DNA from: Octopus bimaculoides
Taxonomy: Eukaryota
NCBI RefSeq assembly: GCF_001194135.2
Contig: NC_068985.1
Location: 95,814,330 to 95,878,329, forward strand
Length of the DNA stretch: 64,000 nt
Reading direction: 5' to 3'
The notes under the pieces are model-generated. The model was not told where the DNA came from, searched no databases, and saw only the letters and a list, made by a program, of their open reading frames with translations. The position numbers and the translations under genes were made by a program. This document shows positions 1 through 64,000 of the stretch, piece after piece. The number at the start of each line of letters is the position of its first letter. Position 1 is the first letter of the stretch.

Positions 1-447
1 AACCTAGTCAGAAATTGTATCACACATTTTACAAAAAAAAGGGGGGGGGGCAATCTAAAAGCATTGTTGCAGCCTCTTTTTTTTTTTCTTTTAACAAGAA
101 TTTTTGTTTTTTTTTTTCTTTTTCATAAAATGAAATAAGTCAATAGTAATTCTGAAAACCACTTTTCACTAACGACTTTATGGTTGTCAAGAGAAATCAA
201 TAATTGCGATTGACAAAAATAATAACATAAAAATAATTCAATCTCAGATGAATGGGCAAGGGGCAGGCGGGAGATTTTAGAAAAATCAATAAATCTGTGA
301 AATACTTACTCGTATCAATTTGAATAAATACTAATGTGACACACAAACTTATATATGTGCAGTGACACCAGCATATGTTAGACACACCCATCTGTGCATG
401 CCCCCACTGCATGCTATGGACTCCCTCCCCTTCCATATGTGGACACC

Positions 448-640
448 ACATGGCTTAGTAGTTAGCATATTTGGTTCACAATCATAGGGTCACGAGTTCA
501 ATTCCAGGTGGCATGTGACCTTGAGAAAGATATTTAATATCATGTTGCTCCAATCCAGTCATTGGGTACAAACGAGTAGCAACTGTATTTCAAAGGGCCA
601 ATATACCCATCATGACTACTCTGTTAAGGGTACACCAGGC
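448..640 (+). mobile_element. tRNA-derived SINE family D, degenerate (other copies 10615-10790 +, 17395-17690 +, 54405-54780 -, 55905-55970 +)
   Basis: A-box-like ggcttagtagttagc and B-box-like gagttcaattcc. The shared body gttgctccagtccactcagc...tgtatttcaaagggcca recurs across copies. Confidence 0.7.
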
Positions 641-649
641 ATATGAATC

Positions 650-1092
650 ACAACCATATGTACGCAACATGGTGATCTCATATCAAGATAAACAGTGCAT
701 GACCTTGGAGGTGGGTCCTAGTTAGAATTTTCTTCAGGTCGAGTAACCCATCCCAATCAAAAAAGATCCCTGAATAAGGGTTACCTAAGGATGTTGGACA
801 AAACGTCCACGTTTCCAGAGGTGAATTATCCAAACTCCAAAGAATTCCTTTCAACACATGTCTATGATGCTCCCCCACTACTTCTGCTCGTGATCAGAGA
901 TGCACATATCAGCCACCAAGGGACATGCTCAACTGGTTAAGGTCAAACAACTGACAAGCAAATCTGGGGTATTGAGCAGAATATTTGCTGTAGGCCATCT
1001 TTTATACCAAGACAAAACAACGTACATGATAACACTTCCAATCAATTAAGATCAGAAGCCATGAAAGCCACTGCCTGGTACTGCACCAGGGC
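650..1092. mobile_element. Probable interspersed repeat, unclassified
   Basis: GC-richer island next to an (ATT)n run; resembles a common octopus repeat from memory. Single copy in this window. Confidence 0.35.
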
Positions 1093-1100
1093 ATAGCAAA

Positions 1101-1136
<36 letters not shown>
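1101..1136 (+). repeat. (ATT)n microsatellite
   Basis: Directly visible. Confidence 0.95.
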
Positions 1137-1340
1137 GGCAACCTTCAAGACATTATTATTTTGTTTTTAAATTATTATTAATATTATTATTTAGAAGCCT
1201 TCAAATTGTTTTGTAATTACCAAATACCTTAATTAACCCTTTCTCTTGAGGGCCAAACTATACCCACTTTTATTCAGTGAACACACTGGATTGTTTGTTG
1301 AGAAATGTCTAGTTGCAGACTATATAAAAAAAAAACTCAC

Positions 1341-1430
1341 ACAGGGTCACATTGACATAGTACAAAGAAATTATTTGTTTTGTTGCATCGAAAACATACA
1401 GTAACCATGTAACGAAGAAAATGAAGAGAT
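1341..1430 (-). other. Candidate 90-nt internal exon (phase 1-1 frame: DLFIFFVTWLLYVFDATKQIISLYYVNVTL)
   Basis: Acceptor gatttatgttttcag| and donor |gtgagt. Open in two frames; the phase-1 frame is hydrophobic. No family recognised. Confidence 0.3.
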
Positions 1431-2679
1431 CTGAAAACATAAATCAAATCAGATGTAGTTTCTAATTAGTTAACGAGGAAAATATAACAGACTAATATAA
1501 ATTAATTGGCTTCAATTTTATTAATTTTTGCTTCTTTCTAGCTGTGTCTTGAAGAGAGGACAGTGCCAATGGTCCTCGCAGACCTTTCAAGATCAGTGGA
1601 CTCAACCATCCAGTTTTTCTGCCCATTATTCCTAGAAATGGACATAGGACCTCATGGAGCGGGTAGACACCTCCTATCAGGAGCAATCGTCATGCTTTCC
1701 GATTGGATTTCGTTGTCTGCCTTTCATATCATACTGTCATAAAAAAGGATTGATTCATTTTATGTTACATCCGAANNNNNNNNNNNNNNNNNNNNNNNNN
1801 NNNNNNNNNNNNNNNNNNNNNNNNNNNNNNNNNNNNNNNNNNNNNNNNNNNNNNNNNNNNNNNNNNNNNNNNNNNNNNNNNNNNNNNNNNNNNNNNNNNN
1901 NNNNNNNNNNNNNNNNNNNNNNNNNNNNNNNNNNNNNNNNNNNNNNNNNNNNNNNNNNNNNNNNNNNNNNNNNNNNNNNNNNNNNNNNNNNNNNNNNNNN
2001 NNNNNNNNNNNNNNNNNNNNNNNNNNNNNNNNNNNNNNNNNNNNNNNNNNNNNNNNNNNNNNNNNNNNNNNNNNNNNNNNNNNNNNNNNNNNNNNNNNNN
2101 NNNNNNNNNNNNNNNNNNNNNNNNNNNNNNNNNNNNNNNNNNNNNNNNNNNNNNNNNNNNNNNNNNNNNNNNNNNNNNNNNNNNNNNNNNNNNNNNNNNN
2201 NNNNNNNNNNNNNNNNNNNNNNNNNNNNNNNNNNNNNNNNNNNNNNNNNNNNNNNNNNNNNNNNNNNNNNNNNNNNNNNNNNNNNNNNNNNNNNNNNNNN
2301 NNNNNNNNNNNNNNNNNNNNNNNNNNNNNNNNNNNNNNNNNNNNNNNNNNNNNNNNNNNNNNNNNNNNNNNNNNNNNNNNNNNNNNNNNNNNNNNNNNNN
2401 NNNNNNNNNNNNNNNNNNNNNNNNNNNNNNNNNNNNNNNNNNNNNNNNNNNNNNNNNNNNNNNNNNNNNNNNNNNNNNNNNNNNNNNNNNNNNNNNNNNN
2501 NNNNNNNNNNNNNNNNNNNNNNNNNNNNNNNNNNNNNNNNNNNNNNNNNNNNNNNNNNNNAAGCTACGGGTGCCTGAACAACTTTAAATAATAATAAAAG
2601 AAAGAATTTTTCAGACTATTAATATCTTTAGAGTTAAAACTTTTTTTTTTTCTTTTCACAATCTTTACATCTAATAGGT

Positions 2680-3255
2680 GTAGGTGTGATTATCAAGCTT
2701 TCATCCTAACCACATGGTTCTGGGTTCAGTGCTACTCTGTGGCACTTTGGACAAATCTGTCTCTTTTACTTTAGTCATGGGCAAACCAAAGGAGAGTGGA
2801 TTTGGTAGATGAAAACTGAAAAAAGTCTGTTGCATAACATTGTCATTTAACATCCGTTTTCCACACTGGTAAGGGTTGGACAGAAGCTGGCAAGGCCAGG
2901 AGCCACACCAAGTTTCATAGTCTGTTTTGGCAGGATTTCTACAGCTGGATGCCCTTCCTAATCCCATCCACTATACAGAGTGTACTGGGTGCTTTTTATA
3001 TGGCTCCAGCACTGTGTGTGTGTGTTGACATTGTTAAGTAGCTGAAAATGAGTATCACTGCCATACAAGCAGTTCCTTTCAGTTCCAATTATCTGCAAAA
3101 GCATGTCTGGCCATGGGGAAATATTACTTTGCTTTTGCAAAGCAGGTGAGGGTTGGTAACAGGAAAGGCATCAGTTCATTGAAAATCTGCTTCAATAAAT
3201 CTGTCCGACTTAGACAAGCATGGAAAAGCAGACGTTAGAATGATGACGACGATGA
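2680..3255. mobile_element. SINE cluster: family A head (+), family C tail (-), and a C-type tail ending in (GAT)n (+)
   Basis: Matches the recurring motifs ggttctgggttcagt, ctacagctggatgcccttcc and gcatggaaaagcagacgtt...gatgac. Confidence 0.75.
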
Positions 3256-3444
3256 CGGCTTCTTTCTGACTGGAGATCAAACTGATTAAAATGAAATGTC
3301 GAAGTAAATGTTGTAAAGATGTTTATGTAAAAATGTTTATCTCTCAAGATGGAGGTTAACGATCTGAACAATTATAATCTTAATAATAGCCTTTCACACA
3401 CTTTAGACAATATAAGAAATATATCACTGGTTTCATTTAGAAGC

Positions 3445-3723
3445 AATTCTCTGACAACCATATTTCTTATGAAATACTCTGTGATTAAATTAATTTTGAA
3501 AATAATCAATAAATTCGGAGGAAATTAGTAAATGTAAATGACTAGAAGATGTAAATGAATAACTCGTTGAATATAAAGATGGTGTTTGGAACATAGCTTA
3601 AGAGATTATTACATAAAATTATAATGGGAGATTTTGTATTCAAATATGAATATTTTAAAATGGGAAATTTTGTATCACAGAAACAGAGACAGTCTCAGAT
3701 GAGTTGGTTATCAAAAGAGGTAA
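3445..3723 (+). mobile_element. Degenerate copy of TTAA-type (piggyBac-like) MITE family E1 (also 34929-35165 -, about 36750-37015, 37180-37270, 49120-49170)
   Basis: Internal gtgtttggaacata and end ggttatcaaaagaggtaaa match the intact copy at 48870-49092. Confidence 0.55.
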
Positions 3724-4245
3724 ATAGCAGAAAAACAAAAAAAAAATAAAACAGTATTTTAAATCATCTTTTGTAAAGTGGTTTTACTTTTACTAGGAAA
3801 TATTGAATTTATAAAATATTATTAGATGGATTATATATTCATATATTTTTTTATTTTCTTGTGAAAAAAAGAAGTCTTTAATTTTCAGGAAATTTAACGA
3901 TAATATCAATATGTTAGAATATAAGCTAGAGTAATCACATCCTCCAAAGGGCTTTTCGTTCACCAATAAAGTGTGCATTGACGCAGAGTATTCTGTGTTT
4001 CCTCACCAAACACTACTACAACAGCCAATGCTCTTCCAGACTAGTTTGCTACTAACTCTCTCTCTCTCTCTCTCTCTGTCCAAAGCCATCTGTCTCCCAT
4101 CATTTTTACTCCGTTTGCTATACTCCTCAGATAACCTCCTGATCTTCCTTTGCAAGACTGCTCCCCCATCACACAAATCAACAAATATTCAAGCTGAACA
4201 TTAACCTAATCAATAAATGTTATATTTGAGAGAGTAATCTGAATG

Positions 4246-4650
4246 CGAAAACGTTTAAGGCCCCACATTTCCATGCTTGCATGGGTCAGGTGGAATTTGT
4301 TGGGGCAGATTTTCCACAACCAGATGCCCTTCCTGTTGCCAATTCTCACCTGTTTCCAAGTAAAGTGTTACTCCCCTCCCCCCAATGGCCTGACAGATTT
4401 TCCACAAAAGACTGGAAATGAACAACACTGCTTGTACACAGGTGGTATTTGTTTACAACCACCACCACATGATGTCAACAACAAAGGTGCGTGTACACAC
4501 ACAAACACACACACAATGGGCATCTTTCAGTGTCTGTCTATTAAACCCACAAGGCTTTGCTAGGCTTGGGTCGAAAGAAAGACACTTGTCCAAGGTACCA
4601 TGCAGTGGGACTGAACCCGAGACCATACAATTGGGAAGCAAGCTTCTCAC
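4246..4650 (-). mobile_element. Composite SINE: family A head plus C-type tail (also 9150-9530, 11090-11500, 14985-15285, 47975-48330 on -; 52575-52960 on +)
   Basis: CORE-like ccttggacaagtgtc head joined to aaacaggtgaga...ggaagggcatc...gcatggaaa tail. Confidence 0.75.
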
Positions 4651-7039
4651 TGTTGAAAAGCAAGCCTGCACCTTATATAATATAAACAACACACCTATCC
4701 ACAAATGTCATTGTCCATTTTTTTTGTTTTCATTAGGGACCCCCCACCCCTGTTCTGTCCCCACCACTTCACATAACATGACATTATATAAGTCATTAAT
4801 CATCATCTCCACGACTATATTTACTATATAATTGCCCCATTGTCTCCAAACCCCATCTCACATTCACACAGCATTACATCGCACGACATTCCAGCCCTAA
4901 ATAATATCTAAGTCACCTTATTAAGTCCACTGAAGTTTCCCCACCCATTAAACAACCTAATTGTCTACATATACGATTCAGCCTAATCTGCCCCCACCAC
5001 TCCTCTCTCTCTCTCCCACACATACCACCCTTATTAAGCTATATCTGTTGAACTGTCCACTCTCCTGAACTGTGTGGTGCAGATATTTTTCTGTATAAAA
5101 CACACACCCACTGGGTGATATTAAAGACACATAAACATGCGTACCAGCAGATGTCTCGACATTTTCAAGTGGAGTACAGGAAGAGAAATGAAAATAGTAA
5201 TCACTGGAAGGATTCCAAAGTAATTTAGACTGAAGCAATTAATGTCCTGGTATTTACTGTTTCTACCGATGAGTCACACATCTGTCTTCTGGCAGCCACT
5301 ACTTAGAAAGGGATGACATCAATAATGGTAATATCCACATGCATATAATGCCAAGTTCCAGAAATCTCAACCAAAATATTTATACAGAAATAGCATCCAA
5401 GAAAATAGGTGTTAAATAAAACAAAGAAAAACTACATTTTATCAACAATGAGTGTAGGTTTGTGGCATAATTGTGGTTTGAAGTTTGGTCCTACTTCACA
5501 GAACGTTGGCTCAATGTTTTCTGCGATTATCTTGGGTTGTCTGCTGCTATGACCATCACCATTGCTACCACCACGATCCTCATCATCATCAGCTGCCGTT
5601 TTCTTCTTCGGATTCAGTTTCTCATGCTTGCTTCAGCCAGATGGAGTTCATTGACACAGATTTTCTACAGCTGGATGCCCTTCCTATCACCAACCCTCGC
5701 CTGTTTCCAAACAAGATGATACTTTCCTATTGATGAACATGTTTACACAGAAGACTGGACACAAAGGACACCACTTGTATGACAGGGACACTCGTTTACA
5801 GCTATTTAACAAGAGAAAGGAAGACACACACACACATAATGGTTCGTTCTCATTTACCAAATCTCCCAGACCGGGCAGAGTAATTACTGGCATTTCTTCT
5901 GACCCTCTATATCTGGGTAAAAAATCCCAAGTTCAAAGTTACTAAGGTTGACTTTGCCTTTCCTCCTTTCCAGTTGTGTACTGGAATTGATGTAATCAAC
6001 TTCTCCTCCCACCCGCCTCCCCTCAAAATTACTGGCCTTGTGCCAAAATTAGAAAGGATTATTTTTATTATAATTTAAAAGTCTTATTCTGTGAGAAAAA
6101 ATGAGATAGAAGATAACAGAAGATAAATATCATTGCCAAGGCAGAGCCAACTTGGAATCTATCATCCAACAAGTTTGGATGTAATAAACCAATGGAAATA
6201 GCATCATCAGAATGTCAAGTTTGAAGCAACCAACATAACACTACTTGCCACTACAAGACTGCACTGCAGCAAAAGAATTCAGGAAGGATGCAGACAAGTT
6301 GGTCAATAAATCACTCTGCCAGTATCGATTGTCTTGTATTAATGGTCTTCGCACAATATTTTTTCTTTGAAAGCTGAACATTGTTTTTATTTGTTTATAT
6401 TTCTCATCGTTCATAGATTTAATAATTTCAGTTTGGAAATATAATTCAACCATAATAGACTTTAAAAACTGTAAAGTCTGGCAGCAATACAACACAGCAA
6501 TTCTGCTATGTAGACCGATTTTGGGAAGAAGACTTTGAATCTCTGGTGTCTTAAGATTTGATTTAGAATGAATTTCATAAAAATTTATTGATCTGTGTTT
6601 GCAAGAATTTGCAGAAGTTGCAACAGACTGGAATTAGTTACTAAAACTTTGTAACCTCATATCTGATTTTGCAGTTTATCAAGTTTCATGGTAGCTACCA
6701 ACCTAAACAAACATATCTAGAATTGCATAAATAATTTTGTAGTTGATCAAAGTGTTAGAACTGCTGAGAGAGAAGCCTTTGTAATTTTAACAATTGATTT
6801 GGTTTTTCTATTCAACAGCTTCCGTTCTTTGCTAACACCAAAATGCCACCCACTCCTTACATACACAATGAAATATTCCAGCATATAGAATACAGCACAT
6901 TTCTTGGCAAAACTGAAATTTGGATACATTGATAGATTATGCCTTTTCGCATATCATTTCCACTGCTAGCACCATATGTGTATATTTGTGTTTTTAGATC
7001 AAGTTTTATTTATATATATATATATATATATATTTTATT

Positions 7040-7400
7040 TTAATCTTTTGCGTGTTTCAATCATTAGAGTACAGCCACACAAAAGCATCACCTTGAAAAA
7101 TTTTAGTTGAATGAATCAACCTCAGGACTCATTTTTGTAAGCCTGGTACTTATTCCATCGGTCTCTTTTGCTGGACTGCTAAGTTACAGAGATGTAAACA
7201 CACCAACATCAGCTGTCAACCGATACATTATACACATATACATAGCTAAGATAAGCTTCTTTCAGTTTCCATCCACCAAATCCACTCTAACAAGGTTTTG
7301 GTTGGCCTGAGGCTGTAGAAGACACCTGCCTAAGGTGTCACACAGTGGGAGTGAACCCAAAACCATATGGCTAGGAAGCAAACTTCTTCCCACACAGCCA
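7040..7400 (-). mobile_element. Family A CORE-type SINE
   Basis: Collinear with the full-length copy at 15918-16295. Confidence 0.8.
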
Positions 7401-7999
7401 GGTCTTTAACATTAAGCTGAAGAATTACTCAATACTTTTTAGTAGAGTCCATGTTTATTAAATTTTAGCAGGCAGAGGAATGATAGCGACTTTGAAGTTT
7501 TCAGCCTTCTAGTCTTTGCTTTAAACTATATATCAGAAAACTATGAAATATTCTTCCTACATTCCATATGTTTGGAATCAAATTTCCTTAATGATGCTTT
7601 TGTCATCAGTATGGTATTAAACAAAGAAATTTTAATGTACCATCTGTGAATTATGAATCATTCAACAGGTTGCAGAATCGATTATTATTCAAAAAAAATT
7701 CTAAAAACTGCAAAATTTTTGTTCTTAAAACTTTGCATTAGCACTGTACAAATACAATGTCAAATGGAGCCATTTAGGTTTTTGCAATAATAAAAGAATG
7801 ATAATAATGATGATGATGATATTTTAATGCAGAGAGCATTAAAAATAACTTAATTATGTTTATTTAACCAACTTCTGTCATACCTGGCATTCAAATTCCA
7901 TATTAACACAAATAAAACTTTATTGTTTCAGCCAATGCAAATAATACTAAACACTTTCTCAATCTATAAATTCCTAAACCAGTCTATCAAATCAATATT

Positions 8000-8442
8000 C
8001 TTTTCTACTCTAAGCACAAAGCCCAAGACATTTGGGGAGGGAGCCAGTTGATTAGATCGACCCCAATACACAACTGATACTTAATTTATCGACCCCAAAA
8101 GGATGAGAGGCAAAGTCGACCTTGACGGAATTTGAACTCAGAACATAAAGACAGAAGAAATACCGCTAAGCACTTTGCCCAGTGTGCCAATGTTTCTACT
8201 AGCTCGCCACTTTCTATCAAATTAATATTCTTTTCTACTCTAGGCACAAGGCTTGAAATTTTTGAGAAGGAGGCCAGTCAATTAGATCGACCTCAGTACA
8301 CAACTGGTACTTAATTTATCAACCCCGAAAGGATGAAAGGCAAAGTCGACCTCGGCAGAATTTGAACTCAGAACATAAAGACAGACGAAATACCGCTAAG
8401 CATTTCACCCAGCATGCTAACAATTCTGCCAGCTCGCCACCT
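8000..8442 (-). mobile_element. Two head-to-tail family B SINEs (8000-8212, 8230-8442)
   Basis: Each has the ggcgagctggcagaa head, B-box gagttcaaattcc and a CCTTTCATCCTTTCGGGGTCGATAAATTAAGTACCAG block. They are separated and flanked by three copies of tctatcaaattaatatt. Confidence 0.9.
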
Positions 8443-9838
8443 TCTATGAAATTAATATTGCATATCTAATGTATTGTACTCCATTAGTTCCTCTCACATC
8501 ACCAATCAAATCTTTTGCAGTTTCTGCACTGGTTTTTCTCTTCTATAAAGCATTCAACTGATATGAATAATAATTAGTTTGGTGAGGTTAACTTTGAGTG
8601 AAGAAACAAGCAACACTTGGTTTGATACTTTTTAATCACCTCTGAAAGGGTTAAAGGCAAAACTAGCTTCACCGGTATTTGAACTCAGAGGACTAAACAC
8701 TTGGAAGAAACACTGCAAGAACTAGGTTTTTATGTTTACGTGAATAATGGTAACAACAGTGAGCAGTGAAATTTCTCAAAGATTATTTAGACACCTTGAA
8801 AAACACTTCCTTTGATGAAAGTATTTTCTAAACAAATGGATGTATAAATAAAAGGAAGAATGAGACGATAGCAAAAATAGGGGTAGCTTCACCTCGCACA
8901 ATTACATATAAATATGTTTGTTCACATGTTAGCTGAACAGGATTACATTTCCAGAAAAAACAGTTCTGTTCAATTGGCCTTTCGGTTGATTCAAAAGTTT
9001 AAAAAAAAAAAAACCCTGTTTACCTCACACATGAATAAATATATCAGACTCTATACATTACTAACACATGGNNNNNNNNNNATTTACAACTATCTCATGA
9101 TGTCAAGACAAGGAGAAACAAACACACAGTTACACATACACATACAATTATCATTTTAAAGTCCACTTTTCTACGCTAGCATTGGTTGGACAGATTTTGC
9201 TGAGGCAAATTTCCAGCAGCTGGGTGCCCTTCCTGCTATCAACTCAAATATTTCAAAGCAAGGTAATATTTTCCAATGACCAGACATGTTTTTACAGAAT
9301 ACTGGAAACAAATGACACTGCTTGTATAACAGTGACACTCATTTACAACTATCTCATGATGTCAAGACAAGGAGAAACAAACACACATATACTAGGGGCT
9401 TCTTTCAACTTCCGTCTACCAAGCTCAGGGATATAGCAGATGATACTTGCTCAAGGTGCTACACAGTGGGACTGAACCTGACACCATGTCATTGGAAAAC
9501 AAACCTCTTAACAGCACCTCCATGCCAAGCATGAACGTTTGTAACAAAACTTTACATCAACTGTGTGGCACTGACAGTTGCTTTGACAATGAATTAAATA
9601 TGAAATAAATGAAAACTAATTAGAAAACCAATTAGCAACAACTCTACAGAAATCTATTTGAAATGTGAACCTACCAAAGTAAAACAAAAAAGATTTTAAC
9701 TCCAAAGACATGCCCAGTGAGATACCACACAGTTGATGTAAAATCATTAAAATCTAGAGTACCCAAAGAGGTAGTTAGAGGCCTATATATTTTTTGAGGT
9801 TTCTTGTAAAATTCAAGGAATTTATGCCTCAACAGTTA

Positions 9839-10037
9839 TGAGGGAGTGCTGAAAAATTCCTGGCTTTGGGTAAAAGAAAATACAAGAGAATCAGAGAATT
9901 ATGATTTTATTCAACATATTCCCTTCTCAAATTCACATACTTAATGAAACAGCCCTTCGAGGTTTTTTTAAGCCCTGTTAAAGAACCAGTTGTTTCGCAA
10001 TACTCTTAAAGCCAGAAACTGTCCAGCAACCCCCTTG
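9839..10037. mobile_element. Mariner-type MITE (199 bp)
   Basis: TA flanks at 9837-38 and 10038-39. TIRs tgagggagtgctgaaaaattcctggcttt / aaagccagaaactgtccagcaacccccttg. Confidence 0.8.
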
Positions 10038-12119
10038 TATATATATATACCTTCAATTATAATTAACAGTTTGGTACAAGAGCAAATGATTTTTCAACAC
10101 TATTTGATTTGCAATAAAGTATTGGGATCAAATGTAGATTCTTTGTCAATATAATTAAACAAATGCCTCTTGTTACCATCATAATGAATGATATTCGTTA
10201 GAGTTCAATTAATGATTTAATTATCAGATTACATAGTGTGTGTGTGTGTGTGTGTGTGCAACATCATAAATATCCATCAGAGCATGAATCTAATTGAATC
10301 TAGCAATAATAATACCACTCACTACATGGATGACGACAACAACAACAAAAGCCTTCAGCTGTTGCACGCTTATGGGCTAGGTTTTACAAACAAATGGCTT
10401 TTGTTTGCTTGACGATTTAAAGATAATTACTTGTCAAATAGTTTTATATCCAGATTACACAGTTGTTTTGACAATGAATTAAATATGAAGCAAATAAATG
10501 AAAATTAATTAGAAAATCAATTAGCAACGAGTGTGTATAAATCTATCTGAAATATGTATCTATCAAGAGGTAAAAAAAAAATTGGATTTTAGCTCCAATG
10601 TTATATCCAGTGAAGGTAAGTGGCCTGGTGTAGCACTCATGACTGCAAAATCATGGTTTCAATTCCCAGGCTAGGCAGTGCAGTGTTGTTGAGCAAAACA
10701 TCTTCATTCCAGTTGCTCAAGTCCACTCAGCAGTATATGAGTTCCAACAATAGTTGGGAAGTTAACATGTAATAGACCAGTGTCCCATTCAGGGGTGAGT
10801 GTTCTAAGCTCTGGCCCTATGAGCCTTAAGCCTCATGATAGAGCTAACCTTTGTATTCCAAGTTCAAATCATACCTTAGCCTGCTTGGGCAGAAGGCTTA
10901 ACCTCTTTTCCAGTTTAATATTACCACCAGGCACCTTGGATGCCTTTAGCAAAATCTACCCAGTTGCAAGCATTTGGGCTAGGGTTCTAGCTTGAGGAGA
11001 TCTTCCCTATTCCCACTAGTCTCAGGGACCCAGTAATGGACTATGGGCACTGCCTACCCACCTACCAAAAAAGAAAAAAAAACATAAATTTCATCATCGC
11101 TTAACATCCACTCTCCCTTGCTTGCATGGATCAGATGGAATTTGTTGAAGCAGATTTTCTATAGTTAGGTGCTCTTGTTGTTGCCAACCCTCACCTGTTT
11201 CCAAGTAAGGAATATTACCCCCATGGCTGGGCAGGTTTTCATGGAACACAGGAAATGAGCCCCCCCCCCTGCCACTTATATGACTGATGCTCATCTACAA
11301 CCATTATGTGATGTCAAGAGAAGTGCCCCCACACAAACTTACACAATGCTGGGCTTCTTTCAGTTTCTGTCTCCTAAATCCACTCACAAAGCTTTGATCA
11401 AACCACATCTTTAGTAGAAAACACTTGTCCAAGGTGCTGCAGAGTGGGACTGAACCCAAGACCTCATAGCTGGGAAGGAAGCTTAACCACACAGCCATGT
11501 CTATGCCTTAATATGTATTTCATCCCAGTTTCCTATGGAACCCTATCCAACAAATTCAACTTCTTCCACATTTTCCACTGTTCAGGAGACATTTACTTTA
11601 GGTCAATATGACTCAGTATATAATTGCTCACCAGTGAAAAGATATTCAGTATTGACATCATTGTACAATTGTAAAATATTTAATCATCAGTGTGTGTGTG
11701 TGTGTGTAAGATAAGAAAAGAATACTTTAGAAATATGTAAGTGAACCGATCCGCCCAATGTGTTTTCTTTGTTTCTTCTTCCTCCACTCTGTTATGTTAC
11801 ACCTTCCCAAAATGCCTCACCAAACACTTGAATGAAGTCTTTCTTCTCAGAATTACTGACTAACCTGGTTGAATTTCACAAATTTTCATTGAAATGTTGA
11901 CCAATGTAAATATGTTAAAACAAACAAGGCTAACACGAAAATAGATTGAGAGGGACTCCAATGTCCTCACCTATACATAAAAATGTCCTCGCCTATACAT
12001 AAAATAAATCAAGATTCACAATTACAAAAGCATTTTTCAAATTTCTGAAAACTTGTTCTGCCTTCCTGAGCTAGTTTTCCACCACATTTCTTAAAAATCA
12101 TGGTGAAGGCCTTGGTCTC

Positions 12120-12350
12120 AGGACCACTCATGTCTAGAAACTGAGGTTGGGGGTAAGCAAGGGCATGCTCCACATAGAAAATCCAGCTCCAAAAAAAAAC
12201 CCTTGTGATAGCAAAGGAGAATGGACACCAGTCAAACCAAAGGTTGGGGTGGGCTGCACCTGCGTACCTTGGTTGCTATGGCATTGAGGTAGATCTGGCC
12301 ACCCCTATTAATGGGGACAAGACCCAGATTTAAAACACTTGATGATGATG
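12120..12350 (+). mobile_element. Non-LTR (RTE-like) 3' end or SINE tail ending in (GAT)n
   Basis: Terminal hairpin cccctattaatgggg followed by gatgatgatgatg. Confidence 0.5.
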
Positions 12351-12427
12351 ATGTCATTAAAGAACGTACATTCTTGTATATTTACCCACTCTTGCATCAC
12401 TACACTACTTTGACAAATACAGTAAAG

Positions 12428-12468
12428 TCTCTTTCTGATGAGGCTATAAGACTGAAACAGGTACAGAG
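12428..12468 (+). ncRNA. Decayed hammerhead-like motif
   Basis: ctcttt CTGATGA ggctataagact GAAA caggta cagag. ACAGGT is one change from the palindrome ACCGGT. Stems are imperfect. Confidence 0.35.
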
Positions 12469-12954
12469 TTGCCTCCCATATTGGCTAAAATAAACGTTAG
12501 TCATAGACTAATACTATTTCTTTTTAATTAGCTTCTTATTTCTTTGTACATTTAATATGTTAATACTAACTTAACAAGTGTTAACTGATGTTGTCCAAGT
12601 TATTAACACTAAAACATAATTAGTCTATGTAAACAGAGTAAGCTTTGTAGCAAAATGGTGTTGTATTAATTGCTGTATTCTAATGACACCATTTTAGTAG
12701 TGGAAGTCAATATAAAAGATTTGCTCAGTTACATTCATCCAACAGTAAACAAGAGAAAGGAATGACAACTATTAAATTTACGGATAACGATGAGCAATTA
12801 TAACAGCTATTTCACTTCTAAAATATTAAACAAGATATAATAATAAAGAGCTTTTTAGTTCACAGCTCAAGTAGAGAAAGCTATGTCATTATTAAAGTTT
12901 ACAGTATGATACATATCAGAGTTATTTATTCACTTCTAGAGCATTAAACAAGCT

Positions 12955-12985
<31 letters not shown>

Positions 12986-13069
12986 GAGCACTCAGAGAGC
13001 ACAAACCTCTGCCAACGCAACACCAACATCCTCTCAACAATTAACTGGAGAGGATTTTCAAAATGAGAA

Positions 13070-13495
13070 TATCATCGTTTAACGTCCGCTTTCCATGCTA
13101 GCATGGGTTGGACGATTTGATTGAGGACTGGCGAGCCAGATGGCTACACCAGGCTCTAATCTGATCAGGCAGAGTTTCTACAGCTGGATGCCCTTCCTAA
13201 CGCCAACCACTCTGAGAGTGTAGTGGGTGCTTTTACGTGCCACCGGCACAAGGGCCAGTCTCGCGGTACTGGCAACGGCCACACTCAAGTGGTGTTTTTT
13301 TACGTGCCACCTACACAGGAGCCAGTCCAGTGGCACTGGCCACGACCTCGCTCGAATGTTTTTCATGTGCCACCAGTACAAGTGCCAGTAAGGCGACGCT
13401 GGTAACGATCATGTTCAAATGGTGCCTTTTACATGCCACTGGCACAGAAGCCATTCAGCTGCTCTGGCAACAATCACGCTCAGATGGTAACTGGA
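13070..13495 (-). mobile_element. Family C SINE or non-autonomous retroposon with internal ~65-nt repeats and (GAT)n tail (also 19130-19535 +, 20298-20433 +, 23205-23422 +, 37028-37165 +, 44285-44700 -, 52178-52480 -, 61562-61640 -)
   Basis: Highly similar copies share ggcgttaggaagggcatccagctgtagaaactctgcc...gcatggaaagcggacgttaaacgatgatg. Confidence 0.85.
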
Positions 13496-13939
13496 GATGA
13501 TCTTTAAAATGAGAATATCTGAAATAAGACCCTTCAATGAATATCATGAGACCTTTTGGTTTTCTCTTCTCTTAAATTCTGGGCTTCCTTTAGAAATCCT
13601 GTTGTCTTAGATCGATGTATAGAATTATGTATATATGTAAGTATACTGTAAAGTGTTAAAATGTATGTATAATCTCCTAATATAATAATGATCATTGTCT
13701 TTTTATATATATATATATAAATAGAGCTGGAGTGAGAGGTAAAGGTAGAGGAGATAAATGGCAAAGAGACTATTGTATGAATGAGAAAGGAAGGGGTGAT
13801 AGATGAATAATGAAGGTAGGAGTGTAAAAGCTGATAAACAGTTTGAAGTGTGTGTATATATGTGTGTGTGTGTGTGCAAGTGAACTATGTGAAACTTTAC
13901 ATATACATGTAAGGTAAAGAAAAGATAAAAAAATAATCT

Positions 13940-14110
13940 AGAATCCTTGTCCGGTACCAGACCGTTCCCAAAATCTAATCAGTTTGTGCCGGTCATGAGG
14001 CCAAACTTGCCTGAAAGTTTCATCCGGATCCATCCAGTTCTTCTTCAGATATCTTGTCCACAGACAAACAAGCACGACTGAAAACAATACCTCTGCCAAA
14101 GCGGAGGTAA
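13940..14110. mobile_element. Short element ending in a hairpin (acctc...gaggt); possibly a non-autonomous rolling-circle (Helentron/HINE-like) end
   Basis: cacagacaaacaagcacgactgaaaacaatacctctgccaaagcggaggtaataa. The classification is from memory only. Confidence 0.35.
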
Positions 14111-14114
14111 TAAT

Positions 14115-14708
14115 AAGAATCTTTTCTATTATAGGCACAAGGCCTGAAATTTGTGGGGGAGGAGATAGTCAATTACATTCACCCCAGAACACAACTGGTA
14201 CTTATTTTATCAAGGACGAAAGGCAAAGTCGACCTCTGTGGAATCTGAACTCAGGACAAAATAATAAGCATCTTTTCTACTGTAGGCACAAGGGCTGAAA
14301 TTTGGGAGAAGAGGACTAATTGATTAAATCAATCCCAGTGTTTCACTGGTACTTATTTCATCAACCCTGAAAGAATAAAAGACAAAGTTGACCTCAGCGG
14401 AATTTGAACTCAGAACATAAAGAATAACGAAATGCCACTAAGCATTTTGCCTGGCATACTAACAATTCTGCCAGCTCATCACCTTAATAATAATGGTTTC
14501 AAATTTTGGCAGAAGGCCAGCAATTTCAGGGGAGGGAATGAGTTGAATACATCAATCCCCAGTGCTCAACTGGTCCTTATTTTACTGACCCTGAAAGGAT
14601 GAAAGGCAAAGTCAACCTCGGCGGGATTTGAACTCAGAACATGAAACCAGGATGAAATACAGCTAGGCATTTCATCCGGTGTGTTAACAATTCTGCCAGC
14701 TCACCACC

Positions 14709-14740
<32 letters not shown>

Positions 14741-14893
14741 CCTTTCTACTATAGGCACCAGGCCTGAAATTTTGGGGGAGGAGGACTAGTCAATTACATT
14801 GACCCAAGTACTCCACTGGTACTTAATTTATTGACCCTGAATGGATGAAAGGCTAAGTCGACCTCAGCGGAATTTGAACTCAGAACATAAAGA
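14115..14893 (-). mobile_element. Array of four head-to-tail family B SINEs
   Basis: Four repeats of cttttctactataggcac...ggcaaagtcgacctc...gaatttgaactcaga. Confidence 0.9.
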
Positions 14894-15917
14894 GCCGTTT
14901 ATTTTACAGCTCAAATGAGAAAGCTGTGATACCAAAAGCTGTTTGTGTTACTGTTAGAGTTAATATCATTGTTTTAGCACCTCTTTTGCCATCTTGCATG
15001 GGTCAGATGGAATTTGTTGAGCAGATTTTCTACAGCCGGTTTCCCATTCTTGTTGCTCACTATTGCCCCACGACCATGCATGCTTCCACAGAATACAGGA
15101 AATGAAAGACACCACTCACATGACCGTGACACCTGCTTACAACTACCATGTAATGTTAAGACAAGGAGACAATCACAATCACACAAAGGGCTTCTTTCAA
15201 TTTTTCTCTATCAAATCCACTCACAACGCTTTGGTCAACCCAGGGCTGGGTTGGGAAACAAACTTTCACCACACAGCCATGCCTGTCCCTACAGCCAAAA
15301 GGTGATTATTTCACTGCCAGACTATTAAATAAGCTACAATAATGATCATCACAACAGGTTGTTCCACTGTTAAGAGATGAGAAAGTTATGACAGCCACCA
15401 GGATTATGTATTTCACTGCTAGATCTGAACAAGTTTTTGACAACCAACTGTCAGAGCAGTTTCTTTCGTAGTTCATAAAACTGATAAACTGATGAATATC
15501 AGAGCCTGGGTTTTTTTTTTTTTTCTTTTCTCTCTCAGCTGCATCTAGTTTCTGTATAAACCACAAAGTTCTTTAAAAGTTAGTTTATAACATGAACAGT
15601 CAAGTAACTAAATAATAATTACATCAAATGATTGTGTCTAGAAATTCTCCAAGCTAAGCTGAGAGCTATGAACACCTGAAAAGTGCAGTTCTAGACGGTG
15701 ATTACAGGGATGGTTTATCTGAGATTAATTAAGTTTCAGATGATAACAATATCAGTTAAAATATGGTACAAGACTTATTACCCAGAATGTATAAAATGCA
15801 CGAGTTTTTAAAACAAAAATTATCCAAGTAAAATTAGTCTGGTAGAACAAATATTATCTCTACAGTGGTTTATCATAATAATTTAAGACAGCTGGGGAAA
15901 ATATATATATTTGTGTA

Positions 15918-16295
15918 AGGCGCAGGAGTGGCTGTGTGGTAAGTAGCTTGCTTACCAACCATATGGTTCTGGGTTCATTCCCCTGCGTGTCTTCTACTAT
16001 AGCCTCGGGCCGACCAAAGCCTTGTGAGTGGATTTGGTAGACAGAAACTGAAAGAAGCCCGTCATATATATGTATATATATGTATGTATGTGTGTATTTG
16101 TCCCCCCAACATCGCTTCACAACCGATGCTGGCGTGTTTACGTCCCCGTAACTTAGCGGTTCGGCAAAAGAGATCGATAGAATAAGTACTAGGCTTCCAA
16201 AGAATAAGTCCTGGGGGTCGATTTGCTCGACTAAAAGGCGGTGCTCCAGAATGGCCGCAGTCAAATGACTGAAGCAAGTAATAAAGAGTAAAGAG
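15918..16295 (+). mobile_element. Full-length family A CORE-type tRNA-derived SINE (resembles the octopus OR-type SINEs); reference copy
   Basis: tRNA-like head with A/B boxes (gtggctgtgtggtaag; ggttcattcc), CORE-like segment, central (TA/TG)n, 3' tail ggcggtgctccagaatggccgcagtcaaatgactgaa. Confidence 0.85.
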
Positions 16296-17786
16296 AGAGA
16301 ATATTAATTCTGTAATACAACTACTGTATTTTCTGATATACAACTTGAATTTTTCACACCAAAATTTACAGTTTTAAAAATCTTCCAAGAAAATATTTTG
16401 TTATAGGAGGAGAATATTATCTTACTTTAAAACAGGAAAGGCATCCCACTGTAGAAAATCTCTCTGAGCAGATTCCATCTGACTCATGAAAATATGGAAA
16501 AGAGGACGAGGATGTTAAACAATGAGGATGAAGGCAAAGGTATTTTAAGTGAGTAGAAAGGAAGAAGCATCTGGAACGCGACGAAGAAGTTAGTAGCAGG
16601 AAAGACATCCGACAGCTGAAACCTCGCCAAAGCAGACAGCAAAGCTTGCACAGTCATCTGGCTTGCCTTTACATGTCAAACCATCCAACCCATGCCAGCA
16701 TGGAAGACAGCCGCTAAATGATAATGATGATGGTGATTAACAATAATCCAGAATTTTAATTAACGATAATTCAGACATTAAATCACATTTTAAGGTAATA
16801 TCGTTTATCAGCCTTCAAAGAGAGCCGTATTAAAAGGGGCAACAGCAAAGCGTTTGTTTCGTTTGGCACACTTTATTCAAAGTTGGTCAAATGCCACAAT
16901 ATAAACAAATTCTTTTTCCACACCTTTCGTTAAGCCAACAAATTTACTTATTCTTATTAATTCTTTTTATTTATGGTATGAAGAAAATTTCAAAATAATT
17001 TTCCTACAAGAAAAATAATTCCTAAGAAGTAAAAAAAAGTGAAATAGTTATAAAATTCCAAAATAGGTTCTCCCAACTTAATCTTGATATAGTTTTAAAC
17101 TGCTTCAGGCTTATTTCCAATAACAGCTGGGTACAAAGTTTATTATTTCATCTAATCAATCGTTTCTCAACCATTTATGTTAAATGATGATGATGTGTGT
17201 GTCTGTGTTTGTCCCCCATCCATCATTTGACAACCGATGATGGTGTTTTTACGGCCCTGTGAGAGACCAATAGATTAAGTACTAGGCTTAAAAAGAATTA
17301 GTTCTGGGGTCAATTTGCTTGAATGAAGGCAGTGCTCCAGCATGGTCACAGTCAAATGACTAAAACAAGTAAAAGAATAAATAGCAAGACATAATGAAGG
17401 TGTGTGGCTGAGTAGTTCGGGTATTCAGCTCACAATCATAAGGTCACGAGTTCAGTTCCCAGAGATGCAGTGTGTCCTAGAGCAAGACACTTAATTTCAC
17501 GTTGCTCCAGTCCACTCAGCTGGCAAAGATGAGTAGTACCTGTATTTCAAAAGGGGCCAGCTTTGTCACATTCCATGTCACGCTGAACTACACTAAGGGT
17601 ACGCATGTCTGTGGATTACTCAGCCACTTGCATAGTAATTCCACAAGCAGGCTGCGCCGTTGATGGGATCCACTGGAATCCTTGTCATCATAAAAACGGA
17701 GCGCCACCTTTCCCAACTTCCATAAGAATGTGAGGGGAAAAAAAAAGATGGTTAGCGAAGGGAGTAGAGGTGTATGTAGGAGTCTA

Positions 17787-17943
17787 GGACATTTACCCCC
17801 ACGGACAATAACCTCCCTCCAAGGACAACTACCCCTGACGACAACAGATGATTTAAAACTTCTTAATGTATTAGAGAGGGGGTAATTAACCAAGTGGGGT
17901 AATTGTCCTGGGGGTAGTTGTTGCTGGGGGAGGGTAATTGTCC
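17787..17943. repeat. Foldback element built from inverted arrays of GGACAA(T/C)TACCCC
   Basis: Three left motifs and three to four reverse-complement right motifs. Confidence 0.7.
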
Positions 17944-18016
17944 TGATACAGTATGCAGTGAGTAAAGGACAAGAGTGAAAGTGTGGTTGATAAGAAATAC
18001 CAATATGGCGAAGGGT

Positions 18017-18021
<5 letters not shown>

Positions 18022-18057
<36 letters not shown>
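18022..18057 (+). repeat. (GA)n microsatellite (another at about 18403-18432)
   Basis: Directly visible. Confidence 0.95.
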
Positions 18058-18064
<7 letters not shown>

Positions 18065-18397
18065 GAGTGGTTCAGGAAAGGGAATAGTTCAGAAAATGGA
18101 CATTAAATGTTGATGAGGAGAAACTATTTGCCATTAGATTTTAAATTAGAAATAATCAGAACTAGGACAGTCTAGAATGTAACAAGGTCAAAAGTTCACA
18201 AATAATGCACTGCGGCACACCAGTCCAATGTTAGGAATACGTCTAGGTGTGGTGCAGATAATTTTAAAATATAATGCAAAGCTTTAGAAAATGTAATCTA
18301 AAGCTTGGTTATCTTGAAAAACGAGTTATTGATAATTCTGTTTAACTTTCAAATGATTAATAAATGAAAGAGACCAATACAAACGTGCATATGCGTG

Positions 18398-18438
<41 letters not shown>

Positions 18439-20184
18439 TTCCTATTTAATCACAAGTGTACCACAAAATCAAAATGATTGAAAAGCATGTAATAGATTGA
18501 GGAAGCCTCTATATGGTTATTTGATTTGAAAGAAATAACAGCCAATATCCTTCAAGTTGCACAGTACACTCATATAGAAAGGAAGGAGACACTGGATAAT
18601 GTAATCACAGGTATACTGTGCTGGAAAAGAAAAAAAAAAAAAAAGGAACCTGCCTGAAACACCTTTTATCATAGATCTGCTCAATCAGAACATGTTCCAT
18701 TCTTTGATACAGATCATACACAAATCACAATTTGTATCAAGTATTTGTTTTATACCCTTATAAATTAGGTGCCAGTTTAAATGGACGATCGGCATGAATG
18801 GGTTAACACCAACAAAATGCTTAGCAACATTTTCTCTATTTTTACATTCCAATTTGAGATTTTTGCCTTTCATCCTTTTGGGGTTGATAAAATAAGTACC
18901 AGTTGAATAATGGGGTGGATGTAATCAACTCACCCAAATTTGCTGGCCTTATGCCAAAACCTGAAATCAGTATTTAACACTCAATCACTTTCAGAGACAG
19001 TAACCAACATGATGAAGTTATATCTAGTGAGATTTGAACCTGACAGGTGCCAGTCAACAAATTTGGCAAGTGAGATAGAAACTGAACCAAATTTGATGAC
19101 TGGCACCCATACCAGTGGAGCAATAACAGCACCATCCGAGCGGGATCACTGCCAGAGCAGTGGTCTCGCTCCTGTGCCGGTGACATGTAAAAAGCACCAT
19201 TTGAGCGTGATCATTACCAGCATTGTCTTACTGGCACTTGTGCCGGTGGCGTGTGAACAAAACATTGGACCGACTCCTGTGCAGGGGACACGTAAAAAAA
19301 ACACCATTTGAGCTTGACCATTGCCAGTACAGCCTGACTGGCCCTCATGCTGGTGGCATGTAAAAAGCACCCACTACACTCTCGGAGTGGTTGGCGTTAG
19401 GAAGGGCATCCAGCTGTAGAAACTCTGCCAGATGAGATTGGAGTCTGGTGTAGCCATCTGGTTCGCCAGTCCCCAGTCAAATCGTCCAACCCATGCTAGC
19501 ATGGAAAGCAGACGTTAAATGATGATGATGATGATGTTTAGTTTGATATTTTGTCTTAGCCATCTAACATTCTTATACTCCCAGAATTAAATTTAAAAAT
19601 TTGATTTTAAATTTGTGTTTTATTTTCTTACACTGAATTTTCAAGTAACAGTCTACCTTGTCTCTGGACATATACCATAACTTTACAACAGTTCAGTTCT
19701 CTGTGTTGTGAATATTTTATGTCAATATATAATCCTGTCCCTTTTTTGGTTTTTTTATTTTTTTTATTTCCCCATTGCATTACTATCGGAAATTATTAAT
19801 TCCATGCTGCAAATGTGATTATATCTTCAACTAATTAAATCAACCGCTGTTAGTTAATGAAGCTAATATCCAAAGAACAGCACAAGTTACAACATTAATT
19901 GGATAATTTGCTAAAACATCAAAATAAATTATTTTTTTGACATGGAAATTACGTGAAATAAGTATATATTTCTGTATGGGAATCTTTAGATCAACACATC
20001 TTTTATTTTGTGTGTGTGTGTGTGCATGTGAGAGAGAGAGGGGGGGGGGAGATAAAAGATGTTTTGATTTAAAGATTTCTATACAGAAATTATCGAGAAT
20101 GATCTTTGAAATGTGGAAGAAAATGGTTATATTTAACAGAGGATAATCCATTTTGCAGCTATCGCACCACCCATCAATGAGGTG

Positions 20185-20475
20185 GTTTCTACAAGTCAAT
20201 CTGCTAGAAATAGCAGCCAAATCACTCTCAAATATCTTCTGACTGTCTTAAAGAAAGGACACATTAGGCAATGTAGTTCTAAATATTAAAAAGACAGGAA
20301 GGGCAACCAGCTGTAGAAACTCTGCCAAATCAGATTGGAGCCTGGTGCAGCCACCTGGTCCACCAGTTCTCAGTTAAATCGTCCAACCCATGCCAGCATG
20401 GAAAGCGGACATTAAACAATGATGATGATGATGACAGTCTAGTCTACTCAAAGCTGACCTAGGGCTAAACAACAA
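20185..20475 (+). mobile_element. Family F repeat interrupted by a family C tail (other F pieces at about 18470-18690, 37680-37830 -, 39290-39490, 41240-41590, 42200-42280, 51630-51730, 59800-59950, 63340-63380 -)
   Basis: Recurring ctgctagaaatagcagc(c/t)aaat...ggacacatt...gctgacctggggctaaacaacaac. Confidence 0.65.
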
Positions 20476-20814
20476 GAAAAATGTCATTTAAGGGAGTGTG
20501 GTCTTACATGATCCTGAAACCCCTGGCAGCTGATTACAAGATTTACTGTAGCATGGATGGATAATCTTACTATTCAGAGATCCATTCTGAAGCAAACTGG
20601 CAGCTAACTTTAATGGAGTGTGGGTGATCTGGAAGAACAGGGACAATACAGTGCCATCGCAGAGTTTGAGCTCTGGTCTAACAGTTAGCTTGACAATTTT
20701 TTAATAACTCAGCTATTATAATTCCAACAAAAAGTAACAAACTTCCAAGATTCTCAAAACTTAATTCTTTAACTATTCCATGACAATATTTCTAATGAAA
20801 CAGTTCCAGAATAA

Positions 20815-21340
20815 ACCTCACTGATGCTCTGGGATGCATCATTAGTGAGGTTTCTGGGGTTCCAGGGAGTTTCGAGCCTTTCAACATCAGATCCCTCTCA
20901 CCCACAGTTGACCCAATGGGGATTGATCAAGCCCTAGTTTGCATCCCAATAGTAACAAACCATTGGTCTGTCCTTTTTTTATCCAAAGTCACCTCGTGGC
21001 CTTTTCTGCAGCTTCAGCGATGGGATTTATAGCCCTCGTCCTTGCTGCACCATTAACTCCAAGCCCAGTTAGAGATTTGCAGAATAAACATCCCACAAAA
21101 CCCCTAACAGCCCACTTCAATTACCTCATAACACACCTGCCAGCCCTGGTTTCTGCACTGCTCTCTCAATCCTGGTATTTGGCAAACCTCCTGTCATAAG
21201 CCTCCATCTTCCCAGGGTACAGACAGTCCCCACATGATCTGGGAATTTGGTAAGATCTCTTTGTCTGGGGAGCATGTTGTTGGTACAATGTTTTCCACAA
21301 GATCCACTCTCAGTTGCCAATTTGACCCTATGGACATGTT
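20815..21340 (-). mobile_element. HERO-clade (RLE-endonuclease) non-LTR retrotransposon 3' remnant, decayed
   Basis: Frameshifted translation WQLRVDL..VPTTCSPD...LSVPWED / KMEAYDRRFAKYQD / EQCRNQGWQVCYEVIEVGC*GF / GAARTRAINPIAEAAEKATR*LWIK matches the PD-(D/E)xK RLE C-terminus typical of HERO/NeSL-group elements. Confidence 0.8.
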
Positions 21341-22098
21341 TTTCGCTTAATTTTGGAAATTGTAAACAATTTTGGAAGGAACTAGTAAAATAATTTATTT
21401 TGTCATTAAGATTTAACAAGATGCTCAGAAGTTTTTAAAAAATCAGTACACTGCTTAATTAATGAGGTAAATTATTAGATCTATAATGAATATATGTGAT
21501 AGTAAATCAATGACAACTTTGAAAAATGAATATTGAAACAAAAGTTTAGAATATCAAACATTTTTGTGATAGACATGCCAATATGGAACTGAAGTAAATA
21601 AAAAAAAATTCTTTTTTTTTTTTTTTTTCTGACTAGTTAAAGTGAAATATTTCATTGTGAAAGTATGAGATTAAAAACTTTTTGTATAACAATCTGGTTT
21701 TCATTTATAAATTACATTATCAAATGAAAATGTGTTAATGACCAACATTAACAGGTCATAATTAACTAATTCTATTTAGGCTGGCTAAAAAAAAGTAACC
21801 CATAACCATCCTCTAACCATATTTTCGGTAAAAACAGCTTGTGTTTTATAAAATGAATCAAAGGCCTTCGCCATATATATTGACTATAGAAAATGGTCTA
21901 AAATTAGAGCATATAAACCCCAGTAATGGAAACAAAAAAAGGCATTGTACTAATGCCCCATTTTTTCCATTTTAGGGGATTATACGCCCTAATATTAGGT
22001 TATTGTCTGTAGCTAATATAAAGTTTATAATTCAATTTACAAAATTTCATTCACTGCTGTTTATTAACTCATGCAGAATTTGCACAGAGTGTGTTTTT

Positions 22099-22430
22099 TA
22101 TTCTTTTACTTGTTTCAGTCATTTGACTGCGGCCATGCAGGAGCACCACCTTTCATCGAGCAAATCGACCCCAGGACTTATTCTAAGTGACAGAGACATA
22201 AACACACCAACATCGGTTGTCAAGCGATGGTGGGGGGGACAGACACAGACACAAATAACAAACGCACATACATATATACAACAGGCTTCTTTCAGTTTCC
22301 ATCTACCAAATCCACTCACAAGGCTTTGGTCGGCTCGAAACTATAGTAGAAGATACTTGCCCAAGGTGCCACGCAATGGGACTGAACCCAGAACCATGTG
22401 GTTGAGAAGTAAGCTTCTTATCACACAGCC
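22099..22430 (-). mobile_element. Family A SINE, near full length
   Basis: Reverse complement of 15918-16295. Confidence 0.85.
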
Positions 22431-23490
22431 TCCCATGTTTATTTTAATTTTCTTTTACAAATTCCTTTAGCATTTATGGTACCTAATAGAAATATAAAAA
22501 CCTTGTACTTTACTGGTACTTCATTTCAAGGGTCTTGGAAAGATGAAAAGCAGAGCTGATGTTGTTAGGATAGGAACTCAAAAAGACCATAACTAAATAT
22601 TTGTAAGATTTAAAATATCAATATTTTAAAACTTTGGAAGGATTTAGCACACGCACACACGAAACACACAGAATTAATCTGGCAGCTGGAACAGAACAAA
22701 GGGTTCTTAAATAGAATTATAATGCAAGATTGCAATTTAAATAAGAATATTTTAAGAAAGGTGGATTTTGTATTAGAGCCAGAGGCAGATTGGTATTACA
22801 AAGGTTAGACTATAGTGTAGCCAGATTATCAACTCTTCACAGCAGATTATTTAAATCCTAATTTACATAAACTGAAGTAATTGTAAACTAAGTTTGATTA
22901 TGAAATCACTTGAAGCAGAATTGTAGAAGTGCCAGGTTTGAGTAAATGGCAAACACTTTTGATAGGAACTTGTCTGAGATTTCTCACAAGATTTGTGAAC
23001 AACAAGTTCCCCTGTTTTACACTAATTTGCATTAAAACCTTCAATCAAAATTTTATGTTAACGTGTGTTCCAAGCTCCAGCTTAATAATAACGTTTAATT
23101 TACTAAATTCTTTGTTATTTTCAAAATAAAGTGAAATAAAGATAGTTTATTTACTTCCACAGAAATACGGCAACAAAAAGGTTAAAAATGACCATCTGAA
23201 CGGGGTCAATGCCAGTAGCCCCTGATTGGCCCACGTGCCGGTGTCACATAAAAAGCACCCACTACATTCTCAGAGTGGATGGCATTAGGAAGGGCATCCA
23301 GCTGTAGAAACTTTGCCAGATCAGATTGGAGCCTGGTGCAGCCTCCTGGCTTGCTAGTCCTCAGTCAAACTGTCCAACCCATGCCAGCATGGAAAACAGA
23401 CATTAAACGATGATGATGATGAAGTACTCTCACTATCTGACACTCCGTTTATGATGTCAGTGGATGACACCCATGGAAAACAAAGAGATT

Positions 23491-23755
23491 AGGCGCAGGA
23501 GTGACTTGGGCCAACCAAAGCCTTGTGAGTGGATTTGGTACGGTGGGAACTAAAAGAAGCTCGTCGTGTGTGTTTGTCCCACACTACCACCACTTGACAA
23601 CCGATGGTGTGTTTATGTCCCCGTAATTTAGCGGTTCAGCAAAAAACACTGATAGAATGAGTACTAGGCTTACAAAGAATAAGTCCTGGGGTCGATTTGT
23701 TTGACTAAAGGTGGTGCTCCAGCATGGCCACAGTCAAGATAACTGAAACAAAAGA
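23491..23755 (+). mobile_element. Family A SINE with internal deletion
   Basis: aggcgcaggagtg head fused to the post-CORE body and tail. Confidence 0.8.
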
Positions 23756-24288
23756 AATGAGGAAGAAAAAAAAAAAGAAAAGATTAAATGAGATGAGATG
23801 AAGCTGAACCTTACAAATATGGTAATGAGATACCAAAGCAACAGGTAGTAGTAGTAGTAAGAGAAGGAGGAGGTTGTAGAGGGTGGACAGTGGCAGAAAT
23901 GGTAGAGTGTTGAACGAAATACTTTGCAATATTTAATTACATTTTGAGTTCAAATTCTGCCCAGGGCAATTTTGCATTTTATCTTTCCAGAGTTGATAAA
24001 ATAAAACAATCAAGCAATGGTGGGTGAGTAGAAGGAACATAATAGATAGTCAGCGCCAAAAATACATGAAAAAAAAAAAGAAAAAGACTATATTGTACAG
24101 CAAGCCTGTCTCAGATCATAACAACATTGGGACCCTGGATATAACAATGAAAACTTTGTTTCTAAAACTGAAGAGCTTTAATTTACATCCACAAATTGAT
24201 GGTATGGAAGAACAACAAACTAGTGTTTGCTATGGAAGAACAACAACATATTATATGTCACACTTTTGAAGTGAATAAGGGTAATTAA

Positions 24289-24420
24289 CCTATAAAGCAT
24301 TGGGATTTGTGCTTACATCGCATGGACTGCTGAGCACATTCTATGAAAATGAGACTACCATGCACACAAAAAAAAAAAAATAGTTAAAATATTTTCTTAG
24401 TATATAATGCTGGCAACTTT
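24289..24420 (+). mobile_element. Left end of piggyBac-like MITE family E2
   Basis: TTAA|cctataaagc... collinear with 53141-53278. Confidence 0.65.
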
Positions 24421-24439
24421 CTCTGTCATGGTCAACATG

Positions 24440-24620
24440 ACAATCACACGCTACACACCTTCCTTCCAAGTACTTCTGTAAACAGTGGAAGTGAGCTAGA
24501 ACGTTAAAACTTAGTGCACATGCACAGCAGAGTTGAAGGTCAATTTGTACCAGCAGCTTCACTGCATGCTTTAGCTTTATTACTACGGTAACAGTCCGGA
24601 TACTTATTGATCAGACCATG
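24440..24620 (-). mobile_element. Mariner-like terminal fragment
   Basis: Minus strand begins tggtctgatcaataagtatccggactg, a mariner TIR-like sequence. Confidence 0.5.
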
Positions 24621-24636
24621 TGTGTGTGTGTGTGTG

Positions 24637-24672
<36 letters not shown>

Positions 24673-24975
24673 GAATATGTGTGTGTGTGAATGAGTGTCT
24701 GTTGCTGTCTGCTTGACTGTGTGATAGTTGTAAACAAGTGTTACAACAAAGCAAGCAATGTACTTTGTTTCTTGTTTTCCATGAAAACACGTCTAGTCCT
24801 TTATTTGGAAGCAACAATGGAAATGTGAACATTTAAATACTGATGATGAGAATTGTCAATTTTAAAAACCTCCAGAGGTCTCTCTCTTTCGCCATTGCCT
24901 CTGCATCTTCACAGTATCTTTACAAAACTCCTTTCAGGCTATAAATTCATCAAATAACAAACCATTAAAACTTAC

Positions 24976-24990
24976 AACTGCGCCTGACCT
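24976..24990 (-). other. Candidate 15-nt microexon AGGTCAGGCGCAGTT
   Basis: Preceded by tcttctcttatcctttcgttttctag and followed by gtaagt. Length is a multiple of 3 and no frame contains a stop. Confidence 0.4.
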
Positions 24991-25745
24991 CTAGAAAACG
25001 AAAGGATAAGAGAAGACAGATGATGATTACCACAGTCAAGAGTATCATATGTCGTAATTCATTTAAGATTAACTTGCCTAACAGAACACTTCAGATGCCG
25101 GCATATCAATAGCATTTATGTTTAGATTGATGCGTTAGATGGAATGAATTATAAACAAAAGTATTTAATGCCATGATGAACATCATTTAATGTTTACTTT
25201 CCAAATGTTTGCATGGATCGGACAGAATTGAGGCAGATTTTTTCAAGATTATTTACAACCAGACGCACTTCATGTCACCAACATTTATTTATTTATGTTT
25301 TTCAGGGAAGGGTTTATTCCTGCAGGAATTCAGAAATGTGAAGTTAATGGACAATTTGTTGACAAGAAATATCAACAAGGTCCACCAGCTGCAGCCCAAT
25401 CCTTGTTTGTGGCAGAGTTGCAGATGTTGATGTTACACATACGCACAGCTAAGCATAGTTTGGTAAACATCCACTTATCCACACGTGCACACACCATGCA
25501 TGCATGCACGCGCGCACCCACACACTTTCATATGCACACACAATGGACTTCTTTCAGTTTTCATCTTACAAGTTCTCTGAAAAGGCATTGGTCGGTGCAG
25601 GCCTTATAGTTGAAGACACTAACCCAAAATGCCGCAAACTGAAGATGCATGGTTCAAGAAAAGAACACTTAACATCCAAGCCTACATAAATATGTAATTC
25701 AGGAGATCAATGAGTATTGAGATATGGAAATTAACAAAAGCAGTC

Positions 25746-25838
25746 ACTCTCTCTAGATCTGATGAAGTAAACTGCTGATGAGTTGGCAATGACCAGGTGA
25801 AACTCAAGTTATTCTTCTTTTCATTCTATAGAGAGAGT
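25746..25838 (+). ncRNA. Decayed hammerhead-like motif within a 10-bp inverted repeat
   Basis: CTGATGA (25775-81), G-TTGG-caatga-CCAG, GAAA (25799-802), then ACTCAAGT, which is one CpG-type change from the palindrome ACTCGAGT. Flanked by ACTCTCTCTA/TAGAGAGAGT. Confidence 0.4.
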
Positions 25839-27510
25839 CATAGAGTTTAACTACAGAATCTATTTACACAAGGCAAAGCATATGTTAATTCTATGTTCAC
25901 ATGTAAATTGATTAACAAACTTACCCAAAGCAACTTAACATTATGAAAGAGGTTAATTACAAGAAAGAAAACAACCCATATTAATAGACGTTAGGAAACT
26001 AATCTCTATAAATCTATTCACACCAATATGCAAATAAATAAAAAATAACAAGCTATTTTATATTTAACTGACAGTATCTTAATTACAATCTCTAATCTAT
26101 AATCGACAGTTCTTTGATCTTTGCAAAGAATGCCATTCCAATGTATTGTATTTCCCAACTCATTTACTAGTCTGGCTCATCAATACGGCCAAAGTATGTA
26201 GATAAATAGCTTAGTGATCTTTACGAAATTGTAAGAGAGACAATGTATAAACCACATTATTTAATCTCCATGCACCATGCTGGTGTGGGTGGGATGATTT
26301 ATCAGGATCTCACAGGTCTGCTAAATGCATCATGTTCCAGTATCTGCTTATGTATGGTTTCTACAGCTGGATACTTTTTTTCCTAATGCCAACCACATTA
26401 CAGGTTGTATTGAGTGCTTTTTTTAAGGTTTATTATTTATTTATTTTTGTGCCATGAGCACCAGTGAGGTCACCATGTAGCTTGCAACACTGCAAACCCA
26501 GAGGGGGGTAGCTTTATGATAGAAAATGAAGAAGGTCAAAGTATGTGATAAGGGACTAACAGAAGGGGGCTTCTAGCTGGAGAGGAACTATACAACTATA
26601 CATATTTTAGAAGAGAGGGTGGGAGTGACCAGACAGGGGTGGAAAGAGAGGAGGAGGAGTGGACTCTTAAGGTATGAAGTGTGTAGCAGTGAGNNNNNNN
26701 NNNNNNNNNNNNNNNNNNNNNNNNNNNNNNNNNNNNNNNNNNNNNNNNNNNNNNNNNNNNNNNNNNNNNNNNNNNNNNNNNNNNNNNNNNNNNNNNNNNN
26801 NNNNNNNNNNNNNNNNNNNNNNNNNNNNNNNNNNNNNNNNNNNNNNNNNNNNNNNNNNNNNNNNNNNNNNNNNNNNNNNNNNNNNNNNNNNNNNNNNNNN
26901 NNNNNNNNNNNNNNNNNNNNNNNNNNNNNNNNNNNNNNNNNNNNNNNNNNNNNNNNNNNNNNNNNNNNNNNNNNNNNNNNNNNNNNNNNNNNNNNNNNNN
27001 NNNNNNNNNNNNNNNNNNNNNNNNNNNNNNNNNNNNNNNNNNNNNNNNNNNNNNNNNNNNNNNNNNNNNNNNNNNNNNNNNNNNNNNNNNNNNNNNNNNN
27101 NNNNNNNNNNNNNNNNNNNNNNNNNNNNNNNNNNNNNNNNNNNNNNNNNNNNNNNNNNNNNNNNNNNNNNNNNNNNNNNNNNNNNNNNNNNNNNNNNNNN
27201 NNNNNNNNNNNNNNNNNNNNNNNNNNNNNNNNNNNNNNNNNNNNNNNNNNNNNNNNNNNNNNNNNNNNNNNNNNNNNNNNNNNNNNNNNNNNNNNNNNNN
27301 NNNNNNNNNNNNNNNNNNNNNNNNNNNNNTTAGAAATGTCTAAAACAATAATGGTAGGTTAGGATGCCATTGAGGAAATCTGGTAGAGTAATTTCATACT
27401 AAAAATACTTGTGTACTTAATTTTGATGATGTTACATTCCTGTTTACTTACAGCCAACACCCATGGCATCATCTGTTATTTTTCCAGTAGAAGGGAACAT
27501 GTGACTGTGA

Positions 27511-27512
<2 letters not shown>

Positions 27513-27560
<48 letters not shown>
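27513..27560 (+). repeat. (TG)n microsatellite (others include 10237-10258, 24620-24670, 29594-29639, 32374-32444, 32978-33022)
   Basis: Directly visible. Confidence 0.95.
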
Positions 27561-27562
<2 letters not shown>

Positions 27563-28299
27563 TGGGAAAGGGAGGTAACCTGCAAGTCAAGGCAGTCAAA
27601 ACATCTCAAACAACTGCAAGCAGCAGTTTGTAATTACTAAAATAAACCAAATATAATAGAATGAAAACTATGTTTCTGCTACCAGGAATATAGTGTTTGG
27701 AACATTGTAGGTGGCAAGAAATTTGTAATCAATACAAACCAAATAAAACAAAATCAATAAGTTCAATGGTATTGAAAAGCTATTGATTCATTCAACAACT
27801 AGAACCAGTTTCAAACTCTAGCCAAATCCCAATTTAGCTTTAAGCTGAAAAAAACTAATTACTTCTTAAAATCTACTTCACACAAATAGCCAGCATACAA
27901 AACAATAATTAAAGGAACTGGGAAATACCATTGGGTATTTATTTATAGAATTAGCAAGGAAACTGCTAAAATTTTATTTAAGAAATTTTTGCAAGTATAG
28001 ATGACTGTGTGGTTAAGAAGCTTGCTTTGCAACCAGCAGTTTTGGGTTCAGATCTACTGCATGGCACCTAGAGCAAGTGTCTTCTACTATAGCCCTGAGC
28101 TGACTAATGCCTTAGGAATGAATTTAGTAGATGGAAACAGTATGGAAGCACATGTGTATGTGGTGTGGGGTGCACTTATGTCTTCATGTTTGCCTCACTA
28201 TTTGACAACCAGTGTTGGTTTGTTTACATTTGATAACTTAGCAGTTCAGCAAAAAGGGGTAATAGAATAAGTGCCAGACTTTAGAAATAAAAAGAAAGA

Positions 28300-28757
28300 G
28301 GTTAAGACTCTGCTGCCTAGAACGAAGGCAGGAAAGATCTTAGAAGGATCTGGAAAATCCTGGAAAGATTTGTAACAAACTTGGTCGTAGAAAATTACAC
28401 AACCAATAGTACAGGACGTCAGTGCCTAATGACAAAGATCCCAACATCACCATCAAGGTACAGGACCAGATACTGCAACAGCTTTAGTTTCAAGGGCCCA
28501 CAGCTCTTCAAGATCCTCCCCAAAAAAGCCTGAGACACCTGCATGAGATGGATGTAGGTGTCTTCAGGACAAAATCTGTCAAGAGTTCCAGATGAGCCGA
28601 TCTCATGGCAGAACACAGAGATGAGGACAGCAGCATCAAACTCCCTCATTTACGAAATACCACATATCAGAGGAGGCTTCAAATAATGAACGTGTAGCAA
28701 AAGTAATGGCAGTGCCCCAGCATGGCCACAGTTCTCAAACTGAAACTGGTTAAAGAG
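28300..28757 (+). mobile_element. CR1-clade LINE 3' remnant (ORF2 C-terminus plus 3' tail)
   Basis: LRLCCLERRQER..WKILERFVTNFG / NSTGRQCLMTKIPTSPSRYRTRYCNSFSFKGPQLFKILP / VPDEP..MRTAASNSL, a CR1/L2-group C-terminal pattern. Confidence 0.8.
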
Positions 28758-28917
28758 TTACAGAGAGGGTTGATTTGTTCAAATTAAACTCAAGGTGGTG
28801 CCCCAGTATGGCCAATGATACAAAATGAAAAAAATAATGCTATCAACCATTGAACTGGATGGGGAAGTTGTTCATAGAAAGCTGCCATGCAAAACTAGAC
28901 TGTCGGTAAAAACTCAC

Positions 28918-29024
28918 CTGGAAAGAGTTGTGACCTACAAATATTGAATTCACCTTACCAATAACTGATCGTCGTTACCGAAAGTCAACAACATTTCAAC
29001 TTACCTAAAAAAGAAAGAAAAAAT
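28918..29024 (-). promoter_or_regulatory. Candidate recursive splice site (ratchet point) with 87-nt RS/poison exon 28918-29004
   Basis: Minus strand gtattttttctttcttttttag|GTAAGT, then a second donor CCAG|GTGAGT 87 nt downstream. All three frames contain a stop codon. Confidence 0.5.
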
Positions 29025-29090
29025 ACTATGAATGTTGTTGGAATTTTAAATCAAAGGATTTATATAAACATAACAATCAATTTGTAAGTA

Positions 29091-29546
29091 AAGTTCTGGC
29101 CAAAAGTCACCTGACAGTAAATTAAAACCCATTTAATTCCAAGAATAAAACAAAAAGTTATTTTATGAGACTTTGCTAATAAATAGACAAAAAAGACAAA
29201 AAAAAAACGGTAATTTTAACTCACAAAATTCAATTATTAAACATTCATAATTGGAATGAATAAATAAAATTGAATATTAAGTTCAAATTACGACAAACGT
29301 AAATAAACAAATGAAGTTTGCTTTTAGAAGCGTTGAGATGTCTTTAGAAAGTTAAACGATTTTTTAAAATTCTCAATCTGTCCACAGCTAGCCACCTACA
29401 CTTTTCTCTGCAAAATAGGGTTAGTTTATCCTGTTCAGGCTATATTATTAGCATTATTCTGCGATTGAGAATTTATTAAAAAATCATTGAATATTTAGTA
29501 TTTATGGAATTTTGACCTACTGTCAGGTGACTTTTGGCCAACACTG
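29091..29546. mobile_element. Tc1-like MITE (456 bp)
   Basis: TA flanks at 29089-90 and 29547-48. TIR core tggccaaaagtcacctgacagta is perfectly inverted, and resembles the Tc1 terminus CAGTGCTGGCCAAAA. Confidence 0.85.
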
Positions 29547-29590
29547 TATATATAAGTATGGTACAAGAAAAAACCCCATTAAGATGAAGT

Positions 29591-29642
<52 letters not shown>

Positions 29643-30344
29643 ATATCTATAATGCTATTGTCACTTGAAATCTAAACTTATCTTAACACCTCTAGAAATT
29701 AGCATTATTCATCCAAGGCCTTGTAATAATGCCAAACAGAAGCAGATTAAGAAGAGAAAGAAAGAGAGCAGAAACTGACTCACATAATGAGCAAGAGAAG
29801 ACAAAAGGAAAAACGAGAGATGAAACAATGGCTGTACTCATCTGAGAAGTACTTGAAAATACCAAGTCATCCTTTAATTAATGGCAGTAAGAATAAATAA
29901 ACCAGTGGAACATTCAGGTTGGAAAAGAACTGTGCAAATGCCAAAAAGTTAAAAAGTAAAAAAAAAAAAGTAAAAATATGTAAATAAATAAACAGATGCA
30001 GATGTGGGAAGAAGCTTGCTTCTCAATCACATGATTCCAGGTTCAGTCCCACTGCAGGACACCTTGGGCAAGTGTCTTCTATTATAGCCCTGGGTTGACC
30101 AAAGCCTTGTGAGTGGATTTGGTAGATGGAAATTGAAAGAAGCCCATCGTGTGTGTGTGTGTGTACCCTACATACACCATGGTTGTGTGGTAGGAAGCTT
30201 GTTTCTCAACCACATGGTTCTGGGTTCAGTCCCACTGCGGGACACCTTGGGCAAGTGTCTTCTACTATAGCCCTGGGTTGACCAAAGCCTTGTGAGTGGA
30301 TTTGGTAGATGAAAACTGAAAGAAGCCTGTTGCATGTTTGTATG

Positions 30345-30515
30345 CATATAGTCGTGTCAACTGCAACAGTCCCCCAGTGCCCAAGCTGCAGCCAAACCTT
30401 CAAGAGCGCACATTGGACTGATTGGCTCCAAGATAGACGCAACCTACCCGCTTTTCTTCTCCCATGTGATATCCTTGGTTATCGTCAACAATGAAGGACA
30501 AACTGATATGATTGT
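30345..30515 (+). mobile_element. RTE-clade LINE 3' remnant
   Basis: CPSCSQTF / FRAHIGLIG (frameshifted C-terminal zinc-finger-like motif typical of RTE), followed by a short 3' UTR gtcaacaatgaaggacaaac. Confidence 0.7.
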
Positions 30516-30641
30516 GTGTGTGTGTGTGTGTGTGTATGTATCATTGTGTATGTGTTTGTTCCCACACCCCTGCTTCACAACCAGCTTTGGTTTGTTTATA
30601 TCCCCCATAACCTAATGGTTTAACAAAAGAGACCGATAGAA

Positions 30642-30816
30642 CAGTGCTCCACAACTGGTATGCCATGGCACACTGGTGTGCCACGAGATGATGCTCATAA
30701 CCTGAATATAACTTTTTTTTCCCTATACCTTTAATTATACTCTTAGCTCAAGTGTGCCACCAAATTTTGAGAAGAATTTAAGTTCAATGCAAGTGAAAAA
30801 ATGTCACAGCGCACTG
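30642..30816. mobile_element. hAT (Charlie-like) MITE inserted in a SINE
   Basis: CAGTGC...GCACTG termini and an 8-bp TSD cgatagaa/caatagaa that reconstitutes the SINE motif gaccgatagaataag. Confidence 0.8.
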
Positions 30817-32367
30817 CAATAGAATAAGCACCAGGCTTTAAAAAAAATAATAAAAAGTACTGGGGGTTGATTTGTTTCGTTAAAAGTCATTTAAGGTGGT
30901 GCCCCAGCTTGGCCACAATCCAATGACTGAAACGAATAAAAGATAAAGGATAAAAGATGAAAATGAATAAAAGAGATTTTCTGCAGAAACTAAAATTTTC
31001 TGTAAATGACATGTTTCTTTGAAAGAAATGAAAAGAAAAGGAAGACAATACAAAATTCTTTGTGTGAAGAAGACATCATCAATAGTGCCATGTTGGTAAA
31101 CTGCAGATATTCAGAAGCAGAAAGAGAGGGGGGGAAGAGCGGGTGGATGGTGGAGGTGAGATTTTTGTCTGGTTTGTGTTGGCAGCTGGAAGTTGGTTGG
31201 ACGCTGCTATAAAAGAGCTTAATTCTACCATCAAAAGATAAAGGCAAGTAAGGAGACATTAAGCAAAAGAGATCCCAGTAGATTCAGCTTTCTTTAATCT
31301 CTACATTCATATCAGTTAAGAGATAAGATTCGTTTTTTTTCCTTCTTACATTTTAGACGCAGTTTTCAGAATTGCATCACAGCCAATCTACAACTTGAGG
31401 GAGAGTGTGAGGGGAAAGAGCTAGAGAGAGAGAGAGAGGAGCTAGTGAGCAAGGGAGTGAAAGACAGAGAAAAAGAGAGAGTGAAAGAGCCAAGAGGGAG
31501 AGAGAGAAATTTCTGTATGTTTTGTTAGAAAATTATAATAAAACCTCTTCATATACAAACTTCCACACATCGTTCTCTCCTGCTCCTCCTCTCTCCCCTA
31601 ATTAATATCCATCACACAACTATTAATTAGGACTTATTTGATTAGGACAATTTTCATTGCTTTACCTCCAAGACAAATTTATTGCTCTTTCCTATGATAC
31701 TTTCAGCTTTCTCATTGCTAAATCTGAATTGCAGGTTTCTAATTGTCAATTCTTCTCTGTCTGTCTCTCTCTCTCCACACACACACACACACACACATAA
31801 TGCAAATAGGGATTTTAAATGTATGTAGTTAATGTTTTGTGTTGCTACAATTGGACACCAGAGTTGTGCACCACGGCTATGTTTTTGCTGTCATCCTCTG
31901 TGTGTGCATGTGTGTGCACGTGCACGAGATTCGAGTATGTGGGTGTGAAAAGCTTTCACTAATCCTCAACAAGTACCCTGATAGAATCCAGATTTGGCTA
32001 ACCACATCGAATGATAGAAAACATTTAGAATTATTTAGAATAAACAAACTGTACCACATCTGATTTGCAAGTCCCGAGTTCACTTCAACGGATTTCATGA
32101 AGAATACAGAGTATATTGAGGCACCGGATTTTAGTATACATTACAGAGTATATTATCAAGACAGAATAATTGTGAATGGAGATTTATACATCTTTAAAAT
32201 TTATTTATTAAAAAACATCTTCTTCATATTTCATTCTGACATGTGTGTCTGCGGATCTGTGTGTCTTAGAATATTTATTCAGCAGAAACACATCAGGATA
32301 AAATATGAAGTAAATGTTTTTTTATTACATAAATGTTGAAGATGTGTAACTCTGATGTCTTTGTCTT

Positions 32368-32448
<81 letters not shown>

Positions 32449-32460
32449 TATATACACATA

Positions 32461-32620
32461 CAGGGTGCGGTGAATAAACTGTCATCTAAATTACGCAAAA
32501 AATGAAAATAACAATGACGTCTCATTTTTTACAGATATATTGACCAAAATGACATAAAAATATCTTGAAATACTAAAGAGTAAATTTATTCAATAAAATC
32601 GCCATTGGCTTCAACCACGG
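32461..32620 (+). mobile_element. Tc1/mariner left-end fragment
   Basis: TA|CAGGGTGCGGTGAATAAA terminus. Confidence 0.55.
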
Positions 32621-32975
32621 TTAAGGGTATTAAATTCATTCCTTCTCAATTACAACAATACATTGTTCAGCCACATCAGGAATATAAATTAGTGTTTCAT
32701 TATACACTCAATGATAGATATTTTGAAGCGGTTTTACGGGAATAAAAGTATGGCTCTGTGGATATAAATACAATCCTGTGACAGTGACTGGAATGCAGTA
32801 ATCATAAATTACATTATACAAGTATGATATTTCAATTTTTTTTTTCCTCTTGTTTATATTTGGGTAAAGAGAATTGATATACAGGATGTAAAACTCATAT
32901 TTCTGGTAATGATATTCTGCGTTTCTGCAATTAGACACCAGAGTTGTGTACCACGGCTATGTTTTTGCTGTCATC

Positions 32976-33025
<50 letters not shown>

Positions 33026-33674
33026 ATGCATGTGCACGAGATTCGAGTATGTGGTTGTAAAAAGCTTTCACTAATCCTCAACAAGTACTTATATACTGAC
33101 ACTGGTATAATCCCAAGTCAAAATAGTCTGACGTCGTAACTGGGCTTAAAATTGAAAAACAAGAAGCTCTATTTTACAGCTATACTAGAGAGAAGAAAGC
33201 AAAAAAAGAGATAAAGAGGATGGGAAAAGCAACCAGAGAACAAAAGTGAGAGAGAAACAAAGTGCTATCCATTTACATATTTAAATGGATTCATATTTAG
33301 TCCGAGATCAACTTGTAGCAGAGCTACAATAGAAAAGGGTGCAGTCATAACGATTCCATCTTGCTTTCAAACAATATATTTTTCACAACTAAATTATCCA
33401 ATATAACTTTCCAATTTTTTTCCTTATAAAATTTTAAGATATGAAAGAAATTTAACTGCAATTTCTAGACAGATTTCATGACAGGCTAATTTTTCCATAA
33501 GCCAATTCAGGAAAACGATCAGTGCCTGCTGACATTCTTGGAGGAAAATTACGGCAAATTAGAGTCACGTATTTCTAGAAACACTATGCTGATATCTGTG
33601 GAGGCATGTGGATTAGCCAGTGGCACTTCCGACTCCTCTTTATGTAATCAAGTGATTGTGGTCTACATATCCCA

Positions 33675-34065
33675 CAGTCATTTTGACTGTGGCCATGCTG
33701 AAGCAGTGTTTAGTCGAGCAAATTGACCCCAGTACTTATTCTTTGTAAGTCTAGTACTTATTCTATCAGTCCCTTTTGCCGAACCGCTAAGTTACGGGGG
33801 ACCTAAACACACCAGCATCGGTTGTCAAGCGATGGTGGGGGGACAAACACAGACACACAAACATATACACATACATACATATACACATATATATATATAT
33901 ACATATATATATACGACGGGCTTCTTTCAGTTTCTGTCTACCAAATCCACTCACAAGGCTTTGGTCGGCCTGAGGCTATAGTAGAAGACACTTGCCCAAG
34001 GTGCCACGCAGTGGGACTGAACCTGGAACCATGTGGTTGGTAGGTAAACTACTTACCACACAACC
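33675..34065 (-). mobile_element. Family A SINE, near full length (further A copies at about 27990-28290 +, 38690-39000 -, 41595-41945 +, 42803-43010 +, 55720-55870 -, 56045-56400 +, 57965-58335 -, 59491-59810 +, 60320-60415 +, 62115-62255 +, 62881-63231 -)
   Basis: Collinear with the reference copy. Confidence 0.85.
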
Positions 34066-35271
34066 TAGCTTACCAAAAAAAAAAAAAAAAAACAGCCATA
34101 AAACATCTCAAAGATTATATGTATAAACAGAAAAGGCAGATAAAAAGTAAGGCAAGAGCATACAATAAATGAATGATGTAGCCTTATCTTAACAGCTGTT
34201 TCGAATAAACACTGACTGGTGCCATAACTATGTATGTAATGACATTTATTATATGTATATAACACAACATGTATGTATATTGTAAAAGAGTTAGTGTTAG
34301 GATGGACATCTAATCTAATCACTGAAACCAAAATTGAAACAAGTAAGATGAGGACATTCCCACCACCCTGGGCCCATCTAGGTGAGCTGTATCCACCAAA
34401 TATGTGCTGATTGATGAATGACCTGTTCAACTCATACTAAAATGGAAAGCTGATGCAAAGTGGTGGTGATGGGAGTGCCAATGGTGATGATGGGAATGAT
34501 GATGATGATGACGATGATATATTACCACCATTCTTAATGTCATTTTATTCATTTAGTGTTTTGATTAGCAGTATGAAAGAAGAAATTGGCTTATTTTAAT
34601 GTGTTGTATGATCTGAAATAACAAAATAAGTTGCTGAATTTCTCATTAAGTAAATTATTTTATATCAACAAAATGAAAGGCTAGATATTTTAACTATATA
34701 AACATAATGTGTTATTAAGTAAACGAGCAGCGAAAATTGGTTAAATAAAACATAGAATAGAAATGAGTTAGTCACTGCCTCTCAGTTGAAAGTAATAAGT
34801 CCCAGCTGAAATGAATGAGAAGTTAGATGCCTGGTCTCTGATAAGTAGAGAAGCAGATTCCTTGTACCAAATTATTTTTGAGGATTTCATGAGGATCTTT
34901 AAAATATTTTTATTTGAAAAAAGAAAATTTTAACCTTCTTGCTACCAACCAACCTAAAGCTGCCCAACTGGTTCTAAGACACAAACTTCTTATTTTAAAG
35001 TGACATAAATTAATACTGGCCATCAAAATTTCATGCTCATTTATGTTCTAAACACTAGCTGAATAAATTAATGACAAAGGTATTATATTAAATTCATCAT
35101 TATTTTCAGTATTAATTAAAACAAAATCGGTGTATTTCAGCAGAAATATATTAACGAATGGCTCATTTAGGTTCCAAATAACAGCTTAATAAAATAATCA
35201 GAAAGGTATTTTACTTAATTCATAATTATTTTCAAGATTAACTGACAAAGTCAGTGTTTTGGTTTTTTTTC

Positions 35272-35485
35272 TTTTCTACTCTAGGCACAACACCTGAAAT
35301 TTTTGGGAAGGGGGCCCAGTAGATTAGATCAACCCCATTATGCAACTGGTACTTAATTAATCAACCCTGAAAGGATGAAAGGCAAAGTCGACCTCAGCAG
35401 AACTTGAACTTAGAACGTAGCAGCAGAGGAAATACCGCTAAGCATTTTGCCCAGTGTGCTAATGTTTCTGCCAGCTTGCTGCCTT
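35272..35485 (-). mobile_element. Family B SINE
   Basis: Full family B consensus. Confidence 0.85.
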
Positions 35486-35542
35486 AAATTCAGTGTATTT
35501 TACCTGAAGTATGGTAATGGTAACAAAAATAGTGAAAACCTA

Positions 35543-35640
35543 AATGCATTAGACACATACTTGAATGCATTAGACGTACACTTGGATGCATTAGACGCAT
35601 TAGACGCACACTTGGACGCATTAGACACATACTTAGACAG
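35543..35640 (+). repeat. Minisatellite, ~21-bp unit cttggatgcattagacacaca with one 9-bp subunit
   Basis: About 4.5 units visible. Confidence 0.85.
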
Positions 35641-35790
35641 ACACACACATTTTATAATTTTTTTAGTACCTCCTTCAACCACCATTTGTTACCAAAATAG
35701 TGACAAATTGAATCCAAAGAGTAATGACCTGTAATCTCCATAACCCAAACAATATCACTGAGAAATGTTGAACACATTTTAGCTCTAATA

Positions 35791-35870
35791 CAGGGGTCTC
35801 CAAAGTGGTCGATATCGACCCCCGGGAGTCGATGGGACTATTCAAGGGGTTGATAAATGCCTGGAAACTG
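35791..35870 (+). mobile_element. hAT-like left terminus (similar termini at 50935 and 63397)
   Basis: CAGGGGTCTCCAAAGTG; also CAGCAGTTCCCAGACTTT and (T)AGTGTTTTTCAACCTTTT. Confidence 0.5.
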
Positions 35871-36185
35871 CACGTCATTTGCTACCAGTTATTGACTTGC
35901 TAAGGGGTAGTAGCAGACTCCATAATATTGTTTCCAGATATTGAACACCGTTTTGCGGTACACATTCAACTGCTTTGTTAAGTCCTTGTTGCTCATTCCA
36001 GTTGCAATCTGGTCGCATTTTGCTTTCAATATCATGTTTGTTTACAAACCTGTTATAGATGAACAAAGCAATAGACACATGAACTAAAGACATATGCGAA
36101 TCTTTATGTAAAATGTAGATAATATTACTTGAACTGATATTTAGGAAGAGTTTTCAACATGGAAAAATCTTTCTGGGACACCCTG
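35870..36185 (-). mobile_element. Tc1/mariner 5' fragment with transposase N-terminal HTH remnant
   Basis: TA|CAGGGTGTCCCAGAA terminus at 36185. Translation KAKCDQIATGMSNKDLTKQLNVYRKTVFNIWKQY. Confidence 0.7.
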
Positions 36186-39100
36186 TACTTTACAAATTGG
36201 CTCTCATTTGCACAGTAGCTCCAATTTTGGAGTAAACCCTGCTGAAGTTATGTAGGAGGGTTATGAGCTAAACTCCAATCTGTCACCAAGTAACTAGTTT
36301 GTGACATCCAGTAAGGATTATGTTATTTTAACCTCTCAACACAATAAACATTCTTCAGTCCCATAATTGCTTTAAACTATACACTCCCTTTCTGCTAGTC
36401 CAGACTTTAAGGTTTAACATACACATCAAACAATTGTTCCTTTGAATATCATTGTTTCTCCGATATTTTAGGTCATTGGCATCTTGTGCCCACTTTTTTT
36501 TCTTTTTGTTTTTCATACTTGCATGGGTTGGACAGACCTCAGTATCTTGTCAATCTTTACTCTGGTATGTCTCATGACAATAATTTCATAGATCTAAGAG
36601 TCATACATCAGATCATGAGCCAATGTCCCAGTTCATAGCTCAATATATGAAGTTAAAAACAGTAAACAGAAATGTGGCCATGACGAAGATATTTTTTTTT
36701 TAATTGTTGGCTTTGTTGTAACCTTTTCATAAAATACAGTCATTGTCACAATTAATTTTGAAAATAATGATGAAGTTAATAGAATGACTAATGTATTTTT
36801 CTAACTCATTAGTGCCCAAATTTAATTTTATTACCAAAAAATTTTTTATATAACTTTATTTCATACTAAATATATAAAAAAAATTTTTATTACAATATTT
36901 GAAAGGCACTCCAAAGATATCTCAGAAAAATACAGGTTACAGAAATATGATGGATTATCCTTCTGGTCCTAAAAAAAGGACCATGGGCACTAGCTGGTGT
37001 TTGGAACATAAATTAACGTAGTTGACGTTAGGAAGAGCATCCAGCTGTAGAAACTCTGCCAAATCAGATTGGAGCCTGGTGTAGCCATCTGGTTCGCCAG
37101 TCCTCAGTCAAATTGTCCAACCCATGATAGCATGGAAAGCAGACATTAAATGATGATGATGATGTTTCAATGAAAAGCTTTACCCTTTTGTTATCATATT
37201 TATGCTGAAGTGAAAAGCCTTTGTTTTAATTAATTTTGAAAATTAACGAATTTAGTAAAATAAGTTACCATACTGAATGCACACAGTGGGACTGAACCCA
37301 AAACCATGTGGTTTTGAATCAAACTTCTTACCAGACAGCCAAGCTTGCGCCAATGTACAAATATACATTATATATTATAGGCTTCTTTCAGTTTCCATCT
37401 AGGAAATCCACTCACAAAGCTTTGGCCAGCTAGGGACTGTAATAGAGTACACATGCCCAGGGTTGGACTGAACCTGAAACCTATGTGTTTGGTAAGCAAA
37501 CCTCAAAATAATACAGCCATGCCTGCATCTATATTTTTCAGACAAACCCCGTTGTCTCCTCAGGAGAAATTCAACTGCACTAATTGGTGCAGTACAATTA
37601 AAAATAAATAACTACGTAAAGAAGATTAATAATAGCAATCATGACAGGGTTTACCTTGGTTGAAGAAAGTTATGATCGAAGGCATTCTGAACATGACCAT
37701 CCCATCCCATCTTTTTCCGTAAATGCCAAGAACTGAGGACCACTTTATCCAATATGTTCCACTCTAATATGATGGAGTGAGATTTGAGAGATTTTGGCTG
37801 CTATTTCTAGCAGATCAAGTGACCATGTAAAGACACTCAATGTTATTCTGAAATGTTAGCCAACACAATGAACGAAGGAATAAAATTTTAAAAGTTAAAA
37901 ACAAAAAAATTTTTTTTTTAATGAAATTTCAAATATGATAAGGACTAAGTCTCTTGGATTAAATTACCAAATAAATAGAAACCAATTAAAAAGAGTAAAT
38001 CTTTTATGTGAAATTTTCAATTATTCCCCACCCACCCGTTCGCCCCCACCTCACACACACACCTACTGTTTTGTTAACGCCACATGTAACAGACAAGATA
38101 GCAGGCTAAAACTCAACAATTTTCTTTGTATCAACACCAGTAGCTGGGTTGACAAAATATCTTGATAACAGCACAACTGTCAAGCCACTCCATCCCACAC
38201 TGCAATGACTGGCCCCACCCCTTTTACATGTTTTTCTTCTAATATCCAGAAGCTTAAAATGGGTCACATACACAAAACGTTATCTTTTTATCATCACCAT
38301 CATTGTAATTATTTTTACATCCGCTTTCGCTTTTTTTCTTAGGGTTAAATGAAACTTACTAATGTGGTTAGTATTCTATGGCTGGATGCCCTCGTTAGGG
38401 GCCAGTCGTTTATTTTATTCCACAAGTCTTTGCACCCTGAAACTGCTGAGATGCAAGACATTGAGATAGATGTAAACAATGTGCTAATGTTGCTCAGACA
38501 ACGTCATTGAGAAGACATACAGTTATATATGCATACATACACGCATGCAAATATATCCATGCATACATATGCATGCGAACATATGTGCATAGATATGCAG
38601 GCATACATATGCACATATGCATAAAAGCATGCTTTTATGCATGTGCATATCCACACAAACATATGCACGCAAATATGTGCACATACCTTATCTTTTACTT
38701 GTTTTAGTCGTTAGATTGTGGCCATACTAGAGCAACACCTTGAACTGATCACAGTACTTTTTTTTAAGCCTGGTACTTATTCAATCAGTCCCTTTTTGCA
38801 AACCACTATGTCATGGGGGTGTAAACACCCCAACACCAGTTGTCAAGTGGTGGTGGGACAGACACAGACACACGACAGGCTTCTTTCAGTTTCCATTTAC
38901 CAAATCCTCACAAGGCTGTAGTAGAAGACACTCGCCCAGTGGGACTGAACCTAGAACCATGTGGTTGGGAAACAAGCTCCTATCCACACAGCCACACATG
39001 CGTCTACGCATACTAATATAGGCACACTTATGCATACAAACGCATACACAGATATGCCTGCATACATATGCATAGACACACACACGCACACACATACATA

Positions 39101-39544
39101 TACACACATACACACGCTATAGGTTTCTTGACAGTTTCATTTGTCAAAGCCCAAAGCATGTCAGGCTGACGTTTCTGTGAAAACACAAACACCCAAAATG
39201 TCACAGACTGACTTCCCAATGTTAATTGAACTAATTCATTACATAACTGTAAACATCAACAGACACAAGTACCGTGAGCCAATGGTGTCTGCATAAGGTC
39301 ACTCAACCTGCTAGAAATAGCAACTAAATCTACCTTAGATTACACCTTACTGCTTAAATCTAGAAAGGACACATTGCATAGCGGTGTCTCGTGGACAGAA
39401 AGACATGATGATTACAATTGGAACTATTTCCCCACCCCACCTCATCCCACCCCCAGATTAGCTTAAGGCTGGCTTGAGGCCAAACAACCACATCAATAGC
39501 CACCAATTTTTCTCCAATATTATAATTTTAAAATACAAAGGAAT

Positions 39545-40157
39545 ATACATTGGTTTTAAATTTTGGCACAATCCTGCAATTTCTAGGGGAGGGTGGGGAG
39601 TCGATTACATCAACCCCAGTATTCAACTGGTACTTTTCTAATTGACCCCAAATGGATGAATGGCAAAGTTGACCTCAGCAGAATTTGAAAACAGAACATA
39701 AATACTGAGGAAACAGAGCTAAGAATTTTGTCCAATATGTTAATGATTCTATCAGCTTGACGCATTTACAAGATAATATATTCCTTTCTACTCTAGGCAC
39801 AAGGTCCGAAATTTTGGGGGAGGGGGCCAGTTGATTAGATCAACCCCAGTATGCAACTGGTACTTAATTTATCGACACCGAAAGGATGAAAGGCAAAGCC
39901 GACCTCAGCTGAATTTGAACTCAGAACATAAAGACAGATGAAAACCGCTGACGATTCTTTTCTACTACAGGTACAAGGCCCGAAATTTGGGAGGATGAGG
40001 TACCCGTTGATTAGTTGACCCCAGTACACAACTGGTACTTTATCAAGTCCGAAAGGATGAAAGGCAAAGCCGACCTCAGCGGAATTTGAACTCAAAATGT
40101 GAAAGCAAACAAAATACCACTAAGAATTTAACCCAGTGTGCTAACGTTTCTGCCAGT
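39545..40157 (-). mobile_element. Array of three head-to-tail family B SINEs
   Basis: Three repeats of the B consensus. Confidence 0.88.
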
Positions 40158-42108
40158 AATATATTGAGACAACAAACACATGGGTCACAAGATTTTAATT
40201 TGTAACAGCAGACCACATGAGTCCTTATTCATTTCTAGCTATAATCCGAACTTTTTATAGTTATTACCAACACTTATCAAGTAACACATCACAGTGATGG
40301 CTGAAATTTGTATCATTAGATATATCACATTACAAATATCAGGTTATGGAAAATCTGCTAGACTGTCATTCACTAATTAAATGACTACACTGACAACAAA
40401 AATACTATTATGCAAATCAGACTAAACAGTTTAGGGAAGCCATAACACATTATGACTATATACCTATAAATTAAGTACATATAGGCACGTAGAGATATGT
40501 ACATATGCATGCATATATACATGCATATATATATGTGCATATACACATATATATTCTTTTATTTGTTTCAGTCATTTGACTGCGGCCTTGCTGGAGCACT
40601 GCCTTTAGTCAAACAAACTGACCCCAAACAGACTGACCCCAGGACTTATTCTTTGTAAGCCTAATACACACACACACACACACACACACGCGCGTGCACA
40701 TGCATATATATGTATGTATATCTGTGTTTGTGCTTGCCGCCCCCGTTGCTTGACAACCTGTGCTGGTGTTTTTACATTCCCATAACTTAGTTTGGCAAAA
40801 GGGACCACTAGAATAAGCACTGGGTTTGATGCATTCAACCAAAAATTCTTCAAGGCGGTGCCCCAGCATGGCCGCAGTCTAACAGCTGAAATAAGTTTAA
40901 AAAATAGAAGATATGTTACAATACATTTTAGATTATGAAGCATTTACTCTTTAATTAATTCAACTGCTTGTTACACATCAGGCCATTAAAAGAATAATTT
41001 AATGAACATTGTATGTAGTATGAATAATTATCCAAACATCATGGTGTAGTTCATTGGTTAATAGCTCAGGGAAACAACAACAACCACTACCACAACAACA
41101 ACAACACCACATTCATTGACAGAAAGTGTGAATGAATGAGAAAGAAACAAATTTAAATAGAGTCACAATTAAAGATTATGTTAGAAAATTTAAGTAAAGT
41201 TAATATAAGCATGACATTACAAGGAGTCACAGAAAATGTCATGAAAGGCCACGAGTAGTCGTGCCCGCTCAACACAGCCACATGATTTACTAGAAACAGC
41301 AGTCAAATCTCTTTTGAAACCATACCCTTCTATATTCGAAACGAGGACATATTGGGTGTAACACATGATCTATTAGACTATGAACAGGATGGTTACACCT
41401 GGAAGGCTTCTTTTGATTATCAACACCAAAGGGAAAATATTTTTGCAATATGTTCATATTTACAAGCTAAAAATAGCACCTCTACATAGTCACTCAACCT
41501 GCTAAAAATAGCAGCTAAATTCTCTCAAATCACAATTATCTTTAAAAAAAAACAAAAAAAAGAGTACTTTGGACAAATTAGTCAAATATAACATACAGCT
41601 ATGTGGTTAAGAAGCTGACTTTATAACCAAATGGTTTTAAGTTCAATCCCACCTTGGGGTAAGTCTCCTATCATAAGCCTGGACCAACCAATACTGTGGA
41701 AGTGAATTTACCAGATGGAAACTATGTGGAAGACCCTTGTGCATGTGTGTGTCACTTACTGCTTGGAAACTAGTATGGGTTTGTTTATATCCCCTTAACT
41801 GGTTGGAAAAAAATAGAGAATAAGTACCAGGCTATATAAAAACAAAACAAAAAATGTACTGGGGTCGATTTGTTATACTAAAAGCCTTCAAGGCAGTACT
41901 CCAGTCTGGTCGCAGCCAAATAACTGAAACAAGTAAAAGGATGACGAAAGAAGACATTATATATTTATTTAGAAATGAGTTTGGAGGGATATCTTATCAG
42001 GGCGGTTACTGTGTTGGCTCTCAGTTGACAGCTAACCACAATGGCCAGTCCCCACATGTAGGTTATTATGATACGCTATATGTAACTACAAAATAGATTT
42101 TGTAGATT

Positions 42109-42117
<9 letters not shown>

Positions 42118-42158
<41 letters not shown>
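42118..42158 (+). repeat. (AT)n microsatellite (also 45331-45369 at a gap edge)
   Basis: Directly visible. Confidence 0.95.
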
Positions 42159-42161
<3 letters not shown>

Positions 42162-43278
42162 ATACCAGTGTGTGTGTATATATATATATATATTTAAATA
42201 TAAAGGATAGCCAAGATGTAACGTCTTTGATCCTAGATCTGCTCTGTCAGGATTGACCTGGGGTTAAACAGCAACAATATTTCGATGTTTTATCAAAAAA
42301 AAATATGAAGAAGGTAGGGGGGAAGGTGGGGGGGGGGAATAAATTTTGTCTTAAAATGTCAGGATCGAGTTGCAACCTAAAGAGAAGGTAATCAAGTGCA
42401 TAATTCTAATGAGATTAATGACAGCAAAACTAAAAGGTCAAGATTAATAACATTAACATACATAAGAGAAAGGGCAGGTGGTGGTGGTGTTATTGTTCAA
42501 CTATGGGTAAGCTCTGGGTTAGAAAATATTCCAACCACGACCACCCTATCTTTTTCCTGTGTGCAGGGAATCTACAATAGAAAACAATCCATTGTATTCT
42601 TTGCCAAGACAGTGGAGTGTGATATTAGATGGAGATCGGCTGTTATTTTTCACATGTTCTGTGACCATGTAAGGCGTAGTTAGTGTAAGGCTAAACTGAT
42701 TCAGTACTTTACTATACCATTTGTTTAACCCTTAGAGGCCGAAAAGTTAAATGAAGAACATTGTATTGGTTCATTCAATTTCCTACAAGGATATATATAG
42801 TTTCGGTAAGTAGCTTGCCTACCAACCATATGGTTCCGGGTTCAGTCCCACTACATGGCACCTTGGGCAAGTGTCTTCTAGTATAGCCTCAAGCCGACCA
42901 AAGCTTTGTGAGTGAATTTGGTAGACGGAAACTGAAAGAAGCCCGTCATGTGTGTGTGTGTGTCCAACATCGCTTGACAACCGATGCTGGTGTGTTTGCG
43001 TCCCCGTAGTCACATTCAGCCCAAACATTCTACCTATTTTATGTTCAAACCGACCACAACTGGCCTCTCACACCTTCCCTACAATGTCAGTCTAAAAAGC
43101 AAATAAACACGATCTCAATGATCTGATTAATTTAGAACAAAAGCTTAGTGTAGTCTTTTGACTTGCCTGTTCCTGTCAGGCTGTCCTACCCATTCCAGCA
43201 AGGAAACATTAAATGATGATGATGTTGATGATGGTGATGACGATATTTGACAGAATGATTTGAATGCCAAACGTTTAA

Positions 43279-45071
43279 TCCTTTTCATGTGCCAACCCAT
43301 TTGAAATGGCCTCCGTTCTGTGATACAAACTTCCTGTTTTTATGTTATCTTAATTAAAACCCGCCATCAGAGTTCCATATTAGTCTACGTTCCAAACAAC
43401 AGTTTAACCCTTTCAACCCAGAATTTTTTCTCATGATTTGGATGCATTTTCTCTAAAATTTTGGTGTGGCTGTGTGGTAAGTAGCTTGCTTACCAACCAC
43501 ATGGTTCTGGGTTCAATCCCACTGCGTAGCACCTTGGGCAAGTGTCTTCTACTATAACCTCGGGCCAATCAAAGCCTTGTGAGTGGATTTGGTAGACGGA
43601 AACTGAAAGAAGCCTGTCGTATGTATGTGTATGTATATATATATATATCTATATATATGTATGTATGTATGTATGTGTGTGTGTTTGTCTCCGCCCCCAA
43701 CATCGCTTGACAACCGATGGTGGTGTGTCCCCATAACTTAGCGGTTCGGCAAAAGAGACCGATAGAATAAGTATTAGGCTTACGAAGAATAAGTCCTGGG
43801 GTCGATTTGCTCGACTAAAGGCAGTGCTCCAGCATGGCCGCAGTCAAATGACTGAAACAAGAGTAAAGAGTAAATGCTTATTAGACCGTTTATGACGGTG
43901 CCAATTATGTAGACACTATTTTTAGTTTGGTACATATTTGTACCATTTGGGTTTTCTAATCTACCATGCATGTACCATTGGATTTAGATGAAGTACCATG
44001 TATGTACCAGTTGTATCAAAATACTTCAGTGAATCTTGCAAAAAAATGGTAAATTCCAAGTATTAGGGAGTAATATGAAGGTTGGTTGAAAAAATTGTAT
44101 GTTTGATTCACAACAAAAAGAAGTTTCTCTATAGAACAGTTTTATAACAACTGGCACAATCTTAGCTATACACCAAACTACAATGGTACGACTGTACCTC
44201 GGCAAAATTATTCACTTTTAGAAATATGTATTGCAACATTGTTGCAAGAATATTACTATCCAATACTTATAAATTATACACAATATCATCATCGTCGTTT
44301 AATTTCCGCTTTCCATGCTGACATGGGTTGGACGGTTTGACTGAGGACTGGCGAGCCAGAAGGCTGCACCAGGCTCCAATCTGATCCAGCAAAGTTTCTA
44401 CAGCTTCCTAACGCCAACCACTCAGAGTGTAGTAGGTGCTTTTACGTGCCACCGGCACGAAGGCCAGTCAGGTGGTTCTGGCAACAACCACGCTCAAAAG
44501 GTGTTTTTTATGTTCTACCTGCATGGGAGCCAGTCCGGCAGCACTGGCAACGACCATGCTCAAATGTTTTTCACGTGTCACCAGCACATGCACCAGTAAG
44601 GCAACGCTAGCAACGATCGTGCTTGAATGGTGCTTTTTACGTGCCACTGGCATGGGAGCCAATCAGCGGCCCTGGCAACAATGCCGCTTGGATGGTGCTT
44701 TTAATGTTGTTTATGATTAATACGTTTATAGTAAAAAAACAAATGTTATAAATAATTTAACAAAACACGAAAACCAATAATAAACACTTAAAAGTAGTCG
44801 GTAATGGCGGTGGGGGGGGAGAGATTGTATGCATGCAAGCCCTTGGAGCTGTCATTACAGTGTCGTGCACTCCGATCATATGTCTGGCACTACATACTTA
44901 CCAGAAAAACTGGAGCAGTACTTAACTGCATCAGATAGAATGGGAATTTGGGTTGTAAAGTTTTTGACTGAAAGGGTTAAGAGCGAAGTTATTTTATTAA
45001 ATTTTTCATAATTTTAAAAATTAACTGAAACAAAAGCAGCGTATTTCTACGGAGATTTGGTAACAAAAGCG
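43279..45071 (-). mobile_element. Family E1 MITE split at an internal TTAA by the insertion at 43408-44976
   Basis: The halves join as aacaacagtTTAA|gagcgaagttatttt, matching aacactagcTTAA-cgataactaagttatttt of the intact copy. Confidence 0.65.
43408..44976. mobile_element. piggyBac-like non-autonomous element containing a family A SINE (43463-43870) and a family C element (44285-44700)
   Basis: TTAA|CCCTTTCA ... TGAAAGGG|TTAA. Confidence 0.7.
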
Positions 45072-45327
45072 TAACCCATTCTTCACCATAATTTTGTTGA
45101 AATAGGTTTTCTCAATGTCATATGTAAACAAGTTTGTTTACATATGCAGTAATCTTTCTGACATCTAGCATTTCTGGATGACTTTATAACTTCTAAAATT
45201 ACAGAAGAATTTGTTGTTCAACAGTTTAGCTTAAAGGTAGAGCACTCTAACTGGATATTAGAGGGCTGTGAGTTCAATTCTCATGGCTGGTTGCTGACAA
45301 TTTTTTCTGCTCTTAAAAGGATTTTAT

Positions 45328-45369
<42 letters not shown>

Positions 45370-45791
45370 NNNNNNNNNNNNNNNNNNNNNNNNNNNNNNN
45401 NNNNNNNNNNNNNNNNNNNNNNNNNNNNNNNNNNNNNNNNNNNNNNNNNNNNNNNNNNNNNNNNNNNNNNNNNNNNNNNNNNNNNNNNNNNNNNNNNNNN
45501 NNNNNNNNNNNNNNNNNNNNNNNNNNNNNNNNNNNNNNNNNNNNNNNNNNNNNNNNNNNNNNNNNNNNNNNNNNNNNNNNNNNNNNNNNNNNNNNNNNNN
45601 NNNNNNNNNNNNNNNNNNNNNNNNNNNNNNNNNNNNNNNNNNNNNNNNNNNNNNNNNNNNNNNNNNNNNNNNNNNNNNNNNNNNNNNNNNNNNNNNNNNN
45701 NNNNNNNNNNNNNNNNNNNNNNNNNNNNNNNNNNNNNNNNNNNNNNNNNNNNNNNNNNNNNNNNNNNNNNNNNNNNNNNNNNNNNNNNNNN

Positions 45792-45885
45792 TGTGTGTCT
45801 GTGTGTGTGTGTGTCTGTGTGTGTGTGTGTCTGTGTGTGTGTGTGTCTGTGTGTGTGTGTGTCTGTGTGTGTGTGTGTGTGTGTG
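45792..45885 (+). repeat. Compound (TG)n/TC microsatellite at a gap edge
   Basis: Directly visible. Confidence 0.95.
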
Positions 45886-46751
45886 CAACATAGATAACAG
45901 GAAGGCACTGCCCAAATTAAGTGGGGAGATTTCTAATAATGGGTTGAAAATTTGTGAAACAGGATTTATATCTGGTCAAATGGTGGTGAGAAAGACAGAT
46001 AGATATATGGTTGTGGCTACAAATGAGTGTTTAAAAATAGAAACACACACAGCTAGGGAAAGGCAGTAACTTAGGTAAAAATATGCTGCTTTGAGTTGTT
46101 CATGTCTGCATTTGAACATTTATAGGTCTACATCATTCCCCTCTTCATAAAACAACACCAACACAACATACTCTGACATCATAGCAATGCTTTATCAAAC
46201 CAACAGACAGAAGTAGTTAGATTATCATTCTATAAAGTAGTAATGTTCTGCATAAGAACAAGATGTAATACGTCCATCATAAAGTATGTCATCGACACAG
46301 GATATCCTTTACTTCAAATAGGATAGGTAATAAAAGAAACTACTTCTGTCGTTTTAGATTTTTCACATAAAACCATCATCTGTTGTTGTTTTTAACCTTT
46401 TAGCATTTAAACTGGCTGTATCCAGTTCAAATACTCTTTAATTATTCAAACTGCATCTCACACCTAAGGAATTTCTGCAACTCATTTCAGAACAAATATC
46501 CCAAGAAACTTTGAAAAATCACCAGTATTTGAGTCTTTTTGTAGTAGATCATATCTTTTGGTGATATACATTAATGAAAGATATACACATGCATAGATAT
46601 CTTTGGTTACCTGAAGCTAAAGTATAAGATGCTTGTTTATGGTGTTATGCCAAGGGAATGAATCTGGAATCATTGTTGGAAGCTTTGTTTCCACATTTCA
46701 GACAAAAAAACTCTTGTAAATGATTCTATTATTGAGAACAGAGAGAATATT

Positions 46752-46981
46752 TCTTTACTGCCCACAGGGGGCTAAACATAGAGGGGACAAACAAGGACAG
46801 ACAAAGGGATTAAGTCGATTACATCGACACCAGTGCATAACTGGTACTTATCTAATCGACCCCAAAAGGATGAAAGGCAAAGTCGACCTCAGCGGAATTT
46901 GAACTTGGAACATAACAGCAGATGAAATACCGCTAAGTATTTCACCTAGTGTGCTGACGAACCTGCCAGCTCGCCACCCTA
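46752..46981 (-). mobile_element. Family B2 SINE (alternative 3' tail) with 15-bp TSD
   Basis: aacagagagaatatt at 46737-46751 and 46982-46996. Confidence 0.9.
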
Positions 46982-48869
46982 AACAGAGAGAATATTGGCA
47001 AAAGAAATATCACCATCATGGCATGGGTTGAATGGTTTGACAGAATCCAGGGGTCTCACAGACTGCTTCATGCTCTAGTAGTTCTGTTGATCTTACATTA
47101 TAAGTCTCCCACATTACGGAACAAAGTCTCTCATTACAGAATGCAGCTTCTTACATTACAGAAGAATTCTAATTTGAATAAAAACTTTAAAACAAAATGG
47201 GTGTGAATCACAAAATCAAAGAAAAGTTGGTACCAACAGAGTTAAAAAAAAAAAATTGGGGGAATCCAAAAACCCGAAGTATAATTCTAATTTTAGAAGC
47301 AGTACACCCATGATAAATTAATCACATCTTGATACGAAAATATTTGAACAAGCTTTTTTAGATGACAATCTAACCCTATTCTACATAAAACATTTTCCTC
47401 TAGATATGGTTAGAAGATATCTACTAAAAACTTCATTATTTCGAAATTAATGTAAAATGTATTTTACATACTTTACAATTAATCACTAAATTTTGCTGAT
47501 CGGGGTGTGAGGTGTGTCCTAGGAAAACAAACAACTGAATATTTCAGGTTTTAGTCATGTTGAACATTCAAAATGTTTAACGAATTTGTGCTAGATATTT
47601 AATTAACCAGTCCAAAAATTTTTGGACCAACTGAAAATATTTCACATTTTATCAGGTTAGTCAAGTACAGTTTATTTCCAGGAAATATCTTGGATATTAG
47701 ATCACTGAGCTTGCCTCAATCTAATCTTAATGAATTTCTAATTTATATTTATCTGGTAATATACAAAAATCTCAACTTTGACCAGAGACACACCTATTAA
47801 TAACAACAGCAGTTGACTTCACTCATCACTGCCCCATTCATATCATAACCTCTTGTCTGATAACAAAAACTAAGGGCTAAGACACTGCTCTCATCACCAT
47901 CTGACAAACCTACTGGCATTTTAATGAGCTAATGAGGTAACCTATGAAGCAGTCACTCAACAATAGAAATAACAGTCATCATCATTTTAATGTCTGTTTT
48001 CCATTGGTGTGGACAGAATTCATTGAGGCAGATTTTAACCAGATGTTCTTCCTGTTGTTAACCCTTCAGGGGTTTTCAAGTAAAGTAATATACTTCCCCA
48101 TGTCCAAACAAGTTTTCATGGACAATGGTAACATACAGTTACAACCATCACACACACTCAAGACACTAACACACATTGTGGTGGTTGCGTGGTAAAGAGT
48201 TTGCTTCCCTTCCATAAGGTTCTGGGTTCAGTCCCACTGCATGACACCTTGGGTAAGTGCCTTCTACTATAGCATCAGAATAACCAAAGCCTTGTAAGTA
48301 GATTTGGTAGATGGAAACTGAAAGAAGCTTATGTACATATATATATATATATATANNNNNNNNNNGAAAGAGAGAGAGACACACACATGCAAGCTTGTGT
48401 GTGATACCACCATTTGACGACCAGTGTTGGTATATTTACATCCCCATAACTTAGCATTTCAACAAAAGAGACTGATAGAATAAGCTATAAAAAAAAAAGT
48501 ACTGGAGTCAATTTATTCAACTAAAAACTCTTCAAGGCAGTGCCCCAGCATGGCCACAGTGTGACAGAAACAAGTAAAAGATAAAAGATGGTCTTAATAG
48601 AATAGCCTTTGCTCGTACGTCTTCTCAATCAGGTTGACCAGGGGTTAAACAACAGGTATATTTATATAACAGTTACACAGTTTTTTTATCTTATTTTATA
48701 GATGGTAACGAACAGAAATGCTTCATCTTGATAGTAATCTTAAGCCTAGATTATAGCTGGATGAACTGAAACTAGAAGATGACAAAGCCAGATGGTACAC
48801 AAAAATCTATTTTGGGGTTTGCTATCTCCCCAACCTGTTTTTATTAACATTCCTTCCTTACCAAATTAA

Positions 48870-49092
48870 CCCTTTCCTTACCGTATTTCTCTTGAGATGC
48901 TCTAGGCTTCTTTCAATTACTTTAAATATAACAAAGAATTTAGTAAAATAACTTAGTTATCGTTAAGCTAGTGTTAGGAACATAAACTGTAACTAAGGTT
49001 TGGTGGAAGGTTTTAATTCAAAACTTATGAAAGCAAGACATTTGTACTACACAGAGCCAGAGCCGGTTTCAGCCAGGTTGGTACCAAAAGGG
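48870..49092 (+). mobile_element. Intact piggyBac-like MITE, family E1 (223 bp)
   Basis: TTAA TSDs at 48866-69 and 49093-96. TIR CCCTTT-nnn-TACC. Confidence 0.8.
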
Positions 49093-49499
49093 TTAAGAAT
49101 TGTTTCTATTATATATTTTATCCCTTTTGTTACCATATTTCTGTTGAGATGCTCTGTGTTTCAAATGAAAAAAGGTTGTGGAACACTGCTTTGAAGGAGG
49201 TATTAACCTAGCTGTACATTAACCTGTTCATCTCGACATTTTTTCTGCCTCATGACCAACTGTGATGTACTCACCAATCACAGACAATGTGAGGTGGCAG
49301 TAGTTAGTATATTTATTTCCTTTAGACTGTGGACCAGAGATTTCTCTCACTCTTATTTCTTCTTCATTTTAGATTTAATGCCATTGCCCCAAGTCACTGT
49401 TGAAAATGTTGTTGTAATGCTAGAAGTAATGGAGGTAGTAAGAAAATTATATTTATCAAACAAAACATTCTATAGAAAACTAAATAAATAACTTCGAAA

Positions 49500-50195
49500 A
49501 TGAGTGTTTTCAGCAAGTTGAACTTCAATGGATTTAGATGGACAGGCATACAGGTCTGATATGTGCCAAAATCTTGTCCTCATCATGTACAATCGTCAAT
49601 AGAGTTGTCCGACTCCTTTCGAAAGATCATGCACTTTTTCACCATTTTCATGGTGTTTTATCACAGCCGGTTTATCCTCCAGCATTATAGCACGATGCTT
49701 AGTGCTTTCACTATGAATTTTCTCAGTAGCCATGGGGTCAAATAATAAAGTCACAAATGAATGAGGAAAGTAGCTGATAAAGAGACGCAAACAAATCTGA
49801 ATTCAAAACAATTGTGGGAATCACGAGTTACCACGACGCCTAATGGTAGTAGATACTAGAACTACTGTGCAATATGAGCTCCGAAAGACCGATAAGATAA
49901 CACAGCTGATTCCATGACTTCGTTCACTAAGCTACACTAATTTATGGTATCTTAACATTTACTGTACATATTTTAATGATTGTATATGCTTTTATTCTTA
50001 TTTATTGTACAATAACATGATTCTATGTGCTTTTAATGGTTTTCTAGTGATTTTATGATTCCAATATTTGTGGCGGACAGATGTAAAGTCGAGGAAAATT
50101 ACTTCACTTGATTTTTATTTTTATATTATTTTTGAAAACCTGACATATAATTGAGAACGACTTACATTGAAATGACTTAAGCCAAGGTATGTCTG
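49500..50195 (-). mobile_element. Tigger/pogo DNA transposon 5' fragment with decayed CENP-B-type HTH
   Basis: TA|CAGACATACCTT terminus (Tigger1-like). From ATG 49733: KHRAIMLEDKPAVIKHHENGEKV / SFERSRTTLLTIVHDEDKILAHIR (frameshifted). Confidence 0.8.
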
Positions 50196-50244
50196 TACTT
50201 GGCTGTGTTTGTGTAAGCCTCACTGTGACACCTACACAAAGGAG

Positions 50245-50462
50245 ACAGAGGGAGGTGAAGGAAGAGAGAGACAGAGGGAATGAGGGAGGAGAGAGACAGA
50301 GGGAGGTGAGGGAGGAGAGAGACAGAGGGAGGGAAAGGAGAGAGACAGAGGGAGGGAAGGAAGGAGACAGAAGAAGGGAGGGAAGGAGACAGAGTGCAGC
50401 AAGAGATAGGTGAGAGACAGAGAGAGAAAGAAATAGATACAGAGAGAGAGAGAGAGAGAGTA
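50245..50462 (+). repeat. Purine-rich low-complexity repeat (gagagacagagggagg-like)
   Basis: Directly visible. Confidence 0.9.
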
Positions 50463-53140
50463 AAAGAAATATACCCAGTGACATGTCACTGTTGAAAGTG
50501 TTGTTGTAGCACAAGAAGTAATGGAGACAGTAAGAAAATTATATTTATCAAACAAAACATTCTATAGAAAACTAAATAAATAACTATGAAAATGGCAATA
50601 CCATTATCAAATAGATTTTATTAATCCAGTGAATTTCGGAGATGCATAGTGATGTGGCAGGCAGCAAGAAAATAGCCTGGAAATGCATTAATCTTATCAA
50701 ATTTTTCATCTGGGTGGAGTATTTTTCACATTCCTTTAACTTTTGACATTAGTAGATAATGAGAAGCAAGCATTATATAAAGTAATCAAACGGGTGCAGT
50801 AGACTAATACAGGCAGCATTTACCGCATACATTAACAGGTGCCAAGATATGAATATTAATATATTTATGTTAACCAGTTTGGTCAGGTGTTGAAGAAGCA
50901 AAAGAAATAGGAAAATAATTCAATTGTTCTAAATCAGCAGTTCCCAGACTTTATTGAGCTACCGCCCCCTTGACACTCAGGTCACCCACCCACTCCAAGT
51001 AACTATCACAAAAAAAACCACTTTCTGAAGTAAATTCAAAACAACTGTATTCCACAAATAAAACTTAACCTAATGAACCCATTATTTTGTTGTTTTTACA
51101 TGAAATTCTACCCCACTTTTCTTCAATGCCCCCTTGGAATTTTCCACCACCCCTACCACCAGGGGTCCCTATGGCTGGATGCCCTTCCTAATGCCAACCA
51201 CTTTACAGAGTGTAGTGGGTGCTTTTTACATGACACCAGTGTGTGTGTGTATGCGTGTGTGTGTTCTTGTCTTGACATCAAGTGTTAGTTGTAAACGAGT
51301 ACCATTCATTTGTAGTAAACTGCAAAAACGTGTCTGGCCATGTGGGATTATTACAAGGATTGGCAAGAGGAAGAGCATTTGGCTACAGAAAATCTGCCTC
51401 AAGAGATTCAGTTTGATCTATGCAAGCACGGAAAAGTAAGTGTTGAGATGCAGATGATGATAAAGAATTCTTTATAAAAGCAACAAAATTTGGAATAAAA
51501 GTAAAAGTAAATAAACAAAACACAAAAAAAAAAACTAGAAGTGAAAACATAAACAGAAGCCCTTTAAAATAGGAAAATAGGACTTCAATTTGCAGCTGAC
51601 AAAATCATGAAGCATGAGCCACAGAGTGGATACGAAAATGGTCCCTCAGCCTGCAAGAAATAGCAGCCAAATTTTCTTTAAATCAACCCTATCTTAAAAA
51701 AAAAACCTGAGAAAAATGACATATCGTTAAAANNNNNNNNNNNNNNNNNNNNNNNNNNNNNNNNNNNNNNNNNNNNNNNNNNNNNNNNNNNNNNNNNNNN
51801 NNNNNNNNNNNNNNNNNNNNNNNNNNNNNNNNNNNNNNNNNNNNNNNNNNNNNNNNNNNNNNNNNNNNNNNNNNNNNNNNNNNNNNNNNNNNNNNNNNNN
51901 NNNNNNNNNNNNNNNNNNNNNNNNNNNNNNNNNNNNNNNNNNNNNNNNNNNNNNNNNNNNNNNNNNNNNNNNNNNNNNNNNNNNNNNNNNNNNNNNNNNN
52001 NNNNNNNNNNNNNNNNNNNNNNNNNNNNNNNNNNNNNNNNNNNNNNNNNNNNNNNNNNNNNNNNNNNNNNNNNNNNNNNNNNNNNNNNNNNNNNNNNNNN
52101 NNNNNNNNNNNNNNNNNNNNNNNNNNNNNNNNNNNNNNNNNNNNNNNNNNNNNNNNNNNNNNNNNAGTAACAATAATCCATCATCATCATCATCGTCATC
52201 GTTTAACGTCCGCTTTCCATGCTAGCATGGGTTGGACAATTTGACTGAGGACTGGTGAAACCGGATGGCAACACCAGGCTCCAATCTGATTTGGCAGAGT
52301 TTCTACAGCTGGATGCCCTTCCTAAAGCCAACCACTCCAAGAGTGTAGTGGGTGCTTTTTACGTGTCACCCGCACGAAGGCCAGTCAGGCGGTACTGGCA
52401 ACAGCCACGCTCAAAATGGTGTATTTTATGTGCCACCCGCACAAGAGCCAGTCCAGGGGCACTGGCAACAACCTCGCTTGAAAGTCCTTATATTGCTGAA
52501 ATAACTGTGTGGGTGGGGGTCGTTTCCTCATAAATGACATTACTTTTATTTAATTACACATGCATAAATGAAGACGTGTCTGTCATTAGTTGGGGTTAAA
52601 AAGCTTGCTTTCCGACCATGTGGTCTTGGGTTCAGTCCCACTGCACAGTAATTTAGCTGTTTTCTACTATAGCATTATACCAACCAAAATCCCTGTTGTG
52701 AGTGGATTTGGTAGATAGAAACTGAAAGAAGCCTACCATGTGTGTGTGTGTGTTTACCTGTTTTGACATCAGGTGTCACATGATGGTTGTATACAAGCAT
52801 CACCTCCATACAAGCAACATTGTTCATTATGGGGAAATATGACTTTGCCTGGAAACAGGTGAGGGTTAGCAACAGGAAGGGCATCCAGCCATAAAAATAT
52901 CTGTCTCAACAAATTCCATGTCACTCATGCAAGCATGAAAATGTGACTATCAAATGATGTATGCATGTGGGAAGGATGAATTGGGGCTTAAATATTACAA
53001 TCAACTTTGACACAAAGGTATTTTACAACATACTTTCATTTTAATTGCCTTTCCTAGAGCAGAGTCACATAGGTGACTATGAAGAAGAATTTGAGAATCA
53101 TAACATGTACGAAAGCAGTAGGTGTATACTAATTGCTTAA

Positions 53141-53610
53141 CCCATAAAGCGCTGGAATTTGCACTTACATAGCATGGACTGCTGAGCACATTTTATGAAA
53201 ATGAGACTACTATGCACACATAAAAAACAAAAAAATAGTTAAAATATCTTCTTAGTATACAATGGTGGCAAGTTTTACATCATCTGAAAAGTCATTAGTT
53301 GAACTATTAGTCCNNNNNNNNNNNNNNNNNNNNNNNNNNNNNNNNNNNNNNNNNNNNNNNNNNNNNNNNNNNNNNNNNNNNNNNNNNNNNNNNNNNNNNN
53401 NNNNNNNNNNNNNNNNNNNNNNNNNNNNNNNNNNNNNNNNNNNNNNNNNNNNNNNNNNNNNNNNNNNNNNNNNNNNNNNNNNNNNNNNNNNNNNNNNNNN
53501 NNNNAGCGTTTGAGTGACATAAGACCCTAATAAACACCTATAAATTAAATGATTGTGGCCTGTCGACCTGTGCCCGACAGCCACAATCATGGCCCGTAGC
53601 GCTTTATATG
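53141..53610. mobile_element. piggyBac-like MITE family E2 spanning a gap
   Basis: TTAA|CCCATAAAGCGCT ... AGCGCTTTATATG|TTAA, with a subterminal hairpin at 53549-53590. Confidence 0.75.
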
Positions 53611-55863
53611 TTAAAGATAAAACTTGGATTTGTCGACTGAAAGAATCTACTTGTTGGTCAATCCTTGAGATTTTGAAAGCTACCACCAGTATGTGATTTT
53701 TCTATCCAAATCAGAAGCAGGTTTGTTTCATGCACTGTTAAATTGTTGTGGGATGGGTCACAGCAATGTCAAATATACAAAGCAGCAGCTTTAGAGTTGG
53801 ATCTTCTTGCGTCCTCGATAGAAACTTGAATGACACTCTTGCATTTACAAAATGTTCCAGAGCTTGAAGTTGACCTCTGTTCATTTCAGTGTTTTATGTA
53901 ATTTCAGATCAATTGGGATTCTTTCAAGTTCCCAAATTGTCCAAAAGCAGAAGATCATTGACTGCAGCATACACTAAATGGTAAGAAACAGTTAGGAAGT
54001 TTATAAATCCATGATGAGACACCTCTCAGTCTCTGAAATAAAACTTCCCTTCAACAGTTCATCCCTGGGCTGTATGTACCAGATACGTTTTTTTTAAAAT
54101 CACATCCAGATATTACCAACAATAACAACCACAGAGAACTTAAGCAATCATTTGAAAAGAAACTAAACAAAGACTAGCAAAATGTTTTTGACACATCAAT
54201 GGATGCCACACAAAACAACCACCCACATCCTAGTAGTTTATTTGCTAATGGTCCTGGCAAACCTATAAAGAGCTATTTTAATCTAAGACTTGGAGTATGT
54301 GGAACAACCAGTTGTCATTGTAGCATTTACAGGACTGGTTACATTGTTCTATAGCTCCTTCAACTTTCCAATTCCCACAATTTGTATAGAAAGGAATTGG
54401 GGGTTGGCACTCCGTCGCTTACAACGTCGAGGGTTCCAGTTGATCCGATCAACGGAACAGCCTGCTCGTGAAATTAACGTGCAAGTGGCTGAGCACTCCA
54501 CAGACATGTGTACCCTTAACGTAGTTCTCGAGGATATTCAGCGTGACACAGTGTGACAAGGCTGACCCTTTGAATTACAGGCACAACAGAAACAGGAAGT
54601 AAGAGTGAGAGAAAGTTGTGGTGACAGAGTACAGCAGGGTTTGCCACCATCCCCTGCCGGAGCCTCGTGGAGCTTTAGGTGTTTTCGCTTAATAAACACA
54701 ACGCCCAGTCTGGGAATTGAAACCGTGATCCTATGACCGCGAGTTCGCTGGCCTAACCACTGGGCCATTGCGCCTCCACAAAAAGGAATTATATTGGCAG
54801 TATTGATATTAGCAGCAAAGTGAGACAATTGTTAAGGTATACATATGATGTGGTTGGTTGCACATTTCATGATATTTAGTAAAACAAAATAACATGAGGT
54901 GATTTTTGACAAACATTTCCAATCTAAAAGAAAGCTGAAATAGCTTCTGTACTCGTACAGAATTGGGACTTATTCCTTGTTTTAGAAGAGAGCGACAGAA
55001 TTGAAATTTACCAAAAATAAGCAACTACAAACCCTGTAGAAATGTGAGTAGGCTTTAAAAAAATTTTTGGGAGCTTCTGAATAGCCTTGGGGTTGTATAG
55101 AATAGAGGTGTATTGATATATCAATTTTTAGCAGCATATTAGATCTTGCAAATTCCACAGACTAAACAATACTAAAAATATTGATGATGTAATTGAGTCT
55201 ACAAATTAAGAAATTAACATATTTTATGAAGAATCAGTCTTTTACAAAAAAGTATTGATTCCTGCAATAATGAAGGCAATCTCTACAATACAAATATCCA
55301 ATAACTTCCTAAACAACTGTAATAGTGTTAAAATGTCCCTCCATACTTTAACCTTGAAAAAGGAGTTTGTTGTAATATTAAAGGGAAATTTCAATAGGGA
55401 TCAGGTCATTTGCAGTTTGTGAGAAAACAGGAATTTGAAGAAGCCCTTTATATGGGAGCAAGTGTAAGAGCAACATTGTTACCTAATGTGAAACATTATG
55501 GAGAACATGCCACGGTGCCAAGAATTCAATAGACTTCTAACATTCATGCTTATATGATTATGCTTTCCTGTAAAATAGAGGTAGTCAGTAAATCACTATC
55601 ATCATCATCATCATCAAGGTAGATTGTCTATGGCCAGGTGCCCTTCCTGTTGGCAACCCTTACCTGTTTCCAAGTAAGGAAACATTGTCTTTTGCTGGGT
55701 CATTTTATTCTTTTGTTTCCAGTACCGCCTTTAGTCGAGCAAATCAACTCCAGGACTTATTCTTTGTAAACCTAGTACTTATTCTATCGGTCTCTCTTGC
55801 TGAACCGCTAAGTTACGGAGACATAAACACACCAATATCAGTTGTCAAGCGATGGTTGGGGAA

Positions 55864-55896
<33 letters not shown>

Positions 55897-57714
55897 TGTG
55901 TGTAGGTGCATGGCTCAGTGGTTAGTGTTGAACTTAAGACCATGAGGTTGTGAGTTTGAATCCCGGACAAACACGTCTATATTCATACTGTGTAGCATGA
56001 GCACAGAGACACGCACACATCTGAAATAAACTTCTCTTTCTTATATAGGTGCAGACGTGGCTGTGTGGTAAGGCGTTTGCTTTCCAAACCACATGGTTCC
56101 GGATTCAGTCCTACTGCACTCTGGGCAAGTGTCTTCTGCAATAGCCCTGGGCTATAAGAATCAAAGCCTTTTCAATTGGTAGATAAAAACAGAAAGAAGC
56201 CTTTTGTGTGTGTGTATGTGTGTCCCAGCTATTGCTTGTAGGTTTGTTTATATCCCATACCTTGAAGGCTTGGCAAAAAGCAACTAATAGAATAAGTATT
56301 AGGCTTTAAAAAGACAAAAACTACTGGGGTTTGCCAAAATTTTTCAAGGCGGTGCCCCAGCATGGTCGCAGTCTAACAGCTGAAACAAGTAAAAGATAGA
56401 AGATACTATCTAAGGAATGTAAAGAAGACTTACACTATTATCTGTTTACCTATCTTCCCAGCTTGCTGGACAACATTTCTTCAATACCTTATAGTAAAAG
56501 AAAATAAACTATCGCTGTGAATCAGACCAAATAGCTGTCTCTTTCATAAATTCCTCCATTCACCGAAGTAGTAATTATACTTGTCAGACAATAATTAGAA
56601 TAATTGCCCTGTTTGGTCAGGTTCCAAAATTTGGCCTTCTTATAAATTGCTCAAATGCTAAACATACGATTAAGAAACTCGTTTGTTTCACAATGCACCA
56701 TGGTCAGAAATGATTTTATAGAAAGATGTTACTTTTTCTGGTCAGATGATTTTATTGCATTTAAAAATACTTTTAGAAATCAGAATAACACCTTGTATTC
56801 TGATATCACACTGTGATCCAGTTGTTTTTTTTTTTTGTTTTTTTTTTAATTTCTAGCAAAAGAAAAAATAAAAGATACATACTGCCCTAGAACACTCCAA
56901 TACCTAACAGATTTCTAGTTCTTTTCATCAAAATAGAACACAAAATAATACATTACACAGAGATTATAGTCTTATATCTGCATAAATTTTGTTTTTTAAC
57001 TTCTGCAACAATTTGTTCCCTACTAAATTCTGTAAATCTTACCCAAGATCTTGCATAAAATCCTTAACATGTCATAGATTATTTTTTGTATTTTTTAAAA
57101 ATATTTTTAGTTCAACCAGTTGTTATCAGGTTGAGATAACCATTCACAGTTATCTTTAAAAGCCCAGCTATTTTCTATTTTTGCAATATTATATACCAGA
57201 TAAACACACCAAGTAGAGAAAACTTGGAGTCATACAGAGCAGAAACCAACAATTCTTATCAAAGCTGCTGAAATCTGTCTAACAGCTTCTTCGTATCAAA
57301 TTGTCTCCACTTCCATGATCTTTAACCAGCACACACACACAGACACACATATTCTAGTACTACTAGATGTGTATATTAAGTATATTCAGACTCTCATATA
57401 GTGTAAAAATCAGTAACTGAAAAAAATCAACACCATCACAAGGAGGATGCTGGAGAAAGGGAATATATCAAAGTAAAGAATTCTGACAATGATAACATAT
57501 TCAGACTTCAGTATTTATATGGAGAATGTCAAGTCAGGTTTCGTAACTTGAAGCCAAGTACACAGAATTGCTAGATATAAGATGGGGGCGGGGGAACAAA
57601 ACACACAAACAAGGGAATCACTTAAAAACGGAGACTTATAGAAAATGTTAGAAACAGCAGTCAAATTTCCTTTAAATCAGACCGTCATTGTTTCAATGCT
57701 CACTTTTCCAGGCT

Positions 57715-57771
57715 TGCATTGATAGTCCAGACAATGCATTGATAGTCCAGACAATGCATTGATAGTCCAGA
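57715..57771 (+). repeat. 20-bp tandem repeat, about 2.9 copies (tgcattgatagtccagacaa)
   Basis: Directly visible; units are identical. Confidence 0.95.
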
Positions 57772-58489
57772 ATTGACCAAGGCAAATGTTCTACAGCTTG
57801 ATGCTTTTCCTGTTGCTAACACTTATGGTTTCCAAGCAAGATGGTAATACTTCTCAGTAGCCGGAGACATTTTCATGAAAGATTGGAAATTAAGGACCCT
57901 GGGTGAATGGTAGTGATGCTCATTTACAATTATCATATGATAATCAAGACAAAGAGACAAACACGTATCTTTTATCTTTTACTTGTTTCAGTCATTAGAC
58001 TGCGACCATACTGGAGCACTGCCTTGAAGAATTTTAGACAAAGACTGGTACTTATTCTATCAGTCTCTTTCACCAAACCATTAATTTAGAGGGACATGAA
58101 TACACCAGCACCAGTTGTCAAGTGGTACNNNNNNNNNNACACACACACACACACACAAACACACACAAAGCTTCTTTTTAGGGTTTTTTTAGTTTCTGTC
58201 TACGAAATCCACTTGCGAGGCTTTGGTTAAGGCCCTGGTCCTATAAAAGACACTAGCTCAAGACATCACACAGTGGTACTGAACTCTGAACCCAAGAATG
58301 CTTGACCGGGAAGTAAGCTTCTCAACCATACAACCACATCTGAGTCTTGCATTATTCATAAATATGAAGGATCTCATTTTTGCATTTGCTACTTGGAGAA
58401 TATTCGAGGATTTATTAAAATATATCCCACCAGTAATGGGTGGGATGAACTATAAAAGTTTAAATTTTAGCAATGGAATATTGAATTAT

Positions 58490-59275
58490 TAATCCCCAGG
58501 AAACTATTCAGAAATGTGCAACCAGACAAATACTCAGGTATCTACAATACTCTTGAACATCTTGCTTCTCTGGACACACTAAAGCTCCGACATCCAGCAA
58601 CTGACTTCATAGACACCCACAAGATTATCCACCAAAAGGCGGGGAGCTGGCAGAAACGTTAGCACGCCGGGCGAAAAGCTTAACGATATTTCCTCTGCTG
58701 CTACGTTCTGAGTTCAAATTCCGCCGAGGTCGACTTTGCTTTTCATCTTTTCGGAGTTGATTAAATAAATACCAGTTACGCACTGGCGTCGATATAATAG
58801 ACTTAATCCCTTTGTCTGTCCTTGTTTGTCCCCTCTCTGTGTAGCCCTTTGTGGGCAGTAAAGAAATAACAACATTATCCACCATCTTTCCAACAGCAAC
58901 AACAACCTCGGACACCTTTTTGAATTCCATACATCTAACACTCACGGACATTCTTACAAAATCGAAAAACGAGTACAACACCCATGACTTTTGGAAACAT
59001 TTTTTCATCTTCAGAATTACTAAAGCATGGATAAACCACCCACATCACTTGTTAGCTGTTGGGACACTACATCCTCCAAATACTTCCATGCTTCCTGAAA
59101 TTCTCCAGCAATACACCTGATGTTCCCCTCATCCTTTTAGTTTTTTAACAAGTCATTCACTGATCACTTCCTGTGCATTATTTTACGTAATGTGCATGGG
59201 TACATTTGGCTACTCTTTCTGATAAGCAGTAGTGCATCTGAGCATTGTATACAAGTTCATTATTATTATTATTTA
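58490..59275 (+). mobile_element. Second CR1-clade LINE 3' remnant with (ATT)n end, interrupted by a B2 SINE
   Basis: ETIQKCATRQI / LDTLKLRHPATDFIDTHKII|HHL..FEFHTSNTHGHSYKIEK / HDFWKHFFIFRITKAW. The frame is restored when the SINE and one TSD are removed. Confidence 0.8.
58635..58873 (+). mobile_element. Family B2 SINE with 11-bp TSD
   Basis: attatccacca at 58624-58634 and 58874-58884. Confidence 0.9.
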
Positions 59276-61062
59276 ATCTAACAAAGCAGTCACTTTTATT
59301 TTACTGAATATGACACTTAATTCCACTTATTTCAAGATTACCAAACAGGAGAATTAGAACTGGGCCGTGTGGAGGAGTCACTTGTAAAATATACAGAAAC
59401 AATTGTTTCTTAATTATTTCAGCTTTTTGTCAACAAATGTTTGTTGAAATATAACACACAACTTTAGTTTCAATTAATTTTTAAATACTGAGGAGTAACT
59501 GGGTTGTAAGTAGCTTGCTTACCAACCACATGGTCCTGGGTTCAGTCCTACTGCGTGGCACCTTGGGCAAGTGACTTCTACTATAGTCTCGGGCCGACCA
59601 AAGCCTTGTGAGTGGATTTGGTAAACGGAAACTAGAAGAAGCCCGTCATATATGTGTGTGTGTGTGTATGTTTGTGTGTCTGTGTTTGTCCCCCGTAACT
59701 TAACGGATCAGCAAAAGAGCCCGATAGAATAAGTACTAGGCTTACAAAGAATAAGCTCTGGGGTCGATTTGCTTGACTAAAGGTGGTGCTCCAGCATGGC
59801 CGCAGTCAAATCTCTCAAATTAAAAGAAGGATACATTAGATGGTCTAGTCCCAGATACACTATGCATGATGAAGTAGTTAGTAGGATTATATCTAAAACG
59901 TTTTGTTTTGTTTTTTATGCTGAATCAGGACTTGCCTTGAGCTGTACAACAACAATCTAGATCAGTGACCATTATTTTTCTCAGCACATATGTAACTCAA
60001 ACCCACTCCCCCTATTTTTAAACAGGTCCCCAACTACAGCCCTTTCATTCCTTCAGTACTAATTAGGTCAAGCCTGGTAGTAGTGAGGATAATATCTGTA
60101 ACAAATGTTTCATAATGTCTGACAACGTAGTGTATGTGTGTGTGTGTGGGCATTTTGTTTTGTTTGCTTGGGGTGGTGAGGATAATGGCAGTGGCCTCAG
60201 GTTAGCAATAATCCAGTAGACTTATGATTAAAATCTGCCCATTCAGAGTTATACTGCACTACTGAATATAGCTGTAGCCAACCCTGTTTGTCAAAGGCAA
60301 ATGTAAACATTGTTTATACAGGCACAGGAGTGGCTGTGCGGTAAGTAGCTTGCTTACCAACCACATGGTCCCGGGTTCAATTCCACTGTGTGGCACTTTG
60401 GGCAAGTGTCTTCTTTTTTTAAACAATCCACTATCTTTGTACAATTAAAAAAAAAGGGTGAGTTTTAAACAATACACTTAAATAATAAATACTATGTTCT
60501 CCTGTAATAAGACAGTCATGTGCCCCTCAAAGAGTAACATGAGCATAAACATATTTAAATACACCATCATTTTCAAAATCAAGTTAATGTTCTGGACAAA
60601 AAAAAGTTTTACAGAAGGTATACTTTTACTAGATACATCAGTAAAGTCCTTCAAAGGTTATTTCAAAAATTGCTCTTGGTTTAAAGAAATTGCAAACTTT
60701 TGTAAATGTATTTTATATAGCAATTATAATAAACCTGACTAAACATTTTTTTTCCATACATTATAATATGAAAAAGAATCAGTAAATAATATTTATACAG
60801 AAGATTTTTTTAAGTATTTCATTGCTCAGAACAAGTGGTTTGTTTGTATTATACATGAATATGTGAAGTCATAAAACCGAAAAAAGTTAAGGTAAAGATT
60901 CCATGCTTGCTCATTAAATAAAGAAAAATAAAATAAACAATGAAATAATTAACCATAACTGACATTTATTTAACAGTTTGTACCACATGTTGGTTGGTTG
61001 GTTGATTGGTCGGTATGAAAAAAGTTAAAATCAATTTAGAGTAGATATAAAGGATAACTTAC

Positions 61063-61333
61063 CTGGAAGTTTTTTCTCAAGAGCAAATTCATTGCTCAAG
61101 AACCATTGGCAATTGTCCGACATTGAAGATGATTCCCTGCAGTAAAGCCATAATCCACAATCACAACTTTGGAACACTGTGGTACAAGGACATACAATTT
61201 CCTTCGGTGAAAGTATATTTGAATCACTAAAAGCTGGATAAAGAACCCAACTAGGTGTGGTGAAAGAAACTATTATTGTCACAGTGGTTATCAGGACACA
61301 GAGAATTACGGTGACAAGAAGACAAGAAGCCAT
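61063..61333 (-). CDS. First coding exon (90 codons + 1 nt, phase-1 donor) of a claudin/PMP-22/EMP/MP20-superfamily tetraspan membrane protein
   Basis: Translation MASCLLVTVILCVLITTVTIIVSFTTPSWVLYP...CDCGLWLYC...DNCQWFLSNEFALEKKLP has an N-terminal hydrophobic helix, TPSW, and the W...GLW..C...C signature of the superfamily. Start context is acaATGG, with an in-frame TAG upstream in the UTR. Donor CCAG|GTAAGT at 61063/61062. Confidence 0.85.
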
Positions 61334-61498
61334 TGTTGGAACCCAGATGTAATTGTTCCTTCTTTTAAATGTTGTTCACTTGAGTATAGTTGGCAAAATC
61401 CCAAAGAATCAAAGTTGCTTTCTTTGCACAAGTGTATCTATCCAATTTTCTAAGATCGGTAACTGAAGTTTCTATCTTTTAAAAACAGCAAACAATAT
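61334..61498 (-). other. 5' UTR part of the same exon, opened by a strong splice acceptor; implies a further upstream non-coding exon not identified in the window
   Basis: Minus strand reads ctgtatttttcttctgcag|ATATTG (AG at 61500-61499). No ATG in the 165 nt before the start codon. Confidence 0.7.
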
Positions 61499-61699
61499 CT
61501 GCAGAAGAAAAATACAGTTGAGATATTAGAAAAATGAAAAGCATGTGTGTGTGTGTATATACATCATCATCATCATCATCATCGTTTAACGTCCGCTTTC
61601 CATGCTAGCATGGGTTGGACGATTTGACTGAGGACTGGTGNNNNNNNNNNTATATATATAAATCGTAAATCCAAAAAATAAGAACAAAACTACAAAGGA

Positions 61700-61786
61700 T
61701 TCCGCGGTACACGTGTTTCAAGCTTTATATGTGTATAATATAATATGTGTATAATTTACAATGTAAAGCTATCCTCAACTGCAAAA
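61700..61786 (-). ncRNA. Decayed minimal type-I hammerhead ribozyme (Penelope-like-element type)
   Basis: Minus strand: ttttgcag (stem I) TTGAGGA (core CTGAnGA with C>T) t AGCTTTA...TAAAGCT (stem II) t GAAA, palindromic ACACGTGT (stem III), GTA triplet, ccgcggaa (stem I', 7 of 8 pairs including G-U). Confidence 0.6.
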
Positions 61787-62447
61787 TTATTCCTCTCCCA
61801 GGAAATTATACCACCTCGGCGTTGAAGTAGGAAGTGTGTAGTGTTAAGTTGGTGGTTAAGAACAATACAATACAATAAAAAGACATACACAGATATTCAT
61901 ATAAAAAAGTAAGAATAAACTTAAAATAAAATAAAATAAAAAATAAATAAATAAAAAGTAAAGGGAGTCATATCGGTGGGGCGGGTAATCTAGGAAGTAA
62001 TAAGAGAAAGTCTGGATAGTCAAGTAAGCTACATCTGAGCTATTTAGATGGGTTGGTGAAGGGTGGTGAGGAACAATCTATATATATATATATATTCACA
62101 TACAGAAGAACAAGTCCCCGTAACTTATCGGTTCGGCAAAAAGGAACCGATAGAATAAGTACTAGGCTTACAAAGAATAAGTCCTGGGGTTTGTTTGACT
62201 GAAAGGCAGTGATCCAGCATGGCCGCAGTCAAATGACTGAAGCAGGTAAAAAGAATGAATAGAATAAAAAAATAGAATTTCAGCTATGACTAACATTTAG
62301 GAAGATTGAAAAACAAAATGTTAGAAATTTCAATGTGCCATTTGTTAAGGTGTCAGCACTGTTCTTATATTCCAAACATGAATATGATCAACCTTATTCT
62401 TAACTCAACTATAACAGGTCTAACATGAAAATATGTCTAATCCCAAT

Positions 62448-62862
62448 GTGGTGAGCTGGCAGAAGCGTCAGCACGCTGGGCGAAATACAGTATTTCGTCT
62501 ATCGTAGAGTTCAAATTCCACCGAGGTCGACTTTGCCTTTCATCTTCTCGGGGGGTTGATAAATTAAGTACCAGTTACGTACTGGTGTCAGTCTAATCGA
62601 CTGACCCCCTCCAAAAATTTTGGATCTTGTGCCTAGAGTAGAAAAGAATATTTTAAAGGCGGCGAGCTGGCAGAAATGTTAGCATGCCGTGCAAAATGCT
62701 TAACGGTATTTCGTCTGTCCTTACATTCAGAGTTCAAATTCCGCCGAGGTCGACTTTGCTTTTCATCCTTTCGGGATGGATAAATTAAGTACCAGTTGCG
62801 TATTGGGGTTAATCTAATCGACTGGCCCCCTCCAAAAATTTTGAGCCTAGAGTAGAAAAGAA
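62448..62862 (+). mobile_element. Two head-to-tail family B SINEs
   Basis: Junction agagtagaaaagaatatttt|aaaggcggcgagctggc. Confidence 0.88.
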
Positions 62863-64000
62863 TGCAACCATCCATCTATATATTCTTTTACTTCATTCAG
62901 TCACTTGACTGCGGCCATGATGGAGCACCACCTTAAAGGGTTTCAATCGAAGAAATTGACTGTAGGACTTATTCTTTGTAAGCCTATTACTTATCGGTCC
63001 CTTTTGTTGAACCGTTAAGTTATGAGGAGGTAAACAAACCAGCACGGATTGTTAAGTGATGGCAAGGGGGCAAACACAACGATTTTCTTTGAGTTCCCAT
63101 CTACGAAATCCACTGACAAGGTTTTGGTTGGCCTGAGGCTATAGTAGAAGACACTTGTCCAAGGTGCTATGCAGGAGGACTGAACCCTGAACCATGTGGT
63201 TGGGAAGCAAGCTTTTTTACCACACAGCCACGTCTATATCTATTTGAAATTCATACTGCACCTAGGCTGACAGGACTACATTACACTAAGTTCTGCTTAT
63301 TTTTATAAAGTTTTATAAAATAATATGGTGTGACAGAAAGGGGATTTAGCTGCTATTTCTAGCAGATCGAGCAACAACGTCTAACGTGGTCTCCTTTAGT
63401 GTTTTTCAACCTTTTTTAACCGTGGACCCTCCTGGTAATTCAATTTTATAAAAAATCTTATATTTTTCGAATTAAATATTATTAGAAATTGTATTTAAAA
63501 TATTTGTTGAAATATTTATTGTGCAGTAGAAGTATAACCAGTTTATTGCCGATAAATTCTGACCCTGTAGGAATTAGAAAAGGATAAACCTTTATTAAAA
63601 TATTTTGAAGTAATGTCAAAAGCATTTACTGTGACATGCCTTTATACTTTACACAAATACATATACACTCACTATACACACACCTACGCAAGTGTGTGTA
63701 AAAGTAGTCAGCTGAAACTTAAAAATGAAAGCAGGGAGGAGGAGAAAGAGAGACTAGGAAAGGGGGGGGAGCCTTGACCTAAAATCAGAGATTTAGGAAT
63801 GAAATTAATATATATGGAAGGAAGAGTTCTTCGCTGGCATAGGAACCACAGCTTGAAGTGGGTCAACTGCTTAGCCAAGATTTTTTAGAAAGACTAGATT
63901 GTGTTGCCTTCATTTTGCACATTTAATATTTTTATTTAAATTTAACCGATTGATTTTCTGGTACATTTCATACCAAAAATAGTAAAATGCTAATTGTTAC

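What the first reader, a model, noticed from the sequence alone, without database searches (positions are those of the whole stretch)
28912..29024. Near-perfect recursive splice site with a poison RS-exon midway through a putative giant intron
Seen: minus strand gtattttttctttcttttttAG|GTAAGT, a long pyrimidine tract and AG directly abutting a consensus donor. A second strong donor CAG|GTGAGT follows 87 nt later, and the interval has stops in all frames (GGT AAG TTG AAA TGT TGT TGA in the frame of exon 1). It is co-oriented with, and 32 kb downstream of, the claudin-like exon donor, in non-repeat sequence. Established: this is the architecture of ratchet points and RS-exons in long Drosophila and vertebrate introns. 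Inference: recursive splicing in a cephalopod, which I do not know to have been described, with the RS-exon acting as an NMD switch.
Basis: partly seen in the sequence, partly recalled or inferred. Interest (0 to 1): 0.78.

Follow-up and report, generated by a model that had tools for sequence, protein, structure and literature searches.

The report
Conserved octopus recursive splice site candidate
In the middle of a 64-kb intron of an octopus claudin-like gene lies a back-to-back acceptor/donor splice signal with a short stop-containing pseudo-exon; an argonaut has the same arrangement at the matching place, so the intron is probably removed in two steps, though no RNA data yet show it.

Summary
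The window is Octopus bimaculoides chromosome DNA. The exon at 61333..61063 (-) is the first coding exon of LOC106879687, a 204-aa PMP22/claudin-family protein. Exons 2 and 3 lie beyond window position 1, so intron 1 is 64,080 nt. The tttttAG|GTAAGT site splits it into 32,058 and 32,022 nt.

The motif is rare by chance: about 0.001 per 61.5 kb on both strands under a Markov null.

Conservation in O. sinensis proved uninformative, because antisense look-alike sites are also kept.

The decisive result is Argonauta hians, a different octopod family whose intron is otherwise unalignable. The same intron carries, on the sense strand, ttgttttatttttctgttttAG|GTAAGT followed 64 nt later by CAG|GTAAGA. 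It sits about 1.5 kb upstream of the same single-copy conserved block. A composite score fixed beforehand gives P about 0.0007. Only the two splice signals are conserved; the pseudo-exon body is not. That is the signature of fly ratchet points with cryptic RS-exons.

A chiton ortholog has a 42.8-kb intron 1 and no such site.

Verdict: probably a real recursive splice site, and a new member of a known kind. RNA evidence is missing, and the NMD-switch idea is untested.

The parts
61063..61333 (-). First coding exon of LOC106879687 (PMP22/claudin family). It encodes residues 1-90 plus one base, so it ends in phase 1.
   Evidence: Translation. 100% match to XP_014784850.1/P0002. Pfam Claudin_2 and PMP22_Claudin pass their cut-offs on the full protein.
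61057..61065 (-). Native 5' splice site of exon 1, CAG|GTAAGT.
   Evidence: The exon boundary is shared with O. sinensis, Argonauta, a chiton and other mollusc contigs.
29005..61062 (-). First intron segment, 32,058 nt, proposed to be removed in step 1 as a lariat.
   Evidence: Coordinates. Its removal as a separate step is inferred.
29028..29032 (-). Candidate branch point ttcAt, with the A at 29029, 24 nt before the AG.
   Evidence: Read. It fits yUnAy. O. sinensis has ttaAt and Argonauta has ctgAt at about -25. The motif is degenerate, so this is inference only.
29007..29023 (-). Polypyrimidine tract: 17 uninterrupted pyrimidines, with TT at -5/-6.
   Evidence: Only 0.2% of AG dinucleotides in the loci have 18 or more pyrimidines in the preceding 20 bases. 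In flies 99.5% of ratchet points have TT at -5/-6 (Duff et al., 10.1101/006163).
28999..29006 (-). Ratchet-point core AG|GTAAGT: a 3' splice site abutting a 5' splice site.
   Evidence: It is identical in O. sinensis and Argonauta hians.
28918..29004 (-). Cryptic RS-exon, 87 nt, with stops in all frames.
   Evidence: It is 88 nt in O. sinensis and 64 nt in Argonauta, and its body is not conserved between Octopus and Argonauta.
28985..28987 (-). In-phase TGA, the seventh codon after the exon-1 junction. If the RS-exon were included it would cut the protein to 96 aa.
   Evidence: The same stop is present in O. sinensis, and Argonauta has TAG at codon 11.
28912..28920 (-). RS-exon 5' splice site CAG|GTGAGT, proposed to define the cryptic exon by exon definition.
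   Evidence: It is the top-scoring donor on the minus strand of the window with a rough PWM. It is kept in O. sinensis. Argonauta has CAG|GTAAGA at the matching place, followed by similar sequence (TTTTACYRAC).
1..28917 (-). Part of the second intron segment (32,022 nt counted from the regenerated donor at 29004). It runs about 3.0 kb past window position 1 to exon 2.
   Evidence: Exon 2 is at L002 74352-74495 and exon 3 at 76078-76277. Window x = 71334 - L002 coordinate.

Best explanation
This is an intronic recursive splice site (a ratchet point) with a cryptic RS-exon. It lies in the 64-kb first intron of the Octopus bimaculoides claudin-like gene LOC106879687 and was inherited from the common ancestor of Octopodidae and Argonautidae.

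Proposed mechanism:
1. Once RNA polymerase has transcribed the first 32 kb, the 87-nt cryptic exon is recognised by exon definition. U2AF/U2 bind the 17-nt pyrimidine tract and AG, and U1 binds the downstream CAG|GTGAGT.
2. Exon 1 is spliced to position 29004, which releases the first 32-kb segment as a lariat.
3. The new junction regenerates CAG|GTAAGTT. This is identical to the native exon-1 donor from -4 to +7 and fully complementary to U1.
4. The regenerated donor outcompetes the RS-exon donor and is spliced to exon 2, 32 kb further on. That removes the cryptic exon together with the second segment, so the mRNA shows only exon 1 joined to exon 2.

What is shown: the sequence anatomy, the gene structure, the rarity of the motif, and its conservation at an orthologous place in a distant octopod.

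What is inferred: that the site is used at all, the order of the steps, and which donor wins.
For: 1. Anatomy. A 17-nt pyrimidine tract, AG|GTAAGT and a strong donor 87 nt downstream.

2. Context. The site is on the sense strand of a 64,080-nt intron of a RefSeq gene whose exons 2 and 3 lie downstream. It sits at 50.0% of that intron, and at 52.4% in gap-free O. sinensis. Fly introns with a single recursive site tend to have it near the midpoint, and 63% of fly introns over 40 kb are recursive (PMC6110457).

3. Rarity. About 0.0013 per 61.5 kb on both strands, and 0 of 100 shuffles. A strong donor within 30-200 nt is expected at about 0.4% of sites.

4. Replication in Argonauta hians.
- The orthologous 47.6-kb intron can be aligned to Octopus only in repeats and a few single-copy blocks.
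- Its best sense-strand AG|GT site is ttgttttatttttctgttttAG|GTAAGT, with CAG|GTAAGA 64 nt later.
- The site lies 1,492 nt upstream of a single-copy block; the Octopus site lies 1,516 nt upstream of the same block.
- Null probabilities are 0.00025 for the motif definition and 0.0007 for a composite score whose matrix was fixed, before Argonauta was seen.
- Antisense strands and the chiton intron score within the null range.

5. Pattern of conservation. The AG|GTAAGT core and the downstream donor are kept while the exon body and its length (87, 88, 64 nt) are not. This is the pattern described for fly cryptic RS-exons (PMC8605326). A conventional cassette exon gives no reason for its first six bases alone to stay GTAAGT.

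6. Donor competition. The regenerated donor CAG|GUAAGU matches U1 at 9 of 9 positions in all three species. The RS-exon donors match at 8 of 9 (GUGAGU in Octopus, GUAAGA in Argonauta). This agrees with the rule that ratchet-point donors are the stronger.

7. TT at -5/-6, as in 99.5% of fly ratchet points.

8. Mature transcripts lack the cryptic exon: the RefSeq models, and a Logan cDNA with CTTCCAG|TTTGGTA.
Against: - There is no RNA evidence: no junction reads, lariats or saw-tooth coverage could be examined with these tools.
- Only one distant species replicates the site. Squid, cuttlefish and nautilus could not be reached.
- The chiton ortholog has a 42.8-kb intron 1 without such a site, so a long intron in this gene can be spliced without one.
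- Conservation between O. bimaculoides and O. sinensis does not discriminate. The 119-nt block is 95.8% identical against 89% for the intron, only about the 93rd-95th percentile, and antisense AG|GTRAG sites are mostly kept too.
- AG|GTRAG 7-mers show no strand bias in the intron, 6 sense against 7 antisense.
- My splice-site matrix is home-made from vertebrate-like frequencies. By it, the RS-exon donor in Octopus scores as high as the regenerated donor (13.2 against 12.8), so skipping is not guaranteed.
- The thresholds used were chosen after seeing the Argonauta site.
- The exact 50.0% midpoint depends on N-gap sizes (2.7 kb of N in the intron).
Confidence: 0.7

Rival explanations
1. This is a conventional alternative cassette exon: a poison or non-coding exon, 87 nt in Octopus and 64 nt in Argonauta. 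It is spliced in or skipped in the ordinary way, and its first six bases are GTAAGT without ever being used as a donor.
For: A strong acceptor and a strong donor flank a short interval in three species. In-phase stops are present in all three. In Octopus the downstream donor scores as high as the regenerated one.
Against: - The exon body and its length are not conserved, while the six bases GTAAGT directly after the AG are invariant across families. A cassette exon has no need for that.
- The inclusion product is not in the protein collection.
- The gene models and the cDNA lack the exon.
Confidence: 0.12
2. This is a non-functional pseudo-exon. Good-looking splice signals arose by chance in a very long, T-rich intron, and the Argonauta copy is a coincidence or neutral persistence.
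For: - Long introns hold many decoy sites. Seven other sense AGs in this intron have an acceptor score at least as high.
- A second strong AG|GT at 78% of the intron has no downstream donor.
- A repeat family carries AG|GTGAGGGT in both orientations.
- The first-stage reader selected this site from an unknown number of windows.
Against: - The composite is expected about once or less per genome by my rough estimate.
- The independent Argonauta test gives P of 0.0003 to 0.0007.
- The Argonauta site lies at the orthologous position, in sequence that is otherwise saturated.
- The antisense strands and the chiton intron show nothing comparable.
Confidence: 0.08
3. This is a conserved intronic element that binds U1/U2 but acts otherwise. 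It could be a decoy exon that slows or blocks removal of the intron (regulated intron retention), or a U1-recruiting site that suppresses premature cleavage and polyadenylation in the long intron.
For: Both splice signals are conserved while the cryptic exon never appears in mRNA. Decoy exons with essential splice sites are described for retained introns (PMC7373989, abstract listed).
Against: Neither model requires the acceptor and donor to abut exactly. The central position in a 48-91 kb intron fits recursive sites. Described decoy exons act in much shorter introns.
Confidence: 0.07

Closest known systems
Drosophila intronic ratchet points with cryptic RS-exons (Ubx, kuz, Bx and others; Hatton 1998, Burnette 2005, Duff 2015, Joseph 2018/2021, Pai 2018)
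   Same: - A juxtaposed Yn-AG|GTAAGT with TT at -5/-6.
- A host intron over 40 kb, with a single site near the intron centre.
- A short cryptic exon ended by a second donor.
- A cryptic exon that is non-coding and poorly conserved, while the acceptor|donor core is invariant between distant relatives.
- A regenerated donor at least as strong as the exon donor.
- A cryptic exon that is absent from mRNA.
   Different: - The phylum is different (Mollusca, Lophotrochozoa).
- The cryptic exon is somewhat longer, 64-88 nt against about 50 nt.
- The base at -3 is T rather than the usual C.
- No RNA intermediates have been observed here.
- It is unknown whether such sites are enriched genome-wide in octopus, as they are in flies.
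Vertebrate recursive splice sites with RS-exons in long neuronal genes (Sibley et al. 2015; EJC repression, Blazquez et al. 2018, PMC6224609)
   Same: The model is the same: exon definition of an RS-exon, ligation to the upstream exon, then competition between the regenerated 5' splice site and the RS-exon donor, with a premature stop if the exon is included. The host genome is also repeat-rich with very long introns.
   Different: The vertebrate cases sit in introns or genes of hundreds of kb and are few. The host here is a small three-exon claudin-like gene. A 'binary switch' tied to upstream promoter or exon choice has not been examined here.
Zero-length / NMD dual pseudo-exon (Grellscheid and Smith 2006, cited in PMC5126111)
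   Same: A single element could behave both as a zero-length recursive exon and, when its own donor is used, as a stop-containing exon that leads to NMD.
   Different: That case was shown experimentally. Here inclusion has never been seen, and whether NMD follows the 50-nt rule in cephalopods is not known to me.
Poison cassette exons (Lareau et al. 2007 type)
   Same: A short exon with an in-frame stop more than 50 nt upstream of the next junction.
   Different: Classical poison exons are highly conserved along their whole length and are seen in transcripts. Here only the two splice signals are conserved.

Membership tests
Intronic recursive splice site (ratchet point) with cryptic RS-exon | A 3' splice site (pyrimidine tract plus AG) directly abutting a 5' splice site (GTRAGT) | tested here: met
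   17-nt pyrimidine tract followed by AG|GTAAGT at 29023..28999. The same core is present in O. sinensis and Argonauta.
Intronic recursive splice site (ratchet point) with cryptic RS-exon | Lies on the sense strand inside a long intron (over about 10 kb) of an expressed gene, with the next real exon downstream | tested here: met
   Intron 1 of LOC106879687 is 64,080 nt, and exons 2 and 3 were found downstream in the same chromosome record. That the gene is expressed rests on the RefSeq model and on an orthologous cDNA contig.
Intronic recursive splice site (ratchet point) with cryptic RS-exon | A downstream 5' splice site that defines a short cryptic exon | tested here: met
   CAG|GTGAGT at +87 in O. 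bimaculoides, at +88 in O. sinensis, and CAG|GTAAGA at +64 in Argonauta.
Intronic recursive splice site (ratchet point) with cryptic RS-exon | Regenerated donor at least as strong as the RS-exon donor | tested here: inconclusive
   By U1 complementarity the regenerated donor matches 9/9 against 8/9 in all three species. By my rough matrix the scores are 12.8 vs 13.2 (O. bimaculoides), 12.8 vs 13.0 (O. sinensis) and 12.6 vs 11.2 (Argonauta). No calibrated cephalopod splice-site model was available.
Intronic recursive splice site (ratchet point) with cryptic RS-exon | Acceptor|donor core conserved beyond the neutral background, with a poorly conserved cryptic exon body | tested here: met
   The O. 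sinensis comparison does not discriminate. The core and the second donor are kept in Argonauta at an orthologous position, in an intron that is otherwise unalignable, and the body is not conserved. P = 0.0007.
Intronic recursive splice site (ratchet point) with cryptic RS-exon | Splicing intermediates: upstream exon-to-site junction reads, two lariats, and a saw-tooth in nascent or total RNA | not testable with these tools
   No read-level RNA data can be reached. The only indirect look was negative and weak: the exon 1 + RS-exon product is absent from the protein collection.
Intronic recursive splice site (ratchet point) with cryptic RS-exon | Sense-strand enrichment of such sites in the long introns of the genome | not testable with these tools
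   Only this one gene locus could be fetched, in four species. Published sense/antisense ratios cover sea urchin, fly, mosquito, bee, beetle and vertebrates, but no mollusc (PMC2773006).
Poison exon / NMD switch | An inclusion isoform exists and is regulated | not testable with these tools
   No inclusion isoform was found. The models and the cDNA skip the exon, and the exact product is absent from the collection. How well that collection covers octopus RNA is unknown.
Poison exon / NMD switch | A premature stop more than 50 nt upstream of a downstream exon junction | tested here: met
   TGA at 28987..28985 lies 67 nt before the RS-exon's 3' end. Stops are also present in O. sinensis and Argonauta.
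PMP22/EMP/claudin family (host gene) | Passes the Pfam family thresholds over the full four-helix length | tested here: met
   Claudin_2 scores 49.6 bits (cut-off 29.1) and PMP22_Claudin 42.8 bits (cut-off 26.7), covering residues 4-192.

The most novel reading that the evidence does not exclude
Recursive splicing through cryptic RS-exons is a general, ancient way in which coleoid cephalopods remove their unusually long introns, which would make it a pan-bilaterian mechanism. At this locus the near-equal strength of the two competing donors in Octopus would let the 87-nt stop-containing exon be included under some conditions. It would then act as a regulated off-switch for the claudin-like gene.
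Probability: 0.15. Interest if true: 0.65.

Novelty: new member of a known kind. Interest (0 to 1): 0.55.

Why it matters
Recursive splicing has been demonstrated in Drosophila and vertebrates. Motif enrichment alone has suggested it in a few other insects and a sea urchin (PMC2773006). I found no report for any mollusc or other lophotrochozoan.

Cephalopod genomes are full of very long, repeat-rich introns, and how these are spliced accurately is unstudied. This locus offers a concrete site to test, with exact predicted junctions (61063 to 29004, then 29004 to exon 2). It is conserved between two octopod families.

If confirmed, it would place the exon-definition form of recursive splicing in the third great bilaterian branch. 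It would also justify a genome-wide search in cephalopods. The finding does not change the known mechanism.

Tried and rejected
1. Exon-1 peptide search in the word-indexed protein collection. It returned only one genomic read-through fragment. The full-library HMMER search was needed to find the RefSeq protein.

2. O. sinensis conservation as a test of function. Rejected as uninformative: the intron is 89% identical overall, the site block is only at about the 93rd-95th percentile, and antisense look-alikes are conserved too.

3. O. vulgaris locus. The gene range is over 100 kb, so no DNA was returned.

4. RNA evidence by exact look-up.
- The exon 1 + RS-exon product (O. bimaculoides and O. 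sinensis versions), the exon-1 read-through product and four pseudo-ORFs around the site are all absent from the collection.
- I ran no further search on a 43-aa pseudo-ORF, because these exact look-ups showed that octopus genomic ORFs from this locus are not in the collection.

5. Repeat origin of the site. No other copy was found in the window or in 200 kb of loci.

6. A nested gene or non-coding RNA. The nine N-free window ORFs scanned (eight of the longest plus the two ORFs nearest the site, 89-155 aa; overlapping and N-containing ones left out) had no Pfam hit. Rfam gave only a tRNA-like hit 16 kb away.

7. A second candidate at window 11063 (78% of the intron). The donor is weaker in O. 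bimaculoides, there is no downstream donor, and there is no Argonauta counterpart. It is not counted as part of the feature.

8. Chiton ortholog. It has the same three-exon structure and a 42.8-kb intron 1 but no comparable site. The site is therefore not a mollusc-wide feature of this gene.

9. An apparent upstream anchor at about -630 nt between Octopus and Argonauta. It was discarded because it falls in a microsatellite.

Full report
**The observation**

All coordinates here are on the minus strand.
- The window reads catagtattttttctttcttttttAG|GTAAGTTGAAATG. The AG is at 29006..29005 and the GT at 29004..29003.
- The tract before the AG is 17 uninterrupted pyrimidines; 18 of the last 20 bases are pyrimidines.
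- A second donor, CAG|GTGAGT, has its GT at 28917, so the interval 29004..28918 is 87 nt.
- The interval has stops in all three frames. In the phase left by exon 1 it reads GGT AAG TTG AAA TGT TGT TGA.
- The upstream exon is 61333..61063: 271 coding nt, phase 1, donor CAG|GTAAGT.
- AGGTRAGT occurs only three times on the minus strand of the 64-kb window. These are the exon-1 donor and the two sites of the finding.

**How likely is it by chance?**
- Y18-AGGTRAGT with up to two mismatches matches only this site, and none of 100 dinucleotide-preserving shuffles gave a match.
- At the observed single mismatch, a third-order Markov model of the window gives 0.0013 matches per 61.5 kb on both strands.
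- In about 390 kb of real octopod sequence, only 0.2% of AG dinucleotides have 18 or more pyrimidines in the preceding 20 bases. AGGTRAGT occurs 2.6e-5 times per base, so a donor of that quality within 30-200 nt is expected at 0.4% of sites.
- Scaled to a genome of about 2.4 Gb (my own figure), the bare ratchet motif would arise by chance some tens to a couple of hundred times. The full composite would arise about once or less.
- These estimates assume independence, and the thresholds were chosen after the fact. They show that chance is unlikely but do not settle the matter.
- The site is single-copy in all the sequence I could check. SINE-like repeats begin about 100 nt downstream.

**What the locus is**
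- A full-library HMMER search with the exon-1 peptide found a 204-aa protein identical over all 90 residues. It is XP_014784850.1, uncharacterized protein LOC106879687 of Octopus bimaculoides, with orthologs in O. sinensis and O. vulgaris.
- It passes the Pfam thresholds for Claudin_2 and PMP22_Claudin.
- Its genomic locus (L002; GCA_001194135.2, CM046605.1) is 100% identical to the window in reverse orientation. Window x = 71334 - L002 coordinate.
- Residues 91-204 are not encoded in the window. Exon 2 is at L002 74352-74495 and exon 3 at 76078-76277, that is 3.0 and 4.7 kb beyond window position 1.
- Intron 1 is therefore 64,080 nt. The AG|GT site divides it into 32,058 and 32,022 nt, or 50.0%. 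The intron contains 2.7 kb of N, so the exact equality means little.
- In the gap-free O. sinensis assembly the site is at 52.4% of a 91.1-kb intron.

**Close relative: conserved but uninformative**
- In O. sinensis both splice signals and the in-phase stop are intact. The interval is 88 nt.
- However, the two introns are 89% identical over 42 kb of alignment. The 119-nt block around the site is 95.8% identical, only about the 93rd-95th percentile of intron windows.
- Most other AG|GTRAG heptamers are also conserved, including those on the antisense strand and in repeats.
- There is no strand bias of the bare heptamer: 6 sense against 7 antisense.

I therefore give this comparison almost no weight.

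**Distant relative: the decisive comparison**

A search with the full protein returned an ortholog in Argonauta hians (66% identity). It belongs to Argonautidae, a different family of incirrate octopods. The search also returned an ortholog in a chiton.

The Argonauta locus (L004):
- It has the same three coding exons and a 47,569-nt intron 1.
- That intron aligns to the Octopus intron only in multi-copy repeats and a handful of short single-copy blocks, so neutral sequence is saturated.
- Yet its sense strand carries ttgttttatttttctgttttAG|GTAAGTCA, with 17 of 20 pyrimidines and TT at -5/-6. A second donor, CAG|GTAAGA, follows 64 nt later.
- The interval again has an in-phase stop: GKSLFRSLSS, then a stop.
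- The site lies 1,492 nt upstream of a single-copy block whose Octopus counterpart lies 1,516 nt downstream of the Octopus site. The two sites are therefore orthologous, not merely similar.

The three-species alignment:
- The invariant stretches are TTTTAGGTAAGT and CAGGTRAG plus a short tail (TTTTACYRAC).
- The body of the interval is not alignable and differs in length by 23 nt.

Statistics for the Argonauta site:
- Under a third-order Markov null of the Argonauta intron, a sense-strand site with at least 16 of 20 pyrimidines plus AGGTAAGT appears in 0.8% of simulations. With AGGTRAG 30-150 nt downstream it appears in 0.025%. Those thresholds were set after seeing the site.
- I therefore also used a threshold-free statistic: acceptor score plus regenerated-donor score plus the best donor 30-200 nt downstream. 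The matrix was written, before Argonauta was known.
- By that statistic the Argonauta site scores 35.5. The null maximum has mean 25.6 and sd 2.3, giving P = 0.0007.
- The Octopus sites score 38.0 and 41.8.
- All antisense strands score 24-32, within the range of the simulated maxima (largest 36.3).
- In each of the three octopods this is the only AG|GT with a strong donor downstream.

The chiton Liolophura sinensis has the same gene structure and a 42.8-kb intron 1, but nothing comparable: 23.9 on the sense strand and 24.9 on the antisense strand.

**Interpretation**

The pattern has these parts:
- an acceptor and a consensus donor held exactly back to back across families;
- a second donor held 64-88 nt downstream;
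- a stop-containing interval whose sequence and length drift freely;
- a central position in a 48-91 kb intron;
- absence of the interval from mRNA.

Further fly parallels:
- TT at -5/-6 is found in 99.5% of ratchet points (10.1101/006163).
- Recursive introns range from 11 to 133 kb.
- Recursive sites occur in 63% of introns over 40 kb, and single sites lie near the midpoint (PMC6110457).

After ligation to exon 1 the junction reads ACTTCCAG|GTAAGTTG. It is identical to the native donor ACTTCCAG|GTAAGTTA from -8 to +7 and complementary to U1 at all nine positions. The RS-exon donors have one mismatch each: GUGAGU in Octopus and GUAAGA in Argonauta.

In Argonauta the native exon-1 donor is weak (CAG|GTTTGT), whereas the regenerated one is consensus.

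The mature message skips the interval. The RefSeq models and an assembled cDNA from a related species (71% identity) join exon 1 directly to exon 2 (CTTCCAG|TTTGGTA).

A plain cassette or poison exon would not explain why only its first six bases are invariant. A chance pseudo-exon would not explain the orthologous Argonauta copy.

I therefore favour a genuine recursive splice site, with confidence of about 0.7.

**What remains unshown**
- No read-level RNA data could be reached. Use of the site, the order of the steps and the winner of the donor competition are all inferences.
By analogy with flies, the default expectation is constitutive skipping.
- In Octopus the two donors score almost equally with my rough matrix (12.8 against 13.2), so occasional inclusion cannot be excluded.
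- Only one distant species replicates the site.

**Novelty**
- The mechanism is known. The phylum is new as far as I could find: no paper in the searchable library combines recursive splicing with octopus, and the cephalopod and mollusc hits are incidental.
- The one cross-species motif survey I read covers vertebrates, sea urchin and four insects, but no lophotrochozoan (PMC2773006).
- I rate it a new member of a known kind. It is of moderate interest, and its main value is as an exactly specified test case.

Noticed in passing
window 45220-45292 (+): A tRNA-Ser(GGA)-like sequence (Rfam 37.4 bits; ARAGORN agrees) inside the intron, next to an N gap and TA/CA microsatellites. The low score suggests a tRNA-derived repeat or a pseudogene rather than a working gene.
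   Followed up: no
window 11063 (-), = L002 60271; O. sinensis L003 80909: A second strong AG|GT at 78% of intron 1: tttttttttcttttttggtAG|GTGGGT in O. bimaculoides and AG|GTGAGT in O. sinensis. There is no donor within 260 nt downstream and no counterpart in Argonauta. It could be a younger or weaker recursive site, or a chance site.
   Followed up: partly
window 55665(-), 11196(-), 4351(-), 52857(+), 3144(+): A dispersed repeat family carries ttacttggaaacAG|GTGAGGGT, a donor-like AG|GT, in both orientations within the intron. Most copies are conserved in O. sinensis. This shows that 8-mer conservation between the two Octopus species says little.
   Followed up: partly
window 29089-29127 and 29510-29548: 39-nt inverted-repeat arms (84.6% complementary) about 460 nt apart and MITE-like. 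The nearer arm ends 65 nt upstream of the polypyrimidine tract of the recursive site. At least one arm is also present in O. sinensis.
   Followed up: no
L002, L003, L004, L006 (gene loci); L001: The three-coding-exon structure with a giant phase-1 first intron is old: chiton 42.8 kb, Argonauta 47.6 kb, O. bimaculoides 64.1 kb, O. sinensis 91.1 kb. The exon-1 boundary (...LP|G) is also seen in contigs of other molluscs, including the gastropod Bulinus truncatus.
   Followed up: partly
window 27356-27488 (-), = L002 43846-43978; Argonauta L004 41291-41646: A single-copy non-coding block about 77% identical between Octopus and Argonauta, 1.5 kb downstream of the recursive site. It is one of very few alignable single-copy pieces of the intron. 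Its function is unknown; here it served only as an orthology anchor.
   Followed up: no
window 28890-28911 (-); Argonauta L004 39869-39885: The sequence just after the RS-exon donor is similar across families, with 11 of 17 bases identical beyond the donor hexamer. In Argonauta it contains a perfect TACTAAC branch-point-like heptamer (GTAAGATTTTACTAAC). Octopus has GTGAGTTTTTACCGAC.
   Followed up: no
L004 10262-10285: In Argonauta the native donor of exon 1 is weak (CAG|GTTTGT), while the donor regenerated at the recursive site is full consensus (CAG|GTAAGT).
   Followed up: no
window 58625-59008 (-) and 62633-62875 (-): Two ORFs on either side of exon 1 share the motif RNWYL..RKDEKQSRPRRNLNSE, so they are copies of one repeat family. 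The copy at 58625-59008 had no Pfam hit; the other was not scanned.
   Followed up: no
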